Source of the DNA: a virus
IMG/VR virus record: IMGVR_UViG_3300025108_000015
Coordinates: 1-64,000 of that record
DNA length: 64,000 nucleotides
Direction: 5' to 3' (one strand)
In this document: piece after piece, positions 1 to 64,000 of the stretch
Position numbering within the stretch: position 1 is the first letter of the stretch
Layout: each line of letters opens with the position of its first letter
Made by a program: the position numbers and the translations under genes
Notes under the pieces: generated by a model
What the model was told of the DNA's origin: nothing
The model's input: the letters and a program-made list of their open reading frames with translations, nothing else
Databases searched by the model: none

Positions 1-765
1 AAGGCGTTCAAGGCCCTAAAGGTGTTCAAGGTGGAGTAGGTGATGAAGGTGCAGTAGGTGAATCACCTAAAGGTCAAAAAGGTGAAACGGGTGCTCAAGG
101 ACCATCAGGTATTTCAGGTGATAGTGGAAATAAAGGTATTCAAGGTTCTAAAGGTGTTCAAGGTCCTAAAGGTATAAAAGGTATAATTGGATTATCACCT
201 AAAGGTCAAAAAGGTGAAACTGGCGGTCAAGGTCCTAAAGGTGTTCAAGGTCCTAAAGGCGTTCAAGGCCCTAAAGGTGTTCAAGGTGGAGTAGGTGATG
301 AAGGTGCAGTAGGTGAATCACCTAAAGGTCAAAAAGGTGAAACGGGTGCTCAAGGACCATCAGGTATTTCAGGTGATAGTGGTGATAAGGGTGTTCAAGG
401 TTCTAAAGGTATTCAAGGTCCTAAAGGTATAAAGGGTATAATTGGATTATCACCTAAAGGTCAAAAAGGTGAAACTGGTGGTCAAGGTCCTAAAGGTGTT
501 CAAGGTCCTAAAGGCGTTCAAGGCCCTAAAGGTGTTCAAGGTGGAGTAGGTGATGAAGGTGCAGTAGGTGAATCACCTAAAGGTCAAAAAGGTGAAACGG
601 GTGCTCAAGGACCATCAGGTATTTCAGGTGATAGTGGTGATAAAGGTATTCAAGGTTCTAAAGGTATTCAAGGTCCTAAAGGTATAAAAGGTATAATTGG
701 ATTATCACCTAAAGGTCAAAAAGGTGAAACTGGCGGTCAAGGTCCTAAAGGTGTTCAAGGTCATA
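1..765 (+). repeat. Three near-identical 255-nt tandem repeats (85 aa) within the collagen gene
   Basis: aaggcgttcaaggccctaaaggtgttcaaggtggagtagg recurs at 1 and 256 and 511; the third unit diverges near its end. Confidence 0.92.
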
Positions 766-1022
766 AAGGTGCTCAAGGTCCTAAAGGTATACAAGGCAAT
801 ACTGGTGGTGAGGGTCAAAAAGGCCAGACTGGCGCTTCACCACTTGGTGAAACTGGTTCTAAAGGTCAACAAGGTGGTGTTGGTGATAAAGGTAACCAGT
901 TATCGGGTGGATATTTTGAATGGGATGAGTCTTTAGATAAGTTGGTATTCAAAGAATATGGTTATTCAAGTGGTGACCCTCTTTATGTAGTAGAAACTTA
1001 CTTCAGTGGTTCATCTTATTAA
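3..1022 (+). CDS. Collagen-like (Gly-X-Y) fibre protein, 5'-truncated by the window edge; probable tail or head fibre
   Basis: Not in the ORF track. The frame starting at nt 3 is open to TAA 1020-1022 and reads GVQGPKGVQGGVGDEGAVGESPKGQKGETGAQGPSGISGDSGNKGIQGSK..., ending in a ~43-aa non-collagen tail (GNQLSGGYFEWDESLDKLVFKEYGYSSGDPLYVVETYFSGSSY). Confidence 0.93.
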   Translation, partial: GVQGPKGVQGGVGDEGAVGESPKGQKGETGAQGPSGISGDSGNKGIQGSKGVQGPKGIKGIIGLSPKGQKGETGGQGPKGVQGPKGVQGPKGVQGGVGDEGAVGESPKGQKGETGAQGPSGISGDSGDKGVQGSKGIQGPKGIKGIIGLSPKGQKGETGGQGPKGVQGPKGVQGPKGVQGGVGDEGAVGESPKGQKGETGAQGPSGISGDSGDKGIQGSKGIQGPKGIKGIIGLSPKGQKGETGGQGPKGVQGHKGAQGPKGIQGNTGGEGQKGQTGASPLGETGSKGQQGGVGDKGNQLSGGYFEWDESLDKLVFKEYGYSSGDPLYVVETYFSGSSY

Positions 1023-1057
1023 ATAAATTTTCATATTTATAGTAAATAAGTTTAGTT

Positions 1058-1657
1058 ATGGAAAAGAATTTTAATTTTAGTGATAGTTCACGTAGCTTTG
1101 TAGACTACTCAAATTACTACTGGTTTAAAGATGGGTTTACTACTACCGAACTCGTTGATATAGAATCCCTCACAACTAATTTGGATTGGGTAGACGCTCA
1201 AACTGGTCAAGATGTTAAATCCAAAATCACCGATTATAGAAAATCAAAAATTAAATGGTGTCCACAATCAGACGAGTGGTATTGGGTATACGAAAAGTTG
1301 TCTGATATGATTAAGACCGCTAATAAAACCATGTGGGACTTTGAATTAACTCAAATGAGAGAGCAAATTCAATATACCGAATATTATAGTGGTGGTGGTC
1401 AGTACGACTGGCATATGGATTGTGGTATTGGTATACAAAACCAACGGAAGGTCTCAGTAACTGTTCAATTATCCGACCCATCTGAATATGAGGGTGGTGA
1501 TTTACAATTTAATATTGGTGGTAGTTGGATTACAGCACCACGTATAAAGGGAGCTGCTGTTATTTTTCCATCATTCTTTCTACACAGAGTAACACCTATA
1601 ACTAAAGGTACACGAAAGTCCTTTGTATTGTGGGTGGGTGGTGAACCATTTAAATAA
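1058..1657 (+). CDS. 2OG-Fe(II) oxygenase (PKHD/prolyl-hydroxylase-like)
   Basis: HxD (WHMD), distal His (FLHRVTP), Arg (GTRKS), YEGGDL motif. Confidence 0.9.
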   Translation: MEKNFNFSDSSRSFVDYSNYYWFKDGFTTTELVDIESLTTNLDWVDAQTGQDVKSKITDYRKSKIKWCPQSDEWYWVYEKLSDMIKTANKTMWDFELTQMREQIQYTEYYSGGGQYDWHMDCGIGIQNQRKVSVTVQLSDPSEYEGGDLQFNIGGSWITAPRIKGAAVIFPSFFLHRVTPITKGTRKSFVLWVGGEPFK

Positions 1658-1664
1658 ATAAAAT

Positions 1665-3359
1665 ATGAAGGTATTATTTGTATCAGGTTATCAAAAATCT
1701 AAATGGTCATTAGATACTTGGATTAACGAAGGTGCTGGTGGCACTGAGTATATGGTACTCAAATTAGCACACTTCTTCAAGTTAAACGGCCATGACGTTG
1801 TAGTTACTGGTGAAGTTGACACGGCCAACATCGATGGTGTTGACTATGTAGATTACGAGATACTTTCCAAAAAATATAAAAATAATAAATTTGATATTGT
1901 AATATGTACTAACTATATTCATTATATATTAGAGTTAGCTGAACATAATATTACATACGACAAATCTTACTTTTGGATTCATAATAATGAATACTATCCG
2001 TGGTGGAATGGTATGACATTAGACAACGATGGTTATGATTTCTTCTTAGATGATAGAATGACCAATATCGTATTGGTATCGAATTACCAAAAGGAAATAT
2101 TCTTAAAAAAATATCCTGAGTTAGAACACAAAGTCTTAGTAATCCCAAATGGTATAGACTTATCAGATTGGAGTGGTATATCTAACGAAAAGATACCAAA
2201 TAGATTTATATACTCATCAGCTCCAGATAGAGGATTAAAAACCCTACTAAGAATGTGGCCGAAGATAAAGGCGTTGTACTCAGACGCTACATTGATAGTA
2301 ACCTCACCACCATATGCACTTGAGTGGTATGATTCGTATAAAGATGATTTAGATGGTGTTACATTTTACGATGGGTTATCTCCAAAAAAATTATACAATG
2401 AGATTTCTAAATCCGAATATTGGCTGTACCCATCCAAGTATGATGAGACATTTTGTATAACGGCATTAGAAATGATGCAAGGTGGTGTTAAGATATTAAC
2501 AACTGATACTGGTAATCTTTTATCACTAATACAGGGGTGTGGTATAATCGAACCATCATCTAAAAAAGATAGTGATTTAGAAAGTTCACTTATACAACAA
2601 ATTGGTAGGTTGAAAAATTCACCATCACTATCTTCTAAAATATTAGATAATTCTAAAAATAAAGTAAAGCAATTTGACTTTCCAAAGATATATAAGAAAT
2701 GGATAGATACAATAGAGTTTAAAGTTATGCCTGATAAACTACATCCAGAATTGTATACATATTATGATAACGCTCATTCTTGGAAAGAACGATTCATAAC
2801 ATACTCAGCTAAAACTAAAGAATGGGATTTGATTGTAGATGAACCATTTACAAATACATTCTCATTTCCATTATTTACTCCTGAGTTTTGTAAAATGATT
2901 AGGGAAGAAGCTGAGTATGCAGATGCTTGGACAGTTGATAGGCATGAAAATTATCCAACCACTGATATGATATTAGAAACTATTGGAATGCAGGACATTT
3001 ATATGGATGTTCTAAAAGAGTATGTCATGCCACTTTCGATTCATATGTGGGAATTGGAAGGTAAGGGTTGGGATAACCTAACATCAGAAAACTTTTTAGC
3101 CAGATACACGCCAAATGCTCAAGGTCATTTATCAATACACCATGATATGTCTGACATTACGTGTTTAGTACAATTATCAAACCTCACTGAATATGAGGGT
3201 GGTGGTACATGGTTCAGACGACAAAAACAATTATTAAAAAATGATATAGGGTATGTAACTTTACATCCTGGAAATATAACCCATAAACATGGGGCAAGAG
3301 CGGTATCGTCAGGTAAAAGATATATCATAGTTTCCTTTATGAGAAATACGGAAAGATAA
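1665..3359 (+). CDS. GT4 (GT-B) glycosyltransferase fused to a PLOD-like procollagen lysyl hydroxylase domain
   Basis: N-half has GAGGTE, YSSAPDRGL and E-x7-E (ETFCITALE). From ~nt 2727: LHPELYTYYDNAHSWKERFI, FPLFTPEFC, ENYPTTDM, FLARYTP, IHHDMS, YEGGGTWF, HPGNITHKHG and KRYIIVSF, collinear with the recalled PLOD C-terminal domain. Confidence 0.88.
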   Translation: MKVLFVSGYQKSKWSLDTWINEGAGGTEYMVLKLAHFFKLNGHDVVVTGEVDTANIDGVDYVDYEILSKKYKNNKFDIVICTNYIHYILELAEHNITYDKSYFWIHNNEYYPWWNGMTLDNDGYDFFLDDRMTNIVLVSNYQKEIFLKKYPELEHKVLVIPNGIDLSDWSGISNEKIPNRFIYSSAPDRGLKTLLRMWPKIKALYSDATLIVTSPPYALEWYDSYKDDLDGVTFYDGLSPKKLYNEISKSEYWLYPSKYDETFCITALEMMQGGVKILTTDTGNLLSLIQGCGIIEPSSKKDSDLESSLIQQIGRLKNSPSLSSKILDNSKNKVKQFDFPKIYKKWIDTIEFKVMPDKLHPELYTYYDNAHSWKERFITYSAKTKEWDLIVDEPFTNTFSFPLFTPEFCKMIREEAEYADAWTVDRHENYPTTDMILETIGMQDIYMDVLKEYVMPLSIHMWELEGKGWDNLTSENFLARYTPNAQGHLSIHHDMSDITCLVQLSNLTEYEGGGTWFRRQKQLLKNDIGYVTLHPGNITHKHGARAVSSGKRYIIVSFMRNTER

Positions 3360-3404
3360 CCTACATACTATTTATATAATGACTAATAGTATTTAGGAGC
3401 ATAA

Positions 3405-4568
3405 ATGTCAGTAAACATTCCAATTTGGCCAGGTTCAGGCTCATTCGCAAGTGGTTCATCAACTCCATTTGGGTATTTTGATAGTGATACACAATTCCAA
3501 TCAGATGCCCCCAAAGTGGCTGAGTGGTGTGCTAAACGTTTGGGTTACCCTATAATCGATATTGAATTACAAGATATCAATATGTTCGCTTGCCTCGAAG
3601 AAGCTGTAAGTGAGTATTCATCTCAAGTAAACCAATATAGAGCAAAAGAGAATATGTTATCTATTCAAGGTTCTGACTTGGATTTGGATTTGACAAATAC
3701 AAATATGAACGCTAATATGCAAAACTTAGTAAATATTGCTAAGGATTATGGTACTGAGGCACTTAGTGGTGGTAAAGTAACAGTATATACTGGTTCATTT
3801 GAAATGGTTGCAGGTCAACAAATTTATGACCTTGGTGATGATAATAACGTAAACTTAGAAAATGGTGTAATTGCAAATGGTGTAACGCTTCGTAGAGTAT
3901 ACCACACACAACCACCAGCAATCATTAGATACTTTGACCCATTCGTAGGTACTGGTATGGGTTCACAACAAATGATGGAAACCTTTGGGTGGGGTAACTA
4001 CTCGCCAGGTGTTTCTTTTATGATGCAACCAATGTTTGATGACCTTTTAAGACTTCAAGCAATAGAATTCAACGATAAGATTCGTAAATCATCATATGGA
4101 TTCCATGTTGATGGTCAGAGAATTAGACTATATCCAATTCCAAGTGGTGGTGATACTGGCGCTAAGGTGTATTTTGATTATACATTAGATAGTGAGGTAA
4201 ATTCACCAATAGCAAACTCAAACGTAGTGAGTGATTTGTCTAACGCTCCATTTGGAAGATTAGTATACTCAAATATCAATTCATCAGGTAAACAATGGAT
4301 TGCTAGATACTCATTAGCATTGGCTAAAGAGATGTTAGGTGCAGTTCGTTCTAAGTTTTCTTCTATACCAATACCGGGTGCTGATGTAACACTTGATGGG
4401 TCTGACCTTCGTAACGAAGCATCTGCTGAAAAAGAAGCATTGATGACTCAATTGACTGAAATGTTGGAATCAACATCTCGTAGAGCATTGATGGAAGCGA
4501 GAAAAGAAGAATCGGAGTATTTAGAAGAAACTCTAAATAGAGTACCAAGACCAATTTTTATAGGATAA
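3405..4568 (+). CDS. Neck protein (T4 gp13-like)
   Basis: RLGYPIIDIELQD...ACLEEAVSEY and C-terminal IPGADVTLDG..LRNEA..EKE resemble gp13-like proteins; first gene of the neck-tail block; AGGAG RBS. Confidence 0.7.
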   Translation: MSVNIPIWPGSGSFASGSSTPFGYFDSDTQFQSDAPKVAEWCAKRLGYPIIDIELQDINMFACLEEAVSEYSSQVNQYRAKENMLSIQGSDLDLDLTNTNMNANMQNLVNIAKDYGTEALSGGKVTVYTGSFEMVAGQQIYDLGDDNNVNLENGVIANGVTLRRVYHTQPPAIIRYFDPFVGTGMGSQQMMETFGWGNYSPGVSFMMQPMFDDLLRLQAIEFNDKIRKSSYGFHVDGQRIRLYPIPSGGDTGAKVYFDYTLDSEVNSPIANSNVVSDLSNAPFGRLVYSNINSSGKQWIARYSLALAKEMLGAVRSKFSSIPIPGADVTLDGSDLRNEASAEKEALMTQLTEMLESTSRRALMEARKEESEYLEETLNRVPRPIFIG

Positions 4569-4572
4569 CCAA

Positions 4573-5100
4573 ATGGCACTATTCGGTGGACAACGAGATA
4601 TGGCTCTATTCAATAAAGTGAATAAAGAACTTATCAACGACATTATTGATACTGAAATCTACTATTACCAAGTAGCCTTGACTGATACAAAGTCAAATCT
4701 ATATGGTGAGGGTAAAGATAAGGTATTCAATCAGCCGATTAAAATACCATCTATTATTGAGAGGGGTCAGTCAAGTCAAATATCCGATGATTTCGGCCAA
4801 TCATACTCACGTGAAGTTCAGTTTAGATTTCTTCGTGATACTTTGGTTGAAAAAGCACTTGTGCCAGAGGTTGGTGACGTTATTGAGTGGAATGGTGAGT
4901 ATCATTTAATCGATGCCCAATATTCGTATCAATATGTTGCTGGTAAAAACCCACAAACATGGGATGGCGGTGATTCACAAGGTCTTAATGTATCCATTAT
5001 ATGTGATACACACGTTACACGTCAAACTTCTATCAAATTGGTAGATACTTATAAAGGTAATTCACGACAAAATGATAATGAAGTTCCATTAGGATTGTAA
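4573..5100 (+). CDS. Neck/head-closure protein (T4 gp14-like)
   Basis: Lies between gp13-like and gp15-like genes; LYGE...F and PEVGDVIEW motifs. Confidence 0.6.
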   Translation: MALFGGQRDMALFNKVNKELINDIIDTEIYYYQVALTDTKSNLYGEGKDKVFNQPIKIPSIIERGQSSQISDDFGQSYSREVQFRFLRDTLVEKALVPEVGDVIEWNGEYHLIDAQYSYQYVAGKNPQTWDGGDSQGLNVSIICDTHVTRQTSIKLVDTYKGNSRQNDNEVPLGL

Positions 5101-5101
5101 A

Positions 5102-5938
5102 ATGGCTCAAAAGTATAGAAACGAAGACAAATCTAAACCAAACCTTACTCAAACACAATCTTCAACATCAGAAGATGTGAAATTGAATAAGGCAAATCAG
5201 ATACGTAGGGACCAAGACAACGTAAAAAACGTTTCTGTTGGTATTTACGATGTTGATACTGCATTTAAGAACTTTTTAGAGGTAGATATTAAACCTACTG
5301 TTGAAGATGATGGTAGATTTTATCCCGTACCTGTAATGTATGCTTCTCCTGAGAAGTGGGCAAGTTCACAACGTGATGGTTTTATGAAAGACGATAACGG
5401 AATGTTATTAACACCTGTTATATCGTTCAAACGAAATAATCTTTCAATAAACACCGATTTAGCTAAATTAAAAGTAGCACAAAACGAAGATGCTCATCAA
5501 ATGTTCGAGAGAACGTATAGTAAGACCAATAGATACGACCAATTCTCAATATTAACTGGTCAATCTCCTAAAAAAGAATATATGTCGGTTGAAAGACCTG
5601 ATTATGTAAATTTAGAGTATGAAGTAGTTGTATGGTGTGATTATATGGAACAAGTCAATAAGATTGTTGAACAAATCGTATTTTTCCAAGGACGTTCCTT
5701 TGGTGATAGATATAAATTCCAAATAAAAGGTGAGTCGTATTCATTTGAAACCATATCTGAAATGGGACAAGATAGAATTACACGTGCCAATATCAGTCTT
5801 ACAGCGAAAGCGTATATAATGCCGGAATATGCCGGAATTTCAAATAATACTAAACGTAAGATATCGATAGGTAAGGTTTTGTGGAATACTAATATAACTG
5901 GTGAAAATGATTCTACAATACCGAGTGGTAATCAATAA
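5102..5938 (+). CDS. Tail terminator / sheath stabiliser (T4 gp15-like)
   Basis: VPVMYASPEKW, TPVISF, RPDYVNLEYEVVVW...QVNKIVEQI; precedes the sheath gene. Confidence 0.6.
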   Translation: MAQKYRNEDKSKPNLTQTQSSTSEDVKLNKANQIRRDQDNVKNVSVGIYDVDTAFKNFLEVDIKPTVEDDGRFYPVPVMYASPEKWASSQRDGFMKDDNGMLLTPVISFKRNNLSINTDLAKLKVAQNEDAHQMFERTYSKTNRYDQFSILTGQSPKKEYMSVERPDYVNLEYEVVVWCDYMEQVNKIVEQIVFFQGRSFGDRYKFQIKGESYSFETISEMGQDRITRANISLTAKAYIMPEYAGISNNTKRKISIGKVLWNTNITGENDSTIPSGNQ

Positions 5939-5977
5939 TTTTTACATATTTATATAATACAACAAATATAACAAGTT

Positions 5978-6259
5978 ATGGAAGAAAAGCAAATTATTAA
6001 ATTTACTGAAGACGAAGTAAGTAAAATTCAAACATTACAACAAAAAGTATTAACTATTAATACAAGAGTTGGTGAGGTTGAGATAGAAATAAATGGGTTA
6101 GAAACTGTATTTCAAGAGTTAAAACAACAAAAACAATCTCTTATATCTGAATATAAGCAATTAGGTACTCAAGAAACGGAACTAGCAGTTGAATTAAAAG
6201 AGAAATATGGTGAGGGGACTTATGATATTTCCAAAAATGAGTTCACGCCTACAAAATAA
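5978..6259 (+). CDS. Small coiled-coil hypothetical protein
   Basis: 93-aa E/K/Q-rich heptad-like ORF in its own intergenic setting. Confidence 0.6.
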   Translation: MEEKQIIKFTEDEVSKIQTLQQKVLTINTRVGEVEIEINGLETVFQELKQQKQSLISEYKQLGTQETELAVELKEKYGEGTYDISKNEFTPTK

Positions 6260-6329
6260 GTAGTCGTTTAGTTATTTTTTAATGTATTTATAATAAGGAA
6301 AACCGAAATTTATATTTTAGGAGAAGAAA

Positions 6330-8678
6330 ATGGCTGAAAGAATTGTAAGTCCTGGAGTTTTTACAAGAGAAAAAGACCTCTCATTTTTACCACAAGGTAT
6401 TGGTGAGATAGGTGCGGCACTTATCGGACAATCGATAAAGGGCCCTGCTTTCGTACCAACGAAAGTAGAATCATTTCAAGAATTCCAACAAAAATTTGGT
6501 GGTCTTACTGAGGATTCATATCTTCCGTATACCGCTCAATCGTATTTAGAAGAAGCAGGTACTGCAACTATCGTAAGAGTATTAGGTAAAGATGGATATA
6601 CCGCAAAACCAATCGCATTGGTAGTATCTTCATCAGCTGGTCAAAAGGTAGGTGCTTTACTACATCCGACTACTACTTTAGGTAGTGGTGATTTTGACGA
6701 CAGTATCATTACCGGTGTTAGTGCTTCTGCATTCTTACTAACCCTAAGTGGTAGTTCAGTAACAAGTGGTAGTGATGATGTAAATGTTAATTCAGCATCA
6801 CTTGACCCGGCAGACGAAAACTATATTACTAAGTTATATGGTTACTCTCCTAAGTCATCTAAAGATGCTTACACTCAATTAAACTTCTCAACATTCCAAG
6901 CAGAATCGCTTGCTAAAGATGGTGAAGTACCAACCGTATCACTTGTTAAAGTGGACGTTGACTATACTAACGCATATTCTGAAGCATCTACTCCATGGAT
7001 TAAATCACAAAAGGTAGCAGGAACTGCTGCTAACTTGATTAAATTCCATACATTATCTCATGGTAACTCTACTAACTACGAATTCAAAGTAGGTATTAGT
7101 AATATCAAACTTGCATCTGAGGTGCCAGGTTCTGAATATGGTACATTTAGTGTTGTAGTACGTAGAGTAGACACTGGAAAGATTCCTAATTCAATTTTCG
7201 GCCAAAGTGTTCAAGATTCTGATACAAGACCAAATATTATAGAAGAATTTCAAGGTGTAAATCTTGACCCTAACTCACCAAACTACATCAAGAGAGTAAT
7301 TGGTGACAAATACATTACAGTTGATGATAATGGTAAATTAACTTCAAATGGTGATTATCCTAACGCATCCGCTCATATTAGAGTATCAGTTTCATCTGAT
7401 GTAGATGCTGGGTCAATCGACTCAACACTTGTACCATTTGGATTTGGTAAATTAACGTCACCATTACACGAAACTTACGACCTACCTTCTCCAACTTATA
7501 ATGTATCTCAGTCACTCGCTGGTGAATATAATAAGAGAGTATTTTTTGGTTATGATTTTGACTTTACGTCAACTGACAACTTAAACTTCCTACAACCACT
7601 TCCAGGTTCAAATGTTGAAAAAGTAGGTAATGACTTTGATTTGGCAGATTGTCACTCAAACGGGTCTACTATTACATTATCATCTGATATAGATGCTAAG
7701 AAGTTCTTAGTTCCATTCCAAGGTGGTTTCGATGGATTCGAACCAAATAGAGTGGTAAATGTAGGTAAGGATATTATTGCCGGTAACAACCAAGGTATGG
7801 ATATGTCATCAGCTACCGCTGCTGGTACATTAGCATATAGAAAAGCTATCAACTCAATCTCTAATCCAGATGAGTTCGATATCAATATGGTAGTACTTCC
7901 AGGTGTAATCAATAGACTACACTCTTCAGTAACCACATTCGCTAAAGATATGTGTGAAGATAGATTAGATTGTTTCTACGTAATGGATGCTGGTGCATAT
8001 CAAGATTCTATTGCAACTGTAAACAACTCACTTACTTCATTCGACTCAAACTATGTTGCTACTTATCACCCATGGGTTAAAATCCTTGATACTGATAAGA
8101 ACAAGCCAGTATGGGTTCCGCCAAGTGTTGTTCTACCAGGCGTTATCGCATTCAATGACTCGGTTGCTGCTGAATGGTACGCTCCCGCTGGTTTGAATCG
8201 TGGTGGTCTTCCAAATGTAATCGAAGTTAAGACACGTCTTACTCACGATGAGAGAGATACACTATATACGGCCCGTATTAACCCAATCGCTACGTTCCCT
8301 GGACAAGGTGCTACGGTATTCGGTCAAAAGACATTACAAGCTAAACCATCAGCATTGGATAGAATCAATGTAAGAAGATTGTTAATCGCAGTTAAGAAAT
8401 ACATCGCATCTTCAACAAGATACTTGGTATTTGAAAATAACACCGCTGCAACAAGAAATAGATTCTTGTCAATCGTTAATCCTTACTTAGAATCAATTCA
8501 ACAAAGACAAGGTTTATACACATTTAAAGTGGTAATGGATGATTCCAACAACACTCCAGATGTGATTGATAGAAACATTATGGTAGGGGAAATTTACTTA
8601 CAACCAACGAAGACTGCTGAATTCATTGTTCTTGATTTCAACATACTTCCAACTGGCGCTGCATTCCCTGAGGCATAA
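6330..8678 (+). CDS. Contractile tail sheath protein (gp18-like)
   Basis: SPGVFTREKDLS at the N-terminus; WVPPS, WYAPAGLNRG, INPIATFPGQG, FGQKTLQ, DRINVRRLL, LQPTKTAEFI. Confidence 0.97.
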   Translation: MAERIVSPGVFTREKDLSFLPQGIGEIGAALIGQSIKGPAFVPTKVESFQEFQQKFGGLTEDSYLPYTAQSYLEEAGTATIVRVLGKDGYTAKPIALVVSSSAGQKVGALLHPTTTLGSGDFDDSIITGVSASAFLLTLSGSSVTSGSDDVNVNSASLDPADENYITKLYGYSPKSSKDAYTQLNFSTFQAESLAKDGEVPTVSLVKVDVDYTNAYSEASTPWIKSQKVAGTAANLIKFHTLSHGNSTNYEFKVGISNIKLASEVPGSEYGTFSVVVRRVDTGKIPNSIFGQSVQDSDTRPNIIEEFQGVNLDPNSPNYIKRVIGDKYITVDDNGKLTSNGDYPNASAHIRVSVSSDVDAGSIDSTLVPFGFGKLTSPLHETYDLPSPTYNVSQSLAGEYNKRVFFGYDFDFTSTDNLNFLQPLPGSNVEKVGNDFDLADCHSNGSTITLSSDIDAKKFLVPFQGGFDGFEPNRVVNVGKDIIAGNNQGMDMSSATAAGTLAYRKAINSISNPDEFDINMVVLPGVINRLHSSVTTFAKDMCEDRLDCFYVMDAGAYQDSIATVNNSLTSFDSNYVATYHPWVKILDTDKNKPVWVPPSVVLPGVIAFNDSVAAEWYAPAGLNRGGLPNVIEVKTRLTHDERDTLYTARINPIATFPGQGATVFGQKTLQAKPSALDRINVRRLLIAVKKYIASSTRYLVFENNTAATRNRFLSIVNPYLESIQQRQGLYTFKVVMDDSNNTPDVIDRNIMVGEIYLQPTKTAEFIVLDFNILPTGAAFPEA

Positions 8679-8725
8679 TTGTAGAATTAGACTATTTATT
8701 AGAAAGAGATAATAGGAGATTATAA

Positions 8726-9214
8726 ATGGCACAGCTATTAGACCCAAATGAAATTATGTTCACCAACTTCGAACCGAAGATGTCAAATCGGTTCATTATG
8801 TATATTGAAGGAATTCCTGCATACTTGGTGAAAACCGCTGCAAGACCTGAAATTACAAATGGTAAGGTGACTATTGACCATATCAACACCCGTAGATATG
8901 TAAAAGGTCGTTCTGAGTGGAGTGACTTATCAGTAACTTTATACGATCCAGTAGTACCATCTGCTGCACAAGCTACTATGGAGTGGGTAAGACTACACCA
9001 CGAATCGGTAACTGGTCGTGATGGTTATTCTGACTTCTACAAAAAAGATATCACATTTAACAGTTTGGGTCCTGTTGGTGATAAAGTAGAAGAGTGGACA
9101 CTAAAAGGAGCATTTATCCAATCTGCTAATTTCTCTGACATGGATTATAGTGGTGAAGATATCGCTACTGTTGAAATGACATTGACTTACGATTACGCAA
9201 TACTACAATACTAA
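8726..9214 (+). CDS. Tail tube protein (gp19-like)
   Basis: 162 aa directly after the sheath; NRFIMYI, W.DLSVTLYD, EEWTLKGAF, TLTYDYA. Confidence 0.92.
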   Translation: MAQLLDPNEIMFTNFEPKMSNRFIMYIEGIPAYLVKTAARPEITNGKVTIDHINTRRYVKGRSEWSDLSVTLYDPVVPSAAQATMEWVRLHHESVTGRDGYSDFYKKDITFNSLGPVGDKVEEWTLKGAFIQSANFSDMDYSGEDIATVEMTLTYDYAILQY

Positions 9215-9240
9215 AATATTGATTGTAAAATGAAAACTGA

Positions 9241-9269
9241 AAACCCTCACGTAATTGTGGGGGTTTTTT
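9241..9269 (+). terminator. Intrinsic terminator after the tail tube gene
   Basis: aaaccctcac-gtaatt-gtgggggttt followed by further T residues. Confidence 0.8.
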
Positions 9270-9320
9270 AATTTAAAAATAATACTTATATAAGGTTAAC
9301 CAAATAATAAAGGAGAATAT

Positions 9321-9566
9321 ATGTTATCAATCATTAGAGACGCGTCTACAAAAGTAATCGTATTCGCATCATACGGAAACGTAACACAATCAGAAACCGG
9401 TGTAACTTGTGATGTAATCAGTGACCTTTCAGGTGAAGATTATGGTACAGCTGCTGGTTATGAAAAAGTAGAAGTTGACATGCAATTACCGGAGTCTTAC
9501 GCGGGTGGAACACACGCACTTATAGAAGACGGCGCTGGTTATAGATTTGACGCAGTAAGTGGATAA
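9321..9566 (+). CDS. Hypothetical protein in a stand-alone cassette
   Basis: 81 aa, AGGAG RBS at 9311, flanked by two terminators. Confidence 0.7.
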   Translation: MLSIIRDASTKVIVFASYGNVTQSETGVTCDVISDLSGEDYGTAAGYEKVEVDMQLPESYAGGTHALIEDGAGYRFDAVSG

Positions 9567-9593
9567 TATCACTTTATACTTTTAAAATTTTAG

Positions 9594-9620
9594 AAACCCT
9601 CACCATTGGTGGGGGTTTTT
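9594..9620 (+). terminator. Intrinsic terminator, near-copy of 9241-9269
   Basis: aaaccctcacc-att-ggtgggggttt followed by TT. Confidence 0.8.
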
Positions 9621-9684
9621 GTATTATAAATGCCTGAGTTACATACTTATATATGGTTAACCAATAGAATGACAAGGAAAAGTT

Positions 9685-10554
9685 ATGAAAGATTTACAAG
9701 ACGACTATCAAATGTCTAATGAAGAGGCAGTTGAACAATTAAAAAAAGCACATGAGGTGAAACAAGTAAGTGATTACAAGTTTCCAACCGAAATTATCGA
9801 ACTACCATCTCGTGGTTTGGTTTATTCTAAAGACAATCCATTATCGAGTGGTAAAGTAGAGATGAAGTACATGACCGCTAGAGAAGAGGATATTCTAACC
9901 ACTCAGTCATATATCAAAGATGGTTCGGTTTTAGACCGATTATTTCAATCTCTAATTGTATCAAATGGTGATGGAACACCTGTTAAGTATGTAGACCTAA
10001 TAGTGGGTGACAAAAATGCTATTATGATAGCAGCACGAATCTTGGGGTATGGTAAAGAATATAAAGTCGAAGTAAATGACCCGTTTAGTAATAATACTCA
10101 AAATGAAATCATTGACCTTACTCAATTTGATAATAAAGAATATGATGGTTCACATCAATTAGAACAAAACAAAAACGAATTCGAGTTAGAACTTCCACAA
10201 TCTAAGAGAAAACTGACATTTATGATTACAACCGAATCTAAGGATAGGAAAGTAAAGCATATACTCAAAGAAGAACGTAAGAAAAATCGTAAACTAAAAA
10301 ACGAAACAAGTTCTGAACTAACCACCCGACTAAAGCAAACAATTTTATCAGTAGATGGTGACTATGACCAGCGTATAATTGATAATTTTGTAGATAATGA
10401 GTTATTTGCTCAAGATAGTAGAGCTCTTAGAACATATATTAAAAAAGTTTCTCCTGATATGGATTTAGAATGGGAATTCATTTCGGAGGAAACTGGGGAA
10501 GGGAGGTTTATGTCCTTACCTATGGACGTGACCTTTTTTTGGCCTGAAGATTAA
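9685..10554 (+). CDS. Baseplate hub assembly / tail assembly chaperone (T4 gp26-like)
   Basis: IELPSRGLVY, KYMTAREEDIL, LIVGDKNAIMIAARILGYG and C-terminal FFWPED; upstream of the tape measure gene. Confidence 0.75.
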   Translation: MKDLQDDYQMSNEEAVEQLKKAHEVKQVSDYKFPTEIIELPSRGLVYSKDNPLSSGKVEMKYMTAREEDILTTQSYIKDGSVLDRLFQSLIVSNGDGTPVKYVDLIVGDKNAIMIAARILGYGKEYKVEVNDPFSNNTQNEIIDLTQFDNKEYDGSHQLEQNKNEFELELPQSKRKLTFMITTESKDRKVKHILKEERKKNRKLKNETSSELTTRLKQTILSVDGDYDQRIIDNFVDNELFAQDSRALRTYIKKVSPDMDLEWEFISEETGEGRFMSLPMDVTFFWPED

Positions 10555-10750
10555 TTACAGACAGCAACTACATTCACATATTTTTGATTTAATTTATCAC
10601 GGAAATGGTGGGTTTACTTGGAACGATGTGTATAATATGCCAGTTTGGGCCCGTAAGTTTTACATCAGTAAAATTTTAGAATTTAAACAAGCTGAAAAAA
10701 AAGCAAATACAGAATCTATAAATAAATCACAAAGGGGAACACGAAAATAG
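10532..10750 (+). CDS. Startless +1-frame ORF overlapping the end of the chaperone gene (gp51-like or frameshift extension)
   Basis: Not in the ORF track. Open from the TGA at 10529 to TAG 10748-10750: PFFGLKINYRQQLHSHIFDLIYHGNGGFTWNDVYNMPVWARKFYISKILEFKQAEKKANTESINKSQRGTRK. The first in-frame ATG is mid-domain; the frames overlap at a T7 run (10534-10540). Confidence 0.7.
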   Translation, partial: PFFGLKINYRQQLHSHIFDLIYHGNGGFTWNDVYNMPVWARKFYISKILEFKQAEKKANTESINKSQRGTRK

Positions 10751-10760
10751 TTCCCCTTTG
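10730..10760 (+). terminator. Stem-loop, possible terminator
   Basis: Perfect 11-bp inverted repeat caaaggggaac / gttcccctttg with a 9-nt loop; weak U-tract. Confidence 0.55.
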
Positions 10761-10791
10761 ATATTTATATTAAGATAACAACAGGAGATAT

Positions 10792-10962
10792 ATGAATTTT
10801 TTACAAAAACTTGTCGCTCGCAAAGTTTTAAAAGGTATGGAGAAGTTGGCTCAAAAAGACCCGGCTGTCAATAAAAGCTTTAACGATTTAGCTAAAGCGT
10901 CACGCCAACTTAAAATAGACATCGATAATCACATCAAAAACTCTAAAGATACTTTTAAATAA
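10792..10962 (+). CDS. Small basic hypothetical protein (56 aa)
   Basis: Not in the ORF track. AGGAG at 10783, ATG at 10792: MNFLQKLVARKVLKGMEKLAQKDPAVNKSFNDLAKASRQLKIDIDNHIKNSKDTFK. Confidence 0.65.
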   Translation: MNFLQKLVARKVLKGMEKLAQKDPAVNKSFNDLAKASRQLKIDIDNHIKNSKDTFK

Positions 10963-10981
10963 GTAATATTGGATAACCCAA

Positions 10982-13102
10982 ATGGCAAAGACTAATAAGC
11001 AGAGAAACGAAGAGAGTAAGGCTCGTAAGCAGGCTATGGAGGACAATGACTTCCTTAATAGCCAAGCCGACCTACTTAATCGTAAAATGCAAGACCAAAT
11101 TGAAAATGCCAAGGAGTTGGGTAAGCTTAGAAAAAACTTACTAAGTGGAATGGTTGATGAGGTTGATAATCTTGAGCAACAAAGGGAATTATTAGAAGAC
11201 TACGAAACGTCAATGAAAGAGTTGGTGGATGGTAGAACTACACATGGTCGAAATTTAAAAGAAGAAGTAGATACACTCAAGGATGTAATCAAGACTGAAG
11301 AACGGAGGCGGGACTTACAAGGTGAACTTGAGACCAAAGCAAATGGTATGTTAGATGGTCTTGAAGGTCAAATCAAAAATATCCCACTCATTGGGGGATT
11401 ATTAGCATCTACAATGGACTTTGGTGGATTAAAAAAACAAATGGGTGGTATTATGAAGGGTATTACCCAACAATTCGTAATGTTAACTGCTGCGGGAGTT
11501 CCCGCTGGTAAGGCAATTGCAATGTCGTTTAGGTCAGCAATCCCATCTATAATATCATTTGGGGCAAGTTTATGGGCCGCAATTTCACCACTCCTACCGA
11601 TTATTCTTCCTATTATAGCCGCAATGGTTCTATTGAAAAAAGCACTTGGAGTTGACCAACAAGTAGCTGATTTAAGTCGTGAGATGGGTATTGCTAATAG
11701 TCAAGCTAAAGAAATGGTTACCAACTTTAATAATATGTCTGTTATGAGTGGTAACTTGAATATTAATACCAAGAGTCTGATTGAGTCTCAAAAACAACTC
11801 GCAGAGTCCATAGGAATGACTGCACAATATTCCGCCAAAATGTTACAAGACCAAATTCACTTGACTAAGTATATGGGTATGTCTGGTGAAGAGGCTGCAA
11901 ACTTCCAAAAGATGTCAGCTGCATCTGGCATGAGTGTTCGTGATATGCAAACCGAAGTAGCATCGACAGTTGGTGGTTTTAATGAACTCACAGGTGCTTC
12001 AGTCGACTTTGCCGGTGTACTAAAAGACATATCCAACTTATCTTTAGAAATGCGTTCTACATTCAAGGGTAATGTTAAAGAGATGGCTATGGCAGTTACT
12101 CAAGCGAAGGCATTGGGTACTACATTACAAGAATCATCGGATGCCGCAGATAATCTTCTTAATATGGAAAGTTCACTTCAAGCCGAGATGAAAGCAAGAG
12201 TGTTAACTGGTGTTAACCTCAATAACACTGCTATCCGTGCAGCACAACTAGCAGGTGAACAAGGTGAAGTATTACGACTCCAAGCAAAACAAATGAGTGA
12301 GATTGGTGATGTGAGTCAAAAGTCACGAATCCAACAAAAGGCAATTGCAGATGCAATGGGTATGTCAGTTGACCAAATGTTGAAGATGAATGAACAGCAA
12401 ATGGTTATGAATAAGTTGGGTGTTAAAAACTTAGACAATGTAAGTAAGGAACAACTAATGAGTGCCGGTCTATCTGATGAAAAGGCCAAGCAAATGATAC
12501 TTGATAGAGAGAAACAATCTCAACAAGAAAAGATGAGTGCTGCAATGGATAAGATGAATGCAGCTCTTGCTGAAGCAGGTGCTATTATTCTTCCAGTTGT
12601 TGGTTACTTGGTTGACCTGATTCTACCAACGATAATTAATTCGTTCAAAATGGTAGGTGCGATATTCAAACTTCTTAGAGGGTTTATTACATTATTTACT
12701 GACCCAATTGAGGGTATTAAGATGATGGGTCAGGCAATTTATGACTTTGTTGTAGCACCATTTCAATGGGTTGGTGACACGATTGGTGCTCTATTTGGGG
12801 GTGGTGGCACTAAATCCACTGGATATGACGAGGGTGCATCCGACTCCATAGATGATGGTGTAATTACACCAAGTGGTGATGTAATCAAAACCAATCCGGC
12901 AGACTTTATTATGGCAACTACCAATCCAGCAGCAATGGCCGGTAAATTAGCAGGTGATAGTGCCGGTGGTGGTATTGACTATGACAGGCTGGCAGCTGCA
13001 ATGGGTAACCAACCTCTTCAAATTGTAGTAGATGGTAGAGTAATTAGTGAAATTACTAAGAAACAATCAATGAATAAATCATTTAATAAGCAGATGGGAT
13101 AA
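10982..13102 (+). CDS. Tape measure protein
   Basis: Long helical Ala/Gly/Met-rich protein with two hydrophobic stretches, located between the chaperone and baseplate genes. Confidence 0.8.
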   Translation: MAKTNKQRNEESKARKQAMEDNDFLNSQADLLNRKMQDQIENAKELGKLRKNLLSGMVDEVDNLEQQRELLEDYETSMKELVDGRTTHGRNLKEEVDTLKDVIKTEERRRDLQGELETKANGMLDGLEGQIKNIPLIGGLLASTMDFGGLKKQMGGIMKGITQQFVMLTAAGVPAGKAIAMSFRSAIPSIISFGASLWAAISPLLPIILPIIAAMVLLKKALGVDQQVADLSREMGIANSQAKEMVTNFNNMSVMSGNLNINTKSLIESQKQLAESIGMTAQYSAKMLQDQIHLTKYMGMSGEEAANFQKMSAASGMSVRDMQTEVASTVGGFNELTGASVDFAGVLKDISNLSLEMRSTFKGNVKEMAMAVTQAKALGTTLQESSDAADNLLNMESSLQAEMKARVLTGVNLNNTAIRAAQLAGEQGEVLRLQAKQMSEIGDVSQKSRIQQKAIADAMGMSVDQMLKMNEQQMVMNKLGVKNLDNVSKEQLMSAGLSDEKAKQMILDREKQSQQEKMSAAMDKMNAALAEAGAIILPVVGYLVDLILPTIINSFKMVGAIFKLLRGFITLFTDPIEGIKMMGQAIYDFVVAPFQWVGDTIGALFGGGGTKSTGYDEGASDSIDDGVITPSGDVIKTNPADFIMATTNPAAMAGKLAGDSAGGGIDYDRLAAAMGNQPLQIVVDGRVISEITKKQSMNKSFNKQMG

Positions 13103-13106
13103 TTGG

Positions 13107-15854
13107 ATGGCATTAAAAGATTTAAAATCAGATTTGTCTAAGTTTAGAAGACCAACAGAGAAACCACTTTCTGACAAGAAGAGAGTGGATATCCCTAAGT
13201 CTACTAATCAGACCCCATTGTCTCAACTTGTGGACAAGTCCCCATCTGCTCCTAAATCAAATACAACTACACCTAAACAAGGTGTAACTCCAAACAAGTT
13301 TGATAACTCATCAAACTATTTGGGAGAAACGACCCCATCTAAGTTTGATAACTCATCAAACTATTTGGGAGAAACGGCCCCATCTAAAATGTCGTTGGAA
13401 GAACGATACTTAGGACAAACTGAAACACAAGAAGTAAATCAAGGCGATAAATTTAAAGGTGAAACGAAAACGGAAAATATTACTCAAGGAGATAGATTTA
13501 AGGGTCAAACGACTCCTCAAGACTACTCCGGTGAGGAAAAGTTCAAAGGTGAAACCACCCCATCCGAATTCAGATTCATTCAAAACTTCTTAGGTGAGAC
13601 TACGCCAAGTGAATTTAGTTTAACTGAAAAGTTCTTAGGTGAAACAACTCCTACTGAGTTTAACTTAGAAGAGAAGTTCTTAGGTGAGACAACTCCTACT
13701 GAGTTTAACTCAGAAGAGAAGTTCTTAGGTGAGACTACGCCAGCTGATTTTAATTTGAGTGAAAAGTTCTTAGGTGAAACTACACCAACTGAAGTAAACT
13801 ACATTACCGATGTTCATGCAAAGGGGTTTACTTCTGAGTTTAATCGTATGGATGATAGTAAATTTACAGGAATTACATCTCCTAAAGAGTTTAACCAAAA
13901 CTCTTCAAAGTTCTCTAACTTTAAAACCGGATTTACAACAAACGAAGAATCTAAAAAAACGGAATTTGTAGTAGAGTTGTCACAATATTCTGATTTCCAA
14001 AAAATAAATCCTGGATTGTCTTTTGAAGCAGGTTATGGTCAATTTAGAACTGGTGGTGTAACTGGTGATACTCAAAAATACACTCCTGACGGGAATCGAT
14101 ACTCTGATGTATATAAAAGTATTGGTGATATGATGGAGCAACGTAATTCACCATCATTTTTAGATAAGATGTATCACAAATTTAATCTTAAAGATGATTC
14201 ACCAAACTCATTAAACATAATAAAAGCACCTTACATACTCCGCGGTATACAACGTAAAAAAATATCAAAAGGTGAACCTCAATTTTGGGACTTTGGTCTT
14301 GGTATAGATGATGGTCTAATTAGAGGTGGTATTGTAGCATCTACTACACGAGCATTGGTAGATGTCGCAAGGATTGGGTCATTCTTCTTATCAGCAAAAG
14401 GATTATTATGGGGTGTACGACAAATTGGATTACAACGTAGTCAGAAATATGGTAAGACTTGGACACCTGTAAATCTTTTAGCAAGTTTGGCAGGGCAACA
14501 TTTAGGTTTAAAATTTGATAGACCTGACTTAATCCCATTAGGTAAACAGGGTTGGAAATATAATCCCAATGCTTCAATAAATGTAAGCCCATTAAGAACT
14601 TTGTATACCCTTTTCCGATTAAAAGGTATTCGTAACGATGTATTTCCATTGAGGACAGACCTTAAAGGTGGATTTGATTCAATTTATGGAATTGGTGCAA
14701 GTATAACAAATCGATTCATTAATACATTTGACAATAGTGGTACACGATATGGTAATACAACCGCATATATCGGAATAGACAATCGATTCTCAATAGGACC
14801 GACTTCACCATATGCTAAAACGAAAAAAGATAATCCGATTCTTTTTGCTAAAAAGCGTTATGAATTCCAAATAAATGATAGTCTTAGAGCAAATGATGAT
14901 GGTACTAAAACCACATTAGCTAAACAAACCCAAGAAGCCTCACCAATTCCAATCGATGATGTATTTGAAAAAAGAGGATTGTATAAATCTGATGGTAAAA
15001 CTAAAGGTCCTGGTAATGATATAAAAGATTACGAAGCAGTATCATATGGTACGATAGCTAAAATAGCAAATGGTGACAATCCATCAGATTACAAAGGTGA
15101 TTTTAGAAATCTAAAAGATAGTAATTATAATATTGATTCTGCCACGGTAGCTGGTGATGATTATACCGCAAATAATCTAATAACAAAATACGGCCTCGGA
15201 CAAACCTTCAAAACAAATGCAGAACGTTTATCAGAGACCCGACTTGATACGATTGGTACGGCAAACGTAGGTGATGCTGAATTAGATGATATCGTTAAGC
15301 TGGTATTTAAAACCAATAGTAGTAATCTATGTCAATTTAGAGGAACTGTTAGTGGAATTACCGAAACATTCTCACCATCGTGGAATGGTGAAAAGCCAAA
15401 TGGTAGAGCTGATAAAGCTTATATGATGACTGAATTCGAAAGAACATTATCATTTAATTTTAAAGTAATGGCGTACTCGAAAGCGGAATTAGTCCCAATG
15501 TGGGAAAAGTTAAAACAATTAGCAACCTTCGCAATGCCATTTTATGGGAGTAGTACTGGTTATCGTGGAAGAGTTCTTAGTTTTACATTGGGTGATTTAT
15601 GGAAAAATCACAATTCGTTGTTAACATCACTATCGTATACAATGTCCGATGAAGTATCTTGGGACATTAGAAAAGATATAACCATCCCAAGATTTGTAGA
15701 CGTTTCAGTTGGACTCACATTAGTAGGTGACGCAGTTCACAGTGAAAACAGTACTCCTAACTTATACGACTTTGTACCACCACTTGATGGTCCTTCTGCT
15801 CCATTATCTTCCGGAGATGACCTTGGGCAGGGTACAGCAATAAATTTAGTTTAA
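13107..15854 (+). CDS. Large baseplate/tail protein: N-terminal 15-aa repeats plus a C-terminal tube-initiator-like (gp48/gp54-like) domain
   Basis: C-terminal QFRGTVSGITETFSPSW...GRAD...FERTLSFNFKV...WEKL..L...P...G...TLGDL; follows the tape measure gene. Confidence 0.55.
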   Translation: MALKDLKSDLSKFRRPTEKPLSDKKRVDIPKSTNQTPLSQLVDKSPSAPKSNTTTPKQGVTPNKFDNSSNYLGETTPSKFDNSSNYLGETAPSKMSLEERYLGQTETQEVNQGDKFKGETKTENITQGDRFKGQTTPQDYSGEEKFKGETTPSEFRFIQNFLGETTPSEFSLTEKFLGETTPTEFNLEEKFLGETTPTEFNSEEKFLGETTPADFNLSEKFLGETTPTEVNYITDVHAKGFTSEFNRMDDSKFTGITSPKEFNQNSSKFSNFKTGFTTNEESKKTEFVVELSQYSDFQKINPGLSFEAGYGQFRTGGVTGDTQKYTPDGNRYSDVYKSIGDMMEQRNSPSFLDKMYHKFNLKDDSPNSLNIIKAPYILRGIQRKKISKGEPQFWDFGLGIDDGLIRGGIVASTTRALVDVARIGSFFLSAKGLLWGVRQIGLQRSQKYGKTWTPVNLLASLAGQHLGLKFDRPDLIPLGKQGWKYNPNASINVSPLRTLYTLFRLKGIRNDVFPLRTDLKGGFDSIYGIGASITNRFINTFDNSGTRYGNTTAYIGIDNRFSIGPTSPYAKTKKDNPILFAKKRYEFQINDSLRANDDGTKTTLAKQTQEASPIPIDDVFEKRGLYKSDGKTKGPGNDIKDYEAVSYGTIAKIANGDNPSDYKGDFRNLKDSNYNIDSATVAGDDYTANNLITKYGLGQTFKTNAERLSETRLDTIGTANVGDAELDDIVKLVFKTNSSNLCQFRGTVSGITETFSPSWNGEKPNGRADKAYMMTEFERTLSFNFKVMAYSKAELVPMWEKLKQLATFAMPFYGSSTGYRGRVLSFTLGDLWKNHNSLLTSLSYTMSDEVSWDIRKDITIPRFVDVSVGLTLVGDAVHSENSTPNLYDFVPPLDGPSAPLSSGDDLGQGTAINLV
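13317..13800 (+). repeat. About 11 tandem 45-nt (15-aa) coding repeats, consensus (F/Y)LGETTPxEFxxxEK
   Basis: YLGETTPSKFDNSSN, YLGETAPSKMSLEER ... FLGETTPTEFNLEEK, FLGETTPTEFNSEEK, FLGETTPADFNLSEK. Confidence 0.9.
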
Positions 15855-15857
15855 ACT

Positions 15858-16154
15858 ATGAATAGATATGATGACATAGAACTCCGTAAAGATAAAACCG
15901 GCCGTAGATTTAAGTCTACTGTAAAATTACCTATTATAGAACCACAAAATAGTGATATATACATAATAGGTATGGTAGGTGATAGATTGGATACGTTAGC
16001 TTATAAGTATTATAATAAATCATCGTATTGGTGGATTATAGCAAGAGCAAATAATATTGGTAATGGTGATTTTGTAGTACCAATTGGTAAACAATTAAGA
16101 ATACCACAAAGTATAGAACAAATAGTAAATGCGTACAACCAATTAAATAGTTAA
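15858..16154 (+). CDS. LysM-like baseplate protein (gp53/P2 gpX-like)
   Basis: GDRLDTLAYKYY...WWIIARAN...GKQLRIP. Confidence 0.8.
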   Translation: MNRYDDIELRKDKTGRRFKSTVKLPIIEPQNSDIYIIGMVGDRLDTLAYKYYNKSSYWWIIARANNIGNGDFVVPIGKQLRIPQSIEQIVNAYNQLNS

Positions 16155-16159
16155 TAGTT

Positions 16160-18016
16160 ATGGGAGTATTTTCAAGAGCAAGTTTCGGCGCAAGTGGTAA
16201 TTTAGGTAAAATATCCGAATATATAAAAAATCCAAATGCAGATGATAATTCGAAAATATGGAATTATGGAAAATACGCGTATATTAGTATACAAACCAAT
16301 GGTACTAACAATGCAGGTTTATGTTCTCCTGCTTCTGGTGTAACCCTTGGTGATAACCCACTAAATTCTTCTGAAAAGTATAATTCTTTAATAAGTAGAG
16401 ATGGTTCACGTGATGTGCCAGCTAAACCATTATTAGAATCTGTTAGAATAAACAATGATGGTTCGAACGATGTTTCAGATTCCGCTCTATTTGATATTGA
16501 TGTATCATTCAAGTGTTATTCAAAAAGTCAATTCGCAACATATGAATCGGCATTTTTCCGAGTAGGTAATGGTGTTACTTTATCATTTGGGTACAAGGGG
16601 TTAGGTTTTGGGGCATCAATGTCGGCAAACGTATATAACTTTGGATTTTCAATGGATGCAAGTGGCGTTTACTCATGTAATCTGAAACTAACTGGTAAAA
16701 ATAGATTCTCTGCTGTTTTAGCCATGGACCAAACATTAGCCGGAACAGGTACTACAATTAAAGATGAAGAAGATAACGATATCACGGCATTTAACATTCC
16801 AAGTGAATTAAACAATAGATTTATAACTGCCTTTCCAGAGTATGAGGAGTCGAGTGTCATACAAAAGGGTGGCACCAAGGACTTTGTACCGGATGGTGAA
16901 GCAAAACTTAGTGGTGGGTATGCCGTAGCTAATATACAAACAAAATCTGGCGCAGATTTTAAAATATTGGGGATGGTAAACGTAGACTTTGATGATATGT
17001 TTGTTAAATACGTAAAATTTAGTGAATTGATTGATGTCATCAATACCGCACATTCTAATAGTGGATTCAAATGGGGGTTTGGAGATGCAAAAGGAAAATT
17101 CATACCACAATTTGCGTCAGCTGACCCATCGAAATTATTATTAGATGGTGATATGGCAACTTATGGTGAAACCGCGGCTACAACCTTCAATGATGGTATT
17201 AAAAATAATTTAGCAACCGGAACTGGCTTTGATGGTAATGCAAAAGATATGTTGATATCGTTGGATTTGATAAACACTACCATAGACCGATTGGTTGAAA
17301 GAGCAAAGGAAGATAAAGATGCAAAGGGTGAGAGTAGTGTAAATAATTTTCTAAGAGTTTTGTGCGCAACAATTAAAGATTTAACTGGTGGGTTATATCC
17401 ATTAACAATATACAATGATGGGTTTAAGAACTCTAATAAATTTTTAATAGTAAATGAAAGAGCAGAACACCAAAAGGGTATCAGTGCCGCTTATACGTTT
17501 AAAACTCACGACTTAGGTTCTGTTTTAAAATCAGTCAACTTATCATCAAATATGGATTCTGACATGGCCGCAGCAGCATTGGTATCAAATCGTGGGGGGG
17601 AGATACCTAAAGGCGCGTTTGATAATCTATATAACGATTGTGGTCCCAATCTTGAAACAACAGCACCACCTGTACAAATAACATTGGATGACATTCAAAA
17701 GAAAAAAGAAGAATTAGGTACAGGGTTATCAGCGGAACGTTCTCAAGGCCTTAAAGATATTATGAAGTCATACATAAGTAATAAACCAGCTCCAACTGGT
17801 ACTGATACCGGTTACAGATACATGATTGACTTATCTGTAACTTGTTATGGTGTATGGGGTACAAATATTGGTGATACATTTAGTTTCGATGGGTTACCTG
17901 CAAAATACATCGGCGCAGGTAAATATTTTTGTGTAGGTAAAATGGAACATAGCTTTGATGGACAAGGTAATTGGGAAACAAGCTTTACTGGATTCTTAAA
18001 ATTGGATGCTCAATAA
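16160..18016 (+). CDS. Putative baseplate hub protein (gp27/Mu gp44-like)
   Basis: Follows the LysM-like gene; C-terminal LSVTCYGVWGTNIGDTF...YFCVGKMEHSF...WETSFTG has the pattern of hub proteins. Confidence 0.5.
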   Translation: MGVFSRASFGASGNLGKISEYIKNPNADDNSKIWNYGKYAYISIQTNGTNNAGLCSPASGVTLGDNPLNSSEKYNSLISRDGSRDVPAKPLLESVRINNDGSNDVSDSALFDIDVSFKCYSKSQFATYESAFFRVGNGVTLSFGYKGLGFGASMSANVYNFGFSMDASGVYSCNLKLTGKNRFSAVLAMDQTLAGTGTTIKDEEDNDITAFNIPSELNNRFITAFPEYEESSVIQKGGTKDFVPDGEAKLSGGYAVANIQTKSGADFKILGMVNVDFDDMFVKYVKFSELIDVINTAHSNSGFKWGFGDAKGKFIPQFASADPSKLLLDGDMATYGETAATTFNDGIKNNLATGTGFDGNAKDMLISLDLINTTIDRLVERAKEDKDAKGESSVNNFLRVLCATIKDLTGGLYPLTIYNDGFKNSNKFLIVNERAEHQKGISAAYTFKTHDLGSVLKSVNLSSNMDSDMAAAALVSNRGGEIPKGAFDNLYNDCGPNLETTAPPVQITLDDIQKKKEELGTGLSAERSQGLKDIMKSYISNKPAPTGTDTGYRYMIDLSVTCYGVWGTNIGDTFSFDGLPAKYIGAGKYFCVGKMEHSFDGQGNWETSFTGFLKLDAQ

Positions 18017-18552
18017 TGGCCAAACGATTAAAAGTATATTATCCCAAAGGTCAAATTCAAAACGGACTTTACACTCAAGGTAAGGAGTGGATGTCGCCTG
18101 ATGGTACTGAATATGTTGGTGATTACCATACATATAGTACTGGTGAGGTCTTTACTAAAGGAGTTTACTTAAAAGGTGTATCTGAAAAATTAATAAAGTA
18201 TGTTGACCTATCACTTATAGATAATTCTGAAAAATTTAAATACGATTCTCTAAATAAGCTTGATGTTAGTTTCAACTTTGCTGTGTATGGTATTTCAACA
18301 CCAATAGAATCGGATTATGTAAATGGTTACTTTATTCGTTATTTTGTAAAACGTCATTTTAATGATATAATCACTGAAGTTAATAAAGATGTTTATTCTA
18401 CTATTAGTACCGAGTTCTATAAAAAAACAGAAGTTAGATGGAAATTGGTAGACAACGCTGACTTTGTAAATCGCAAGCAGATAGAGTTAGGTAATGAAAC
18501 CATAAAAGGACTTTCAAACTACATCACTAACTATTCAGAATTCTTAAAATAA
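18016..18552 (+). CDS. Hypothetical protein, last gene of the tail block
   Basis: Start reassigned to ATG 18016, which overlaps the upstream TAA (taatg): MAKRLKVYYPKGQI... Confidence 0.65.
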   Translation: MAKRLKVYYPKGQIQNGLYTQGKEWMSPDGTEYVGDYHTYSTGEVFTKGVYLKGVSEKLIKYVDLSLIDNSEKFKYDSLNKLDVSFNFAVYGISTPIESDYVNGYFIRYFVKRHFNDIITEVNKDVYSTISTEFYKKTEVRWKLVDNADFVNRKQIELGNETIKGLSNYITNYSEFLK

Positions 18553-18574
18553 TAACAATTTCTTAACATTAAAA

Positions 18575-18606
18575 TTTGGTATATCCAAATAATTTTCGTA
18601 TCTTTA
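18575..18606 (+). promoter_or_regulatory. Promoter-like TTTGG-N18-GTATCTTTA, with upstream ATAACA-N5-TTAACA at 18552-18568
   Basis: Member of a repeated fixed-spacing motif family; resembles the Bacteroidota -33 TTTG / -7 TAnnTTTG promoter. Confidence 0.7.
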
Positions 18607-18628
18607 CTATGTAAAAGATAGATAAGTT

Positions 18629-18964
18629 ATGAAAGTAAAAGAAATTAAATATGGTATCGAAATCACGAAACCATGGAATGCCGAAATGTACAACCACAAT
18701 GAGAAAGTATCCGACTTGATGAAAGCTGAGTTGAGGTTGGCTTTGAACAATGCTATGAAAACTGAAAACGAGGAACTTCTAAGAGACGTTGCTTCCGTGA
18801 TTTGTCCAAGTGGATATGGTATTGGGTTTGAGATGGAAGACATCTACAATGAGTCTCTTAGAGAGTTAGGGATGGTTGAAAACTATTGGTTAAACGAAGA
18901 GTACCCCTATGGAGTAACAAAAGGTATAGTTCCTTCAGTTGAACTTGAATTCATAGGTTACTAA
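18629..18964 (+). CDS. Hypothetical protein
   Basis: 111-aa ORF directly behind a promoter motif. Confidence 0.65.
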   Translation: MKVKEIKYGIEITKPWNAEMYNHNEKVSDLMKAELRLALNNAMKTENEELLRDVASVICPSGYGIGFEMEDIYNESLRELGMVENYWLNEEYPYGVTKGIVPSVELEFIGY

Positions 18965-18991
18965 ACTTTAACAATTTCTTAACATTAAAAG

Positions 18992-19023
18992 TTTGGTGAT
19001 TTCAATATTAATCACTATATTAG
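18992..19023 (+). promoter_or_regulatory. Promoter-like TTTGG-N18-CTATATTAG, with upstream TTAACA-N5-TTAACA at 18968-18984
   Basis: Exact 18-nt spacer; intergenic. Confidence 0.7.
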
Positions 19024-19076
19024 TACTGTTGATGTGGGGATGTTACCACGATAATAAAAAATAAAAAATAAAAATT

Positions 19077-19349
19077 ATGACCTATCAAGAATTAAATCAG
19101 TTGAGTATCGAACAACTACGAGTGTTAAACAACAAAGTAGTTGAAGTGATTAAGATTAAGAAAAGTGAAAATGCACTTAACGTCAAAGAAGAACTTTACA
19201 TTGGTGCTAATGTGAGTGTTAATCACCCTAAGTTAAAGGGTAAACAACTCCGAGTTGAGAAAATCAACCGAACTAAGGCCGTTCTAAAAGTGTTGAATGG
19301 GTATGGGACTTACACAGTTCCTATGAATATGATTGAAGTAAACAAGTAA
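19077..19349 (+). CDS. Hypothetical protein (possible SH3-like beta fold)
   Basis: 90 aa; LYIGANVSV...LRVEKINRTKAVL. Confidence 0.6.
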   Translation: MTYQELNQLSIEQLRVLNNKVVEVIKIKKSENALNVKEELYIGANVSVNHPKLKGKQLRVEKINRTKAVLKVLNGYGTYTVPMNMIEVNK

Positions 19350-19352
19350 GAT

Positions 19353-19568
19353 ATGATAGTTCAGAAACCACAAAGTCAAGGTATCACAATTGACCTAACA
19401 GGTCCTCAAGGTAACGCATTTTTCCTTCTTGGGACTGCTAAGAAACTGGCTCGCCAACTCGATTTCAATGAGAGTTTCATTTTGAATGAAATGAAGAATG
19501 GTGACTATGAAAACTTAATCAAAGTATTTGACCACTACTTCGGTAGTGTAGTAACCCTTTATCGTTAG
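19353..19568 (+). CDS. Small conserved-type phage protein (IDLTGPQGNAF motif)
   Basis: IDLTGPQGNAFFLLG...GDYENLIKVFD..FG, a pattern recalled from many phages. Confidence 0.7.
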   Translation: MIVQKPQSQGITIDLTGPQGNAFFLLGTAKKLARQLDFNESFILNEMKNGDYENLIKVFDHYFGSVVTLYR

Positions 19569-19571
19569 GAT

Positions 19572-19754
19572 ATGACACACGTAGAAAAAGAACAATGGTT
19601 ACAAATGGCCAACAAACTTCAATGGGAGGGGTTAAATTCCCAAGAGTGGGAGACCATGGTGGAACTTCGCAAAAAGATGTTGATTGGTAAGGGTAAAAAT
19701 CCAAACCATTACGACTTAGGTTCAACACGATGTTCAAAAAAGTTTGGATACTAA
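19572..19754 (+). CDS. Hypothetical protein
   Basis: 60-aa ORF tightly packed in the operon. Confidence 0.5.
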   Translation: MTHVEKEQWLQMANKLQWEGLNSQEWETMVELRKKMLIGKGKNPNHYDLGSTRCSKKFGY

Positions 19755-19774
19755 CGAATAATTTCGTATATTAG
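19743..19774 (+). promoter_or_regulatory. Promoter-like TTTGG-N18-GTATATTAG
   Basis: Exact motif, 5 nt before the GTG of the PolA-like gene. Confidence 0.72.
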
Positions 19775-19779
19775 TCTTT

Positions 19780-21006
19780 GTGAAGATAGTAGATACAAAC
19801 GAACGATTACATAAACGCATCTCTGCCCTGTCAAGTAAGGTGTTGGTGTTTCCCATTCTAACAAGTTTGGTGAAACACCCTCATCTTTCCCGTATATCGT
19901 CTATTTTGATATCTGATGGTGATATTGACATTTTTGTAAACTACAATAATATAGACGCAGGTTATGTAACTGACCCAATAGACTTCAGTCAATTCGAAGA
20001 GGTATGTGTGGTTGGTTTAAAAGAGTTCTTACACCATTACGACTACCTACCTACAATGTCCGACCTTGAAATGGAGTTATTCCATCAGGCGAAGGATTTC
20101 GATGTAGAAGAACGACCTATATATACAATCTTTAGAAGACGTAAAGCTCCCAAAGCAAATGACCTCATTCCAATTTGGAAACACTATGAACAATTCCAAG
20201 ATTGGAAAGTTATGTGGTCTCAAAATCCGACCTCAAGTAAATTTAGTAAGTTGTATCCTAAATGTCTTAATTGGATAGAGAGAAGTGGGTTGTATACACA
20301 AGGTGGTATGGAGTATAGTCAATATAATATGTTCACTACCACATCTCGACCATCAAACACCTTTGGTGGTATTAACTATGCAGCACTTCCAAAAGATGGT
20401 GATGTTCGTAAGAGGTTCATATCACGATTTGAGGGTGGTAAGTTGTATCAGTTAGATTTTGATGGATACCACATTCGTTTGATTGCTAAATTGATAGGTG
20501 TAGACATACCATTAGACATCAAAGCACATAAGTGGTTAGCAGACCAATATGGAGCAGACCTCAAAGATGCAAAAGCAATCACGTTTAGACAATTATATGG
20601 GGGTGTCCAAGATGAATACAAACACATTCCATTCTTTAGTAAGACCTCAGAGTATATAGAGTCACTTTGGAATGACTTTTTACGTAATCGACTCACATTT
20701 ACCCCAATTATGAGCCGGAAAATAGAAATAATCGACTCACTCAATAAAAATAAGTTATTTAATTACATCTTACAATCGGTTGAGACTGAAAGAAACATAC
20801 TTATATTGGAGAAACTCTCTAATATGAAAAGCTCTCAAAAATCACTACCTATATTATACACATATGACTCAATATTGTTTGATGTGGATTCTGATGATGG
20901 TATTGAATATATTTTAGAAATAAAAAAAGTTATGGAGTCCGGTGGGTTTCCAACTGACATTGAAATTGGAGATAATTACAAAGATATGGTTAAGGTCAAT
21001 CTTTAG
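19780..21006 (+). CDS. Short, divergent family A DNA polymerase-like protein
   Basis: Motif A (LDFDGYHIR), motif B (AKAITFRQLYG), motif C (YTYDSILFD), RKRFISRFEGG; only 408 aa. Confidence 0.78.
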   Translation: MKIVDTNERLHKRISALSSKVLVFPILTSLVKHPHLSRISSILISDGDIDIFVNYNNIDAGYVTDPIDFSQFEEVCVVGLKEFLHHYDYLPTMSDLEMELFHQAKDFDVEERPIYTIFRRRKAPKANDLIPIWKHYEQFQDWKVMWSQNPTSSKFSKLYPKCLNWIERSGLYTQGGMEYSQYNMFTTTSRPSNTFGGINYAALPKDGDVRKRFISRFEGGKLYQLDFDGYHIRLIAKLIGVDIPLDIKAHKWLADQYGADLKDAKAITFRQLYGGVQDEYKHIPFFSKTSEYIESLWNDFLRNRLTFTPIMSRKIEIIDSLNKNKLFNYILQSVETERNILILEKLSNMKSSQKSLPILYTYDSILFDVDSDDGIEYILEIKKVMESGGFPTDIEIGDNYKDMVKVNL

Positions 21007-21012
21007 ATATTT

Positions 21013-23106
21013 ATGTTTATGAAGAAACTTATCAATTACATAGCAAAAAAAGTGTGGAACGAAGTGGGTGTATCCTTAAATGAAGGTATACATACCAAAG
21101 AGTCACTGAAAGCTACATACAAAGTAGTTTCAGACATATTAGGTGAATCTATTGCAGAAGAGTTACTTATCAACTTATTAGAAGCTAAAGATGATAAAGT
21201 CGATCCTGATACTGAAGTAACTTATAAGAATAAGGATGGTGAAAAGAAAACCACGACTTATAAAACTGCGATATCATCCGATAAAGAATCCCCTCAATAC
21301 AAAGCAGCAGATACCCTCAGAAATACCAATGATACGCCGGAAGAAAAAGAAGACGATGGTAAGTTTTCAAAATCCGACCAAATTGGTATGATGACTCAGA
21401 TAGAAAAAGATGCTCAAGCTAATACCGATGATAACGAATCCGATTCTACAAACGAACCATCACCAAAAATCACCGACAGCGTATATGGTACTGCTGGAAA
21501 GGGTGATACTGACGTAAAGAACAATATGTTCAAATACGGATTCTCAGGATATCAGAAAGGTACTGGTAAAAGGCCGGCTCCTGGTTCTCCTGGTTCTGCT
21601 TTTAACGAAATCGCATCTGGTGAAGGTATTCATATGCTGAACGAGAACCCAAATATGACCGAAGAAGAGTTGGCTCGTAAAATGTATGACCAATACAAAG
21701 AAACCGCACTTGGTAAAGAGCAAAGTAGGTCATCCGGAGTTGGTAGTATACCAAGTGACGTTGAAAATGACAAACTATACTCAAAATGTGTGATATCAGC
21801 ACGGTCAGCTAAAACCAAATACGATACGACTCAAAATAGAGTATCCGAACTACAATCTAAAGGTAACTTTGGTAGTATTGATAAGATAGACACTTATTAT
21901 GGAGCAGCAGAATCCATAGATGCGCAGGTGTTAGCAATTAATGGCGCTAATAAGGTAATTTTACCCAATGGTACTGAGGTTGGTAAAGAAGATGCTGTTG
22001 CTTTTGTAAAAGCCGGTGGTGGTGGTATGAACCCATCCGATACTGCTACGTTTGCTAAGGATAAGTCTGGTAATTTACTTATACAATTCCACTCAGACAA
22101 AACATCCACCGCAGATATCCAAGATAACTCTACCCTAGCTCAGGAGGGTGAAAATTATAAATCATCCATTGATAAACTTGATGGGTTATCTGATGAACAA
22201 AAGACTAAGGCAAAGGCATTAGTCGATGAATACTCTGATAAAATGTCTTCCATTGAAGGCAGTTATAATAGCCAAACGGCTAAGATTGCTGGTAGATTAT
22301 CAGAACTTCCAGTTGAAGCTCAAGTAGATATCATCGAAAAGGATACTGGTACTTTGAAGAAAAATATAGAAGTTGCAATTTTTGGTAAAGATGGTAAGCC
22401 TAAAAAACAATTTCAAAATTACCTTTCAGATGGAGCCACCTCAGATTCACTTTCTACGGAAGACAAGTACAATGCTATTCGTAGATTAGTAGCTGATGGT
22501 AATGGTAAAAGTAATGAGATTAAGGTAATCACTAAAGTAGGCCTCGCTTTACAATCTAAAGATTCATCTGTTGAAGGTATTGATGTTAAAAAATTAATTT
22601 CTGATGAGAGGGAGCAGGTTGTAAATCTTCAAAGAGAACGTATACAACAACTAAACTCACAAGGTTCTACTGACGTAGATGGTGTTGCTGTTCCATTGGG
22701 TAGGTTAATGGAGGCTGAGGAGACTATTAGGGGATTTCATCTCACATTGATGGACTACCCACCAAAGGATTACAAAGAAGGTGACCCATCATCTATGGTA
22801 GGTTCATCTCTCGATGTCAATATGGGTGGTGCTCAAGTAAATGGTGAAAAGCTTAGAGGCTGTATGGGTGTTGGTAGTAGTACCGAATTTAAACAAAAAT
22901 TCAGACTTAATGAAGTTGATGAAATCGTAAAAGATAAAGAAGGTAATGTTACTGGTAAGACTGTATTCGTTTACGCCATAGATTCCAAAGGTAAGCAACT
23001 GGAAATAGGTAAGAAGTCCTACCGTTCTAAAGCAGGTGCTACTGGGAAGACTAACAATACATTTACATATAGTAGTGAAATACAAAAGTGTTTCAAATCT
23101 AAGTAG
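21013..23106 (+). CDS. Large hypothetical protein (697 aa)
   Basis: Intact long ORF with an acidic low-complexity linker at about aa 100-150; the start may be ATG 21019. Confidence 0.75.
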   Translation: MFMKKLINYIAKKVWNEVGVSLNEGIHTKESLKATYKVVSDILGESIAEELLINLLEAKDDKVDPDTEVTYKNKDGEKKTTTYKTAISSDKESPQYKAADTLRNTNDTPEEKEDDGKFSKSDQIGMMTQIEKDAQANTDDNESDSTNEPSPKITDSVYGTAGKGDTDVKNNMFKYGFSGYQKGTGKRPAPGSPGSAFNEIASGEGIHMLNENPNMTEEELARKMYDQYKETALGKEQSRSSGVGSIPSDVENDKLYSKCVISARSAKTKYDTTQNRVSELQSKGNFGSIDKIDTYYGAAESIDAQVLAINGANKVILPNGTEVGKEDAVAFVKAGGGGMNPSDTATFAKDKSGNLLIQFHSDKTSTADIQDNSTLAQEGENYKSSIDKLDGLSDEQKTKAKALVDEYSDKMSSIEGSYNSQTAKIAGRLSELPVEAQVDIIEKDTGTLKKNIEVAIFGKDGKPKKQFQNYLSDGATSDSLSTEDKYNAIRRLVADGNGKSNEIKVITKVGLALQSKDSSVEGIDVKKLISDEREQVVNLQRERIQQLNSQGSTDVDGVAVPLGRLMEAEETIRGFHLTLMDYPPKDYKEGDPSSMVGSSLDVNMGGAQVNGEKLRGCMGVGSSTEFKQKFRLNEVDEIVKDKEGNVTGKTVFVYAIDSKGKQLEIGKKSYRSKAGATGKTNNTFTYSSEIQKCFKSK

Positions 23107-23116
23107 GAGATAATGA

Positions 23117-23503
23117 GTGAGAACACAATTATTATGTACATTTTCAACTGAGAGTGAATTCGAAGATATGGTAAAACATATATTATCGGCATATGAAATA
23201 TTTAGCCGTAAGATATTTGTTCTAAAATTAAAACCATCAAATGAGTTGGTAATAAGTTATAATATAGTACCAAATGGTGTTAAATTTTTACCAGCTACGA
23301 TTATGGTACATAGAAAGAAGGAATCGAATACCATGTACACAATAAATTCACTGAATACATTAATAACATCTGAAAATGGTGGGTATTTAGATAAATCGTA
23401 TCAAGTAGATTGGAACAAATATAGGAATTCACTTATACTTACAGATGGTGATGGCTTTAAGGTAATGAAGACGAGTTTATTCCGAATTATTGACGTTAAT
23501 TAA
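23117..23503 (+). CDS. Hypothetical protein
   Basis: GTG start with AGGAG at 23105; MRTQLLCTF...HRKKESNTMYTINSLN. Confidence 0.7.
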   Translation: MRTQLLCTFSTESEFEDMVKHILSAYEIFSRKIFVLKLKPSNELVISYNIVPNGVKFLPATIMVHRKKESNTMYTINSLNTLITSENGGYLDKSYQVDWNKYRNSLILTDGDGFKVMKTSLFRIIDVN

Positions 23504-23573
23504 CTCCAGCGCCATATTTATATGAGTACGAAAGTACAACAACAAAATAAAAAATAAAATATTTTAGAATACA

Positions 23574-23605
23574 TTTGGTTTTGTCACCCAAATGTTGTAT
23601 ATTAG
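23574..23605 (+). promoter_or_regulatory. Promoter-like TTTGG-N18-GTATATTAG
   Basis: Exact motif, intergenic, upstream of the SSB gene. Confidence 0.72.
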
Positions 23606-23644
23606 TGACATAGTTAACAATTAATAATTAAAAAGAGTAGTATT

Positions 23645-24406
23645 ATGGCTATTGATTTAAATGCAATCCGCAATCGTTTGAACACGCTTCAAACAAAAGT
23701 AACAAAGACTGATAATCTTTGGAAACCACAACCAGGTAAACAACAAATCCGTATTTTACCTTACACCCACAACGCTTCGAATCCGTTTATTGAACTTTAC
23801 TTCCACTTTGGTTTTGGTGGTAAAAACATCATCTCTCCAAGTTCATTTGGTGAGGCTGACCCTTTATTGGAATTCGCTGAAAAGTTGAAAGCAACTGGAA
23901 ATCGTGATGATTACCAATTGTCTCGTAAATTAACTCCTAAGATGAGAACATACGTACCAGTATTGGTTCGTGGTGAAGAGTCTGAAGGTGTTAAGTTTTG
24001 GGGATTTGGTAAAAACGTTTACCAAGAACTATTAGGGTTCTTCGCAGACCCTGATTATGGTGATTTGACCGATCCAGTAAATGGTCGTGATGTAACAGTA
24101 GAATTCAAAACTGCTGCTGAACTTGGTAAGTCTTATCCTGAGACCTACATCCGTGTAAAACCAAACACAACTCCAATCTCTGAGGATTCAAACATTGTTG
24201 AATCATCTAAAGAGCAGATTGAACTTCCAGGTATGTTCAAAAAAGTAACATATGAAGAAATGGAAGGTATGTTGAAAGAATGGTTAGAAACTGGTGAAGT
24301 ATCAGATACGAAAGAACAACCAGTTGCTGAAACATCTCAACCAACTCAATCAACTTCTCCCGCATCTAATGTAAAAGATGCATTTGACGATTTATTTAAC
24401 GACTAA
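23645..24406 (+). CDS. Single-stranded DNA-binding protein (T4 gp32-like)
   Basis: WKPQPGKQQIRILP, PFIELYFH, GVKFWGFGK, GRD..V, acidic tail DAFDDLFND. Confidence 0.85.
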   Translation: MAIDLNAIRNRLNTLQTKVTKTDNLWKPQPGKQQIRILPYTHNASNPFIELYFHFGFGGKNIISPSSFGEADPLLEFAEKLKATGNRDDYQLSRKLTPKMRTYVPVLVRGEESEGVKFWGFGKNVYQELLGFFADPDYGDLTDPVNGRDVTVEFKTAAELGKSYPETYIRVKPNTTPISEDSNIVESSKEQIELPGMFKKVTYEEMEGMLKEWLETGEVSDTKEQPVAETSQPTQSTSPASNVKDAFDDLFND

Positions 24407-24411
24407 TCAGT

Positions 24412-25542
24412 ATGGCTAAGAAGAAGGCAAGTTCACGTGATGAACTATCTTCTATCCTCGCTACCAACCTAAACAAGAAGTTTAAGTCCGCCAATAAGGT
24501 GGCTTTCTTCTTGGATGGGGCGGAGACAACTCCTACCGACTTAGATGAGTGGGTATCGACTGGCTCCCCTATGTTGGATTTAGCAATCTCAAACCGACCA
24601 AATGGTGGATTACCAGTAGGTCGTATTACTGAGATTACAGGATTAGAAGGTAGTGGTAAATCACTATTGGCAGCTCATTCAATTGCAGACACTCAGAAGA
24701 AAGGTGGTCTTGGAGTCTATATAGATACCGAGAACGCAATGAATCAAGAGTTCTTAGAAGCAATTGGTGTTGATGTCAAAAAGATGTTATATGTTCCATT
24801 AGAAACAGTGGAAGACATCTTTGAAGCAATTGATTCAATTATTGAATCAGTACGTTCTTCTGATAAGAAGAAATTGGTTACAATCGTAGTTGACTCCGTA
24901 GCAGGTGCATCTACTAAAGTTGAGATATCAGCTGATTACGACCAAGCTGGTTACGCAACTCAAAAAGCCATCATTATCTCGAAGGCAATGAGAAAGGTAA
25001 CTAATCTTATTGGACGAGAACGAATTTCACTAATCTTCACCAATCAATTGAGAACACGTTTAGGTGTATCATTTGGTGACCCTTGGACAACGAGTGGTGG
25101 TAAGGCAATTGCTTTCCACTCATCGTGTAGATTGAGACTGAAACAAATGGGTCAGTTAAAATCCAAAGTAGGTGGTGTAGACCAAGTGGTTGGTATTAAG
25201 ACTCGTGCTCAAGTAGTTAAGAATAGAATGGGGCCACCGCTTCGTTCGGTAGATTACGATATTTACTTTGATAGGGGTATCGATAATTATGGTTCTTGGT
25301 TACAAATGATGAAGAGTTATAAACTGATTGACCAAAGTGGTGCTTGGTACACTTACGCGGATAAAGAGACTGGTGAGGAGATTAAGTTCCAAGCCAAGAA
25401 TTTCGAAGACCTCCTACAAGAGAGACCCGAACTAAAAGAGTCAATTTATTCTCAAATTTGTAATGCATATATTATGTCTTACAAAAAATCAAGTGAAGAG
25501 GCAAATATAGATAACGTAGAAGTAGAAGATTTCGATGCATAG
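24412..25542 (+). CDS. recA: RecA/UvsX recombinase
   Basis: STGSPMLDLA, GGLPVGRITEITGLEGSGKS, YIDTENA, IVVDSVA, IFTNQLR, TTSGGKA. Confidence 0.95.
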   Translation: MAKKKASSRDELSSILATNLNKKFKSANKVAFFLDGAETTPTDLDEWVSTGSPMLDLAISNRPNGGLPVGRITEITGLEGSGKSLLAAHSIADTQKKGGLGVYIDTENAMNQEFLEAIGVDVKKMLYVPLETVEDIFEAIDSIIESVRSSDKKKLVTIVVDSVAGASTKVEISADYDQAGYATQKAIIISKAMRKVTNLIGRERISLIFTNQLRTRLGVSFGDPWTTSGGKAIAFHSSCRLRLKQMGQLKSKVGGVDQVVGIKTRAQVVKNRMGPPLRSVDYDIYFDRGIDNYGSWLQMMKSYKLIDQSGAWYTYADKETGEEIKFQAKNFEDLLQERPELKESIYSQICNAYIMSYKKSSEEANIDNVEVEDFDA

Positions 25543-26584
25543 TAGATACGCAGAACTCCTCAATGAGGTGAGTAAAGAACATAGTGAAGTTAAAGACGAA
25601 AGTCTAAATGATAACGTTCTAATCATAGATGGATTAAATCAATTTATCAGAGTATTTGGGGCAGTACCTGCGTTGAATGATGATGGAGAACATTGTGGTG
25701 GTGTGACAGGATTCCTTCTGTCCACCGCTGCAACCATCCGAAGATTGAAACCTACACGTGTCGTTATCGTGTTTGATGGTAAAGGTGGGTCTAATCGTAG
25801 AAAGTCAATGTATAAAGGTTATAAGGAAGGTCGTACTGGTCTGACTAAAATCAATAGATTGGCTGGATACGAAGATTTGGAGGACCAACAAGTATCGATG
25901 AGAAATCAATTCACACGATTGATTGAGTATCTCCAAGTCTTACCTATCTCTCTTACCTATATTGATTATGTAGAAGCTGATGATATCATGGCATATCTCG
26001 CAAATCACTACTTTAAGAAAAATGTTACAATCATCTCATCAGACAAAGACTTTTTACAATTGGTAAATCACCGAATCAAGGTATACGCTCCAACTAAGAA
26101 GAAAATGTATGATGAAGAACTTGTAATGAAGGATTATGGTGTTAAACCACAAAATCTTGTATTTTATCGTATGATTGAGGGTGATAAATCTGATAACATT
26201 GAGGGTGTCCGTGGTGTTGGTCCTAAAACCATTCTTAATAAGATGACATTCCTAAATGATGAGGTTCTTGAAATGGACACATTCATATCTAAAATCAAAA
26301 CTGAGTGTGATGATAAACTATCACAAAAGTTGATTGAGAATGTAACAACTCTCGAAATGAATTACAATCTAATGCAACTTAAAGATCCTGAAATCTCATC
26401 TTCAATCAAATCTAAGGTTAGGGAGATTATGGATGAACAAGAGGCAACTTTGGATGTGCCAGAATTTAAGAAGATGTTTATGTATGACAAATTATATACT
26501 GCATTTTCAAACGTAGATTCATGGTTACGTAATTCATTTACTTTATTAGATGGTTATTTAAAAAACCATGTTAATGAATCCTGA
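25535..26584 (+). CDS. 5'-3' exonuclease / flap endonuclease (T4 RNase H-like)
   Basis: LIIDGLN, IVFDG, YKEGR, EADDIMA, SSDKDFLQL, GDKSDNIEGVRGVGPKT. Confidence 0.92.
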   Translation: MHSRYAELLNEVSKEHSEVKDESLNDNVLIIDGLNQFIRVFGAVPALNDDGEHCGGVTGFLLSTAATIRRLKPTRVVIVFDGKGGSNRRKSMYKGYKEGRTGLTKINRLAGYEDLEDQQVSMRNQFTRLIEYLQVLPISLTYIDYVEADDIMAYLANHYFKKNVTIISSDKDFLQLVNHRIKVYAPTKKKMYDEELVMKDYGVKPQNLVFYRMIEGDKSDNIEGVRGVGPKTILNKMTFLNDEVLEMDTFISKIKTECDDKLSQKLIENVTTLEMNYNLMQLKDPEISSSIKSKVREIMDEQEATLDVPEFKKMFMYDKLYTAFSNVDSWLRNSFTLLDGYLKNHVNES

Positions 26585-27116
26585 TTTAAGAACTGAAGTA
26601 TGGGAAGGTACTATTGAGTATCATAACCTTAAAGAAGTTGGTTGGTATGGTATAGGTGGTCCCGAACACCCTCTATTTAAAACATTAATAGATAGGAGTT
26701 TATCGGAATCAAAATATATATCAGAATATCAGCTATATGTAGTTGGTGGTTTATTAGAAGAGTGGGTATCTTGGGATATTGACCTTGCTATTATAGGAGA
26801 ATATGATCCTGTTAAAATTAAGGAAATTGCCGAAACAGTTATGAAAATTTCATTTGAACTTAGAGTTTTTGTTGATTTTCATTTTCAAAGAAAATTATGG
26901 CCTGTACATTTGTATTCAAAATATGGGGGTTATGAAGAGTATCATGATTGTTATAGACTTAGTAATAATTTTAAAAACAATGGTAATCCACAGGATTTAA
27001 GTAATCTTGTAGAAGTAGATGGGCTGTATATGCATACCATACACTATCCATTTCAAAAACATATTACGAGGCGTGAAGAGGGTTACATACATAAAGCCCC
27101 TCTTTTACTAAATTAA
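26568..27116 (+). CDS. Hypothetical protein with a possible nucleotidyltransferase (Pol-beta-like) motif
   Basis: LYVVGG-x8-DIDLAIIG. Confidence 0.45.
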   Translation: MLMNPDLRTEVWEGTIEYHNLKEVGWYGIGGPEHPLFKTLIDRSLSESKYISEYQLYVVGGLLEEWVSWDIDLAIIGEYDPVKIKEIAETVMKISFELRVFVDFHFQRKLWPVHLYSKYGGYEEYHDCYRLSNNFKNNGNPQDLSNLVEVDGLYMHTIHYPFQKHITRREEGYIHKAPLLLN

Positions 27117-27117
27117 G

Positions 27118-27149
27118 TTTGGATAGTTCAAATTAAAGTCGTATATTAG
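27118..27149 (+). promoter_or_regulatory. Promoter-like TTTGG-N18-GTATATTAG
   Basis: Exact motif, 7 nt before the helicase ATG. Confidence 0.72.
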
Positions 27150-27156
27150 TAACTAT

Positions 27157-28515
27157 ATGGAGAAGTTAGGAAGTAAATTTAGTACATCATTTCAAAATAA
27201 GGTAATATCTGCCATAATATCCGATAGGCCGTTTACACGTCAAATCTACGATATACTAAAGCCGGAATACTTTGACTCTGAAGCATCTGAATGGTTGGTA
27301 ACCAACATCATGAAGCACTTTGATGAGTATGAGACCATGCCAACATTAGATGTCTTAAAAGTTAAAGTCAATTCCATTGAACGAGATGTTCTAAAAACAT
27401 CAGTAGTAGACACCTTAAAGTATGCATGGAATCACTTAGATAGTGATGACCTTTCGTATGTTAAAGACCAAGTTTTAGACTTTTGTAAGAACCAATCCAT
27501 TAAGAATGCAATATTAGATTCGGTAACACTATTAGAGGATGGAAGATACGAGACCATAAAGAAGAACATTGATACTGCTATGAAAGCCGGTCAGGATTCG
27601 GATATTGGACACGACTATAAAATAATGATTACGGATAGATACGAAGATACAGTCCGTAATGTAGTTTCGACTGGATGGGATGTCGTTGACGAAATAACTC
27701 AAGGTGGGTTTGGTAAAGGTGAGTTAATTTTATTCGCAGCTCCTCCTGGAATTGGTAAGTCTTGGGCATTAGTTAATATTGGTGTCAATGCTATGAAAGC
27801 CGGTAAAACAGTAGCTCATTATACGTTGGAATTAAATGAAGGATATACGGGCCAGAGATATGATGCTGTTTTGAGTGGTGTAGCAGTTGCTAACCTAAAG
27901 TATAATATGGAGGATGTCCAAAAGGCAGTTGAAAATGTAAAAGGTGACTTGGTAATCAAACACTATCCAACTAAAACAGCTGGTGTAACTTCGTTAAAAG
28001 CACATATGGATAAGATGACTTTACAAGGTAAGAAGCCGGATTTGGTTATCGTGGATTACGCTGACCTTTTAAGAGGGCCACAAAAAGAAAAAAGACACGA
28101 GGAGTTGGAAGAAATTATTGAAGACCTACGAGGTTTGGCAGGTGAGTATGAAGTTCCAGTCTTTACAGCATCTCAGATTAATAGAAGTGGTGCAGAAGAT
28201 GACATCATTACAGGTACTAAGATTGCTGGGTCATTCTCCAAGATGATGACTGCTGATTTTGTGGTATCATTATCTCGTAAGATTGAAGATAAACTCGCTG
28301 GAACTGGTAGATGGCACGTAATTAAGAATAGATTTGGACCTGATGGTATGACATTCCCATCCAAAGCAAACTTCTCAACTGGCCAAATTCACATATATAA
28401 TGAGGATTCTATAAATGGTAGACAAACTCAAAAAGATATGAAACAAGGGGAGAGTTTAGTAAGAAAAGAATTGGCACAAAAATATAAAGAAATGAGTGGT
28501 GATATAGGTTTTTAG
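27157..28515 (+). CDS. DnaB-like replicative helicase (gp41-like)
   Basis: AAPPGIGKS Walker A, YTLEL, VIVDYADLL, TASQINR, KNRFGPDG. Confidence 0.93.
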   Translation: MEKLGSKFSTSFQNKVISAIISDRPFTRQIYDILKPEYFDSEASEWLVTNIMKHFDEYETMPTLDVLKVKVNSIERDVLKTSVVDTLKYAWNHLDSDDLSYVKDQVLDFCKNQSIKNAILDSVTLLEDGRYETIKKNIDTAMKAGQDSDIGHDYKIMITDRYEDTVRNVVSTGWDVVDEITQGGFGKGELILFAAPPGIGKSWALVNIGVNAMKAGKTVAHYTLELNEGYTGQRYDAVLSGVAVANLKYNMEDVQKAVENVKGDLVIKHYPTKTAGVTSLKAHMDKMTLQGKKPDLVIVDYADLLRGPQKEKRHEELEEIIEDLRGLAGEYEVPVFTASQINRSGAEDDIITGTKIAGSFSKMMTADFVVSLSRKIEDKLAGTGRWHVIKNRFGPDGMTFPSKANFSTGQIHIYNEDSINGRQTQKDMKQGESLVRKELAQKYKEMSGDIGF

Positions 28516-28573
28516 AGACTATATATTACCACCCCAATTAACATAATGTCTAACAATTTAACAAGGAATCCCT

Positions 28574-29566
28574 ATGGGTCTATTTGATAATCGAGTACCA
28601 TTCAAACCATTTGAATATCCAGAATATTACACCGAAGGTTGGTTGAAACAAGCACAAGCTTTTTGGTTACATACCGAAATACCAATGCAAGGTGATATTA
28701 AGGATTGGAATGAAAATCTAACCGCCGAAGAAAAGAACTTAGTGGGTAATATCCTACTTGGATTTGCACAAACGGAATGTGCTGTATCTGATTATTGGAC
28801 TACTATGGTCACTAATTGGTTTCCAAAGCATGAGATTAAGCAAATGGCTATGATGTTTGGTTCACAAGAGACCATTCATGCAACTGCATATTCATATTTG
28901 AATGAGTCACTTGGATTGGAAGACTTTGAGGCATTCTTACACGAACCTGCTACTGCTGAACGTTTTGAGAACTTAGCTGAAGTTACAAACAATTACACTT
29001 ACGAAGATTTGAAGAATAATTCAGAAGCTCGTAAAGAGGTAGCAAGGTCACTCGCTATATTCTCAGCATTTACCGAAGGGGTTGCACTTTACTCATCATT
29101 TGCAGTATTGTACTCATTCCAAATGAGAAACAAGTTGAAGGGTATTGGTCAACAAATGAAGTGGTCAGTACGTGATGAGTCACTACACTCAAGAATGGGG
29201 TGTCAGTTATTCAAACATATGTGTAATGAATATCCTGAACTATTAGATGATTGTAAGGATTCAATCGAAGAGGCTGCAAAGTTGATTCAAGTATTGGAAC
29301 ACAAATACATTGATAAGATGTTTGAAATGGGTGATTTGGAGAATCTTAAAAAAGAAGACCTAAAGAACTTTATCAATCAAAGACTAAATGAAAAATTAAA
29401 TGAGTTGGGTTACGAATCAACGTTTACATACGATGAAGACTCAGCAGCACAATTAGAATGGTTCTATCACTTAACTGGTGGACATACACATACGGACTTC
29501 TTCGCTTTGAGACCTACTGATTATAGTAAGGCAAATGAAGGTGAAGATTGGGACGATATATTTTAA
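28574..29566 (+). CDS. nrdB: Ribonucleotide reductase class I beta subunit
   Basis: FWLHTEI, QETIHATAY, EGVALYSSF, RDESLH, TDFFALRPTDY. Confidence 0.95.
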   Translation: MGLFDNRVPFKPFEYPEYYTEGWLKQAQAFWLHTEIPMQGDIKDWNENLTAEEKNLVGNILLGFAQTECAVSDYWTTMVTNWFPKHEIKQMAMMFGSQETIHATAYSYLNESLGLEDFEAFLHEPATAERFENLAEVTNNYTYEDLKNNSEARKEVARSLAIFSAFTEGVALYSSFAVLYSFQMRNKLKGIGQQMKWSVRDESLHSRMGCQLFKHMCNEYPELLDDCKDSIEEAAKLIQVLEHKYIDKMFEMGDLENLKKEDLKNFINQRLNEKLNELGYESTFTYDEDSAAQLEWFYHLTGGHTHTDFFALRPTDYSKANEGEDWDDIF

Positions 29567-29572
29567 TAAGTT

Positions 29573-31357
29573 ATGAAGAATTACGGAGAAGAATTAGGTT
29601 GGGAGCTTGGAGTAGACTTCCCAACATGGGCAAATACTGAAATATATGTTAAGACTATATCCAAAGGGTATCTACTATCAGGTGAAAAGCCAAAAGATGC
29701 TTATTGGAGAGTTGCTACGGCAGTAGCACGTAGACTTGACAAACCACAAATGGCGTCAAAGTTTTTTGATTACATATGGAAGGGTTGGTTAAATCTAGCA
29801 TCACCTGTATTATCGAACACCGGAACTGATAGAGGATTACCAATCAGTTGTTTTGGTATTGATGTAGGTGACTCTATCCAAGAGATTGGGTCAAAGAACC
29901 TTGAATTGATGTTACTTGCTAAACATGGTGGTGGTGTAGGTGTTGGTATCAATATGATTAGACCAGCAGGTGCTAAAATCACTCAAAACGGAACATCTGA
30001 TGGTGTAGTACCATTCGCTAAGATTTACGACTCTACAATCCTTGCAACAAACCAAGGAGCTGTACGTAGAGGTGCTGCATCGGTGAATCTAAACATTGAA
30101 CATGATGACTTTGATGAGTGGATTGAAATTCGTGAACCAAAGGGTGATGTAAATCGTCAATGTTTGAACTTAAATCAATGTGTAATCGTTGGTGATAAGT
30201 TTATGAGAAAGTTAGAAGATGGTAATCCCGAAGCACGTAGTAAATGGGGTAAGGTACTTCAGAAACGTAAGGCAACTGGTCAACCATATGTAATGTATAA
30301 GGGTAATGTTAACAAACAAAATCCTGAGATGTACAAGAACAATGGTTTGAAGGTTCATATGACTAACATATGTTCTGAAATTACATTACATACCGATGAG
30401 TCACACTCCTTTGTATGTTGTTTATCATCATTGAACTTATCTAAGTACGATGAGTGGAAACACACCGATTTAATCTATACAGCAACATGGTTCTTGGATG
30501 GTGTACTCGAAGAGTTCATTCAGAGAGCTAAGAATATGAGGGGTTTTGAGAACTCAGTACGTTCAGCTGAAAAGGGACGTGCTTTAGGACTTGGTGTTCT
30601 TGGATGGCACACATACTTACAACAAAAGGGTATGTCATTCGAAGGACTACCTGCTCAATTTGAAACTCGTAAGATATTCTCTCAAATCAAAATTGAGTCT
30701 GAGAGAGCATCGAGAGATTTGGCTAATGAGTATGGGGAACCATTATGGTGTGTTGGTAGTGGGTTGAGAAATACTCACTTGAGAGCTATCGCTCCAACGG
30801 TATCTAACTCTAAGTTAAGTGGGAACGTTTCTGCCGGTATCGAACCATGGGCTGCAAACGTATTTACCGAACAAACCGCAAAGGGTACATTTATTCGTAA
30901 GAATCAAGAGTTGGAGAGAGCACTACGTAAAGTTGGTATCAACAACAAAGATACGTGGAGTAAAATACTCGAAGATGGTGGTTCAGTTCAAGACTTGAAT
31001 GAGTTAGACAATTGGGGATACGTCAATGGTAAACTTACACATAAAGATAGTATCGACCAAATTGATATCGACAATAAGCAAGTTGATTGGATGAAAGATG
31101 TATTTAAAACATTCAAAGAAATCAATCAGTTAGAATTAGTAAAACAAGCAGGTATCAGACAACAATATGTCGACCAAGCAGTTTCCTTAAATCTTGCATT
31201 TCCATCTCAAGCAAGTCCTAAGTGGATTAACCAAGTCCATATGGAAGCTTGGAAGGAAGGAATCAAAACCCTTTATTATATGAGAACGGAATCCGTACTT
31301 CGTGGTGATATTGCTACGAGAGCTACTGACCCCGATTGTGTCTCATGTGATGGGTAA
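29573..31357 (+). CDS. nrdA: Ribonucleotide reductase class I alpha subunit (no ATP cone)
   Basis: LASPVLSN, ISCF, GGGVG, RRGA, TNICSEI, CCLSSLNL, IAPTVSNS, VDQAVSLN, KTLYY, C-terminal CVSCDG. Confidence 0.96.
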   Translation: MKNYGEELGWELGVDFPTWANTEIYVKTISKGYLLSGEKPKDAYWRVATAVARRLDKPQMASKFFDYIWKGWLNLASPVLSNTGTDRGLPISCFGIDVGDSIQEIGSKNLELMLLAKHGGGVGVGINMIRPAGAKITQNGTSDGVVPFAKIYDSTILATNQGAVRRGAASVNLNIEHDDFDEWIEIREPKGDVNRQCLNLNQCVIVGDKFMRKLEDGNPEARSKWGKVLQKRKATGQPYVMYKGNVNKQNPEMYKNNGLKVHMTNICSEITLHTDESHSFVCCLSSLNLSKYDEWKHTDLIYTATWFLDGVLEEFIQRAKNMRGFENSVRSAEKGRALGLGVLGWHTYLQQKGMSFEGLPAQFETRKIFSQIKIESERASRDLANEYGEPLWCVGSGLRNTHLRAIAPTVSNSKLSGNVSAGIEPWAANVFTEQTAKGTFIRKNQELERALRKVGINNKDTWSKILEDGGSVQDLNELDNWGYVNGKLTHKDSIDQIDIDNKQVDWMKDVFKTFKEINQLELVKQAGIRQQYVDQAVSLNLAFPSQASPKWINQVHMEAWKEGIKTLYYMRTESVLRGDIATRATDPDCVSCDG

Positions 31358-31360
31358 CTG

Positions 31361-31440
31361 AAGTGTGGTTTGAAGACCACATCTTAGGACCGAGATAGTT
31401 CTCGGAAACCGGTGGGGGGAGTTCGCTACCCCCCTCACCA
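31361..31440 (+). ncRNA. Candidate structured RNA or complex terminator: three consecutive hairpins
   Basis: tgtggt/accaca (31364-31381), ccgaga-tagt-tctcgg (31390-31405), and a G-rich/C-rich stem closed by a TTCG loop (31411-31439); a GC-rich island in an AT-rich genome. Confidence 0.4.
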
Positions 31441-31473
31441 TCAAAAGTGAATATAAATTAAATAAAACTTAAT

Positions 31474-31710
31474 ATGAAACAATATCTTTATTTCTCAGCA
31501 CCTTGGTGTGGTCCGTGTAGAATGTTAGGACCAATTATGTCAGAGGTTAGTAACACAATTCCAGTACAAAAAGTAAACATTGATGAAGATTCAGCTACTG
31601 CTCAACAATACAACGTTCGTAGTATTCCAACAGTTGTTCTATTGGAGAATGGTCAAGAAGTCAAACGAATGATTGGTGTAAAACAAAAAGCAGAATATTT
31701 AAGCGTATGA
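31474..31710 (+). CDS. trxA: Thioredoxin
   Basis: FSAPWCGPC, VRSIPT. Confidence 0.93.
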   Translation: MKQYLYFSAPWCGPCRMLGPIMSEVSNTIPVQKVNIDEDSATAQQYNVRSIPTVVLLENGQEVKRMIGVKQKAEYLSV

Positions 31711-32285
31711 TAATCGTTGATGACTTTATCAAAGACGAGTCCCTTTTAAAGGAACTCCAAGAAGACACTCAGTTTTTTGAGAATAATGGTCAATATATGT
31801 GGTGGGGTGGTCCTTGGAATTCCAAGGCATCAACTCTTAAACAAAGGTTGATAGAAGAACTTTGGATTAAAAACTCACCATGGGATTTCCCAAGATATAA
31901 TTCAATCCAATTGGAAGGTTTTGAGTATTGGACAGGTCAATACTCGGCTGACGATGATAAACTGCATGAACTAAATATGCATTTTGACAAAGACGAGAAT
32001 CTATGGAATACTGAAGGTAAATTAGTAACACCAATTATTGGTACAGTTTACTATCCAGTCCCAATGGATATTGAAGGTGGGTATTTGGAAATATTTAGTG
32101 GTGGTGACGATAACGAACCGGAACGTATTAAAGCCAAACATAATAGGTTAGTCATATTTCCAGCCGGCCAATACAAACATAGGGTTACTGAAGTTACAAA
32201 GGGTAATCGTAGCGCAATCGCAATAAACCTATGGGCATCTGCGCCAAGTGGTGTAGAAAATGGTGAAATAATTTTGGAAAAATAA
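31707..32285 (+). CDS. 2OG-Fe(II) oxygenase
   Basis: MHFDKD (HxD), EGGYL, KHRVTEV, NRSAIAINLW. Confidence 0.82.
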   Translation: MIIVDDFIKDESLLKELQEDTQFFENNGQYMWWGGPWNSKASTLKQRLIEELWIKNSPWDFPRYNSIQLEGFEYWTGQYSADDDKLHELNMHFDKDENLWNTEGKLVTPIIGTVYYPVPMDIEGGYLEIFSGGDDNEPERIKAKHNRLVIFPAGQYKHRVTEVTKGNRSAIAINLWASAPSGVENGEIILEK

Positions 32286-32304
32286 AATAATTTTTGTATA
32301 TTAG
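32273..32304 (+). promoter_or_regulatory. Promoter-like TTTGG-N18-GTATATTAG
   Basis: Exact motif, 4 nt before ATG 32309. Confidence 0.7.
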
Positions 32305-32308
32305 TAAT

Positions 32309-32728
32309 ATGAAAAAGCAGTTACAACAACTTTGGGACTTCCAAAGTATATATGACCAAACACGGAATACAACACCTACATTAATTGAGCCAGATGATTA
32401 CTATTTAAGGTATCGTTTGGGTAAAGAAGAGTTGGTGGAGTATTTAGAGGCTTGTAATAACGATGACATTGTGGAAGTTACAGATGCACTTGCTGACCAA
32501 CTATATATCTTATTAGGTACTATGGTTGCTCATGGTATGGGTGATATCATCGAGGATGTCTTTGATGAGGTCCATCGTTCTAATATGTCAAAGTTAGGTG
32601 AGGATGGTAAACCTATTTATCGTGAGGATGGTAAAGTATTAAAAGGGCCTAATTTTTCAAAACCAAATCTATCTCAATTCTTAGCCGATACTACTCAAAT
32701 TGAACTTCCTTTTAATGAGAAAGTTTAA
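32309..32728 (+). CDS. MazG-like NTP pyrophosphohydrolase
   Basis: EELVEYLEA..NDDIVEVTDALADQLY, EVHRSNMSKL..DGKP..REDGKVLKGP. Start moved to ATG 32309 because the track's TTG 32294 lies inside the promoter motif. Confidence 0.85.
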   Translation: MKKQLQQLWDFQSIYDQTRNTTPTLIEPDDYYLRYRLGKEELVEYLEACNNDDIVEVTDALADQLYILLGTMVAHGMGDIIEDVFDEVHRSNMSKLGEDGKPIYREDGKVLKGPNFSKPNLSQFLADTTQIELPFNEKV

Positions 32729-32729
32729 G

Positions 32730-32933
32730 ATGGCACTACGAGGTGAATCACATCCACAACATAAACTTACGGAGGACCAAGTAAAGTCTATTCGCCAGTT
32801 GTGGGCTGTTGGTCATAGAAATACAAGAGTTTTAGCACGAAACAATGGTGTATCACCCGCTAACATTCGTAGAATAGTAAGGGGAGAAACTTGGACACAT
32901 ATTCTTTTTGGAGAATTTAATGATTATCAATGA
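32730..32933 (+). CDS. Small HTH DNA-binding protein (HNH-associated type)
   Basis: GESHPQHKLTEDQVKSIR...LARNNGVSPANIRRIVRGETW. Confidence 0.7.
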   Translation: MALRGESHPQHKLTEDQVKSIRQLWAVGHRNTRVLARNNGVSPANIRRIVRGETWTHILFGEFNDYQ

Positions 32934-33691
32934 AAGTAGAGGGTAAGGTATATTTTAATCCATCTAAATTTTCAGTAAGACCGATTTCAAAATCAGTTGC
33001 AAAAGACATAGTGGTAAATCACCATTATGCTGGAATTTGGACAAAAGTATCTTATGCATTGGGTTTGTTTTATGAATCCGATGAAGAACATCAGTTTTTC
33101 AGTGGTGTAAATGAGAAGTTAGTCGGAGTGGCTACGTATGGCGACCCCATAGGTAGGCATTCTGGCGCTTCTATTTCTGAACATATTGACCGAACTGAGG
33201 TATTTGAACTTACCAGATTATTTGTATTTGATGGATATGGGTGTAATATAGAAAGTTGGTTTGTAGGTCAGACCTTCAAGTGGTTACGCAAAAATACTCC
33301 CCATATTAAAGCACTTATCTCATACTCCGACCCTAAAGTAGGCCATAAGGGAACAATTTATATGTCTACAAATTGGATTTATCAAGGTAATCGTATCAGA
33401 CCAAACGATTCGTGGTTATTTAGATGGGAAGATGGTGGTGAATGGACTCATTCACGTACATCGTTCGTAAAGTTTGGTACTAACAACCCTACCAAAATAC
33501 AAGAAATGACATCAACGCCATTTTGGATTAAAAAGGAGTTGAGGAAACATAGATACGTTTACATTTTGGATAAGTCAAAAAAAAGTCGTATATTGAAGTC
33601 ATTGAAATACCCATCATTACCATATCCAACGGAAAATGAGGAATTTAAAGAAGAGATATACAAATTAGACCCAATTGAAAGAAGCAAATAA
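32930..33691 (+). CDS. Mom-like (GNAT-fold) putative DNA adenine modification enzyme, copy 1
   Basis: VRPISK..AKDIVVNHHYAG, LVGVATYG, ELTRL, ISYSDP..GHKGTIY..TNWIY.G. Confidence 0.78.
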   Translation: MKVEGKVYFNPSKFSVRPISKSVAKDIVVNHHYAGIWTKVSYALGLFYESDEEHQFFSGVNEKLVGVATYGDPIGRHSGASISEHIDRTEVFELTRLFVFDGYGCNIESWFVGQTFKWLRKNTPHIKALISYSDPKVGHKGTIYMSTNWIYQGNRIRPNDSWLFRWEDGGEWTHSRTSFVKFGTNNPTKIQEMTSTPFWIKKELRKHRYVYILDKSKKSRILKSLKYPSLPYPTENEEFKEEIYKLDPIERSK

Positions 33692-34469
33692 AATATACGT
33701 AGACACGTCACGTGTTACAATTCGTGAGATTGGTAAGGCAACCGCAAAAGAGATGATTGTTACTTACCACTATTCTCATGCTTGGACGATGTGTAGATAC
33801 GCTCTTGGGATATTCTATGAAACTGATAAGAAAGACGTATTAGGTAATTCAGAACAACTAATTGGATGTTTAGTATATGGGTATCCAGTAGGTAGGTCAG
33901 CAATCAAGTCAGTTATCGATGGGTTAGAGAAAGACCAATGTTTGGAGTTGACACGATTGTTTATACACGATGGGTATGGGTCTAATATCGAGTCATACGC
34001 TATGGGTCAATCATTCCAATGGATTAAGGAGAATGCTCCTAATATCAAGATGTTACTCAGTTACGCTGATCCTGAACAATTACATTTAGGTGGTATCTAC
34101 CAAGCAACAAATTGGTTATACCAAGATTGTCGTGATATTCAACTGATGCCAAACTATTCTATATCAATCCAAGATAACCCACATAAGTGGATACACTCAC
34201 GGACTGTATTCTCACGTTGGGGGTCTCATAATTTAGACCATCTAAAAACTCAAATGGGTAAGGAGAACATAAAAGAGTTTTGGAGAAAGAAGGAGTCTGC
34301 TAAACACCGATACATCCAAGTATTGGGTCAGAACAAATCAGAGAAACGTAAGTTGACTAAACAACTCAAACACAAAGTGAGCCCGTATCCTAAAGATGCG
34401 AGTGAGTTCCTATCAGAGGTAGTCAGACACGAAACATTCGAGCCGGAAAATAAAGTAAGTTTTTGGTAA
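33675..34469 (+). CDS. Mom-like (GNAT-fold) putative DNA adenine modification enzyme, copy 2
   Basis: IREIGK..AKEMIVTYHYSH, LIGCLVYG, ELTRL, LSYADP...HLGGIYQATNWLY. Confidence 0.78.
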   Translation: MKEANKIYVDTSRVTIREIGKATAKEMIVTYHYSHAWTMCRYALGIFYETDKKDVLGNSEQLIGCLVYGYPVGRSAIKSVIDGLEKDQCLELTRLFIHDGYGSNIESYAMGQSFQWIKENAPNIKMLLSYADPEQLHLGGIYQATNWLYQDCRDIQLMPNYSISIQDNPHKWIHSRTVFSRWGSHNLDHLKTQMGKENIKEFWRKKESAKHRYIQVLGQNKSEKRKLTKQLKHKVSPYPKDASEFLSEVVRHETFEPENKVSFW

Positions 34470-34494
34470 GTTTAACAATTTCTTAACATTATAA

Positions 34495-34526
34495 TTTGGT
34501 AGATTAAGAAAATAATCGTATATTAG
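34495..34526 (+). promoter_or_regulatory. Promoter-like TTTGG-N18-GTATATTAG, with upstream TTAACA-N5-TTAACA at 34472-34488
   Basis: Exact motif; intergenic. Confidence 0.72.
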
Positions 34527-34540
34527 TTAATAAATAAGAA

Positions 34541-36373
34541 ATGAAAGATATGAAATTAATTGACAAGTTAAAACAATTTGTAGAGAGTGACAAAAGACAC
34601 AAAATCATTACCGCTAGTATCTCTGAAATCAGAGAAATTTTTAAACCCAAAGAAGATGTTCCAGCAGTATTTAAGATTCAGTTTTATATCTTTAACTCTG
34701 TATGGAATCGTATTCCTAACTTTGGTATCCCTTCTGTATTAGAAGATAAATTAAAATACGCAATCAAAATTGGTAGTGGTATTTCTTCGTATAACCAACT
34801 TCCGATTTCTTGGATTGAGGATAAAGTTTTTAAACTTAAAAACTTCCTAATGAAAGATAGGGGACACATCACTACTTTAGTGTGTTGGTTGTACTCACAT
34901 AAGTTTCCAATAACAGCTTTTGAAAAAATTGTTGATAAACTAATCACCCAATACAAATCAGTTGAGGATTGGAAGAACGATTTTTCAGTTAAACACACTG
35001 TTTCCATATTAGAAGAAGTTCAATCTTACATTGAGGAATCAAAAAACCAACAAAAGAAAGTTGGAACTAAGAAATCACACCAAACACTTTCCATTCAGAT
35101 GATTTGTGAGAATGTTTCATCGTTTGGTGAAACACTTGATGATTTTGAAGTAAGTATTGAGGTTCGTAGAGAAAGTATCTATGTTCATATGTTAGAGATT
35201 TTAGCTCTTAACAACACTTTTAACAAATGGATTGAGTATCAGAAAGCATTCCTTGGTTTTGTTGGTAAGGTAATGAGAAAGGATGGTTCTGATAATTACT
35301 TCAGAGATGTTATTAATATAGATGCAGTTAGAAATCACATTGATGATTTGAATACATTTATGGGTAATAGTAAGATTGTTATCTTCTCATCGGCAATTGC
35401 TTCTTACAAACGAAAGGTATCTGAATATAGTGAAATCATCCCCATGAGGTTATTGGGATTACGAAAGTTGACCACCTTTGATAAGAGGGGTTCATACTAC
35501 TACTCATCAACTGAAAGTGTTATTGAAGAACAATTGATGGCTTTACATACTAATAATGTTACTGAAGAATCCGCTAAATTGGAATTGACAATTATGAATC
35601 AAATAGCTGATAATGTGGCTTGGGATTCATATGAAGAGAAACGAAAAGATTTGTTGAGTTCACAACCTGATAAGTTGAATACCAAAAATTTAGAACATGC
35701 TTCATTGGGTAAGGAAGATTTTGGTATGGCGTGTGTGGATGCTGTAATGGAGTTGAGAGCAGCTCTACCACATATGGGTGATAGAAAATCAGAAAAACAA
35801 ATTAACCTATTGGTTACTGATTTTGTGAATGGTTTGATTGTACAAATGGAAGAAGTGGTTGATGATGAAACTCTTTTCAATGTTGGGGCTACTATGGATA
35901 AGCGATTCCAAAAGCTGATTCTACCAACTTATACCAAACTTAAAAATTCATACACATCAGAATCTCCAAAGGATAACAAACAAACGATTTACGAAACTCT
36001 ACTTAATGAACTTAAACCATACCTAAACGGACAGGCTAAGTTTAAAGTAATGAAGTTTACATCCGAATCTTACAAAGAACCTGAAGTTGCTACCATTAAT
36101 TTTGGAACAACTAAACGAGGTGAAGCTGGTTTAGATTTGGGACAACGAAAACAAAGTATGGGTTACACCATTCATAATTGTATTGTTCAGCAGAAACACC
36201 ACAACCGCTCTGAAAACGATGTTGACCACAATATTTCAAATGTGGACTATTGGAAGTGGTATTCTAAAGCCAACTTTGATTTGGTGATGAAGAATCAACA
36301 ACACTTCATCTCAATTGGTGAGTTTAGTGTTTTGGCTGATGCACACACATTGAATAACATTTTTAACGGATAG
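34541..36373 (+). CDS. Hypothetical protein (610 aa) with a possible degenerate C-terminal HNH-like motif
   Basis: Long intact ORF; LDLG...GYTIHNCIVQQKHHNRS near the C-terminus. Confidence 0.7.
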   Translation: MKDMKLIDKLKQFVESDKRHKIITASISEIREIFKPKEDVPAVFKIQFYIFNSVWNRIPNFGIPSVLEDKLKYAIKIGSGISSYNQLPISWIEDKVFKLKNFLMKDRGHITTLVCWLYSHKFPITAFEKIVDKLITQYKSVEDWKNDFSVKHTVSILEEVQSYIEESKNQQKKVGTKKSHQTLSIQMICENVSSFGETLDDFEVSIEVRRESIYVHMLEILALNNTFNKWIEYQKAFLGFVGKVMRKDGSDNYFRDVINIDAVRNHIDDLNTFMGNSKIVIFSSAIASYKRKVSEYSEIIPMRLLGLRKLTTFDKRGSYYYSSTESVIEEQLMALHTNNVTEESAKLELTIMNQIADNVAWDSYEEKRKDLLSSQPDKLNTKNLEHASLGKEDFGMACVDAVMELRAALPHMGDRKSEKQINLLVTDFVNGLIVQMEEVVDDETLFNVGATMDKRFQKLILPTYTKLKNSYTSESPKDNKQTIYETLLNELKPYLNGQAKFKVMKFTSESYKEPEVATINFGTTKRGEAGLDLGQRKQSMGYTIHNCIVQQKHHNRSENDVDHNISNVDYWKWYSKANFDLVMKNQQHFISIGEFSVLADAHTLNNIFNG

Positions 36374-36381
36374 TAAATAAT

Positions 36382-37500
36382 ATGAGAGTATTAGTTATAC
36401 CAAATTATACAAATTTTGGGGCTGTTAAGGACATCAATAGGGATTCGTTCCTATTGGTGTTTAAGTCCTTTATAGAGAATACTGAAATCGGAAAAGAGTG
36501 GGAGTGGATTCTACCATATCCTGACTTTGATAATCATCCTGGCATCATTAATAAGTTTGAACACCCTAATGTTGAACTCATAAAGATGGACGGGTTAGAT
36601 TGCTTTCCACCTAAAATGAGAGTAGACTATCCACATAAGTTTTTCAATAGACTGATTGAAAAATACAATGGTGAGTTTAATCTTATATGGTCACATTTGC
36701 CGGAGTGGACAAATGAATTCAAAGTATCAAGAATATATAATAAATCACAACCTATTATTGGGTATTGTCATTGGTGGGAAATCAAAGACAATGGGGCTAG
36801 AGACAATAACTCATTTTGGAGAAATGTCAAAGGTATGTTACAAATGAAAGTTTGTGGTGTAAACTCACAATGGGTAAAGGATTTAGTTATCAGACGAGCA
36901 TCAGAAACATTCCAACCACATATTACTGATAAATTAGAAGAAATTATCCAACCTTGGTATTTGGGATGTGATTCAGCCACACCAACATCCACATATGAAC
37001 CTAAAACTATTCTATTTAATCATAGATGGGGAGTATATACTGGCGCCGAGTGGTTCTTCGAGGCAATGGATGAGTTATGGGAAACTCGTAAAGACTTCCA
37101 AGTATGGACTTCATTAAAAGATATGGGTAAATCATATACCAAGTATATTGGACACGCTGATAGAGATGTGTATATGAATCAAATGTCCAAAGCACATTTT
37201 GGTGTAGGTACATTCCAAGGATATTCGGCTTGGTCAATGTCGGCTACTGATGGGTTAAGTCGAGGTGTACCTTACTTACTTCCAAATGATTTTTGTTATC
37301 CCGAAATGGTTGGTGAGGAATATCCACTACTTTATAATGGTAAAGAAGAATTTAAGAAAATGGTTGTTAAGTTATTGGATGGTGAAATCGAACGTCCTGA
37401 TGTAACTCATATAGCGGAGTCTTTACTATGGGAATCTCAACTTAAAAGCTGGGATGTCGAGAACAACTTTATTAATATGGCTAGAAAAGACTTTAATTAA
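36382..37500 (+). CDS. GT-B fold glycosyltransferase (divergent GT4-like)
   Basis: MRVLVIPN, KTILFNHRWGVYTG, WSMSATDGLSRGVPYLLP..FCYPEMVG..YP; abuts the PolB gene. Confidence 0.65.
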   Translation: MRVLVIPNYTNFGAVKDINRDSFLLVFKSFIENTEIGKEWEWILPYPDFDNHPGIINKFEHPNVELIKMDGLDCFPPKMRVDYPHKFFNRLIEKYNGEFNLIWSHLPEWTNEFKVSRIYNKSQPIIGYCHWWEIKDNGARDNNSFWRNVKGMLQMKVCGVNSQWVKDLVIRRASETFQPHITDKLEEIIQPWYLGCDSATPTSTYEPKTILFNHRWGVYTGAEWFFEAMDELWETRKDFQVWTSLKDMGKSYTKYIGHADRDVYMNQMSKAHFGVGTFQGYSAWSMSATDGLSRGVPYLLPNDFCYPEMVGEEYPLLYNGKEEFKKMVVKLLDGEIERPDVTHIAESLLWESQLKSWDVENNFINMARKDFN

Positions 37501-40016
37501 TGTATCAAAATGTATACTTCGAAAAAGAAAACAACCTCATCCATTGTTGGGATGATGAGAAAGGTTACTTCACATCTAAATACCGTAGATATGCTTACGT
37601 TAGAGATGGGAATGGTGCTCATACTTCTATTCATGGAGAGAGGCTAAAGAAAATCAACTTTTGGAAGCAAGACGATGGTCTTGAATTATATGAAAGTGAT
37701 GTAAACGAGATGACACGTTTTCTGATTGACCAATATGGTGATTCAGATGAGGTATCGAATGGACATACTGTACTTACCTTTGATATTGAGGTAGAGATGA
37801 ATAGTGGTCTGCCTGATACAAATGAAGCTAAGAATGCTATGACCTCAGTCGCAGGTCATGATTCGGTGAGTGGTGATTACTTTGTATATGTTGTAAATAA
37901 AGGTGAGAAGATTAACAAGACCATCAAAGGTGCTACGGTAGAATCGTTCGATACTGAAGAAGGTATGTTGATTGCGTTCCTAAACAAATGGAAAGAAATT
38001 AATCCAACTATTATTACTGGTTGGAACATTGACTTCTTTGATGTCACGTATCTATACAATCGAATGAAGAGAGTATTGGGTGAGTCTACTGCAAATCAAT
38101 TATCACCAATTGGTAAAGTTCATTGGAATAAGTATCGTAATCGTTATTTGATTGCTGGAGTATCTGCATTGGACTACATCGCTTTATTCAAGAACTTTAC
38201 GTATACTGAATATCCAAACTACCGATTAGACACTATTGCTCGATTAGAGTTGGGTAGAGGTAAGATTGAGTATGAGGGTAACCTTGACCAATTATTCAGA
38301 GATGACTTAGAGAAGTTTATTGAGTACAACTTGGTAGATGTTGAGTTAGTTGTTGATATGGACAAGAAACTTCAGTTCATTGATTTAGCTAGAGCAATAT
38401 GTCACGCAGGTCACGTATTTTATGAAGACTTCTTATTCTCGTCAAAATGGCTAGAGGGTGCAATGTTAACGTTCCTACGTAGGAGTGGTCGTGTTGCTCC
38501 AAACAAACCAAGACGAAGAGCACGTAATGATGATGGAACTGAGGCTGAAGGTAAGTTTACCGGCGCATATGTAAAAGAACCTAAACCTGGTCTTTACAAA
38601 TGGGTATATGATTTGGATTTAACATCACTATATCCATCTATCATTATGACCATCAATATCTCGCCAGAGACAAAGATTGGTAAGTTAAAGAACTATGTGG
38701 CTGAAGACCATATGAAGGGTAAGATTGAAACATATTCAATTATCGATGACGATGGTAATGAGTTTCCTCCATTGGCTAAGGATAAGTTTATGAACTTTAT
38801 CGAAAAGTCAAACTACTCAGTTGCTGCTAATGGTGTTCTATATCGTAGAGATAAGGTGGGTGTGATTCCTGAGATTCTTAATGTTTGGTTTGACAAACGT
38901 GTGGAATACAAAGACCTTATGAAGAAGTATGGTAAGGAAGGTAATGATGAGTTGTATAAGTTCTACTCTCAACGTCAGTTGGTACAAAAGATTATGTTGA
39001 ACTCCTTATATGGGGTACTTGGTCTACCATCATTCCGATTCTATGATGTGGATAATGCTGAGGCAACCACAATCACAGGTCAGACTGTAATTAAGACTAC
39101 CGAGTTGATTGCTAACCAATACTACACAAAGAACATTGGTAAGGAAGCAGATTATAATGTGTATACTGATACGGATTCCGTATTCTATCAGGCAGCACCA
39201 CTTGTAAAAGCTCGTAATCCTGAAATCGATGAGAACTCGGATGAACAAATGATTCCAGCAATTCTATCAGTCGCTAAAGAGGTTGAAGAGCACATCAACA
39301 AGGTGTATGATATGATGGCATTTAAATTGTTCAACGTAGACACTCACCGATTCGACATCAAACAAGAGACTATCGCTAAGGGTGGTTTTTGGGTATCGAA
39401 GAAGAGATACGCTCAATGGATTATAAATGATAATACCGTTGATTGTGATAAGTTGGATGTGAAGGGGTTAGATGTAAAACGTTCATCATTTCCAGTATAC
39501 TTCAAAGAGGTAATGTCTACTGTACTGATGGATATCCTAAAAGATGAGGACAAGAAGAAGTTGGACGATAAAATCCTAAACTATAAGGATGGGATGACTG
39601 ACCAACCATTTGTGAATATCGCAAAGAACTCGGCTGTAAAGGATATGTCTAAGTATAGGTTTAAGGACCAAGCACTTGGTGAGTTCATGAAGGGGACACC
39701 TGCTCACGTAAAGGCTGCACTTACTTACAACCAACTATTGAAGAAGTTTGATGCTCCTTACAAATACGAACCAATGAAGGATGGTGATAAGATTAAGTGG
39801 GTATATCTAAAGAAGAATCCACTTGGACTTCAGACTACCGGATTTACTGGTCACTCCGACCCACCTGAGATAAACGCATTCATTGAACAATACATTGACT
39901 ATGATTTGATTTGGGAGAAGGAGTTGAATAACAAACTCGATGACTTCTACAAAGCAATGAATTGGGAGAAACCAAATCCCAACCTTGCTGCTGCAGCACA
40001 ATTTTTCTCATTTTAA
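37500..40016 (+). CDS. Family B DNA polymerase (gp43-like)
   Basis: Exo I (FDIEV), Exo II (GWNIDFFD), Exo III (YNLVD), DLTSLYPSII, KIMLNSLYG, YTDTDS, KKRYA. Confidence 0.97.
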   Translation: MYQNVYFEKENNLIHCWDDEKGYFTSKYRRYAYVRDGNGAHTSIHGERLKKINFWKQDDGLELYESDVNEMTRFLIDQYGDSDEVSNGHTVLTFDIEVEMNSGLPDTNEAKNAMTSVAGHDSVSGDYFVYVVNKGEKINKTIKGATVESFDTEEGMLIAFLNKWKEINPTIITGWNIDFFDVTYLYNRMKRVLGESTANQLSPIGKVHWNKYRNRYLIAGVSALDYIALFKNFTYTEYPNYRLDTIARLELGRGKIEYEGNLDQLFRDDLEKFIEYNLVDVELVVDMDKKLQFIDLARAICHAGHVFYEDFLFSSKWLEGAMLTFLRRSGRVAPNKPRRRARNDDGTEAEGKFTGAYVKEPKPGLYKWVYDLDLTSLYPSIIMTINISPETKIGKLKNYVAEDHMKGKIETYSIIDDDGNEFPPLAKDKFMNFIEKSNYSVAANGVLYRRDKVGVIPEILNVWFDKRVEYKDLMKKYGKEGNDELYKFYSQRQLVQKIMLNSLYGVLGLPSFRFYDVDNAEATTITGQTVIKTTELIANQYYTKNIGKEADYNVYTDTDSVFYQAAPLVKARNPEIDENSDEQMIPAILSVAKEVEEHINKVYDMMAFKLFNVDTHRFDIKQETIAKGGFWVSKKRYAQWIINDNTVDCDKLDVKGLDVKRSSFPVYFKEVMSTVLMDILKDEDKKKLDDKILNYKDGMTDQPFVNIAKNSAVKDMSKYRFKDQALGEFMKGTPAHVKAALTYNQLLKKFDAPYKYEPMKDGDKIKWVYLKKNPLGLQTTGFTGHSDPPEINAFIEQYIDYDLIWEKELNNKLDDFYKAMNWEKPNPNLAAAAQFFSF

Positions 40017-40048
40017 TTTGGATAGTCCAATTTAATTTCGTATATTAG
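40017..40048 (+). promoter_or_regulatory. Promoter-like TTTGG-N18-GTATATTAG
   Basis: Exact motif upstream of the sliding clamp gene. Confidence 0.72.
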
Positions 40049-40072
40049 TATAATAAATAACAAATAATAACA

Positions 40073-40768
40073 ATGAAAAAGAATTCTATTGAAGGTTTCA
40101 TCTCTCGTTACAACTTGGGTGGTGAAGTGGAGTCAGTAAAAGTTAATTCTACTGACGCCGGAATGCAAGTTTCATTCATCTCTGATGACAAAACTCTATT
40201 GGGTACTGTTGAGAGTGAAGAGACTGGTTTTCCAAATGGAGAGTATGGGGTTTATACCACATCTCAATTAAAAGGTCTACTTGGTGTATTGGGTAGTCAA
40301 GTTGATGTATCCGAAGGTACGGCTGCATTGGTATTCTCTGATGGTAAAACTTCAGTAAACTATATGTTGGCTGACCTCTCAGTTATTCCAGTAGTACCTG
40401 AACTAAAACAACTTCCACCATTTACATCTAATGTAACTATGGATGGTGATTTCATCGCTACCTTTACAAAAGCTAAGGGTGCTATGTCTGATTCAGACAC
40501 GTTTACATTTACGTGTAAAGAAAACAAAGGTGAGGTAATTTTAGGTTACTCTAAAATCAACTCTAACCGAATCTCTATGAATGTCGAGTGTACGTGTGAA
40601 AGTGATGTTGAACCAATTTCATTCTCAGCTAAGTACTTGAAAGAGATTCTAAGTGCTAATCGTGGTGCTAAGTCATCTTCTTTGAAGATTTCACCACAAG
40701 GTCTTGCTCACGTTGCATTTGAGCATGATGGATTCAAGTCTAATTACTATTTAGTAGAGATTAAGTAA
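40073..40768 (+). CDS. Sliding clamp (gp45-like)
   Basis: 231 aa between PolB and the clamp loader; GVYTTSQLKGLL, YMLADLSVI, FSAKYLKEIL, ISPQGLAHVAF, YYLVE. Confidence 0.72.
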   Translation: MKKNSIEGFISRYNLGGEVESVKVNSTDAGMQVSFISDDKTLLGTVESEETGFPNGEYGVYTTSQLKGLLGVLGSQVDVSEGTAALVFSDGKTSVNYMLADLSVIPVVPELKQLPPFTSNVTMDGDFIATFTKAKGAMSDSDTFTFTCKENKGEVILGYSKINSNRISMNVECTCESDVEPISFSAKYLKEILSANRGAKSSSLKISPQGLAHVAFEHDGFKSNYYLVEIK

Positions 40769-40769
40769 T

Positions 40770-41960
40770 ATGCAGTTTTGGGACACAGAACCAACGAAGC
40801 CGGTGTTTGACTATAATGTTGAGAAAGAAAAGTTCATTGAGAATATGGACTACCTTTCGTCAATGTCAGTAGAAGAGCAGACGCTTTACAAAAAGTGGGA
40901 TGAGTGGAATTCAGACTTACCAACTTCAATGAAACGGAAAGCCGCAATGGCTCAGTATATTGACCAACTATGGTCACCTACTGACATTACGAACAAGGAC
41001 CAAACAATCAAAGAGATTGAGGACCTTGACCCATACGTTGAGATTGTAACTGACTCCAAAGAATCCACTCGTTGGACTGAAATCCGTAAGTTAATCCATA
41101 CAATGTCATTCACTGCTAATCCAGGTCGTAATGTAAAGATGTACATTAAAGACCGAGTAAGTGGTAAGATGTTGGGGTTGGTTTCTTTGGGTTCTGATGT
41201 CACTTCATTGGGAGTTAGGGATAACTATATAGGATGGACTAAGGAGAACAAATTCCAAGATGGTAGATTGAATCACACTACAATAGCAAGTACTATTGTG
41301 TGTACTCAACCATTAGGATATAACTTCTTAGGTGGTAAGTTAGTAGCCTGTATGACTACATCTCCAGTCGTTCGTGAACATTGGAAAGAAAAGTACGGAC
41401 AAGAACTTATTGCAGTAGGTACTACTTCACTATATGGTATCCACTCTCAATATAATGGTATTCCACATTTCAAAACATTGGGTGAGTCAGCTGGTAAAGT
41501 TGCTACCAAGCCAGATGATTCAGTTTATGATGTATGGCATCAATGGTTAAAAGAAAACCAGCCAGATGAGTATGCTAGACACACAACTCAGAAGGATGGG
41601 ATTGCTGGACCTGTATCAGGTGTAAAGCAACGTATCCTATCAATGATATTCAAAGAATTGGGTATTAAACAAAGTCATTATATGCATGGATTCAAACGAG
41701 GTGTATACTTCGCTATGATGTATGATAATGGAAATGAGTTTCTTCGTAATGAGATTGGCGAAAGTGAATTGAAACTAAAGAAGAAGTTTGAGGAAGGTGA
41801 CGATTATACTATGAGGTGGTGGAAGAAGAAGGCTATTAAACGATACTCTAAACTATTTGATGAGGGTCGTATTAAACCAGAACCATTATTTTATCTTGAC
41901 ATCATTGGTATGTCTTGGGAAGAAGCAAAAAAACAATACTTAAAAGAAGTAGGACGATGA
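40770..41960 (+). CDS. DUF4338 / DruA-like protein
   Basis: PGRNVKMYIKD..SGKMLG..SLGSD...RD.YIGW, PLGYNFLGGKLVA, TTSLYG..SQYN. Confidence 0.65.
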   Translation: MQFWDTEPTKPVFDYNVEKEKFIENMDYLSSMSVEEQTLYKKWDEWNSDLPTSMKRKAAMAQYIDQLWSPTDITNKDQTIKEIEDLDPYVEIVTDSKESTRWTEIRKLIHTMSFTANPGRNVKMYIKDRVSGKMLGLVSLGSDVTSLGVRDNYIGWTKENKFQDGRLNHTTIASTIVCTQPLGYNFLGGKLVACMTTSPVVREHWKEKYGQELIAVGTTSLYGIHSQYNGIPHFKTLGESAGKVATKPDDSVYDVWHQWLKENQPDEYARHTTQKDGIAGPVSGVKQRILSMIFKELGIKQSHYMHGFKRGVYFAMMYDNGNEFLRNEIGESELKLKKKFEEGDDYTMRWWKKKAIKRYSKLFDEGRIKPEPLFYLDIIGMSWEEAKKQYLKEVGR

Positions 41961-42877
41961 GTAATTCACTATGGGTTGAGAAGTATCGACCAGACACATT
42001 AGAAGGTTATGTAGGTAACGACCATATCCTTGAGAAGGTAAAGATTTATATCGAGAATGATGACGTACCACACTTACTACTTTATGGAGTAGCAGGTACT
42101 GGTAAAACCACTCTCGCTAAAATCATTACAAACCAAATTGATTGTGATGTTATGTACATTAACGCATCTGATGAAAACTCAGTAGATGCAGTTAGGGATA
42201 AGATTAGAGGGTTCGCATCATCTATGGGATTCCGTAAGTGGAAAGTTGTAATATTAGATGAGTCTGATTACTTAACACCAAACGCACAAGCAGCACTCCG
42301 TAATCTTATGGAGACATTCAGTAAGTCAACACGATTTATCTTAACGTGTAACTATGTGGAGAAGGTAATCGACCCTATCCAATCAAGATGTCAAACATTT
42401 GCTATTGCACCTCCATCAAAGAAGGAAGTAGCTAAACGTTTACACCAAATCTTAAATAAAGAAAGTGTTACGTTTAACAACGAAGACCTTGCCGTGTTGG
42501 TGAATAGTGGATATCCTGATATTCGTAGAGTACTAAACGCAGCACAACGTCAAGTTGTCAAGGGTGAGTTAAAGATTGATACCACATCTACTGTACAAGC
42601 TAATTACACCGATAATGTAATTAAGGTTTTACAAAAAAGTGGTGACATCAAAGAACAATTCACGGAAATCAGACAAATCATCAATGATTCAAAATTAAAG
42701 GATTTTACACCATTGTATCGTTCTCTTTATGACGAGGTAGATAACTACGCAAGTGGTAAAGTGGGTCAGACTATCTTAAACATCGCAGATGGTCAGTACA
42801 AAGACGCAATGGTAGTTGATAAGGAAATCAACGTAATGGCGATGATGTTAAATATATTAATAACAATAGGAAAGTAA
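41957..42877 (+). CDS. Clamp loader AAA+ subunit (gp44/RFC-like)
   Basis: LWVEKYRP, GVAGTGKTT, INASDE, ILDESD, AQAALR, IQSRC. Start set at ATG 41957. Confidence 0.94.
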   Translation: MSNSLWVEKYRPDTLEGYVGNDHILEKVKIYIENDDVPHLLLYGVAGTGKTTLAKIITNQIDCDVMYINASDENSVDAVRDKIRGFASSMGFRKWKVVILDESDYLTPNAQAALRNLMETFSKSTRFILTCNYVEKVIDPIQSRCQTFAIAPPSKKEVAKRLHQILNKESVTFNNEDLAVLVNSGYPDIRRVLNAAQRQVVKGELKIDTTSTVQANYTDNVIKVLQKSGDIKEQFTEIRQIINDSKLKDFTPLYRSLYDEVDNYASGKVGQTILNIADGQYKDAMVVDKEINVMAMMLNILITIGK

Positions 42878-42880
42878 ATT

Positions 42881-43051
42881 ATGGCAAATTCAAACGAATT
42901 ATTCGAACAAATGACCGAGCTATTTGCAGACTTCACCGAGTCTCACAATGGAACGACTAAGAAGTCATCTACCCAAGCTAGAAAAGCAATTGGTGAGTTG
43001 AAGAAATTAGTTACTGAGTATCGTAAGGCTTCGGTAGAAGAAAACAAGTAA
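42881..43051 (+). CDS. Histone H1-like (Hc1-type) small protein
   Basis: Not in the ORF track. MANSNELFEQMTELFADFTESHNGTTKKSSTQARKAIGELKKLVTEYRKASVEENK; the ARKA..ELKKL...RK pattern matches recalled Hc1-like proteins. Confidence 0.65.
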   Translation: MANSNELFEQMTELFADFTESHNGTTKKSSTQARKAIGELKKLVTEYRKASVEENK

Positions 43052-43054
43052 GTT

Positions 43055-43345
43055 ATGGCTAAGAAAAAAGGTAAAGTAGTAAGTATGGGTGGTCCATCTA
43101 ATGCACAACCAGCACCGCAAATACAATTAGACCCATTCAAGTTACCAACAGTAACTTGTCCTAATTGTGATGGTATATTTTTTACGGAAGTTTCCATGTA
43201 CAAGGAAGTGCCAGCAGTTCAGTCACCATCAGGTCAAGCATCCATGTTACCTATTCCCGTAGTCATTTGTAATGAATGTGGGACAGTACATCCAAAGTTC
43301 ACTCCAAAAGAGTTTTTTGAAGATGGCGGAAGCAAAGAAAGCTAA
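43055..43345 (+). CDS. Small zinc-ribbon protein
   Basis: CPNC...CNECG. Confidence 0.7.
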   Translation: MAKKKGKVVSMGGPSNAQPAPQIQLDPFKLPTVTCPNCDGIFFTEVSMYKEVPAVQSPSGQASMLPIPVVICNECGTVHPKFTPKEFFEDGGSKES

Positions 43346-43763
43346 GACCTTATTTCAACACCTTTCGGGAATAAAGGAGAAGAAAACATCTTGGGAGTCC
43401 CTTTCAGTTATGGACAAAAAGAGTTTCGAACCATATATGGTAAATAGATTTCTATCTATGAATATGGGTCTTCTTGAGTTGGTCAATGAGTTACAACAAT
43501 ATACCATTGGCCAACTCTCACCGAAAGATGTATACAAGTTATACTTGGATGTCTTACCTAAGAAAAAGTCATTCGACAAGTATATAAAAGCAAAGGGTGG
43601 TGACAAGTATAATGATAAGGTATTGAGTTACTTGACACGATACTTCGAAGTATCAGAACGTGAAGTTAAGGATTATCTTGAAATTTTATCAAAAGATGAA
43701 GTAATTGAGATTATTCAAAAGTTTGGTGTAGATAAAAAAGACATAAAAAAATGGCTGAAATAA
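43323..43763 (+). CDS. Clamp loader small subunit (gp62-like)
   Basis: TLFQHL, FEPYMVNRFLS, VNELQ, LPKKKSFDKYIK, YFEVSEREVKDYL. Start set at ATG 43323. Confidence 0.75.
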   Translation: MAEAKKAKTLFQHLSGIKEKKTSWESLSVMDKKSFEPYMVNRFLSMNMGLLELVNELQQYTIGQLSPKDVYKLYLDVLPKKKSFDKYIKAKGGDKYNDKVLSYLTRYFEVSEREVKDYLEILSKDEVIEIIQKFGVDKKDIKKWLK

Positions 43764-44161
43764 TAAAAGAAGCAAAGACTAAAGTTGAGTGGGTTAATGA
43801 AGAAGAAAGACCCATATATGGTGAGATGACCGCAAGAGAATTTTGTGAGGATACTTATCCTGAAATGATGGAAGAGTACAAAAGAATCATGTGGGAACAA
43901 TACGAGACCTTTTGTAAAAAACAACGAAACTACGGACCAGGTAACATCTCGGTTGGAACTCCGTTGGAGACAAAAGATGACGTAAAATTATCACTAACCG
44001 GATTATGGTTTAGAATGAACGATAAGGTTCAGAGACTAAAACAACTCGTAGTATTAGGTCAGCCAGATGAGGTTGGTGAATCACTACAAGATACCTATGC
44101 AGATTTATCAGTATATGGTATCATTGCCCAATTAGTCCAAAACGGAAAATGGGCAAAGTAA
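43751..44161 (+). CDS. DUF1599-like (nucleotide modification associated domain 1) protein
   Basis: KKQRNYG..NI, RMNDKVQRLK, ESLQDTYADLSVYGII. Confidence 0.75.
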   Translation: MAEIIKEAKTKVEWVNEEERPIYGEMTAREFCEDTYPEMMEEYKRIMWEQYETFCKKQRNYGPGNISVGTPLETKDDVKLSLTGLWFRMNDKVQRLKQLVVLGQPDEVGESLQDTYADLSVYGIIAQLVQNGKWAK

Positions 44162-44194
44162 TTGTTAAAACTTAACAATTTAATAACATTAAAA

Positions 44195-44226
44195 TTTGGT
44201 GGTTCCGCCATAATTTTGTATATTAG
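44195..44226 (+). promoter_or_regulatory. Promoter-like TTTGG-N18-GTATATTAG, with upstream TTAACA-N5-ATAACA at 44172-44188
   Basis: Exact motif, 5 nt before ATG 44232. Confidence 0.72.
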
Positions 44227-44231
44227 AGTAT

Positions 44232-45167
44232 ATGAAAAAGTCAGAAGTATCAAATGTGTTTAACCTCTCCATACGAGAAGACGTAGGTGGGGTTTCCAAA
44301 GTATCATACTCCCAATATACGATGTGGGCGAACTGCCCTAAACAATGGAAGTTAACCTATATGGATGGTCACAAAGACTTTGACCCATCCATTCACCTTG
44401 TCTTTGGTACTGCCATGCACGAGACTCTTCAAGAGTGGTTACAAATCTTGTATAAGGATGGGCCTACTGAAGCAGATAAACTCGACTTGGGTCAGTTGTT
44501 ATTAACTTCAATGGCTAATGAGTACAAATCAATGTCAGAACGATATGGTTCATTCACAACCAAAGCTGAGATGAACGAGTTCTACGATGATGGTATTCAA
44601 ATCATTGACTACATCAAAAAGAATCGTACTGATTACTTCTCAACTAAGAAGTTAAGCTTGAGGGGTGTAGAGTTACCAATCTTCCACGAGACCTCAAACA
44701 AAAACATTATGATGAAGGGATTCATCGATTTAGTGTTTGAAGACCAAGATGGTATCATAGAGATTTGGGATATCAAGACATCTACAAGAGGATGGAATGA
44801 GTATCAGAAGAAAGATAAAACCAAGACTGCTCAATTAGTTCTATATAAGAAGTTCTTCTCAGAACAATACGGATGGCCTATCGACAAGATTCAAGTCAGA
44901 TACTTTATTGTAAAACGTAAGTTGTGGGAAGAAGCAATGTTTGCTCAGAAGAGAGTTCAAGAGTTTGTACCTGCTCATGGTAGTATTACAATGAGAAACG
45001 TATCAACATCATTCGATGATTTTATATCTAAATCATTCAATGAAGATGGGTCATATAATACTGAAGGTGAGTTTCCTGCTATCGCAGGTAAGAACTCCAA
45101 GAATTGTAAGTATTGTCCTTTCAAGAAAAGTGAGTTGTGTAATCGTAAGGAAAGAATCAAATCCTAA
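44232..45167 (+). CDS. PD-(D/E)XK nuclease (RecB/Cas4-like exonuclease)
   Basis: SYSQYTMWANCP, FGTAMHE, GFIDLV, IWDIKTS, QLVLY, CKYCPF....C. Confidence 0.88.
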   Translation: MKKSEVSNVFNLSIREDVGGVSKVSYSQYTMWANCPKQWKLTYMDGHKDFDPSIHLVFGTAMHETLQEWLQILYKDGPTEADKLDLGQLLLTSMANEYKSMSERYGSFTTKAEMNEFYDDGIQIIDYIKKNRTDYFSTKKLSLRGVELPIFHETSNKNIMMKGFIDLVFEDQDGIIEIWDIKTSTRGWNEYQKKDKTKTAQLVLYKKFFSEQYGWPIDKIQVRYFIVKRKLWEEAMFAQKRVQEFVPAHGSITMRNVSTSFDDFISKSFNEDGSYNTEGEFPAIAGKNSKNCKYCPFKKSELCNRKERIKS

Positions 45168-45170
45168 TAT

Positions 45171-45701
45171 ATGAGAAAGTTACTATTAGTACCTGCTATT
45201 TTATTAATTTCAGCTACCTACATGATTAAAAAAAAGGAATCTTTAATTAATATTCCTTTAAAAGAAATTAACCAAATCGAAGTAACACCCCCAAATGTAC
45301 AATTAGCACCCGTTTCGTTAAGAAACCTAAACGATTTAGTAGAAGCAATCATTTGGGTAGAAAGTCGTGGTGACACGTCTGCATATTGTAAAAAAGAAGA
45401 TGCTGTTGGTGTTCTTCAAATTAGACCAATAATGTTAAAAGAAGTTAACCGAATTTTGGATTTAAAAGGTTCAGGTTACATATTTACATTAGAAGACCGA
45501 TGGAGTAGAGATAAATCTATTCAAATGTTTAACATAGTTGCAAATTATTATCACGAAACAAGTTCATATGAAAAAATCGCTAGGTGTTGGAATGGTGGTC
45601 CGAAGGGATTACAAAAAAAACAAACCAAGAAGTATTGGAGGAAGGTTCAAAAAAGACTCAAAAAATATGAGAATAGCACTGCTGGGGAGCCCAACGTATG
45701 A
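45171..45701 (+). CDS. Lysozyme / lytic transglycosylase-like protein with a hydrophobic N-terminus
   Basis: AIIWVESRG, AVGVLQI, ARCWNGGP; N-terminal MRKLLLVPAILLISATYM. Confidence 0.75.
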   Translation: MRKLLLVPAILLISATYMIKKKESLINIPLKEINQIEVTPPNVQLAPVSLRNLNDLVEAIIWVESRGDTSAYCKKEDAVGVLQIRPIMLKEVNRILDLKGSGYIFTLEDRWSRDKSIQMFNIVANYYHETSSYEKIARCWNGGPKGLQKKQTKKYWRKVQKRLKKYENSTAGEPNV

Positions 45702-46062
45702 GAATAGGGGTGAAGTAAAAGAACTCGTTTGGAATCTAAAACAAAAATTTGGAGAAGAATTAATACTAATAACACGTGGAAATACTGATGGTATAGAAAA
45801 ATGGGTACGTAAGTTCTCATTAGAATTAGGTGTTAAGTATATAGAGTATAATCCAGCACATACTATAATGTCATTATATAGTGGCATGGAATCTGAATAT
45901 TATGGTAAGCCATATCACCCAACTCAGCCTTTACATCAATATGATTGTGTAGTCAGAGGTTCAGATAAGTTATACTTCTTTGGGGAAATTAAAAAAAATG
46001 AATTCAACCATTTTAAACGAGTATTAAGTCGTAATGGTAAAACTGCTAAATTTATACAATGA
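45667..46062 (+). CDS. Hypothetical protein, possibly SLOG/YspA-like
   Basis: MRIALLGS...ITRGNTDGIEKW...LGVKYIEY. Start set at ATG 45667. Confidence 0.45.
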   Translation: MRIALLGSPTYENRGEVKELVWNLKQKFGEELILITRGNTDGIEKWVRKFSLELGVKYIEYNPAHTIMSLYSGMESEYYGKPYHPTQPLHQYDCVVRGSDKLYFFGEIKKNEFNHFKRVLSRNGKTAKFIQ

Positions 46063-47894
46063 ATATAATAGGAATGCACACCGGCCATGATGCATCATTA
46101 TCGTTAGTACGTAATGGCAAATTAGTATCATCATTAAGCGTTGAAAGATACAGTAGGGTAAAGAAAGATGAAGTATTAAGTAGAGAGTTCTTTAACCACT
46201 TTCTACAAGTAAACGAAATGACTATTGATGATATAGATTGTATCACAATGGCATTTTGGAACTATGATAATTGTAATTGGATAAAACTATACAGCCCAAC
46301 CAATTCCGTTTATCCACTTAATACATTTGGCGCACAACGACAAGACACGAGAATACTCAACCACTTGGATGAGTTTCCATACAAACCAGAATATGTTGAT
46401 GGGCTTGGGATATCTCTGCCGGACTTTATAGACAACATCGACCCTCCATTTGGGCCTGAAGTGATACAACATAGTGAATCATTTCCATTGATAATTGATA
46501 TAGAGGGGTACACCCGACCAATTAATGGTTGCTTTGTAAGACATCATACTGCCCATGCTGCAGCTGCATTTTATACATCACCATTTCCAAGGGCAGCTGT
46601 ATTTACGGCTGACGCTTCGATGCATACTCCAAAAAATTGTAGTACCTCAATGGTTGGTAATGGTAGTATACTACAATCTTTTAAATCTCCTGAATTTATG
46701 TTGGGGAACTTCTATGATGTAGCTACTGAGTTTTGTGGGTTAGGGCCGGGAACATTAAAAGCAGGTACATTAATGGGATTATCTTCATTCGGTAATGTAA
46801 ATGGTAAGACCATGGAGCAGTGGGAAAAATGGTGTCTCCCATTTAATCAAATTAGTACTGAATATCACCGATATAGTGATTGGTTATTTTCAGAAATCAG
46901 TGGTAGATACCCATTCATAAGTACAGCACGTAAAGAGTACGTAAATAAAGAACCAGGTTATCAGTTTATAAATAGAATATACCAAACAGTGTATTCAAAA
47001 GAAGAATCAGATTCTCAAGAAGTCATGGATATTGCTGCAAGTATTCAATATTTATTAGAACGTGCTCTTATTAAGTATATCAATGAATTGTATGAAGATA
47101 CTAAAAATTTCAACGATGGTAATTTGTGTTTAGCCGGTGGTACATTTTTAAATTGTAACGCAAATTATAAGATATTAAAAGAAACAAAATTTAAGAATAT
47201 ACACTTTTTCCCAGCGTGTGGTGATGATGGAATACCAGCTGGTTCGGCATTGTTTTACTATCACTTTAATTTAGGTGGTAAACGTGTTAACTACACTACA
47301 AATGAACTTGCTTATTTAGGTGTTACATATGACCACCAACCTGAAACTGACACAAATGCAGTTCCATTAGATTTGGATGTAGTTGCTCAAAATATTGCTG
47401 ATGGTAAAATTGTGTGTTGGTATCAAGGTCACTCTGAAGTAGGTCCACGTGCATTGGGTAATCGTTCTTTTATAAGTGACCCTCGTAATAAAGAGATGAA
47501 GGATATTCTAAACTCAAGAGTTAAATTCAGAGAATGGTTTAGACCATTTGCGCCAGTAGTGTTAACCGAAGATAAGGAGGAGTGGTTCAATATGGATTTT
47601 GAGTCACCATTTATGTTACATACTGTACCATGTAGAAAGCCACAAGAAATACCATCAGCAGTTCATATAGACAATACATCACGTGTTCAGACTTTAACAA
47701 GAGACCATAACCCTATATTTTACGATTTGATTTCTAAATTTAAGGACATAACTGGTGTGCCAGTTGTACTAAATACTTCACTGAATGTAAAAGGTGAACC
47801 TATTGTGGAAACGCCCGAAGATGCAATGAAATTATTTGATGAGTCTGATGTTGATATATTAGTAATCAACGATATGATGTATTTTAAAAATTAG
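46059..47894 (+). CDS. Carbamoyltransferase (NodU/CmcH/TobZ family)
   Basis: GHDAS, ERYSRVK, HHTAHAAAA, LAGGTFLNC, GDDG, EVGPRALGNRS, KFREWFRPFAP, LNTSLNVKGEPIV. Confidence 0.93.
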   Translation: MNIIGMHTGHDASLSLVRNGKLVSSLSVERYSRVKKDEVLSREFFNHFLQVNEMTIDDIDCITMAFWNYDNCNWIKLYSPTNSVYPLNTFGAQRQDTRILNHLDEFPYKPEYVDGLGISLPDFIDNIDPPFGPEVIQHSESFPLIIDIEGYTRPINGCFVRHHTAHAAAAFYTSPFPRAAVFTADASMHTPKNCSTSMVGNGSILQSFKSPEFMLGNFYDVATEFCGLGPGTLKAGTLMGLSSFGNVNGKTMEQWEKWCLPFNQISTEYHRYSDWLFSEISGRYPFISTARKEYVNKEPGYQFINRIYQTVYSKEESDSQEVMDIAASIQYLLERALIKYINELYEDTKNFNDGNLCLAGGTFLNCNANYKILKETKFKNIHFFPACGDDGIPAGSALFYYHFNLGGKRVNYTTNELAYLGVTYDHQPETDTNAVPLDLDVVAQNIADGKIVCWYQGHSEVGPRALGNRSFISDPRNKEMKDILNSRVKFREWFRPFAPVVLTEDKEEWFNMDFESPFMLHTVPCRKPQEIPSAVHIDNTSRVQTLTRDHNPIFYDLISKFKDITGVPVVLNTSLNVKGEPIVETPEDAMKLFDESDVDILVINDMMYFKN

Positions 47895-47924
47895 GATTTA
47901 ATAAATATATTTTGTATATTTATA
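47891..47924 (+). promoter_or_regulatory. Variant promoter TTAGG-N18-GTATATTTA overlapping a TATTTATA box
   Basis: Same 18-nt spacing; heads the glycosyltransferase run. Confidence 0.5.
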
Positions 47925-47950
47925 ACTAAATAAAAAGGAAATAGTTACGA

Positions 47951-49360
47951 ATGGAATTACCAAAACTACGAAAAGTAGACCCAACTAAACCGAAGAAGAA
48001 AAAGATTCTACTTCTATCGGATGACCTCAGATTACATAGTGGTATTGCCACACAATCAAAGGAGATTGTTTTTTCAACAATTCATAAGTATGATTGGGTT
48101 CAACTTGGAGCCGCACTAAAACATCCTGAAGAGGGTAAGATGTTTGATGTTTCAGCTGATACACAAAAGGAAACTGGTGTAGAAGATGCATCACTCAAAA
48201 TATACGCAAGTAGCGGATATGGGAATCCTGAAATACTAAGGCAACTTATTAACATTGAGAAGCCTGATGCAATCTTACACTTCACTGACCCACGTTTTTG
48301 GAAGTGGTTGTACGATATGGAGCATGAAGTAAGAGAGTTCGTTCCTATTATGTATTACAATATTTGGGACTCATTACCAGACCCAATGTGGAATGCACCA
48401 TTTTATGCATCGTGTGATATGCTGATGTCAATCTCAAAACAAACATATGGTATCAACAAGAGAACTCTTGAGAAATATGGTATGGCGAAGGAAGATTGGG
48501 CATACAAATATATCCCACATGGAGTATCCAAACACTTCAAACCATTACCATCGGATGACGCAAAGTTAGTGGAGTTCAAAAACAGATTTGGATTAAACGA
48601 ATACGACTTTGTAGTTCTATGGAACAATAGAAATATTCGTAGAAAAGTACCAGGTGATGTAGTTCTTGCATTCAATGAGTTTGCAAAACAACATGAGGAT
48701 AAGAAGGTATGTTTATTCTTCCATACTCAACGAAGTGATGACAATGGAACTGACTTGAATGAGGTAATCAAACACAATGGTCACTATGGTGATTACAAGT
48801 TTACTGATGCTAAATTCACTACCGAAGATTTAAACCTATATTACAATTCAGGTGATATCATTCTAAACATCGCTTCTAATGAAGGTTTCGGACTCGCCTC
48901 TTGTGAAGCATTGAGAGCTGGTACACCAATTATAGTCAACGTAACAGGTGGTCTTCAAGACCAATGTGGTTTTGATTTGGAAGGTGAAACTCTAACTGCT
49001 GAAGATTATGTTGAGATTGGGTCACTACATGATAGAAGAAAATGGTCTAAGTATGAATTATTAGGACGTGGTAGTTGGGTTTATCCTGTATGGCCATCTA
49101 ATAGGTCACTACAAGGTTCACCACAAACACCATATATATTCGATGATAGATGTGACTTTATGGATGTAGCTGAGAAGTTAGGAAACGCTCTTGAAGATGG
49201 TAGAGACCACTTAGAATACGTGGGACATATTGGACATGAGTGGGTTCAAGGTGAGAGTGGGATGGCATCCGAAAATATGGGTGGTAAGTTTATTGACGCA
49301 ATTGATGGTTGTCTTGAAAATTGGACACCTCGTAAAAGATTTGAGATTTATTCAGTATGA
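47951..49360 (+). CDS. GT4 glycosyltransferase
   Basis: KILLLSDD..LHSGIA, NNRNIRRK, NEGFGLASCEALRAGTP. Confidence 0.88.
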   Translation: MELPKLRKVDPTKPKKKKILLLSDDLRLHSGIATQSKEIVFSTIHKYDWVQLGAALKHPEEGKMFDVSADTQKETGVEDASLKIYASSGYGNPEILRQLINIEKPDAILHFTDPRFWKWLYDMEHEVREFVPIMYYNIWDSLPDPMWNAPFYASCDMLMSISKQTYGINKRTLEKYGMAKEDWAYKYIPHGVSKHFKPLPSDDAKLVEFKNRFGLNEYDFVVLWNNRNIRRKVPGDVVLAFNEFAKQHEDKKVCLFFHTQRSDDNGTDLNEVIKHNGHYGDYKFTDAKFTTEDLNLYYNSGDIILNIASNEGFGLASCEALRAGTPIIVNVTGGLQDQCGFDLEGETLTAEDYVEIGSLHDRRKWSKYELLGRGSWVYPVWPSNRSLQGSPQTPYIFDDRCDFMDVAEKLGNALEDGRDHLEYVGHIGHEWVQGESGMASENMGGKFIDAIDGCLENWTPRKRFEIYSV

Positions 49361-50676
49361 AAAAGTTATGTGTAGTTAGTTGCCCTATTGCAACGAGAAG
49401 TGGGTATGGTGCTCGTTCGAGGGATTTAGTCCGTTCGTTAATTCAAACCAAAGGTGAAGAGTGGGATATAAAAATCTTACCACAACGATGGGGTAATACA
49501 CCTCAAAATGCACTCACAACGGAAGATGTAGACTTAACATCAAGGCTCATTAGTGGTAATATAAATCAGAAGCCAGACGTGTGGATGCAGATTACAATTC
49601 CAAGTGAGTTCCAACCCGTTGGTCACTTTAACATTGGGGTATCGGCTGTTATTGAAACTACCGATGCATCTGCTGAATTTATTGATGGGTGTAATCGTAT
49701 GGACCTTACATTGGTTTCATCAGAACACTCTAAGAAAACACTCGAAGTGGTTTATGATAAAATAAATGAAAAAACCAAAGAAAAGGTAGGTCAAACATCT
49801 CTAACAAAGCCGGTTGAAGTTTTATTCGAAGGATTTGACCCTAAGATTTACGATAATAAATCTGAAGTTCATCAATCTGTTAATGATGTACTAAGTAATG
49901 TGAAAGAATCTTTTACATATCTATTTGTTGGTCATTGGTTACAAGGTAACATAGGTCATGATAGAAAAAACGTAAGTGGTTTGATTCACACATTCCTAAA
50001 TACGTTTAAAAACAAAAAGAATCCACCTGCACTTATTCTAAAGACATCTATCACGGCACCTGGCATCACAAATGTACATGAGTTGAGAAAGAGAATCGAA
50101 ATGATTAAAGGTATGATTGATTCAAAGATACTACCAAACATCTATATTCTCGATGGTGACCTTTCAGATGAGGAGATGAATTCACTGTATAATCACCCAA
50201 AGGTAAAAGCACACGTATCATTTACACGTGGTGAGGGTTTTGGTAGACCTTTATTGGAAGCTTGTGTTAGTGGTAAACCAATCATTACATCAAATTGGAG
50301 TGGTCATGTAGACTTCCTTCACTCAGATTACAACTTCTTAGTAGGTGGTGAACTTCAGAATGTAGACAAATCGGCTGCAAACAATTGGATTAGGAAAGAG
50401 TCCAAGTGGTTTACAATTAATTATAATGACGCAGCTCATACTTTAAAAACAATCTACGATAATTATAAGAAAGCAGTTGAGAAGTCTCGTAAGAATCGTA
50501 AGTATGTAAAAGACAACTTTACACTTGATAATATGTCAAGTAAATTGTCCGAAATACTTGACATTTACAAAGTAGGTGATGGTCCACAACAAGTTGGATT
50601 AACGTTACCAACTTTGAAAAAGAAAGACACGCCAACTGAATTAAAATTACCAAAACTAAAGAAAGTAGGTGAGTAA
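49357..50676 (+). CDS. GT4 glycosyltransferase
   Basis: SGYG..SRD, LFVGHW, RKN, RGEGFGRPLLEACVSGKP. Confidence 0.88.
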   Translation: MKKLCVVSCPIATRSGYGARSRDLVRSLIQTKGEEWDIKILPQRWGNTPQNALTTEDVDLTSRLISGNINQKPDVWMQITIPSEFQPVGHFNIGVSAVIETTDASAEFIDGCNRMDLTLVSSEHSKKTLEVVYDKINEKTKEKVGQTSLTKPVEVLFEGFDPKIYDNKSEVHQSVNDVLSNVKESFTYLFVGHWLQGNIGHDRKNVSGLIHTFLNTFKNKKNPPALILKTSITAPGITNVHELRKRIEMIKGMIDSKILPNIYILDGDLSDEEMNSLYNHPKVKAHVSFTRGEGFGRPLLEACVSGKPIITSNWSGHVDFLHSDYNFLVGGELQNVDKSAANNWIRKESKWFTINYNDAAHTLKTIYDNYKKAVEKSRKNRKYVKDNFTLDNMSSKLSEILDIYKVGDGPQQVGLTLPTLKKKDTPTELKLPKLKKVGE

Positions 50677-51173
50677 TGCCCGATTACACGACAATGCATA
50701 GAAATCGAATTGCTGACGCTACTCGTATACCTAAGTCAAAATTAGAGAAAGGTATGGTAGCTAAAATCAGATACAAGAAAGTATCTGGTGAGGCCCGAGA
50801 TTATTATGTATTCGTGTTACAGCCAAAGTTTAAAACATACTTTCATTGTTTAGACTTAAAACACATCGCACCACCACAAATGCTAAAAATGGCATCTTCA
50901 TTAAATGAAGTAATCAGTTCAACCTCGAAAGTAAAAAAGTTAGATTTGACTAAATTAAATCTTGATGTAAACTCTAAACAATTTTACCTTAATGAGATTA
51001 GAAATAAGAAGTTAAAAGGTGGTTATCGTACATTAGTTGAAAAGAATATATCAACTGTTATGGTATATAACTATGATTATGGTATCTTCGATAAGATAGA
51101 TACTAAAGCAAAACGTAGACAAGAAGATAGTCTTGAAAAGGATGACACTCCGGACTTCTTAAAAGGAATATAA
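50676..51173 (+). CDS. Hypothetical protein (basic)
   Basis: 165-aa coupled ORF; no confident motif. Confidence 0.6.
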   Translation: MPDYTTMHRNRIADATRIPKSKLEKGMVAKIRYKKVSGEARDYYVFVLQPKFKTYFHCLDLKHIAPPQMLKMASSLNEVISSTSKVKKLDLTKLNLDVNSKQFYLNEIRNKKLKGGYRTLVEKNISTVMVYNYDYGIFDKIDTKAKRRQEDSLEKDDTPDFLKGI

Positions 51174-51176
51174 TAT

Positions 51177-51803
51177 ATGAAAATCAGTTACGCAGTCACA
51201 GTATGTAATGAGTTCTTAGAGATTCAAACCTTACTACAAAAGTTAATCACACTAAAACAACCACAAGATGAGATAGTTGTATTATGGGATTCTAAGAATG
51301 GTGACCCAATGGTAGAAACATATCTCCGTAAAATGAACGCGGAGAAGACTCAATTCCTATGGTATCCTTATGAGTTCGATGGACACTTTGCAGATTTAAA
51401 GAATGAACTTACCAAACATTGTAGTGGGGATTACATCTTTCAGATTGACGCAGATGAGTACCCACATGAAACTCTTATGGATAACATCCACTCAATCTTG
51501 GAAGTAAATGATGTTGATGTGATTCTCGTACCACGAGTAAATACAGTCGAAGGGTTAACTCAGAACCATATTCAAAAGTGGGGATGGAATGTCAACGAGG
51601 GGGGTTGGGTAAACTTTCCAGACCCTCAATGGAGAATATACAAAAACTCAGATACGATACGTTGGGAAAATAAGGTACACGAGAAACTCGTTGGATATGA
51701 TACTATCTCTAATCTACCATGGGCAGAGGAACTATCCTTATACCACCCAAAACAAATTGAACGACAAGAAAAGCAAAACGAATATTACGACACCCTCGTG
51801 TAA
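51177..51803 (+). CDS. GT2 family glycosyltransferase
   Basis: KISYAVTVCNE, GDYIFQIDADE, FPDPQWRI, VHEKLVG. Confidence 0.85.
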   Translation: MKISYAVTVCNEFLEIQTLLQKLITLKQPQDEIVVLWDSKNGDPMVETYLRKMNAEKTQFLWYPYEFDGHFADLKNELTKHCSGDYIFQIDADEYPHETLMDNIHSILEVNDVDVILVPRVNTVEGLTQNHIQKWGWNVNEGGWVNFPDPQWRIYKNSDTIRWENKVHEKLVGYDTISNLPWAEELSLYHPKQIERQEKQNEYYDTLV

Positions 51804-51853
51804 TTCCATTTTGGAAACGAACGTGTGTCAAAAGAAAATTTAACAATTTTATT

Positions 51854-52678
51854 ATGAAAAAAACTATTGGTATTATAGGTAATGGCTTCGTTGGAGAGTC
51901 ACAAGCATTCGCGTTTTCCCCAACTACGAATGTTCGTATATTCGACATAGACCCCTTAAAAGCTACTCATACTCTTGAAGAAACATTAGAACAAGAATTT
52001 GTGTTTGTATGCTTACCCACACCAATGACTATGGATGGGATTCAAGATATTTCGTATATTGAGAACTTTTTCGAATCAATCACACCTAATGATGATACGA
52101 TATTCATTATTAAGTCTACGGTCTTGCCAGGTACTACACAAGGTTTGATTGATAAGTATGGGTACAATATAATTTTCTCTCCGGAGTTTTTGACCGAACG
52201 TACTGCGAAGTTGGATATGTTGACTCAATCACGAATCATCTTTGGTGGTAGTGAAGACTTGACTAAACGGGTAGAAGAATTGTTTACGGATAGATTTATG
52301 AATCGACACATCATCCATACTAATTCAACTACGGCAGAATACATCAAGTATATGAATAATACATTTTTTGCAACAAAAGTTGCAGTGATGAACGAGTTCT
52401 ATCGATTGAGTCAATGTATTGATGTTGATTGGAAAACGGCACTATATGGATTTGCTGCAGATGGTAGAGTCGGAGATAGTCATTTACACGTACCTGGTCC
52501 TGATGGTAAGTTGGGGTATGGTGGTACTTGTTTCCCCAAAGATGTAAACGCTATTATTAATTTTGCTAAAGAGCATGGAGTTTCTATGAACGCCATTGAA
52601 GGTGGTTGGGAAACTAATGTAGAGGTTAGGCCTGAACGTGATTGGGAACAATTGGAAGGTAGAGCAGTTTCTAAATGA
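51854..52678 (+). CDS. UDP-glucose/GDP-mannose dehydrogenase family protein (lacks the C-terminal domain)
   Basis: IGIIGNGFVG, CLPTP, IKSTV.PGT, SPEFL, KYMNNTF, GYGGTCFPKD. Confidence 0.9.
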   Translation: MKKTIGIIGNGFVGESQAFAFSPTTNVRIFDIDPLKATHTLEETLEQEFVFVCLPTPMTMDGIQDISYIENFFESITPNDDTIFIIKSTVLPGTTQGLIDKYGYNIIFSPEFLTERTAKLDMLTQSRIIFGGSEDLTKRVEELFTDRFMNRHIIHTNSTTAEYIKYMNNTFFATKVAVMNEFYRLSQCIDVDWKTALYGFAADGRVGDSHLHVPGPDGKLGYGGTCFPKDVNAIINFAKEHGVSMNAIEGGWETNVEVRPERDWEQLEGRAVSK

Positions 52679-53514
52679 TTTTCTGGAGAACATACGATAA
52701 TAAAGTAATTCCTATACAAGAGGTTGAAGCGTTAGGATTTCCTTTAAGTGACCCTTCCTATATTACTGATGAATACTTGGAAGGTAAAAACTTTGTAATC
52801 CTAAGAACTTGTTTTGGTGTTGGGGATTGGGGAATTATCTCCGCATTCCCACGAAAATTAAAGGAGAAGTATTCCGATTGTAAGGTTTGGATACCATCAC
52901 CAAAATTGTTGAGAGAGATGTTTGGTCACTTAGAACAAAATTGGTCAGCGTGGTCAGACCCGCTTCAAGTAGTTCATACTATTTTTGATAACAACCCCTA
53001 TATAGATGGGTTTGTAGATTCATTTGAAGGGGAGGTGTTCAATGACCACTACCGAATCTATGGTGATGAAGATGTACCACTTATGGAAGAGTTGTTGAGG
53101 TTCTGGCAGTTCGAGGAGTTCGATGATATTGAACCCGAACTATACTTTTCAAAAGAAGAAATTGAGTTAGGTGACCAAATCATAAAAGAACATTGTGATG
53201 GAGACTTCGGAACTCTTCTAATATCAAATAGATTTGATGGTGTTGGGGTTGAAAAAATCCAACAAAAAATTAATGAGTATGACCTACCTATGTTCTATTG
53301 GACTAAATCTACGGATGTAGGGTTAAATTTCAAAGAAGCATTAGATATGAGACACATCAATACTCGTATTCAGTTATACATCAAAACAAAGGCAAAGTTT
53401 AATGTGGGTAACCAAACTGGAGTGAATGATACCATCGCAAATTATTCACCAACCTATACAGTTGCCAGGCCTAATCTTGGGTCAAATTTAGTTAGAAGTG
53501 AGATTTACTTATGA
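52675..53514 (+). CDS. Putative GT9-like glycosyltransferase
   Basis: GVGDWGIISAFPRKLKEKY..CKVW, NNPYID, NVGNQTG resemble heptosyltransferase-type GT-B motifs. Confidence 0.45.
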   Translation: MIFWRTYDNKVIPIQEVEALGFPLSDPSYITDEYLEGKNFVILRTCFGVGDWGIISAFPRKLKEKYSDCKVWIPSPKLLREMFGHLEQNWSAWSDPLQVVHTIFDNNPYIDGFVDSFEGEVFNDHYRIYGDEDVPLMEELLRFWQFEEFDDIEPELYFSKEEIELGDQIIKEHCDGDFGTLLISNRFDGVGVEKIQQKINEYDLPMFYWTKSTDVGLNFKEALDMRHINTRIQLYIKTKAKFNVGNQTGVNDTIANYSPTYTVARPNLGSNLVRSEIYL

Positions 53515-54185
53515 GAGTAGTAGTATATACAGCGATTATTGGTGGGTATGACACACTCAATGAACCACTCGTAAAACCAGATGGTGTGGACTTTGTTTGT
53601 TTTACCGATAGGGAGATGGAGTCTGACACTTGGGAGATTCGTAAGATTACGTCATTATATGAGGACTCTACAAGAACTGCACGAAAGTATAAGGTTTTAC
53701 CACATCGTTGGTTTACTGAATATGATGTCAGTATATGGGTTGATGGTAATAAACTTATAGAGGGTAATGTTTTAGATTATATCACACAGTTAGGGGGGAG
53801 TAACCTTTCGTTGTTTGACCATATGGAATGTTTTGACAAAAGAAATTGTGTATATCAAGAGGCAAATGCTATTTTTAGGTTAGGACAAGAGTCGGGTAAA
53901 ACTTACAAAGATAACCCATTAACTATAAAATCCCAAATGGAACGATATCTTTCTGAAGGATATCCACAAAATAATGGATTGGCATTTACTTGCGTTGTGG
54001 TTCGGAAACACAATGACTCAGATACTATCAATCTGATGGAAAATTGGTGGACTGAAATCAAATATGGTTCTAAGAGAGACCAATTAAGTTTTGATTACGT
54101 TGCTTGGAAAAATAACTATGATTTTAAGTATCTAAGTGGTGATGGTAGAAACGATGGTATAATAACACATAAATCACATTTATGA
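53511..54185 (+). CDS. DUF616-like (TOD1/MUCI70) glycosyltransferase
   Basis: VVYTAIIGGYD, DFVCFTD, ARKYKVLPH, SIWVDGN, RDQLSFDY..WK. Confidence 0.8.
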   Translation: MRVVVYTAIIGGYDTLNEPLVKPDGVDFVCFTDREMESDTWEIRKITSLYEDSTRTARKYKVLPHRWFTEYDVSIWVDGNKLIEGNVLDYITQLGGSNLSLFDHMECFDKRNCVYQEANAIFRLGQESGKTYKDNPLTIKSQMERYLSEGYPQNNGLAFTCVVVRKHNDSDTINLMENWWTEIKYGSKRDQLSFDYVAWKNNYDFKYLSGDGRNDGIITHKSHL

Positions 54186-55174
54186 AACGTATATTGTTTA
54201 TAACATCTCAGTATAGAACTGGGGAGCGGTTATATCCCATCTTACCCATACTTGCGTCTGAATATAAGGTAGACCTACTAAAGGTATATCAGATGACCAA
54301 TAAATACAAGTGGGTTGGTGATAAAGATATGCGATTAAAGTTTAATGGAGACTACTTACATTTATTTGATTCGGTATTTGAAAACACGTGTGATGTCACT
54401 AAGTATGACCTCATCATATCTGATGATAATAGACATACATCAAAAACAAAACTATCCAATTTATACAATCAGAAGAATTGTCCGATGGTATCCTTCGAGC
54501 ACGGAAATAATGATAAAGGGTATTTCAGATTGGGCTACAAAGTAGTCTTTGATAAATGTTTTGTGTTTGGTGACAAGGATGTGAAACACAAAGACCAGAT
54601 TGCAGGTGGTATTCCATCTAATGATAGGCTATCCGAGTATATAAACTTGGAAAAGAAACACATTTTGGTAATTGTGAATTTTTTAGGCAATAGAAGGTCA
54701 CCATTCAAAGTTAACTTTGATAATACGGTATTTAATAAAATTAACTTAGTAAATCTACAACAACGAACTGGTTTACCAGTTGTTATAAAACTAAAAAGTA
54801 GAGCAGATGAGGGTGGGTTTAAGAACAACCTAACATACCTTCAAAGTATATTACCAAGCGAATTAGACTACAAGATTATTATCGATGCTGAAGATGATAA
54901 CAAATTAATTGCTGAGAGTAAATACGTTATATCAGCACCATCAACTCTTGCATTCAAACCAATTCAGTTGGGTATACCAACCATTTTAATCAAAGACTCT
55001 GGTCAGATTGGTAGTTTCTATGATTATGATGGGTTGTATGACATTGATGAAATTAATATAGACTATTTACTAAAGGACACCAATAATCATCAATGGATAA
55101 CCAACTCAGTAATGGGTGGTATCAATTTCAACTCTTCAGAAATAGTGGTGTCTAAATTAAAAGAAATGTTATGA
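54182..55174 (+). CDS. Hypothetical glycan-pathway protein (possible GT-B, CDP/CMP-sugar transferase-like)
   Basis: Position in the island; FEHG, VISAPSTLA....LGIPT. Confidence 0.4.
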   Translation: MKRILFITSQYRTGERLYPILPILASEYKVDLLKVYQMTNKYKWVGDKDMRLKFNGDYLHLFDSVFENTCDVTKYDLIISDDNRHTSKTKLSNLYNQKNCPMVSFEHGNNDKGYFRLGYKVVFDKCFVFGDKDVKHKDQIAGGIPSNDRLSEYINLEKKHILVIVNFLGNRRSPFKVNFDNTVFNKINLVNLQQRTGLPVVIKLKSRADEGGFKNNLTYLQSILPSELDYKIIIDAEDDNKLIAESKYVISAPSTLAFKPIQLGIPTILIKDSGQIGSFYDYDGLYDIDEINIDYLLKDTNNHQWITNSVMGGINFNSSEIVVSKLKEML

Positions 55175-56178
55175 AAGTAGTTCATATTTTAGCAGCACGC
55201 CCTAATTTTATAAAAGCGTCACCAATCATCCGCGAATTTAAAAATAATGGACATGAAAATGTAATCATACATACTAATCAACACTATGATTACAAAATGT
55301 CTGAAATATTTTTTGAACAATTAGATATTCCAACGCCGGATGTTCATTTAGGTATTGGGTCATCAACTCATGCAAAACAAACCGCAGACGCAATGATTTC
55401 CATAGAAAGGGAGTTGGTAGATTTGGATGTGGACTATGTTGTAGTGTATGGTGATGTTAATTCATCAATGGCAGGAGCACTTGCTGCATCTAAATTAAAT
55501 ATACCAATAGTCCATATTGAATCTGGATGTAGAAGTTATGATAATACGATGCCGGAAGAAGTAAATCGTAAAATTATAGATACGATTAGTGATATACTGA
55601 TATGTACTGAAAAATCCGCGTTTGAAAATCTGATTAAGAGTGGATTTGATGAAAAATCAATCTATGTGGCAGGTAACACTGCAATTGATAGTATGTATGA
55701 ATTGGCATTCGATGATATGAGTGGTATAGATTACGATTACTATTTGGCAACTTTTCATAGACCATTTAATGTAGATGACCCAATTATATTGGATTCAATA
55801 CTCTCTAAATTAGAGGATTTTTCATTGCCTGTGATTATACCGGCGCATCCAAGATTAAGAAAGAATCTTAGTAGAGACTATAAAAATATTATATTCAAAG
55901 AACCAGTTGGATATTCCGAATTTATTTCGTATATTAAACGAAGTAGTGGTGTAATATCCGATTCAGGAGGTGTTCAATGTGAGTGTGGTGTTTTGTCAAA
56001 GCCACTTCTTACCCTTAGACCATCTACTGAACATCTTATTACATTAGATTATGGTAATAAATTAATTGGGTTGGACGAATTGGATGAATCTTCGTTTCCA
56101 ATAGACTTCTCAACACAAACACCAACTGAGTGGGATGGTAATGCATCCAAGAGGGCGGTAGAATTTATTTTAAAATGA
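55171..56178 (+). CDS. wecB: UDP-N-acetylglucosamine 2-epimerase (non-hydrolysing, WecB/WbpI-like)
   Basis: ARPNFIK, HTNQHYD, YGDVNS, HIESGCRS..MPEEVNR, TFHR, HPR, SDSGGVQ. Confidence 0.9.
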   Translation: MKVVHILAARPNFIKASPIIREFKNNGHENVIIHTNQHYDYKMSEIFFEQLDIPTPDVHLGIGSSTHAKQTADAMISIERELVDLDVDYVVVYGDVNSSMAGALAASKLNIPIVHIESGCRSYDNTMPEEVNRKIIDTISDILICTEKSAFENLIKSGFDEKSIYVAGNTAIDSMYELAFDDMSGIDYDYYLATFHRPFNVDDPIILDSILSKLEDFSLPVIIPAHPRLRKNLSRDYKNIIFKEPVGYSEFISYIKRSSGVISDSGGVQCECGVLSKPLLTLRPSTEHLITLDYGNKLIGLDELDESSFPIDFSTQTPTEWDGNASKRAVEFILK

Positions 56179-57038
56179 AAAACTTTGCATTGATAGGTGC
56201 TGCTGGGTATATAGCACCACGACACGTTGAAGCCATAAAGCACACTGGTAATAATTTGTCTGCTATTCTTGACCCATATGATGGTGTTGGGTACATAGAC
56301 AAATACTTCCCAACTGCATCTTATTTTAAAGAAGCAGAACGATTTGACCGGCACTTATTTAGACACCGTGGTGAGTTTGACTATGTTTCAATATGCTCCC
56401 CAAACTACTTACACGATGCACATATGAGGTTATCTCTTAGAAATGGGTGTGATGTAATTTGTGAAAAACCATTGGTACTTAAACTTGAACACCTTGATGC
56501 ATTGAGGAGTTTGGAGAATGAAACAGGTAATACAATAAACACCATTCTTCAACTTAGATATCACGATTCGATTATAGCTTTAAGAGAAAAGTTTAAAAAC
56601 ACAAATAAAGTTCATAATGTGGTTTTAGACTATATCACACCAAGAGGTACTTGGTATAACTACTCTTGGAAAGGTGACCATGATAAATCAGGTGGAGTTG
56701 CATCAAACATTGGTGTACACTTCTTTGATATGTTGAGTTGGGTATTTGGTGAGGTAGAATCCTTTGAAGTAGAAAATGGTGAACTGTACTCACGTGGTAC
56801 TATAAAACTAAAAAACGCTGAGGTAAAATATAATCTAAGTATTGATTCAAATGATTTACCCTGGTCCGATTGGAAACCATATAGATGTATAACAGTCGAT
56901 GGTGATGAATTAGAATTTTCAGAGGGCTTTACTGAGTTACACAATAAGAGTTATGAACAAATCTTATTGGGGAATGGTTATGGGTTGAGTGATATTGAAC
57001 CCACTATAAAATTAATAGAAAGTGTAAGAAATGCATAA
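56175..57038 (+). CDS. wbpB: Gfo/Idh/MocA oxidoreductase, WbpB/WlbA-like UDP-GlcNAcA 3-dehydrogenase
   Basis: MKNFALIGAAGYIAPRH, SICSPNYLHDAH, CEKPL, QLRYH, SWKG...SGG...NIGVHFFDML. Confidence 0.82.
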   Translation: MKNFALIGAAGYIAPRHVEAIKHTGNNLSAILDPYDGVGYIDKYFPTASYFKEAERFDRHLFRHRGEFDYVSICSPNYLHDAHMRLSLRNGCDVICEKPLVLKLEHLDALRSLENETGNTINTILQLRYHDSIIALREKFKNTNKVHNVVLDYITPRGTWYNYSWKGDHDKSGGVASNIGVHFFDMLSWVFGEVESFEVENGELYSRGTIKLKNAEVKYNLSIDSNDLPWSDWKPYRCITVDGDELEFSEGFTELHNKSYEQILLGNGYGLSDIEPTIKLIESVRNA

Positions 57039-57993
57039 GAATATTATCATATACACGTCATCCCATAACAACTATGATATGTTGAAGGGTGAAGTTCTTA
57101 AAATAGATTTTGAGGGGTTTGAGTTTATAAATGTTGATGATGCATCAACGGATTCTGAGATACAAAAGGGTAAGAAAATTTGTAAAGATAATGATGTAAC
57201 ATACTTACAAAATAAGGGTAGAGGTGTACAAATGGCAACTCAAACTCTAATTGACTTTATAAATGAAAATAGAGCTGATTGTAAATATATTATTTGTTTA
57301 CAACACGATGTGAAACCCATAACTAATGGGTTCTTTAAAAAACTATCAACTTACATTTCAGATGGTAAATTAGATGAATTTGGCGCTATTGGGTTTAATG
57401 TAATTGATAGGGGTAAGTATACTGGAAACTCGTATGAGTTGTTTAAAAAGGGTACATATGGTCTTGGTATGATTGGGTTAGCACATTTATCGGTAGCTAA
57501 CGAATCAAAAAGATGGATGAGCCCACATCATAACTCAGAATCTTTAAAAAGAAATAAAGAAAAGTGGTCTAACCCATTCATTATAGAATTTCCCGCTTGG
57601 ATGGTAGTGGGTATAAATGTTAATATTTGGAACAAAGTTGTAACTCCAACTGAAGATTATCAATTCCACCTATGGTTTCCAGATGTTGCAATGCAACTAA
57701 ATCGGTCTAATCACCCACTCTTGGTCATACCATCCTTATATTGTTTAAATCAACAAGAGGTGAAATCAAAGTATGGGATAAGTGAAAACTCCGCCCATGG
57801 TGCCAACCGAGGGGAAGTACATCACTTCGGAAAATCCTCTAACTTCAAAGCATGGAAACGAAGATGGGGTTGGGAATACACAAACGCAAAAAATACATTC
57901 AAATCAGTAGCCGAACAATATAAAGGAACATTATTGTATGAGTATTACAAACATAATAATAATAACGGACCATTAAAAAACTACGACTTATGA
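57031..57993 (+). CDS. GT2-like glycosyltransferase
   Basis: FINVDDAST, NKGRG, CLQHD, WFPD. Confidence 0.65.
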   Translation: MHKNIIIYTSSHNNYDMLKGEVLKIDFEGFEFINVDDASTDSEIQKGKKICKDNDVTYLQNKGRGVQMATQTLIDFINENRADCKYIICLQHDVKPITNGFFKKLSTYISDGKLDEFGAIGFNVIDRGKYTGNSYELFKKGTYGLGMIGLAHLSVANESKRWMSPHHNSESLKRNKEKWSNPFIIEFPAWMVVGINVNIWNKVVTPTEDYQFHLWFPDVAMQLNRSNHPLLVIPSLYCLNQQEVKSKYGISENSAHGANRGEVHHFGKSSNFKAWKRRWGWEYTNAKNTFKSVAEQYKGTLLYEYYKHNNNNGPLKNYDL

Positions 57994-58955
57994 GAATCAT
58001 AGTAACAGGAGCAGCGGGCCTAATTGGGAGTCACCTTACTGACCATTTAATTTTAGAGGGGCATGATGTAATTGCAGTAGATAACTTATCATTTGGTAAT
58101 CCTAAAAATTGTAATTTCACCCTATATAACATAGATTTAACAACTGAAAATTGTCTTGATAAATTTAAGGAGGTTGATATAGTTTGTCATCTGGCTGCAT
58201 ATAAAAAAGCGCCTAAAAATTCAATAGCATCATCTGATGTTATGAAAGTTAATTTCAAGATGATGGATAATATTCTCGAATATTGTAGTAAGACAAACGC
58301 TAAGTTGATGTTTACATCCACTTCAGACATCTATGGTAACTCAGATACTTTTACCGAAGATGAACCAATCACTATTGGACCACCTAATGTCGAGAGATAT
58401 TCATATGCATTGTCAAAATTACACGATGAGCAACTGGTACTTAATATGATATCTGAAAATAGACTTCATGCATCAATCGCTAGAATCTTTGGATGTGCTT
58501 CACCCCGTTCAAATAAAGGGTGGTCAGGTGGGCATATACCATTGTTTGTAGATAAAGCTATAAAAAATGAAGATATAGTTATACACGGAGATGGGTCTCA
58601 AACAAGAAGTATGTCCCACGCATTAGATATTGTAAATGGATTAGTATCTATGGTAGATAATATAGATGAACTGAATGGTGAGATTTATAACTTAGGTACT
58701 GATGAGGAAATGTCCGTAAAGAAGTCTGCTGAGTTAATAATAGAAAAAACCAATTCTAAATCTAATATTATATTCCAACCGAAAACTGAAGCATTTGGTA
58801 ATTATAGGGAGATTACTCGTAGATTCGCAAATACGAAGAAAGCCAGAGATAAATTTGGATATGAGGTAAACTATACGTCTACACAAGTTATAGATGAAAT
58901 AATAAAAAGTTTTACAAATGAAAATAGCAGTAATAACACCAGTAAAACACCTTGA
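57990..58955 (+). CDS. NAD-dependent epimerase/dehydratase
   Basis: TGAAGLIGSHL, HLAA, STSDIYG, YALSK, GDGSQTRS. Confidence 0.92.
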   Translation: MRIIVTGAAGLIGSHLTDHLILEGHDVIAVDNLSFGNPKNCNFTLYNIDLTTENCLDKFKEVDIVCHLAAYKKAPKNSIASSDVMKVNFKMMDNILEYCSKTNAKLMFTSTSDIYGNSDTFTEDEPITIGPPNVERYSYALSKLHDEQLVLNMISENRLHASIARIFGCASPRSNKGWSGGHIPLFVDKAIKNEDIVIHGDGSQTRSMSHALDIVNGLVSMVDNIDELNGEIYNLGTDEEMSVKKSAELIIEKTNSKSNIIFQPKTEAFGNYREITRRFANTKKARDKFGYEVNYTSTQVIDEIIKSFTNENSSNNTSKTP

Positions 58956-59835
58956 TGGGGTATATGAACTACTTCAGACAAAGGGTGAGGTTTACTTGTT
59001 AGAGAATGGTACACGGCACCAAGTTAGTGAACTATTACTTAACAACCCAATTGATACTATCTTTTGTAACCCAAATCAACAAAGTTACAAAATAGATAAA
59101 GACTTGTTGTGGGGTACTGATGTTCGTATTATCAATACCGCATCCACTGGACTAAATCACATTGACTTAGACTATTGTAAATCGGTGGGTATTGAAATCC
59201 AATGTCACAAAAATGACTTTGAGTTAATTAATCAACTACCATCTACTTCCGAGTTAGCATTTGGGTTACTTCTCGACTTGATGAGAAATATCACAATTTC
59301 AAACAATGTGACCAAACGAGATAAAAGCTGGGACTACCTACCATTCGTAGGTCAGCAAATGAAAGACTATAAAGTTGGTATCGTTGGGTATGGTAGATTG
59401 GGTAAGATGATGGCCAAGTTTTGTAGAGCATTTGATGCTGAGGTTTACATCTACGACCCATATTCAGATGAATCTAACATTGAGACATTGGAAGAGTTGT
59501 TTGATATATGTGATGCAGTATCGCTCCACGTTCACGTTACGGATGAAACACGACATATGATTGATTATGATTTACTTTCACGTGGTGTTAAGTTCTTGGT
59601 AAATACATCTCGTGGTGAGATTGTAAATGAAACTGATATCATAAAGGCACTACACGAGTGTAAGTTGTGGGGGTATGGTACTGATGTTATAGAAAATGAG
59701 TTTGGTGACCCATCTAAATCACCATTCTTTAATTTGGAAAATTCAAAATTAAATTGTATATTTACACCACATACAGGAGGAATGACCATACAAGGTCAGA
59801 CCAAAGCATATAAATGGAGTATAGATAAATTATGA
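58918..59835 (+). CDS. D-isomer-specific 2-hydroxyacid dehydrogenase
   Basis: GIVGYGRLG, VSLHV, LVNTSRGEIV, TDVIENE, TPHTGG. Confidence 0.88.
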   Translation: MKIAVITPVKHLDGVYELLQTKGEVYLLENGTRHQVSELLLNNPIDTIFCNPNQQSYKIDKDLLWGTDVRIINTASTGLNHIDLDYCKSVGIEIQCHKNDFELINQLPSTSELAFGLLLDLMRNITISNNVTKRDKSWDYLPFVGQQMKDYKVGIVGYGRLGKMMAKFCRAFDAEVYIYDPYSDESNIETLEELFDICDAVSLHVHVTDETRHMIDYDLLSRGVKFLVNTSRGEIVNETDIIKALHECKLWGYGTDVIENEFGDPSKSPFFNLENSKLNCIFTPHTGGMTIQGQTKAYKWSIDKL

Positions 59836-60374
59836 GAGTACTAGCAATAATTCCAGCAAAGCTGGATTCTAAAAGACTAAAACACAAGAACATTAGAGAG
59901 ATTGATGGTAAACCCATGTTCCTACATTCAGTTGATTATGCAAACGCAAGTCAATACCATGTAGAGGTTATCGTATCATCTGAGAGTGATGTTGTTGGAG
60001 AGATTTGTAATCAACACGAAGTAAGATTCCACAAAAGGACTGCTGAGTTGTGTGGTGATGTTGAGGTTGTGGATGTATATGAATATGTAATCAGTCAGAT
60101 TAAACACGAAGAGTATGACCTTGTGGTTGGATTACAACCCGATAATCCAAATAGGTCACATACTTTGGATGAGTGTATTGACTATATGATTGAGAATAAT
60201 TATGATGACTTGATTACAGTAAATCCATCTTACAAGAGAAGTGGTTCAGTTCGTATATTTAAATACGACTATCTAAAAGCAGGTAAAGTCAGTAAAAGAC
60301 TTGGGTGTATCAAAGATGATGCAACCGATATACACTATGAATCTGACTTGGAAAGTGTAAAAAATAATTTATGA
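59832..60374 (+). CDS. neuA: Acylneuraminate cytidylyltransferase-like protein (short)
   Basis: LAIIPAKLDSKRLKHKNIR.I.GKP, VSSES, LQPDNPNR. Confidence 0.78.
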   Translation: MRVLAIIPAKLDSKRLKHKNIREIDGKPMFLHSVDYANASQYHVEVIVSSESDVVGEICNQHEVRFHKRTAELCGDVEVVDVYEYVISQIKHEEYDLVVGLQPDNPNRSHTLDECIDYMIENNYDDLITVNPSYKRSGSVRIFKYDYLKAGKVSKRLGCIKDDATDIHYESDLESVKNNL

Positions 60375-60964
60375 AGACAGTCAATAACAGAGCAGCTTTA
60401 AAGAACAAAGCAGATGGGGAAATCAAAAAATTAAAAGAGTTCTGGATTTCATCTGAGATTCCTCTAATTTGCGACTTAGGGAGTAATATAGGATACTATA
60501 CTGAAAGCTTTATCAATCATTTCTCAGAAAGCACAATACATGCTTACGAACCCCACCCGTACAATATTGAAAAGTTTAAAACTTTCGTCAAATCAGATAA
60601 AGTTATTCTTCACGAATACGGATTATTTAATAAGGACACCGAATTGATAATAGGCTTACCAAATCATGCTAAAGATAACAATGGGTGTTATAGTATAAAG
60701 CATACACATAACGGAATAAAGGTCAAATTAAGAAAAGCAGATAAACAAGAGATTCGACCCGATATTGTAAAAATTGATGTAGAAGGAGCAGAACCTCAAA
60801 TATTAGAGTGTGCGGAGTTTTTTAAAAATACTAAACTGATACTTATCGAGATGTTATACAAAGATGATATGAATATAAACGAAGAAATCTCAGAAAGGTT
60901 ATTAGAATTAGGGTACACATATAAATTAAATACAAGTAAAAATAATCAGTTATGGTTAAAGTAA
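60371..60964 (+). CDS. FkbM-family methyltransferase
   Basis: DLGSNIGYYT, AYEP.P.N, VKIDVEGAE. Confidence 0.9.
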   Translation: MKTVNNRAALKNKADGEIKKLKEFWISSEIPLICDLGSNIGYYTESFINHFSESTIHAYEPHPYNIEKFKTFVKSDKVILHEYGLFNKDTELIIGLPNHAKDNNGCYSIKHTHNGIKVKLRKADKQEIRPDIVKIDVEGAEPQILECAEFFKNTKLILIEMLYKDDMNINEEISERLLELGYTYKLNTSKNNQLWLK

Positions 60965-61752
60965 TAGCAGAAATAGGTTGGAATCATTGTGGCGATATGG
61001 AACTCGCCAAAGAGATGATTCTATCGGCAAAGGAAAGTGGTGCAACTTACGCAAAGTTTCAAAGTTGGTCAGTTAGTAGACTCAAGCCAGGTGCTTGGGA
61101 TGAAGATGGCCGTAGAGAGATTTATGAGAAAGCAGAACTTACAAGGGAAAGACACATTGAACTAATCAACTATTGTAATGAAGTGGGTATCACTTTTATG
61201 TCAAGTGTATTCAGTATCAAAGATGCAGAACTTCTTGTTGAATTGGGTGTTGAAGATGTGAAGATTCCAAGTTTTGAATCTCGTAATCACGAACTTATCA
61301 AGTATTGTGATGAAAACTTCAAAACAATCTTTATGTCAACTGGGACATCTACCTTTGATGAGATTAAAGAAAGTGTAAACTTAATCAAGATTGCAGACCT
61401 TTATTTATTACATTGTGTATCTACTTACCCTTGTAATCCATCAATGTCAAATATTAATCGAATGAATCGACTAAAGACACTACATATGCCAGTTGGGTAT
61501 TCAGACCATATTCAAGGTGTAGAGTCGGCAAAGGTTGCGATTGGTGAGGGTGCAATGGCTATTGAAAAGCACTTTACTACCGACAATGACTTGCCGGGTC
61601 GTGATAACAAATTCGCAGTACTACCTCATCAAATGAAGGACTTGACTGACCATATCACGATGAGAGAGGAGATGTTTATTCAACACGGGAATGATTTCCA
61701 AGATAGTGAATTGGATTCGAGAAACAACTATACAGGAAGATTCGATGGTTAG
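60952..61752 (+). CDS. neuB: N-acetylneuraminate (nonulosonate) synthase
   Basis: IAEIGWNHCGD, AKFQ, KIPSFE, MSTG, LHCVSTYP, GYSDH, IEKHFT; lacks the C-terminal antifreeze-like domain. Confidence 0.92.
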   Translation: MVKVIAEIGWNHCGDMELAKEMILSAKESGATYAKFQSWSVSRLKPGAWDEDGRREIYEKAELTRERHIELINYCNEVGITFMSSVFSIKDAELLVELGVEDVKIPSFESRNHELIKYCDENFKTIFMSTGTSTFDEIKESVNLIKIADLYLLHCVSTYPCNPSMSNINRMNRLKTLHMPVGYSDHIQGVESAKVAIGEGAMAIEKHFTTDNDLPGRDNKFAVLPHQMKDLTDHITMREEMFIQHGNDFQDSELDSRNNYTGRFDG

Positions 61753-62383
61753 TGTTATAATTAGAAATCACAATGAACACGAGTACATCGGGTTCTCAAT
61801 TCAATCAGTGTTGGAGTATATACCTGATGCTGAGATATTGATAATAGATGACCACTCTACCGATGACTCATTGGGTGTTGTTAAGTTGTTTAACAATAGA
61901 GGTGACATCAAGGTGACTACTATTGATGACTACACTCCTGGTAAAGCAATAAATCTTGGTGTAAAACTCGCTAAGTATGAAACGATTTTAGTATTGTCAG
62001 CACATTCTCAGATTACGAAGATGAATTTGGGTTATGTTCAAACCAAACTAAAGTACTACTCGGCGGTATTTGGAAACCAAACTCCAATTTATAGAGGTAA
62101 AAAAATTACTAAGAGATACATATGGTCTCATTTCGGAACTGATGAAGAGGTGGATAATATGCATTCTACTATTGAAGATAGACCATTCTTACACAATGCA
62201 TTTTGCTTTTACAATAAAAAAGATTTGGTTAAGAATCCATTTGATGAATCTATTCCAGGAAAAGAAGATAGGTATTGGGCAATTGAGATTTTAGAAGAAG
62301 GTAAAAACTATTTATATACACCAAGTATCGAAGTAAATCACTACTATACTGGTAATGGCGCGACTTGGAAAGGATTAGGATAA
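61745..62383 (+). CDS. GT2 family glycosyltransferase
   Basis: VSVIIRNHNE, IIDDHSTD, G.AINLG, EDRYWA. Start set at ATG 61745. Confidence 0.85.
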   Translation: MVSVIIRNHNEHEYIGFSIQSVLEYIPDAEILIIDDHSTDDSLGVVKLFNNRGDIKVTTIDDYTPGKAINLGVKLAKYETILVLSAHSQITKMNLGYVQTKLKYYSAVFGNQTPIYRGKKITKRYIWSHFGTDEEVDNMHSTIEDRPFLHNAFCFYNKKDLVKNPFDESIPGKEDRYWAIEILEEGKNYLYTPSIEVNHYYTGNGATWKGLG

Positions 62384-63081
62384 TGTATAATAGAACGAAC
62401 AAAGTATATGATGTGGTGGTGTGTACAACCGCAGTAGATAGGATTGATTTACATGAGATGGTATTTCCAAAGTACATTGAGTTCCTATCGGGATTAAATG
62501 TATATTGGATGTTTACTATGAATGATATATGGAATAGTGCTGATACATCTATTCAATATCTCATATCACTGCTCAAGCAAAATAATATAGATTATAATTT
62601 CAGTTGTCACGGGTTTGGTGGAACTCAGTATGACTTTTACAAATCCGCACACTATTTGGTAAATAATGTTTCTAATATGAATCCTAAATATGGTGTAGTT
62701 TGGTTAGAAGATGATTGGTTACTTACAAAAGAAGATAAAAAACTAAAACCTATATTAGAATCTTTTAATTTTGGTGAGAATGACTACATTGGATTAGCAG
62801 CAAATAAGTTTATGAGTTTTAATCCTGGTGTATTTGGTATGGGGATTATAAATAAAATAATGTTGAAAAACATAAACAATATGGAAGGTGTATATGGACC
62901 ATCAATTGATGATTTTGGGAAGGGTAATCCTGAAAGAGCAAGTTTGTATGGACCAACAAGGCAACCATCCTCGCTAAAATGTCCAGGTAAACATCATCAC
63001 CGACCTTACTTTAAGGATATCGGTAGGAGTTGGGTTTCTCGTAATAAATTAAAAGAAAGAACTTTTAAACAAAATTTATAA
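62383..63081 (+). CDS. Hypothetical protein, possibly a GT-A fold transferase
   Basis: VVVCTTAVDR, VVWLEDDW. Start set at ATG 62383, overlapping the upstream TAA. Confidence 0.45.
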   Translation: MYNRTNKVYDVVVCTTAVDRIDLHEMVFPKYIEFLSGLNVYWMFTMNDIWNSADTSIQYLISLLKQNNIDYNFSCHGFGGTQYDFYKSAHYLVNNVSNMNPKYGVVWLEDDWLLTKEDKKLKPILESFNFGENDYIGLAANKFMSFNPGVFGMGIINKIMLKNINNMEGVYGPSIDDFGKGNPERASLYGPTRQPSSLKCPGKHHHRPYFKDIGRSWVSRNKLKERTFKQNL

Positions 63082-63947
63082 TGAAAATATTAGTTACAGG
63101 TGGTGCAGGTTTTGTAGGAACAAACCTCATCAAAAGATTATTGAAAGATGGACACAATGTAGTATCTATCGACAATTATTATACTGGTAATGTACAAAAT
63201 CATCAAAAAGGATGTAAGTATCTAAACCACGACCTCAGAAACATTACTGAGTTTATGGATGTTGATGTTGTATTTCACTTGGCAGCGATTGCCCGTATCC
63301 AACCATCATTCAAATTACCCAAAGAATATTTTACTACCAATGCAAATGGAACTCTGAATTTGGTAGATTGGTGTGCTAATAATAACGTACCAATCATATA
63401 CGCTGGTTCATCATCAAAACATAGTGGTAGATTTAAGAATCCATATACATTCTCAAAAGATGTGGGTGAAGACATCATTTCACTTTATCAGAAACATTAT
63501 GAGTTGAAATCATCAATTACACGATTTTACAATGTATATGGACCACATCATCTAAAAGATGGTGGGTATTGTACTTTAATTGGTAAATGGGAAAAGGCAA
63601 TTGAAGATGGTAAGTCGCTTACTATTTTTGGTGATGGTACTAAACGTAGAGACTTTACTCATATTGACGATATCGTAGACGCATTAGTAAAGATTATGGA
63701 ACAAGGGGCATATGGGTATGACTTTGAACTTGGTAGAGGTAAAAACTACTCTGTTAAAGACATAGCAGATATGTTCAACTATGATGATATTGTTTATGAA
63801 GATGATAAGCCAGGTGAAGCATTGGTAACTCTTTGTGAAGATACACTCGCTAATGAAATACTTGGTTGGATACCAACTAAGGATATAGATAATTACATAA
63901 CAAGTTATATAAATGAAAAAGAACATAATATTCATACCGGCAATTGA
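63081..63947 (+). CDS. NAD-dependent epimerase/dehydratase
   Basis: TGGAGFVG, HLAA, NPYTFSK, RFYNVYG, GDGTKRRDFTHIDD. Confidence 0.92.
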   Translation: MKILVTGGAGFVGTNLIKRLLKDGHNVVSIDNYYTGNVQNHQKGCKYLNHDLRNITEFMDVDVVFHLAAIARIQPSFKLPKEYFTTNANGTLNLVDWCANNNVPIIYAGSSSKHSGRFKNPYTFSKDVGEDIISLYQKHYELKSSITRFYNVYGPHHLKDGGYCTLIGKWEKAIEDGKSLTIFGDGTKRRDFTHIDDIVDALVKIMEQGAYGYDFELGRGKNYSVKDIADMFNYDDIVYEDDKPGEALVTLCEDTLANEILGWIPTKDIDNYITSYINEKEHNIHTGN

Positions 63948-64000
63948 TGCAGGTCGTGGAAGGCACCACGCATACAATTACAGTATTCAATCTTGGCAGA
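63913..64000 (+). CDS. Next gene of the glycan island, 3'-truncated
   Basis: ATG 63913 overlaps the previous gene: MKKNIIFIPAIDAGRGRHHAYNYSIQSWQ, running off the window. Confidence 0.5.
   Translation, partial: MKKNIIFIPAIDAGRGRHHAYNYSIQSWQ

Follow-up and report, generated by a model that had tools for sequence, protein, structure and literature searches.

The large, uncultured, T4-like phage studied here probably modifies its own collagen-like fibres after translation, by lysyl hydroxylation followed by the successive action of a GT25 and a GT4 glycosyltransferase. We regard such self-modification as probable because a gene for a fused lysyl hydroxylase (LH) and glycosyltransferase (GT) lies directly after two lysine-rich collagen genes. 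Domain identities, catalytic residues, fold, synteny, lysine placement and GT25 co-occurrence were all computed, and every computational test, including those of LH identity, synteny and lysine enrichment, agreed with the glycosylated hydroxylysine fibres that the original prediction had envisaged.

Collagen-like fibres and the adjoining enzyme module

The window, a stretch of 64,000 nucleotides, covers bases 3125-67124 of a 178,076-bp IMG/VR phage record. Fibre A (a 1246-aa reading frame, 1244 aa to the stop) and fibre B (1078 aa at full length; genome 910-4146) are both encoded directly upstream of the enzyme genes. Within the window, the C-terminal part of fibre B (339 aa; 3..1022, plus strand; Pfam Collagen, E 1.9e-32) occupies a reading frame that is open at its 5' end and extends upstream. 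It contains an 85-aa tandem repeat, resolved by Tandem Repeats Finder as a 255-bp unit in 3.1 copies with 96% matches (1..796, plus strand), and closes with a non-collagen domain of ~40 aa (900..1019, plus strand) ending in ...SGSSY, which may act as a trimerisation or registration knob, and which the end of fibre A (...SGSY) resembles. Pfam searches with the non-collagen domains at both ends of the fibres (N- and C-terminal) returned nothing significant, an intein-splicing match (E 0.04) falling below the cut-off, and no collagen repeats were found elsewhere in the 178,076-bp genome.

The nine Gly-X-Lys triplets per 85-aa unit claimed at the outset are confirmed, as strict G-X-K triplets, by translation of the window reading frame, from which two further lysines per unit can be read in kinks formed by one-residue insertions (G-E-S-P-K-G and G-L-S-P-K-G). 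Over the whole of fibre B, lysine occupies position Y in 72 of 253 triplets and position X in none, and 84 of its 89 lysines are followed by glycine, versus 5% of the lysines in the genome's other open reading frames. This placement is far from chance.

Downstream of fibre B, and likewise on the plus strand, lie genes for a 199-aa 2OG-Fe(II) oxygenase (1058..1657; 2OG-FeII_Oxy_3, E 8.3e-14) and, after a gap of 7 nt, for a 564-aa fusion protein (1665..3359). The fusion comprises a GT4 domain (residues 1-351; 1665..2717), assigned by Pfam, an E-x7-E motif and fold, and a PLOD/L230-type LH domain (residues 357-564; 2733..3359), assigned by phmmer, structural model and catalytic residues. Reading frames, Pfam and phmmer matches agree in this with the predicted order of collagen fibre, 2OG oxygenase, and GT4 plus LH fusion. 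The first gene 3' of the module encodes a neck or head-tail adaptor protein resembling T4 gp13 (3405..4568, plus strand), and the module slot is directly 5' of the neck, gp15, sheath and tube genes. A ATATTTATA-type intergenic motif, identified by position only (1034..1041, plus strand), is located 17 nt 5' of the oxygenase start codon, and ATATTTATA also occurs 5' of the neck and sheath genes (3369, 5947 and 6285); it might, as a lead only, be a shared late-type promoter element. The gene-preceding position was found only for the plus-strand reading, and a count of the motif over the whole window gave no excess over chance. The T4 late promoter TATAAATA was considered and rejected, with 11 occurrences found versus 10.3 expected, and with the matches beside module genes on the minus strand. 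A megablast search of window positions 1-9000 against GenBank phages gave no match, and tblastn with the 564-aa fusion gave partial, distant matches only, to GT or oxygenase domains separately; among the isolates searched, none carries the fusion.

The lysyl hydroxylase domain and the lysine signature of its partner collagens

By sequence, modelled fold and catalytic residues, the C-terminal domain of the fusion is a genuine LH domain of the PLOD/L230 family, which upholds its initial description as lysyl-hydroxylase-like. Residues 357-559 match PLOD-type lysyl hydroxylases, and a phmmer search of the PDB retrieved LH3 (E 1.7e-29; domain residues 2-203 against LH3 502-713) and mimivirus L230 (E 1.5e-22), with no other oxygenase at E < 0.4. 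The homology spans ~200 aa, including an N-terminal extension that is absent from generic 2OG oxygenases, and eukaryotic PLOD-like LH domains are 33-38% identical to that of the phage. The AlphaFold model of the fusion (pLDDT 89.5) has human LH3 as its top Foldseek match (E 7e-19), and fits onto the LH domain of L230 at TM(target) 0.87, with an rmsd of 2.1 A and a sequence identity of 29%, consistent with a fold of the LH type, a double-stranded beta-helix. The predicted Fe ligands H492, D494 and H542, and 2OG ligands Y481 and R552, align respectively with H825, D827, H877, Y814 and R887 of L230 (L230 ligand and dimer-interface residues taken from PMC5802723). All five are invariant in 47 homologs, which argues that selection maintains its enzymatic function. 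The LH domain of L230 forms a tail-to-tail homodimer through a leucine lock (L873) and an aromatic pocket of Y798, Y801 and Y831 (PMC5802723); in the alignment, L873 corresponds to an invariant isoleucine, I538, Y798 to W462 and Y831 to I498, with a gap falling in the region of Y801.

Relatives of the fusion are encoded on 297 viral contigs. Those from metagenomes include GT25-LH (~440-455 aa) and GT4-GT25-LH (~750-860 aa) fusions, in which the LH domain is always C-terminal, and 48-77% identical to the present one. Synteny was assessed at the 61 loci whose upstream sequence extends to 2.7 kb or more, counting a collagen if it had at least 40 triplets on the same strand. Separation of the homologs from GXK-rich collagens had been named in the original prediction as grounds for its own refutation; in the phages this ground falls away, as a collagen lies upstream at 60 of the 61 loci, accompanied by the small oxygenase at all 61 and by a GT2 at 60, although neither these counts nor the Mann-Whitney p given below represent independent observations, because the LH loci belong to related phages. 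The GT25-LH and GT4-GT25-LH fusions share this collagen neighbourhood, at loci L080 and L081 and on the L189 contig. The nearest isolate by sheath protein, Microcystis phage Mel-JY01 (57% identity), lacks the module at the corresponding locus and has neither LH nor GT25, and its collagen has 0 lysines in ~170 triplets; a literature search on this phage found nothing.

The proposed link between LH enzymes and GXK-rich collagens holds against an arbitrary viral sample. In 76 distinct LH-locus collagens, lysine at Y had a median frequency of 28.3%; the 63 collagens obtained from an arbitrary sample of 118 viral loci gave 1.2% (Mann-Whitney p 5e-15, from related and hence not independent phages), and lysine at X was ~0 in both sets. 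The control sample drew two LH-bearing loci blind, and Y-lysine was enriched there too; the richest control collagen (52% Y-lysine) shares its contig with a gene for a GT4-GT25-LH protein. Several collagens of the control sample, at 20-26% Y-lysine, come from contigs that yielded no LH, including one contig that is 95% complete.

It is quite unlikely, in our assessment, that the fusion is instead a glycan- or metabolite-tailoring or host-modifying enzyme, acting on a non-collagen protein, amino-sugar or lipid, with its adjacency to the fibres reflecting unrelated gene order. Such a role would accord with the Pfam label of the LH domain, which is OGFOD2-like only, with the membership of all phage loci in a single lineage of relatives whose structural gene order is frozen, and with two bacterial chromosomal GT4-LH homologs of the same architecture (43-46% identical), which are solitary among housekeeping genes and have no collagen gene within 10 kb. 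However, a Chromatiales genome with a solitary homolog does encode a G-X-K collagen elsewhere, with a hydrophobic N-terminal leader and lysine only at Y; PLOD and L230 are far closer to the phage domain than any other solved oxygenase; and the Y-lysine enrichment is specific to LH-linked collagens, including those at the two blind control loci.

Glycosyltransferases, the small oxygenase and the proposed pathway

By sequence and model, the N-terminal domain of the fusion is a retaining-type GT-B glycosyltransferase. Its Pfam matches, within residues 60-293, are to Glyco_transf_4, Glycos_transf_1 and Glyco_trans_1_4, all above cut-offs; the E261-x7-E269 motif is invariant among the 47 homologs; and Foldseek aligned the domain with PimA, MshA, BshA and WaaG at TM(target) 0.6-0.74. 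We know of no GT4 that acts on hydroxylysine, and for that reason the acceptor of this domain is a guess. A free-standing GT25 of 263 aa is encoded outside the window, ~100 kb from the module (genome 105045-105836). It scores 46 bits against PF01755 (cut-off 24), matches only human COLGALT1 in the PDB (E 4e-14; COLGALT1 residues 305-534), and shares 34% identity (E 6e-35) with the GT25 domain of 788-aa relatives, where it is flanked by GT4 and LH. All 6 of 6 LH phage genomes have a single GT25 each, either free or fused, and 0 of 3 LH-free collagen phages have any. The original prediction had the fusion itself glycosylate hydroxylysine; its GT4 assignment stood, but the COLGALT1 match and the co-occurrence with LH suggest that the first sugar more likely comes from the separate GT25, with GT4 as a second, retaining transferase, which refines the one-protein reading.

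We infer the substrate, step order, sugars and virion effect as follows. In the cytoplasm of the infected cell, after fibre translation, the Fe(II)/2-oxoglutarate-dependent LH domain would convert the Y-lysines of Gly-X-Lys-Gly in fibres A and B into hydroxylysine, before triple-helix folding by analogy with animal LH. A first sugar would then be O-linked to hydroxylysine, most likely by the free COLGALT1-like GT25, and the GT4 domain would add a further, alpha-linked sugar, analogous to the Glc-alpha1,2-Gal step in animals, where the order is Hyl, Gal-Hyl, Glc-Gal-Hyl. A fourth step, involving an extra GT2, may take place in relatives only, most of which encode this enzyme, absent from the present phage.

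The LH domain might act on fibre lysines while GT4 and GT25 glycosylate other targets, such as fibre serine and threonine, a different protein of the virion or a glycan of the host envelope, leaving hydroxylysine free, or available for cross-linking or hydration. GT4 enzymes usually take lipid, sugar or small-molecule acceptors, as do PimA, MshA, BshA and WaaG; the glycan-synthesis island of the phage (~20 kb) could serve such targets; and serine and threonine are also abundant at Y in the collagens. We nonetheless judge this division of labour unlikely, as the covalent joining of GT4, and in relatives of GT4 and GT25, to LH argues for consecutive steps on one substrate, the only solved relative of the GT25 is a hydroxylysine galactosyltransferase, COLGALT1, and GT25 tracks LH among the phage genomes.

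The 199-aa oxygenase, by its sequence, is not a lysyl hydroxylase. Its H119-x-D121, H176 and R186 are invariant, and it belongs to the prolyl-hydroxylase/PKHD (PiuC-like) clade; its nearest folds are PiuC, PHD2, chlorella-virus vCPH and P. putida P4H, at TM 0.5-0.65 and from a model with a pLDDT of only 69. A literature search on PiuC function found nothing. Two candidate roles were tried and set aside: that of collagen prolyl hydroxylase, Y-proline reaching at most 1.6% in partner collagens, and that of acting on the G-x-S-P-x-G kink, which fits part of the loci, there being none in fibre A or at some loci. Prolyl and lysyl activities are not mutually exclusive. That the small oxygenase is the main hydroxylase, a prolyl enzyme acting on X-proline or kink proline, with the LH domain auxiliary or structural, nevertheless strikes us as very unlikely. 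Its clade, its retention in the module at every locus of the synteny set, with a P4H-type fold and catalytic HxD...H...R/K, its higher conservation (64-70% identity versus 49-62% for the fusion), and the occurrence of kinks in 34/70 LH-locus collagens versus 0/65 controls would all suit such a role. On the other hand, the invariant catalytic residues of the LH domain imply selection as an enzyme, and 23 of 50 proximal collagens have < 3% proline at X and essentially none at Y, such that the presence of the oxygenase does not track collagen proline content; nor would kink proline be available in fibre A.

Relation to known systems and implications

The module has its parallels in mimivirus and animals. 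L230 of Acanthamoeba polyphaga mimivirus, a bifunctional collagen lysyl hydroxylase and hydroxylysine glucosyltransferase (LH domain PDB 6ax6, 6ax7 and 9nev), is likewise virus-encoded, combines a glycosyltransferase at its N-terminus with an LH domain at its C-terminus, and is accompanied by the virus's own collagen-like proteins; the LH domains superpose, and their Fe and 2OG ligands are identical. L230, however, comes from a giant virus with a eukaryotic host and the present enzyme from a tailed phage, their lengths are ~895 and 564 aa, and the activity of L230 was shown experimentally, that of the phage enzyme being predicted. Unlike L230 and LH3, the phage fusion uses a GT4 (GT-B, E-x7-E) domain, and, unlike in L230, a GT25 is encoded separately, with relatives adding a GT2. 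The LH domain of human LH3/PLOD3 (PDB 6fxk, 8one and 8zgc) is collinear with that of the phage over ~200 residues, which take in the stretch upstream of the catalytic core. The phage protein lacks the GT-A and accessory domains of LH3 as well as ER targeting, and where LH3 has its glucosyltransferase domain the phage has GT4. The phage GT25 recalls the pairing of LH3 with COLGALT1 (PDB 9evj), with a proposed order of hydroxylation, inverting GT25 and retaining GT. Relative to the GT25-LH and GT4-GT25-LH phages, the present one differs in that its GT25 is separate and far from the module, and in having no GT2. Our searches turned up no publication on these fusions. Hydroxylation or O-glycosylation of prokaryotic or viral collagen-like fibres is also represented by B. 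anthracis BclA and further glycosylated collagen-like proteins of bacteria, and by the prolyl 4-hydroxylases of bacteria and viruses (B. anthracis P4H, PBCV-1 vCPH), whose prolyl-hydroxylase-type fold the 199-aa oxygenase shares. The glycans of BclA are on threonine, not hydroxylysine.

To our knowledge, hydroxylysine glycosylation of collagen has been treated as an animal trait, with mimivirus the sole viral exception. The suspicion that such a system was new for bacteriophages is supported by our literature search, which found nothing relevant on phage lysyl hydroxylases or hydroxylysine in phage collagens, and met with publications on this chemistry for animals and mimivirus only. In a 2022 review of prokaryotic collagens, mimivirus is the one virus for which collagen hydroxylation and glycosylation are mentioned, and neither is mentioned for phage collagens (PMC8968730).

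If the proposed pathway is true, this chemistry would also take place in the bacterial cytoplasm and on phage virions, offering a new angle on the stability, protease resistance or receptor specificity of phage fibres. Compact enzymes that do not depend on the ER (564 aa, or 263 + 564 aa) may then serve for producing hydroxylated, glycosylated recombinant collagens in bacteria. More broadly, the pattern of free or fused GT25 predicts a three-step pathway. As a tentative and rather doubtful extension, a widespread aquatic group of T4-like phages may make animal-style glycosylated hydroxylysine on virion fibres with a set of PLOD-type LH, COLGALT-type GT25 and retaining GT that is shuffled between free and fused forms; the pool of these domains in phages and bacteria may have been the reservoir of the animal and giant-virus enzymes; and the glycan of the present phage may perhaps be lengthened with what its own nucleotide-sugar island, including a NeuB/CMP-sugar pathway, produces. 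The existence of a phage hydroxylysine-glycosylation system would, if true, bear on the origin of the animal PLOD and COLGALT enzymes.

A GT4-lysyl hydroxylase fusion beside two collagen-like fibres

The 564-aa protein encoded at window positions 1665-3359 joins an N-terminal GT4 domain to a lysyl hydroxylase (LH)-type domain at residues 357-559, and this composition, anticipated in the original prediction, is supported by Pfam, by LH3 and L230 matches, by fold and by invariant ligands. Three GT4/group-1 Pfam families exceed their cut-offs in the N-terminal half, where E261-x7-E269 is invariant across 47 homologs, and the modelled GT4 domain resembles PimA, MshA, BshA and WaaG in fold (Foldseek). 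Among solved structures, the C-terminal domain matches only human LH3 (E 1.7e-29) and the mimivirus LH, L230 (E 1.5e-22). An AlphaFold model of the fusion, built with 47 sequences as input (pLDDT 89.5), superposes on L230 with a TM of 0.87 and rmsd of 2.1 Å, and has LH3 as its best Foldseek match. L230 binds Fe through H825, D827 and H877, and 2OG through Y814 and R887 (Guo et al., 2018, PMC5802723); in our alignment these correspond to H492, D494 and H542, and to Y481 and R552, of the fusion, all five of which are invariant in 47 homologs. The dimer-lock residue L873 of L230 is represented by an invariant Ile, and within the aromatic pocket one residue stays aromatic, as Trp, and another is Ile, leaving an LH-type dimer a possibility.

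The phage is a T4-like myovirus, of whose 178,076-bp IMG/VR record the window covers bases 3125-67124. Downstream of the LH module lie genes for a gp13-like neck adaptor (window 3405-4568), a gp15-like protein (window 5102-5938) and the sheath (window 6330-8678), the last 57% identical to that of the nearest isolate, Microcystis phage Mel-JY01. Upstream are two giant collagen-like fibres. Fibre B (1078 aa in full, genome 910-4146 in coordinates of the whole record) enters the window with its C-terminal 339 aa (window 3-1022), and has 253 G-X-Y triplets spread over 20 runs; the 85-aa (255-bp) repeat described earlier is real, with 3.1 copies at 96% identity. Fibre A lies directly upstream, spans both record ends, and has a reading frame of 1246 aa (1244 aa to the stop) with 355 triplets; its N-terminus bears a weak Hint/intein-like match, under cut-off. 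The record has a 471-bp direct terminal repeat (genome 1-471 and 177606-178076), which falls within coding repeats of fibre A and may reflect an overlap made in assembly across repeated sequence instead of the real ends of the genome. Pfam searches of the whole genome found no further collagen repeats outside fibres A and B. Three fibre-like ORFs (364, 635 and 259 aa) precede fibre A outside the window, at genome 170309-174748, and two of these begin M-x-x-W-K-K-V.

Between fibre B and the fusion is a 199-aa oxygenase (window 1058-1657; 2OG-FeII_Oxy_3, PHROG 61), which is of a different type from the LH domain. By sequence it is closest, among solved structures, to PiuC/PKHD hydroxylases, and its predicted fold, modelled with modest confidence (pLDDT 69), belongs to the prolyl-hydroxylase clade; the catalytic residues are invariant, and identity between loci is 64-70%. 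A second small 2OG-FeII_Oxy_3 oxygenase, in an ORF of approximately 220 aa, occurs in the structural region (window ~31965-32231, genome 35089-35355). The motif (C/T)ATATTTATA is found on the plus strand at window 1034, 3369, 5947, 6285, 10762 and 47917, 15-45 nt ahead of start codons, among them those for the oxygenase, neck and sheath. It could be a late promoter particular to this lineage, and counted across the whole window the octamer is not commoner than chance.

Co-occurrence with lysine-rich collagens

PLOD-type enzymes (LH1-3 and L230) hydroxylate lysine in X-Lys-Gly. In fibre B, lysine is found at 72 of the 253 Y positions and never at X; in fibre A it is found at 76 of the 355 Y positions. 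Glycine follows lysine in 84 of 89 cases in fibre B and in 78 of 88 in fibre A, as against only 5% of lysines in the remaining ORFs of the genome. Proline is frequent at X (64 triplets in fibre B, 115 in fibre A), and nearly absent from Y in both.

Relatives of the fusion of like length number 505 in the protein collection, and 297 viral contigs encode one. The order in 80 loci is fibre A, fibre B, 200-aa oxygenase, a GT2 of approximately 430 aa, GT4-LH, neck, gp15, sheath and tube. Where at least 2.7 kb of upstream sequence is available (n=61), the small oxygenase is present in every locus, and GT2 and a collagen of at least 40 triplets each in 60; loci without a collagen are those whose sequence ends early. 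Neither the present phage, nor its two almost identical relatives, nor one further lineage has the GT2.

For comparison, an IMG/VR scan for twelve GG dinucleotides 9 nt apart yielded 118 arbitrary collagen-repeat loci (1.04 Mb). Median Y-position lysine was 1.2% (IQR 0-11.5%) among their 63 distinct collagens and 28.3% (IQR 14.7-30.6%) among 76 distinct collagens of loci encoding fusion relatives (LH loci), a difference with a Mann-Whitney p of 5e-15; since the phages behind the LH loci are related, this value overstates independence. The fibre closest to the enzyme genes has at least 10.7% Y-position lysine in every LH locus; X-position lysine is near zero in both sets. The expected association of homologs with GXK-rich phage collagens is thus borne out, in presence as in composition. 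More telling than the p-value are the LH contigs hidden among lysine-rich controls, and the lysine-free Mel-JY01. The contig of the most lysine-rich control (52% of 442 triplets) itself encodes a GT4-GT25-LH protein with an adjoining sulfotransferase, and a second, at 24%, is also accompanied by an LH-like ORF; Mel-JY01 has no LH, and a collagen with no lysine. Against the association, several controls at 20-26% have no LH on their contigs, which are mostly fragments, one being 95% complete. On the contig of the 52% control (L224, that of locus L189), which is unrelated, the GT4-GT25-LH fusion (1-2070) is directly followed by a Sulfotransfer_2 gene (2073-2657), a hint that some phages may carry sulfate on their glycans or on hydroxylysine.

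For the small oxygenase, a role as classical collagen P4H is ruled out, because the partner collagens are poor in proline, with at most 1.6% at Y, and less than 3% at X in 23 of 50. One-residue-insertion kinks of the form G-x-S-P-x-G number 18 in fibre B, and 34 of 70 LH-locus collagens have them, as against 0 of 65 control collagens; that this lineage-specific kink is the target of the small oxygenase is speculation.

Bacterial homologs and wider distribution

Two bacterial chromosomal homologs share the GT4-LH architecture at 43-46% identity. Each stands alone, no collagen lying within 10 kb, and so has no positional link to collagens. In the one genome searched, that of a Chromatiales bacterium, co-occurrence nonetheless survives at the genome level, as a single case, because the genome encodes a collagen elsewhere, with an N-terminal hydrophobic leader and with lysine at 9 of 39 and 8 of 42 Y positions and at none of the X positions. 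More broadly, a search of 1.84 billion cluster representatives returned 2103 LH-domain relatives at E <=1e-3, and 88 at E <=1e-30. The domain is C-terminal in most full-length best matches, and internal in one of 570 aa. Proteins bearing it fall into size classes of ~200-250 aa (stand-alone, one from a Blastocatellia MAG), ~440-455 aa (labelled 'GR25 family glycosyltransferase' by JGI), ~560-610 aa (GT4-LH) and ~740-860 aa. Eukaryotic PLOD-like proteins (choanoflagellate, cestode) are 33-38% identical to the phage domain.

Hydroxylation of bacterial collagen-like proteins was predicted by Iyer et al. (2010; PMC2938197), via other oxygenase families. A 2022 review credits viral collagen hydroxylation and glycosylation to mimivirus alone, with none described for phage collagens (PMC8968730). 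Our search of the full-text literature likewise found viral collagen lysyl hydroxylation with glycosylation for mimivirus only, an absence that is not proof, as subscription journals fall mostly outside its scope.

Glycosyltransferases and a proposed pathway

COLGALT1, which galactosylates hydroxylysine in animals, is a member of family GT25. Some relatives, of 788 aa (loci L080 and L081), carry an inserted GT25 domain between their GT4 and LH domains. The fusion of the present phage is without this insert, and a free-standing GT25 of 263 aa is encoded outside the window, at genome 105045-105836 (L082:1456-2247). Its sole matches among solved structures are to human COLGALT1 (E 4e-14), and its identity to the GT25 domain inserted in LH fusions is 34% (E 6e-35). 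In each of four other LH phages with nearly complete genomes and no fused GT25, one free GT25 is encoded elsewhere; the phage with a fused GT25 has no additional copy, and none was found in three large collagen-bearing phages without LH. Because GT25 occurs either free or fused with GT4-LH, this "Rosetta stone" pattern ties GT25, GT4 and LH into one pathway.

An island of glycan-synthesis genes of about 20 kb also occupies the plus strand from window 46059 to 64000, and continues to genome ~69938. It encodes a carbamoyltransferase, two GT4s, at least three GT2s, a TOD1/MUCI70-like GT and an FkbM methyltransferase, together with a UDP-Glc/GDP-Man dehydrogenase, a UDP-GlcNAc 2-epimerase, a GFO/IDH/MocA oxidoreductase, two NAD epimerase/dehydratases, a 2-hydroxyacid dehydrogenase, a CMP-sugar cytidylyltransferase and NeuB. 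This looks like a phage-encoded nonulosonic-acid pathway plus transferases, and could serve either in donor supply for fibre glycans or in host-surface remodelling.

The free-or-fused pattern of GT25 also suggests a sequence of steps running from LH through GT25 to GT4, of which we infer both the order and the sugars. LH would hydroxylate lysine first; GT25, an inverting enzyme and the likely first transferase, would add the first sugar; and GT4, a retaining enzyme, would add the second. We know of no GT4 that acts on hydroxylysine, which counts against this mechanism; taken as a whole, we nevertheless consider it probable. The original reading, that this phage hydroxylates and glycosylates its fibres, is supported, with refinements concerning GT25, the small oxygenase and the bacterial homologs, and the proposed phage order would run parallel to that of animals, in which Hyl is converted to Gal-Hyl and then to Glc-Gal-Hyl.

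Follow-up and report, generated by a model that had tools for sequence, protein, structure and literature searches.

The window analysed here (64,000 nucleotides, positions 1 to 64,000 of IMG/VR record IMGVR_UViG_3300025108_000015) begins inside a gene for a collagen-like fibre, which is followed by genes for a small oxygenase, a two-domain fusion protein and a neck protein. The 3′ part of the fibre gene occupies 3..1022 (+ strand; Pfam Collagen, E 1.9e-32), and its product is the probable substrate of the fusion protein. The start lies upstream of the window and was read from the genome, where the complete gene (G000:C1:910-4146) encodes 1078 residues that include 253 G-X-Y triplets. Lys is found 72 times at Y and never at X, and Pro 64 times at X and never at Y. 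The PHROG tail-fibre families that match this protein do so via its repeats. Fibres of sister phages place their Lys similarly, with Y/X counts of 205/6, 99/2, 35/0 and 27/0, a bias that could also stem from the stability rules of the triple helix instead of enzyme specificity.

Downstream of the fibre lies a PiuC/PKHD-like 2OG-Fe(II) oxygenase of 199 residues (1058..1657, + strand; PF13640, E 8e-14), which matches PiuC in the PDB (E 2.7e-9) and phrog_61 (E 1e-35). It is a conserved member of the cassette, a PF13640 gene of 200-201 residues being present at the matching position in the sister loci L003, L006, L007 and L008. The fusion ORF follows, and then a gp13-like neck or head-tail adaptor gene (3405..4568, + strand; phrog_211, E 8.5e-16), the 387-residue counterparts of which in sister phages match PF26809 (Phage_T4_gp13). 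The sheath (6330-8678) and tube (8726-9214) genes lie further downstream. Since the gp13-like neck gene adjoins it, the cassette belongs to the virion structural module. The fibre gene precedes the cassette upstream of the gp13-like gene, at the position of wac in T4. The order fibre, PF13640 oxygenase, (GT2), fusion, gp13, gp15 and sheath is kept in all four of these syntenic loci, across which the proteins share 51-61% identity.

Domains of the fusion protein

The fusion ORF (1665..3359, + strand; 564 residues plus stop, defined by translation, Pfam and phmmer) joins a GT-B fold, family GT4 glycosyltransferase domain (residues 1-350) through a short low-confidence linker containing Met355 to a lysyl hydroxylase (LH) domain of the PLOD/L230 type (residues 355-564). 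A first-pass annotation, made by a model from the letters and their translations, had quoted eight segments of the phage protein, and the observation is confirmed: all eight occur, ordered as quoted, from residue 359 to residue 558. The ORF has over 100 clusters of full-length homologues, with identities of 40-98%. An AlphaFold2 model of the 564-residue fusion, a check that the annotation had proposed, has a mean pLDDT of 89.9. Residues 354-356 (2724..2732, + strand), which form the interdomain linker, are the sole stretch with pLDDT below 50, and Met355 (nt 2727), the in-frame Met previously placed on the domain boundary, falls within them.

The GT4 domain (1665..2714, + strand) is recognised by three Pfam models, Glyco_transf_4 (PF13439, 30.3 bits, cut-off 28.5), Glyco_trans_1_4 (PF13692, 30.0 bits, cut-off 27) and Glycos_transf_1 (PF00534, 29.0 bits, cut-off 26.4). 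Its translation contains the GT4 signature motif E261-x7-E269 (2445..2471, + strand), in which E269 is invariant and E261 at least 90% conserved among 42 fusion homologues. Residues 1-350 of the AlphaFold2 model have pLDDT values mostly above 90, and Foldseek aligns them with PimA, MeManT, BshA, PglA and other GT4 structures (target-normalised TM 0.65-0.73), among them PimA (2gej, TM 0.72) and 7qsg (0.69). No PDB sequence matches this region at E 0.01 or below, and it has no characterised homologue that is close. The Pfam models, the motif and Foldseek all agree with the proposal that the partner transferase is GT-B/GT4 with E-x7-E. GT4 is a retaining family, and the solved folds nearest to the phage domain act on lipids, small molecules and glycans, and also on proteins. 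The PLOD glycosyltransferase model PF25342 (GT_PLOD) has no match in the window protein (8.5e-49 for the PLOD-type control P0243), the N-terminal region of a choanoflagellate PLOD used as a phmmer query has no match in GT4-LH proteins, and PF01755 (GT25) has none in ORF 1665-3359.

The LH domain (2727..3356, + strand) was assigned by phmmer, by its domain model and by structure comparison with VIA-align. With the whole protein as the phmmer query against PDB sequences, residues 357-559 match human LH3 chain positions 501-713 (E 6e-29); the domain alone matches LH3 at E 1.5e-29 and mimivirus L230 at E 1.4e-22, and among PDB chains phmmer finds no other oxygenase matching it up to E 10. The alignment puts the LH3 segments given in the first-pass annotation opposite those of the phage, so the collinearity proposed there is borne out. 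The predicted model of the domain (pLDDT 95) superposes on L230 with Z 26.5 (1.7 Å, 184 aligned residues, 32% identity) and on LH3 residues 522-738 with Z 25.6 (2.0 Å, 204 aligned residues, 34% identity), where 522-738 is the entry's own numbering and 501-713 are chain positions. This LH3 stretch takes in the helical part before the jelly-roll core; the segment upstream of the catalytic core is therefore matched too, as had been claimed.

The next-best fold is that of P. putida P4H (Z 15.6), NgTET1 reaches Z 11.8, and P4H, OGFOD1, PiuC and TET all score Z 15.6 or less. A chance match to PLOD/L230 is excluded by the E-values and by the 10 Z units that separate these hits from the family ranked next by structure, and in sequence and structure the domain sides with these proteins, not with generic P4H or TET/JBP. 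The closest eukaryotic Atlas clusters by structure are named PLOD1 / procollagen-lysine 5-dioxygenase (TM 0.90-0.91). The fusion also matches the OGFOD2-like model PF25238 (E 1.8e-9, 38.1 bits, cut-off 31); because this model matches the PLOD-type proteins P0254 and P0243 as well, it cannot separate OGFOD2 from PLOD.

The catalytic residues of LH3 have their counterparts in the phage domain. H492-H493-D494 (3138..3146, + strand) lies opposite the HHD of LH3, with H492 and D494 forming the H-x-D of the Fe(II) triad. H542 (3288..3290, + strand), which is the distal ligand of the metal, lies opposite the second His of THYHEG in LH3 and sits ten residues ahead of the 2-oxoglutarate-binding Arg, R552 (3318..3320, + strand), which belongs to the motif RYI(I/M)VSF and lies opposite the Arg of RYIMVSF in LH3. 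None of H492, D494, H542 and R552 varies among 42 fusions or among 40 LH domains; in domain numbering, H138 and D140 are invariant in the 40 LH domains, stand-alone forms included. Judged from these alignments, the LH domain is homologous to LH3 over its whole length, with its catalytic residues intact. LH proteins of the PLOD/L230 type dimerise tail to tail, and a second Fe(II) site stabilises the homodimer (PMC5802723).

Family architectures and the separate GT25 gene

Relatives are found on 308 IMG/VR contigs and in four architectures: GT4-LH, GT4-GT25-LH (approximately 790 residues), GT25-LH (approximately 450) and LH alone (approximately 200-250). GT25 is placed between GT4 and LH in 55 of 285 homologues, and a further arrangement, GT25-LH, accounts for 23 of the 285. 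GT4-LH is one form within a modular phage and bacterial family, beside GT4-GT25-LH and GT25-LH. Window positions 1-12000 gave no megablast match among GenBank phages, in tblastn no phage record matched the fusion over 80% or more of its length, NCBIfam returned nothing beyond weak sub-threshold matches, and our literature search found no description of a phage LH.

In the LH-domain tree, a phylogeny that the first-pass annotation had put forward as a check, all PLOD-type architectures form one clade (SH-aLRT 99) and the clade of the window protein lies outside it. The relatives of the forms GT4-GT25-LH, GT25-LH and LH alone share the LH clade of the window protein, and GT4-GT25-LH has the GT4 domain in common with it as well. 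All trees are unrooted (the midpoint root of the LH tree serves for drawing only), so that they show no direction of descent towards the PLODs of eukaryotes or giant viruses. Two broader claims had been attached to the fusion, and the interpretation as a whole stands in part. The phage LH belongs with PLOD/L230, but on the origin of PLODs the unrooted trees are silent. That transferase and hydroxylase were assembled independently holds for the junction: the GT-B/GT4 partner, the missing PF25342 match and the separate LH clade indicate that GT4-LH is not derived from the PLOD arrangement. It is not, however, a stand-alone invention, since the family also uses GT25.

The tree of GT4 plus LH splits the two- and three-domain forms by branches of support 100 and implies at least three changes of state. 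P0060, a GT4-GT25-LH protein with 76% LH identity, occupies the same locus in a sister phage. Formation of the nested three-domain pair P0060 and P0057 by fusion of the stand-alone GT25 was considered and rejected, as their GT25 groups with that of the large three-domain clade (support 96) and not with the stand-alone clade.

The genome of the window also encodes a stand-alone ColGalT1-like GT25 of 251 residues (G000:C1:105081-105836), which lies outside the window, approximately 100 kb from the cassette and amid unrelated small ORFs. Its sole match in the PDB is human ColGalT1 (E 7e-13). GT25 is the family of the N-terminal domain of L230 and of animal ColGalT1 (PMC9614988). A stand-alone GT25 ORF is present in each of nine large two-domain phage records (among them the window's own, G000, and G001-G005, G007 and G008), and in the one near-complete three-domain record (G006), the single genome on that side of the pattern, GT25 occurs solely inside the fusion. 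In the GT25 tree the stand-alone clade nests among the LH-fused domains. Since the genome has this separate ColGalT1-like GT25, the fused GT4 can substitute for no more than one of the two transferase activities that animals have. Complex prediction for the fusion with this GT25, run without controls, gave a score of 0.00 and weighs neither for nor against binding.

Two-domain copies are also found on bacterial chromosomes, where P0108 and P0086 are solitary genes with no adjoining collagen-like gene. PF01391 has matches in all five bacterial carrier genomes, and also in 4 of 14 control genomes. The Lys register of collagen-like ORFs elsewhere in the carrier genomes is mixed, with Lys at Y in an Aliishimia and a Chromatiales genome, Lys at X in Thiolinea and no Lys in one Granulosicoccaceae genome.

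Proposed modification of the fibre

Because the fusion gene adjoins a Lys-rich collagen-like fibre gene, Lys hydroxylation and glycosylation in the style of collagen probably take place in phages. The reading that we favour, with some reserve, is that the fusion, from a T4-like marine myovirus, works in the cytoplasm as a bifunctional enzyme that modifies collagen, and that LH, GT25 and GT4 act in that order on the Lys residues of the fibre. Using Fe(II), 2-oxoglutarate and O2, the LH domain would hydroxylate the Y-position Lys of X-Lys-Gly in the fibre encoded upstream. The resulting hydroxylysines would then be O-glycosylated; most likely the ColGalT1-like GT25 puts on the first, beta-linked hexose, and the fused GT4 would extend this sugar, standing in for the GT-A domain of LH3, to which it is not homologous. 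Once modified, the fibre may serve as a virion appendage at the neck, in keeping with its wac-like gene position. The data show what the domains are and how they fold, that the catalytic residues are intact, that the gene order is conserved and that Lys favours Y; the fibre as substrate, the order in which sugars are transferred, their identity and what the fibre does are inferred.

Several known systems come close to this one. Firstly, human LH3/PLOD3 (6fxk, 8zgc) and PLOD1-2 share with the phage protein a collinear LH domain, including the helical part, the Fe triad and the 2-oxoglutarate Arg. LH3, which acts on Y-position Lys of collagen, likewise unites hydroxylase and glycosyltransferase in one chain, but its N-terminal GT-A domain (PF25342) and accessory domain are replaced in the phage by GT-B/GT4 with no accessory domain. 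Moreover LH3 is an enzyme of the secretory pathway, whereas the phage protein is without a signal peptide and its site of action must be the cytoplasm of the bacterium.

Secondly, L230 of Acanthamoeba polyphaga mimivirus (6ax6), which provides the best structural match to the LH domain, is a viral bifunctional Lys hydroxylase and glycosyltransferase that acts on the virus's own collagen-like proteins, hydroxylating and glucosylating their Lys (PMC9614988, PMC9546862). Its transferase is a GLT25D1-like GT25 (PMC9614988) and a long middle region precedes its LH domain, whereas the transferase fused in the phage is GT4; L230 belongs to a giant virus of eukaryotes, and here the virus is a tailed phage with GT25 on a separate gene.

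Thirdly, the non-covalent complex of human LH3 with ColGalT1 (8zgc; ColGalT1, 9evj) is paralleled by the covalent GT25-LH of related phage proteins. ColGalT1 is an ER protein with two GT domains, in contrast to the single minimal domain of the phage GT25, the activity of which is predicted. Transfer onto the first sugar of hydroxylysine, with retention, which is the role proposed for the GT4 domain, is performed by two galactosyl-hydroxylysine glucosyltransferases, mimivirus R699 and the GT domain of LH3 (PMC9546862). R699 and the LH3 domain are GT-A enzymes homologous to the PLOD GT domain and the phage GT4 is GT-B and unrelated to them in sequence; it is proposed here as their functional counterpart. 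Iyer, Abhiman, de Souza and Aravind (2010) predicted bacterial systems that hydroxylate collagen-like proteins, in which prokaryotic 2OG dioxygenases encoded beside collagen-like or tail-collar genes modify their products and predate the animal systems (PMC2938197). The cassette shares this general idea, but the predictions dealt with the beta-hydroxylase, phytanoyl-CoA hydroxylase and JmjC families, linked to sulfotransferases, and not with PLOD-type LH or GT fusions (PMC2938197).

An alternative that we regard as unlikely, though the strongest of those considered, follows L230 more closely: the LH domain makes hydroxylysine, the fused GT4 adds the sole sugar directly and the distant GT25 serves otherwise. 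L230 alone performs both steps on viral collagen (PMC9614988), and direct glycosylation of proteins is within the reach of GT4 enzymes, e.g. GtfA. The single chain shared by GT4 and LH, the remoteness of GT25 among unrelated genes and the solitary two-domain genes of bacteria fit this scheme as well. However, the first transfer to hydroxylysine is, in animals and in L230, the job of the GT25 family, and many relatives have GT25 inserted between GT4 and LH while many others are GT25-LH without GT4. The nesting of the stand-alone GT25 clade within LH-fused GT25 domains and the presence of such a gene in every two-domain phage genome examined also argue against it.

It is less probable still that the LH-like domain acts on something other than the fibre (e.g. 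a small molecule, or a different protein of the virion or the host), that GT4 glycosylates the product and that the two genes are neighbours only through their location in the late structural module. The solitary bacterial copies, with no neighbouring collagen gene, favour another substrate, and so does the Thiolinea genome, which has an LH-only gene and a collagen-like ORF whose Lys residues are at X instead of Y; in addition the PF25238 region is common to OGFOD2, and phages carry many 2OG oxygenases without an assigned role (phrog_61). By a wide margin, however, the nearest characterised relatives of the LH domain are two collagen Lys hydroxylases, a collagen-like gene adjoins the cassette across phages down to approximately 51% identity, and the strict Lys-at-Y pattern is consistent with X-Lys-Gly specificity.

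Finally, production of two polypeptides from one gene, the full fusion and a free LH from an internal start at Met355, would fit the exact fall of this residue in the linker, the AGTT four bases before it (which also precedes the starts at 1058, 5978, 9685 and 16160) and the frequency of LH proteins standing alone at about 200-250 residues, but it is very improbable given that no fusions but the closest relatives have Met355 (the rest have N, Q, L, T, G, R or further residues in its place), that it is one of 16 in-frame Met codons in the ORF, that no clear AGGAG-type ribosome-binding site lies upstream of it, and that a promoter/terminator scan of 900-3500 gave fewer promoter-like sites (7) than the shuffle mean (14.6) and thus lends an internal transcript no support.

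Collagen Lys hydroxylation and the glycosylation of hydroxylysine are regarded as animal chemistry. A close relative of LH, its catalytic residues intact, is now found in bacteriophages of a widespread group, and a few bacteria have it too; it is joined to a different transferase fold and encoded beside an obvious candidate substrate. The family offers a test case for the repeated combining of LH, GT25 and second-transferase modules, and the new prokaryotic and phage sequences would be of use to a rooted phylogeny of PLOD origins. More speculatively, and with a low probability in our estimate, marine tailed phages may possess a full modular hydroxylysine-glycan pathway (PLOD-type LH, ColGalT-type GT25 and a GT4 in place of the LH3 glucosyltransferase) with which they decorate their own collagen fibres, and the pairing of LH with GT25 in animals and giant viruses may have descended from a prokaryotic and phage pool instead of arising in eukaryotes. 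Making recombinant collagen in E. coli that is both hydroxylated and glycosylated is a stated gap (PMC9546862), for which the phage enzymes, whose predicted place of folding and action is the cytoplasm of a bacterium, are candidates. For phage biology, the expectation is that virion fibres undergo a modification of a new kind.

Domain structure of the fusion

The assignment of the 564-aa ORF at 1665-3359 (+) to an N-terminal GT4 glycosyltransferase domain (aa 1-350) and a C-terminal lysyl hydroxylase (LH) domain (aa 355-564) is near certain. Against PDB sequences (phmmer), the whole fusion aligns with human LH3 over aa 357-559 (E 6e-29) and with the LH domain of the mimivirus bifunctional enzyme L230 over aa 377-559 (E 6e-22). 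Among 177,635 distinct PDB sequences the isolated LH domain matches only LH3 (1.5e-29) and L230 (1.4e-22) and no further oxygenase, the following rows being antibody chains with E >0.1. The eight phage segments that the first-pass annotation had read as collinear with LH3 are all present in the order stated, and the printed phmmer alignment pairs them with the LH3 segments it had named. The 2OG-binding R552 and the three Fe(II) ligands (H492, D494 and H542) lie opposite the equivalent LH3 residues; none of the four varies across 42 full-length homologues or across 40 LH domains, stand-alone forms among them.

In a structural alignment of an AlphaFold2 model of the LH domain (pLDDT 95) against 48,161 representative solved chains, L230 (Z 26.5, rmsd 1.7 Å for 184 aligned residues, 32% identity) and LH3 residues 522-738 (Z 25.6, 2.0 Å for 204 aligned residues, 34% identity) scored far ahead of P. 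putida P4H, OGFOD1, PiuC and the algal and PBCV-1 P4Hs (Z 15.0-15.6, 12-21% identity) and of NgTET1 (Z 11.8). Sequence and structure therefore agree on a PLOD-type domain rather than an unrelated 2OG oxygenase. The Pfam match at aa 358-462 is to an OGFOD2-like model (PF25238) that also matches PLOD-type proteins, so that its name is no argument against this kinship.

The N-terminal half carries GT4-type Pfam signatures (aa 60-293) and an E-x7-E motif (E261...E269), and Foldseek with aa 1-350 retrieves the GT-B/GT4 enzymes PimA, a mycobacterial mannosyltransferase, BshA, PglA and GtfA (TM 0.65-0.73, target-normalised). Neither the PLOD glycosyltransferase domain (PF25342) nor the accessory domain was found in the fusion, while a PLOD-type control returned PF25342 at 8.5e-49. 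The fused transferase is thus, as first proposed, of a different fold from that of LH3. In the full-length model (mean pLDDT 89.9) the sole stretch below 50, aa 354-356, marks a linker that contains Met355 (nt 2727), placing this residue at the domain boundary.

Judged from sequence, a functional internal start at nt 2727 is unlikely. Met355 is confined to the nearest relatives (N, Q, L, T, G, R, D, I or K elsewhere in fusions), the ORF holds 16 in-frame Met codons, no AGGAG-type site was found upstream of the 2727 ATG, and promoter-like sites in the region around the fusion fall below shuffled expectation. The AGTT directly upstream of this ATG is a weak hint of a start, AGTT likewise abutting the ATG at four accepted gene starts (1058, 5978, 9685, 16160). 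These four are without an AGGAG-type site and the starts at 3405, 6330 and 8726 have AGGAG; the two sets may represent two classes of translation initiation context.

Genomic setting and the collagen-like fibre

The window spans bases 3125-67124 of an IMG/VR virus record of 178,076 bp, which is bounded by direct terminal repeats of 471 bp and has a G+C of ~35% and nearly every gene on a single strand; by sheath protein the closest named phage is Microcystis phage Mel-JY01 (57% identity). A collagen-like fibre gene enters the window at base 3, and its full ORF, read from upstream genome sequence, encodes 1078 aa. A globular N-terminal part of ~240 aa leads into 253 G-X-Y triplets, and a short domain forms the C-terminus. 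Within the triplets, lysine occupies Y in all 72 cases (never X) and proline occupies X in all 64 (never Y). Downstream of the fusion lie gp13-like neck, gp15-like, sheath, tube and baseplate genes, so that the fibre gene occupies the position that wac has in T4.

A 199-aa PiuC/PKHD-like 2OG oxygenase (1058-1657) separates fibre gene and fusion and is retained in every sister phage (L003, L006, L007, L008). It does not suit the part of a classical Y-position collagen prolyl 4-hydroxylase because fibre proline is confined to X. The sister phages, whose fusions are 51-61% identical, maintain the gene succession of fibre, PF13640 oxygenase, in some cases a GT2, fusion and gp13, and their fibres carry lysine at Y versus X in ratios of 205/6, 99/2, 35/0 and 27/0. 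The additional 430-aa GT2 (GT-A) gene occupies the oxygenase-to-fusion gap at L003:6682-8004, L006:6495-7787 and L008:6707-7999 and is missing from the window and L007, hence the transferase content of the cassette differs among close phages. At L003:1733-6099 the collagen-like gene is called as numerous tiny ORFs with an apparent break after 385 aa, probably reflecting assembly or frameshift problems within the repeats and not a biological feature.

A cluster of sugar-nucleotide and glycan genes at 51854-63947 encodes a UDP-Glc/GDP-Man dehydrogenase, a TOD1/MUCI70 GT-like protein, a UDP-GlcNAc 2-epimerase, a Gfo/Idh/MocA oxidoreductase, a weak GT2, two NAD epimerase/dehydratases and a 2-hydroxyacid dehydrogenase. 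The phage seems to produce its own unusual activated sugars, which could, by analogy with giant viruses, supply virion glycosylation.

Architectures and phylogeny of the family

The fusion occurs widely in marine data: its homologues form >100 clusters (555-600 aa, 40-98% identity), 308 IMG/VR contigs carry a family member, and the Atlas cluster of the fusion is 97% viral (229 members); no GenBank phage record covering >=80% of the fusion was found. A pattern-based scan of 185,579 species genomes, which undercounts, gave only 12 loci, of which 5 encode the full fusion (Granulosicoccaceae, a Chromatiales symbiont, Rhodobacteraceae, Aliishimia) and the remainder LH alone. The family looks mainly viral.

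With the window's GT4 and LH domains, the GT25 of its genome and a choanoflagellate PLOD N-terminal region as queries, 285 homologues were classed as GT4-LH (94), LH with no partner detected (87), GT4-GT25-LH (55), GT25-LH (23), PLOD-type (14), PLOD-type body fused with GT25 (9) and split LH matches (3). In the metagenomic protein P0243 (919 aa), which belongs to the class of nine, a ColGalT1-like GT25 domain (E 6e-53) precedes a complete LH3-like GT-A, accessory and LH body (E 4e-102), making it a covalent, single-chain counterpart of the human LH3-ColGalT1 complex.

Outside the window, the same genome encodes a stand-alone GT25 of 251 aa (G000:C1:105081-105836; also L001:1492-2244) whose PDB matches are human ColGalT1 chains alone (E 7e-13) and which has small unrelated ORFs as neighbours. 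Such an ORF accompanies the two-domain fusion in each of nine large phage records (among them G000, the window's own record, with G001-G005, G007 and G008), and in G006 (98% complete), the one three-domain genome behind this complementary pattern, GT25 is found inside the fusion only. Together with the many covalent GT25-LH fusions and the nesting described below, this complementary presence makes it likely that GT25 acts in the same pathway as the fusion. The first part of the profile phrog_61 (positions 56-174) is matched by the GT25 ORF and the last (396-630) by both the LH domain and the PiuC-like oxygenase, which suggests that GenBank phages already contain GT25-oxygenase fusions, filed as '2OG-Fe(II) oxygenase'.

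All trees are unrooted (quick IQ-TREE, SH-aLRT support). In the LH-domain tree (121 rows), a comparison the first-pass annotation had proposed, every PLOD-type architecture falls within one clade (support 99), and the window's protein lies apart on the opposite side, where its clade of nine members (support 96) is placed amid GT4-GT25-LH and GT25-LH proteins. The concatenated GT4+LH tree (70 rows, 564 columns) resolves a two-domain clade that includes the bacterial chromosomal copies (support 100), phage two-domain proteins including the window's own with the three-domain pair P0060/P0057 nested inside, and a large three-domain clade (support 100), requiring at least 3 changes in GT25 presence. 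In the GT25 tree (91 rows) stand-alone proteins form one clade nested among LH-fused domains, and the P0060/P0057 GT25 groups (support 96) with the GT25 domains of the large three-domain clade. Without a root, neither the ancestral state (two or three domains) nor eukaryotic PLOD descent can be read from these trees; the original observation is confirmed in full, and its interpretation as an independently assembled architecture bearing on PLOD origins is partly supported.

Proposed role in fibre modification

The LH domain keeps its catalytic residues, the GT4 domain looks intact, and the fusion is encoded within the virion structural module, close to a fibre gene rich in X-Lys-Gly sites. We consider it probable that the fusion acts on the collagen-like fibre in some form, and somewhat less so that it does this in a three-step scheme that includes GT25. 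The LH domain would hydroxylate X-Lys-Gly lysines in the cytoplasm, either ahead of trimer formation or while it is under way, GT25 would place the first sugar on hydroxylysine, and the GT4 domain would extend it. GT25, which includes ColGalT1 and the transferase domain of L230 (PMC9614988), is an inverting family, and GT4 is a retaining one. The second step towards the animal Glc-alpha-1,2-Gal-beta-O-Hyl is performed by the LH3 GT-A domain or mimivirus R699 (PMC9546862), to both of which the phage GT4 would be a non-homologous parallel. The main rival is a simpler scheme of the L230 kind, with GT4 working straight on hydroxylysine. A substrate other than collagen is possible, in keeping with the solitary bacterial copies of the fusion and with a lysine register that varies among the collagen-like ORFs of bacteria. 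At 1.3 Mb from its fusion gene, the Aliishimia sp. MAG (L120) encodes a 667-aa collagen-like ORF (G012:C1:about 1496400-1497840) in which 64 lysines occupy Y (GDK/GEK triplets) and 1 occupies X.

Full-text literature searches found no published account of a bacteriophage with a PLOD-type LH. Atlas names clusters of stand-alone viral relatives 'procollagen-lysine 5-dioxygenase family protein', some JGI records label GT25 homologues 'collagen beta-1,O-galactosyltransferase', and JGI calls the fusion merely 'glycosyltransferase involved in cell wall biosynthesis'; the LH similarity has thus been visible to annotation pipelines, yet we found no description of it. Hydroxylation of bacterial collagen-like proteins was predicted by Iyer et al. 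2010 (PMC2938197) for different dioxygenase families coupled to sulfotransferases, whereas here a PLOD-type LH is coupled to a glycosyltransferase. L230 is called in reviews the first collagen-glycosylating enzyme outside animals. Compared with the known bifunctional collagen lysyl hydroxylase-glycosyltransferase, the phage family uses another transferase fold in another host domain, and exists in a modular three-enzyme version as well.
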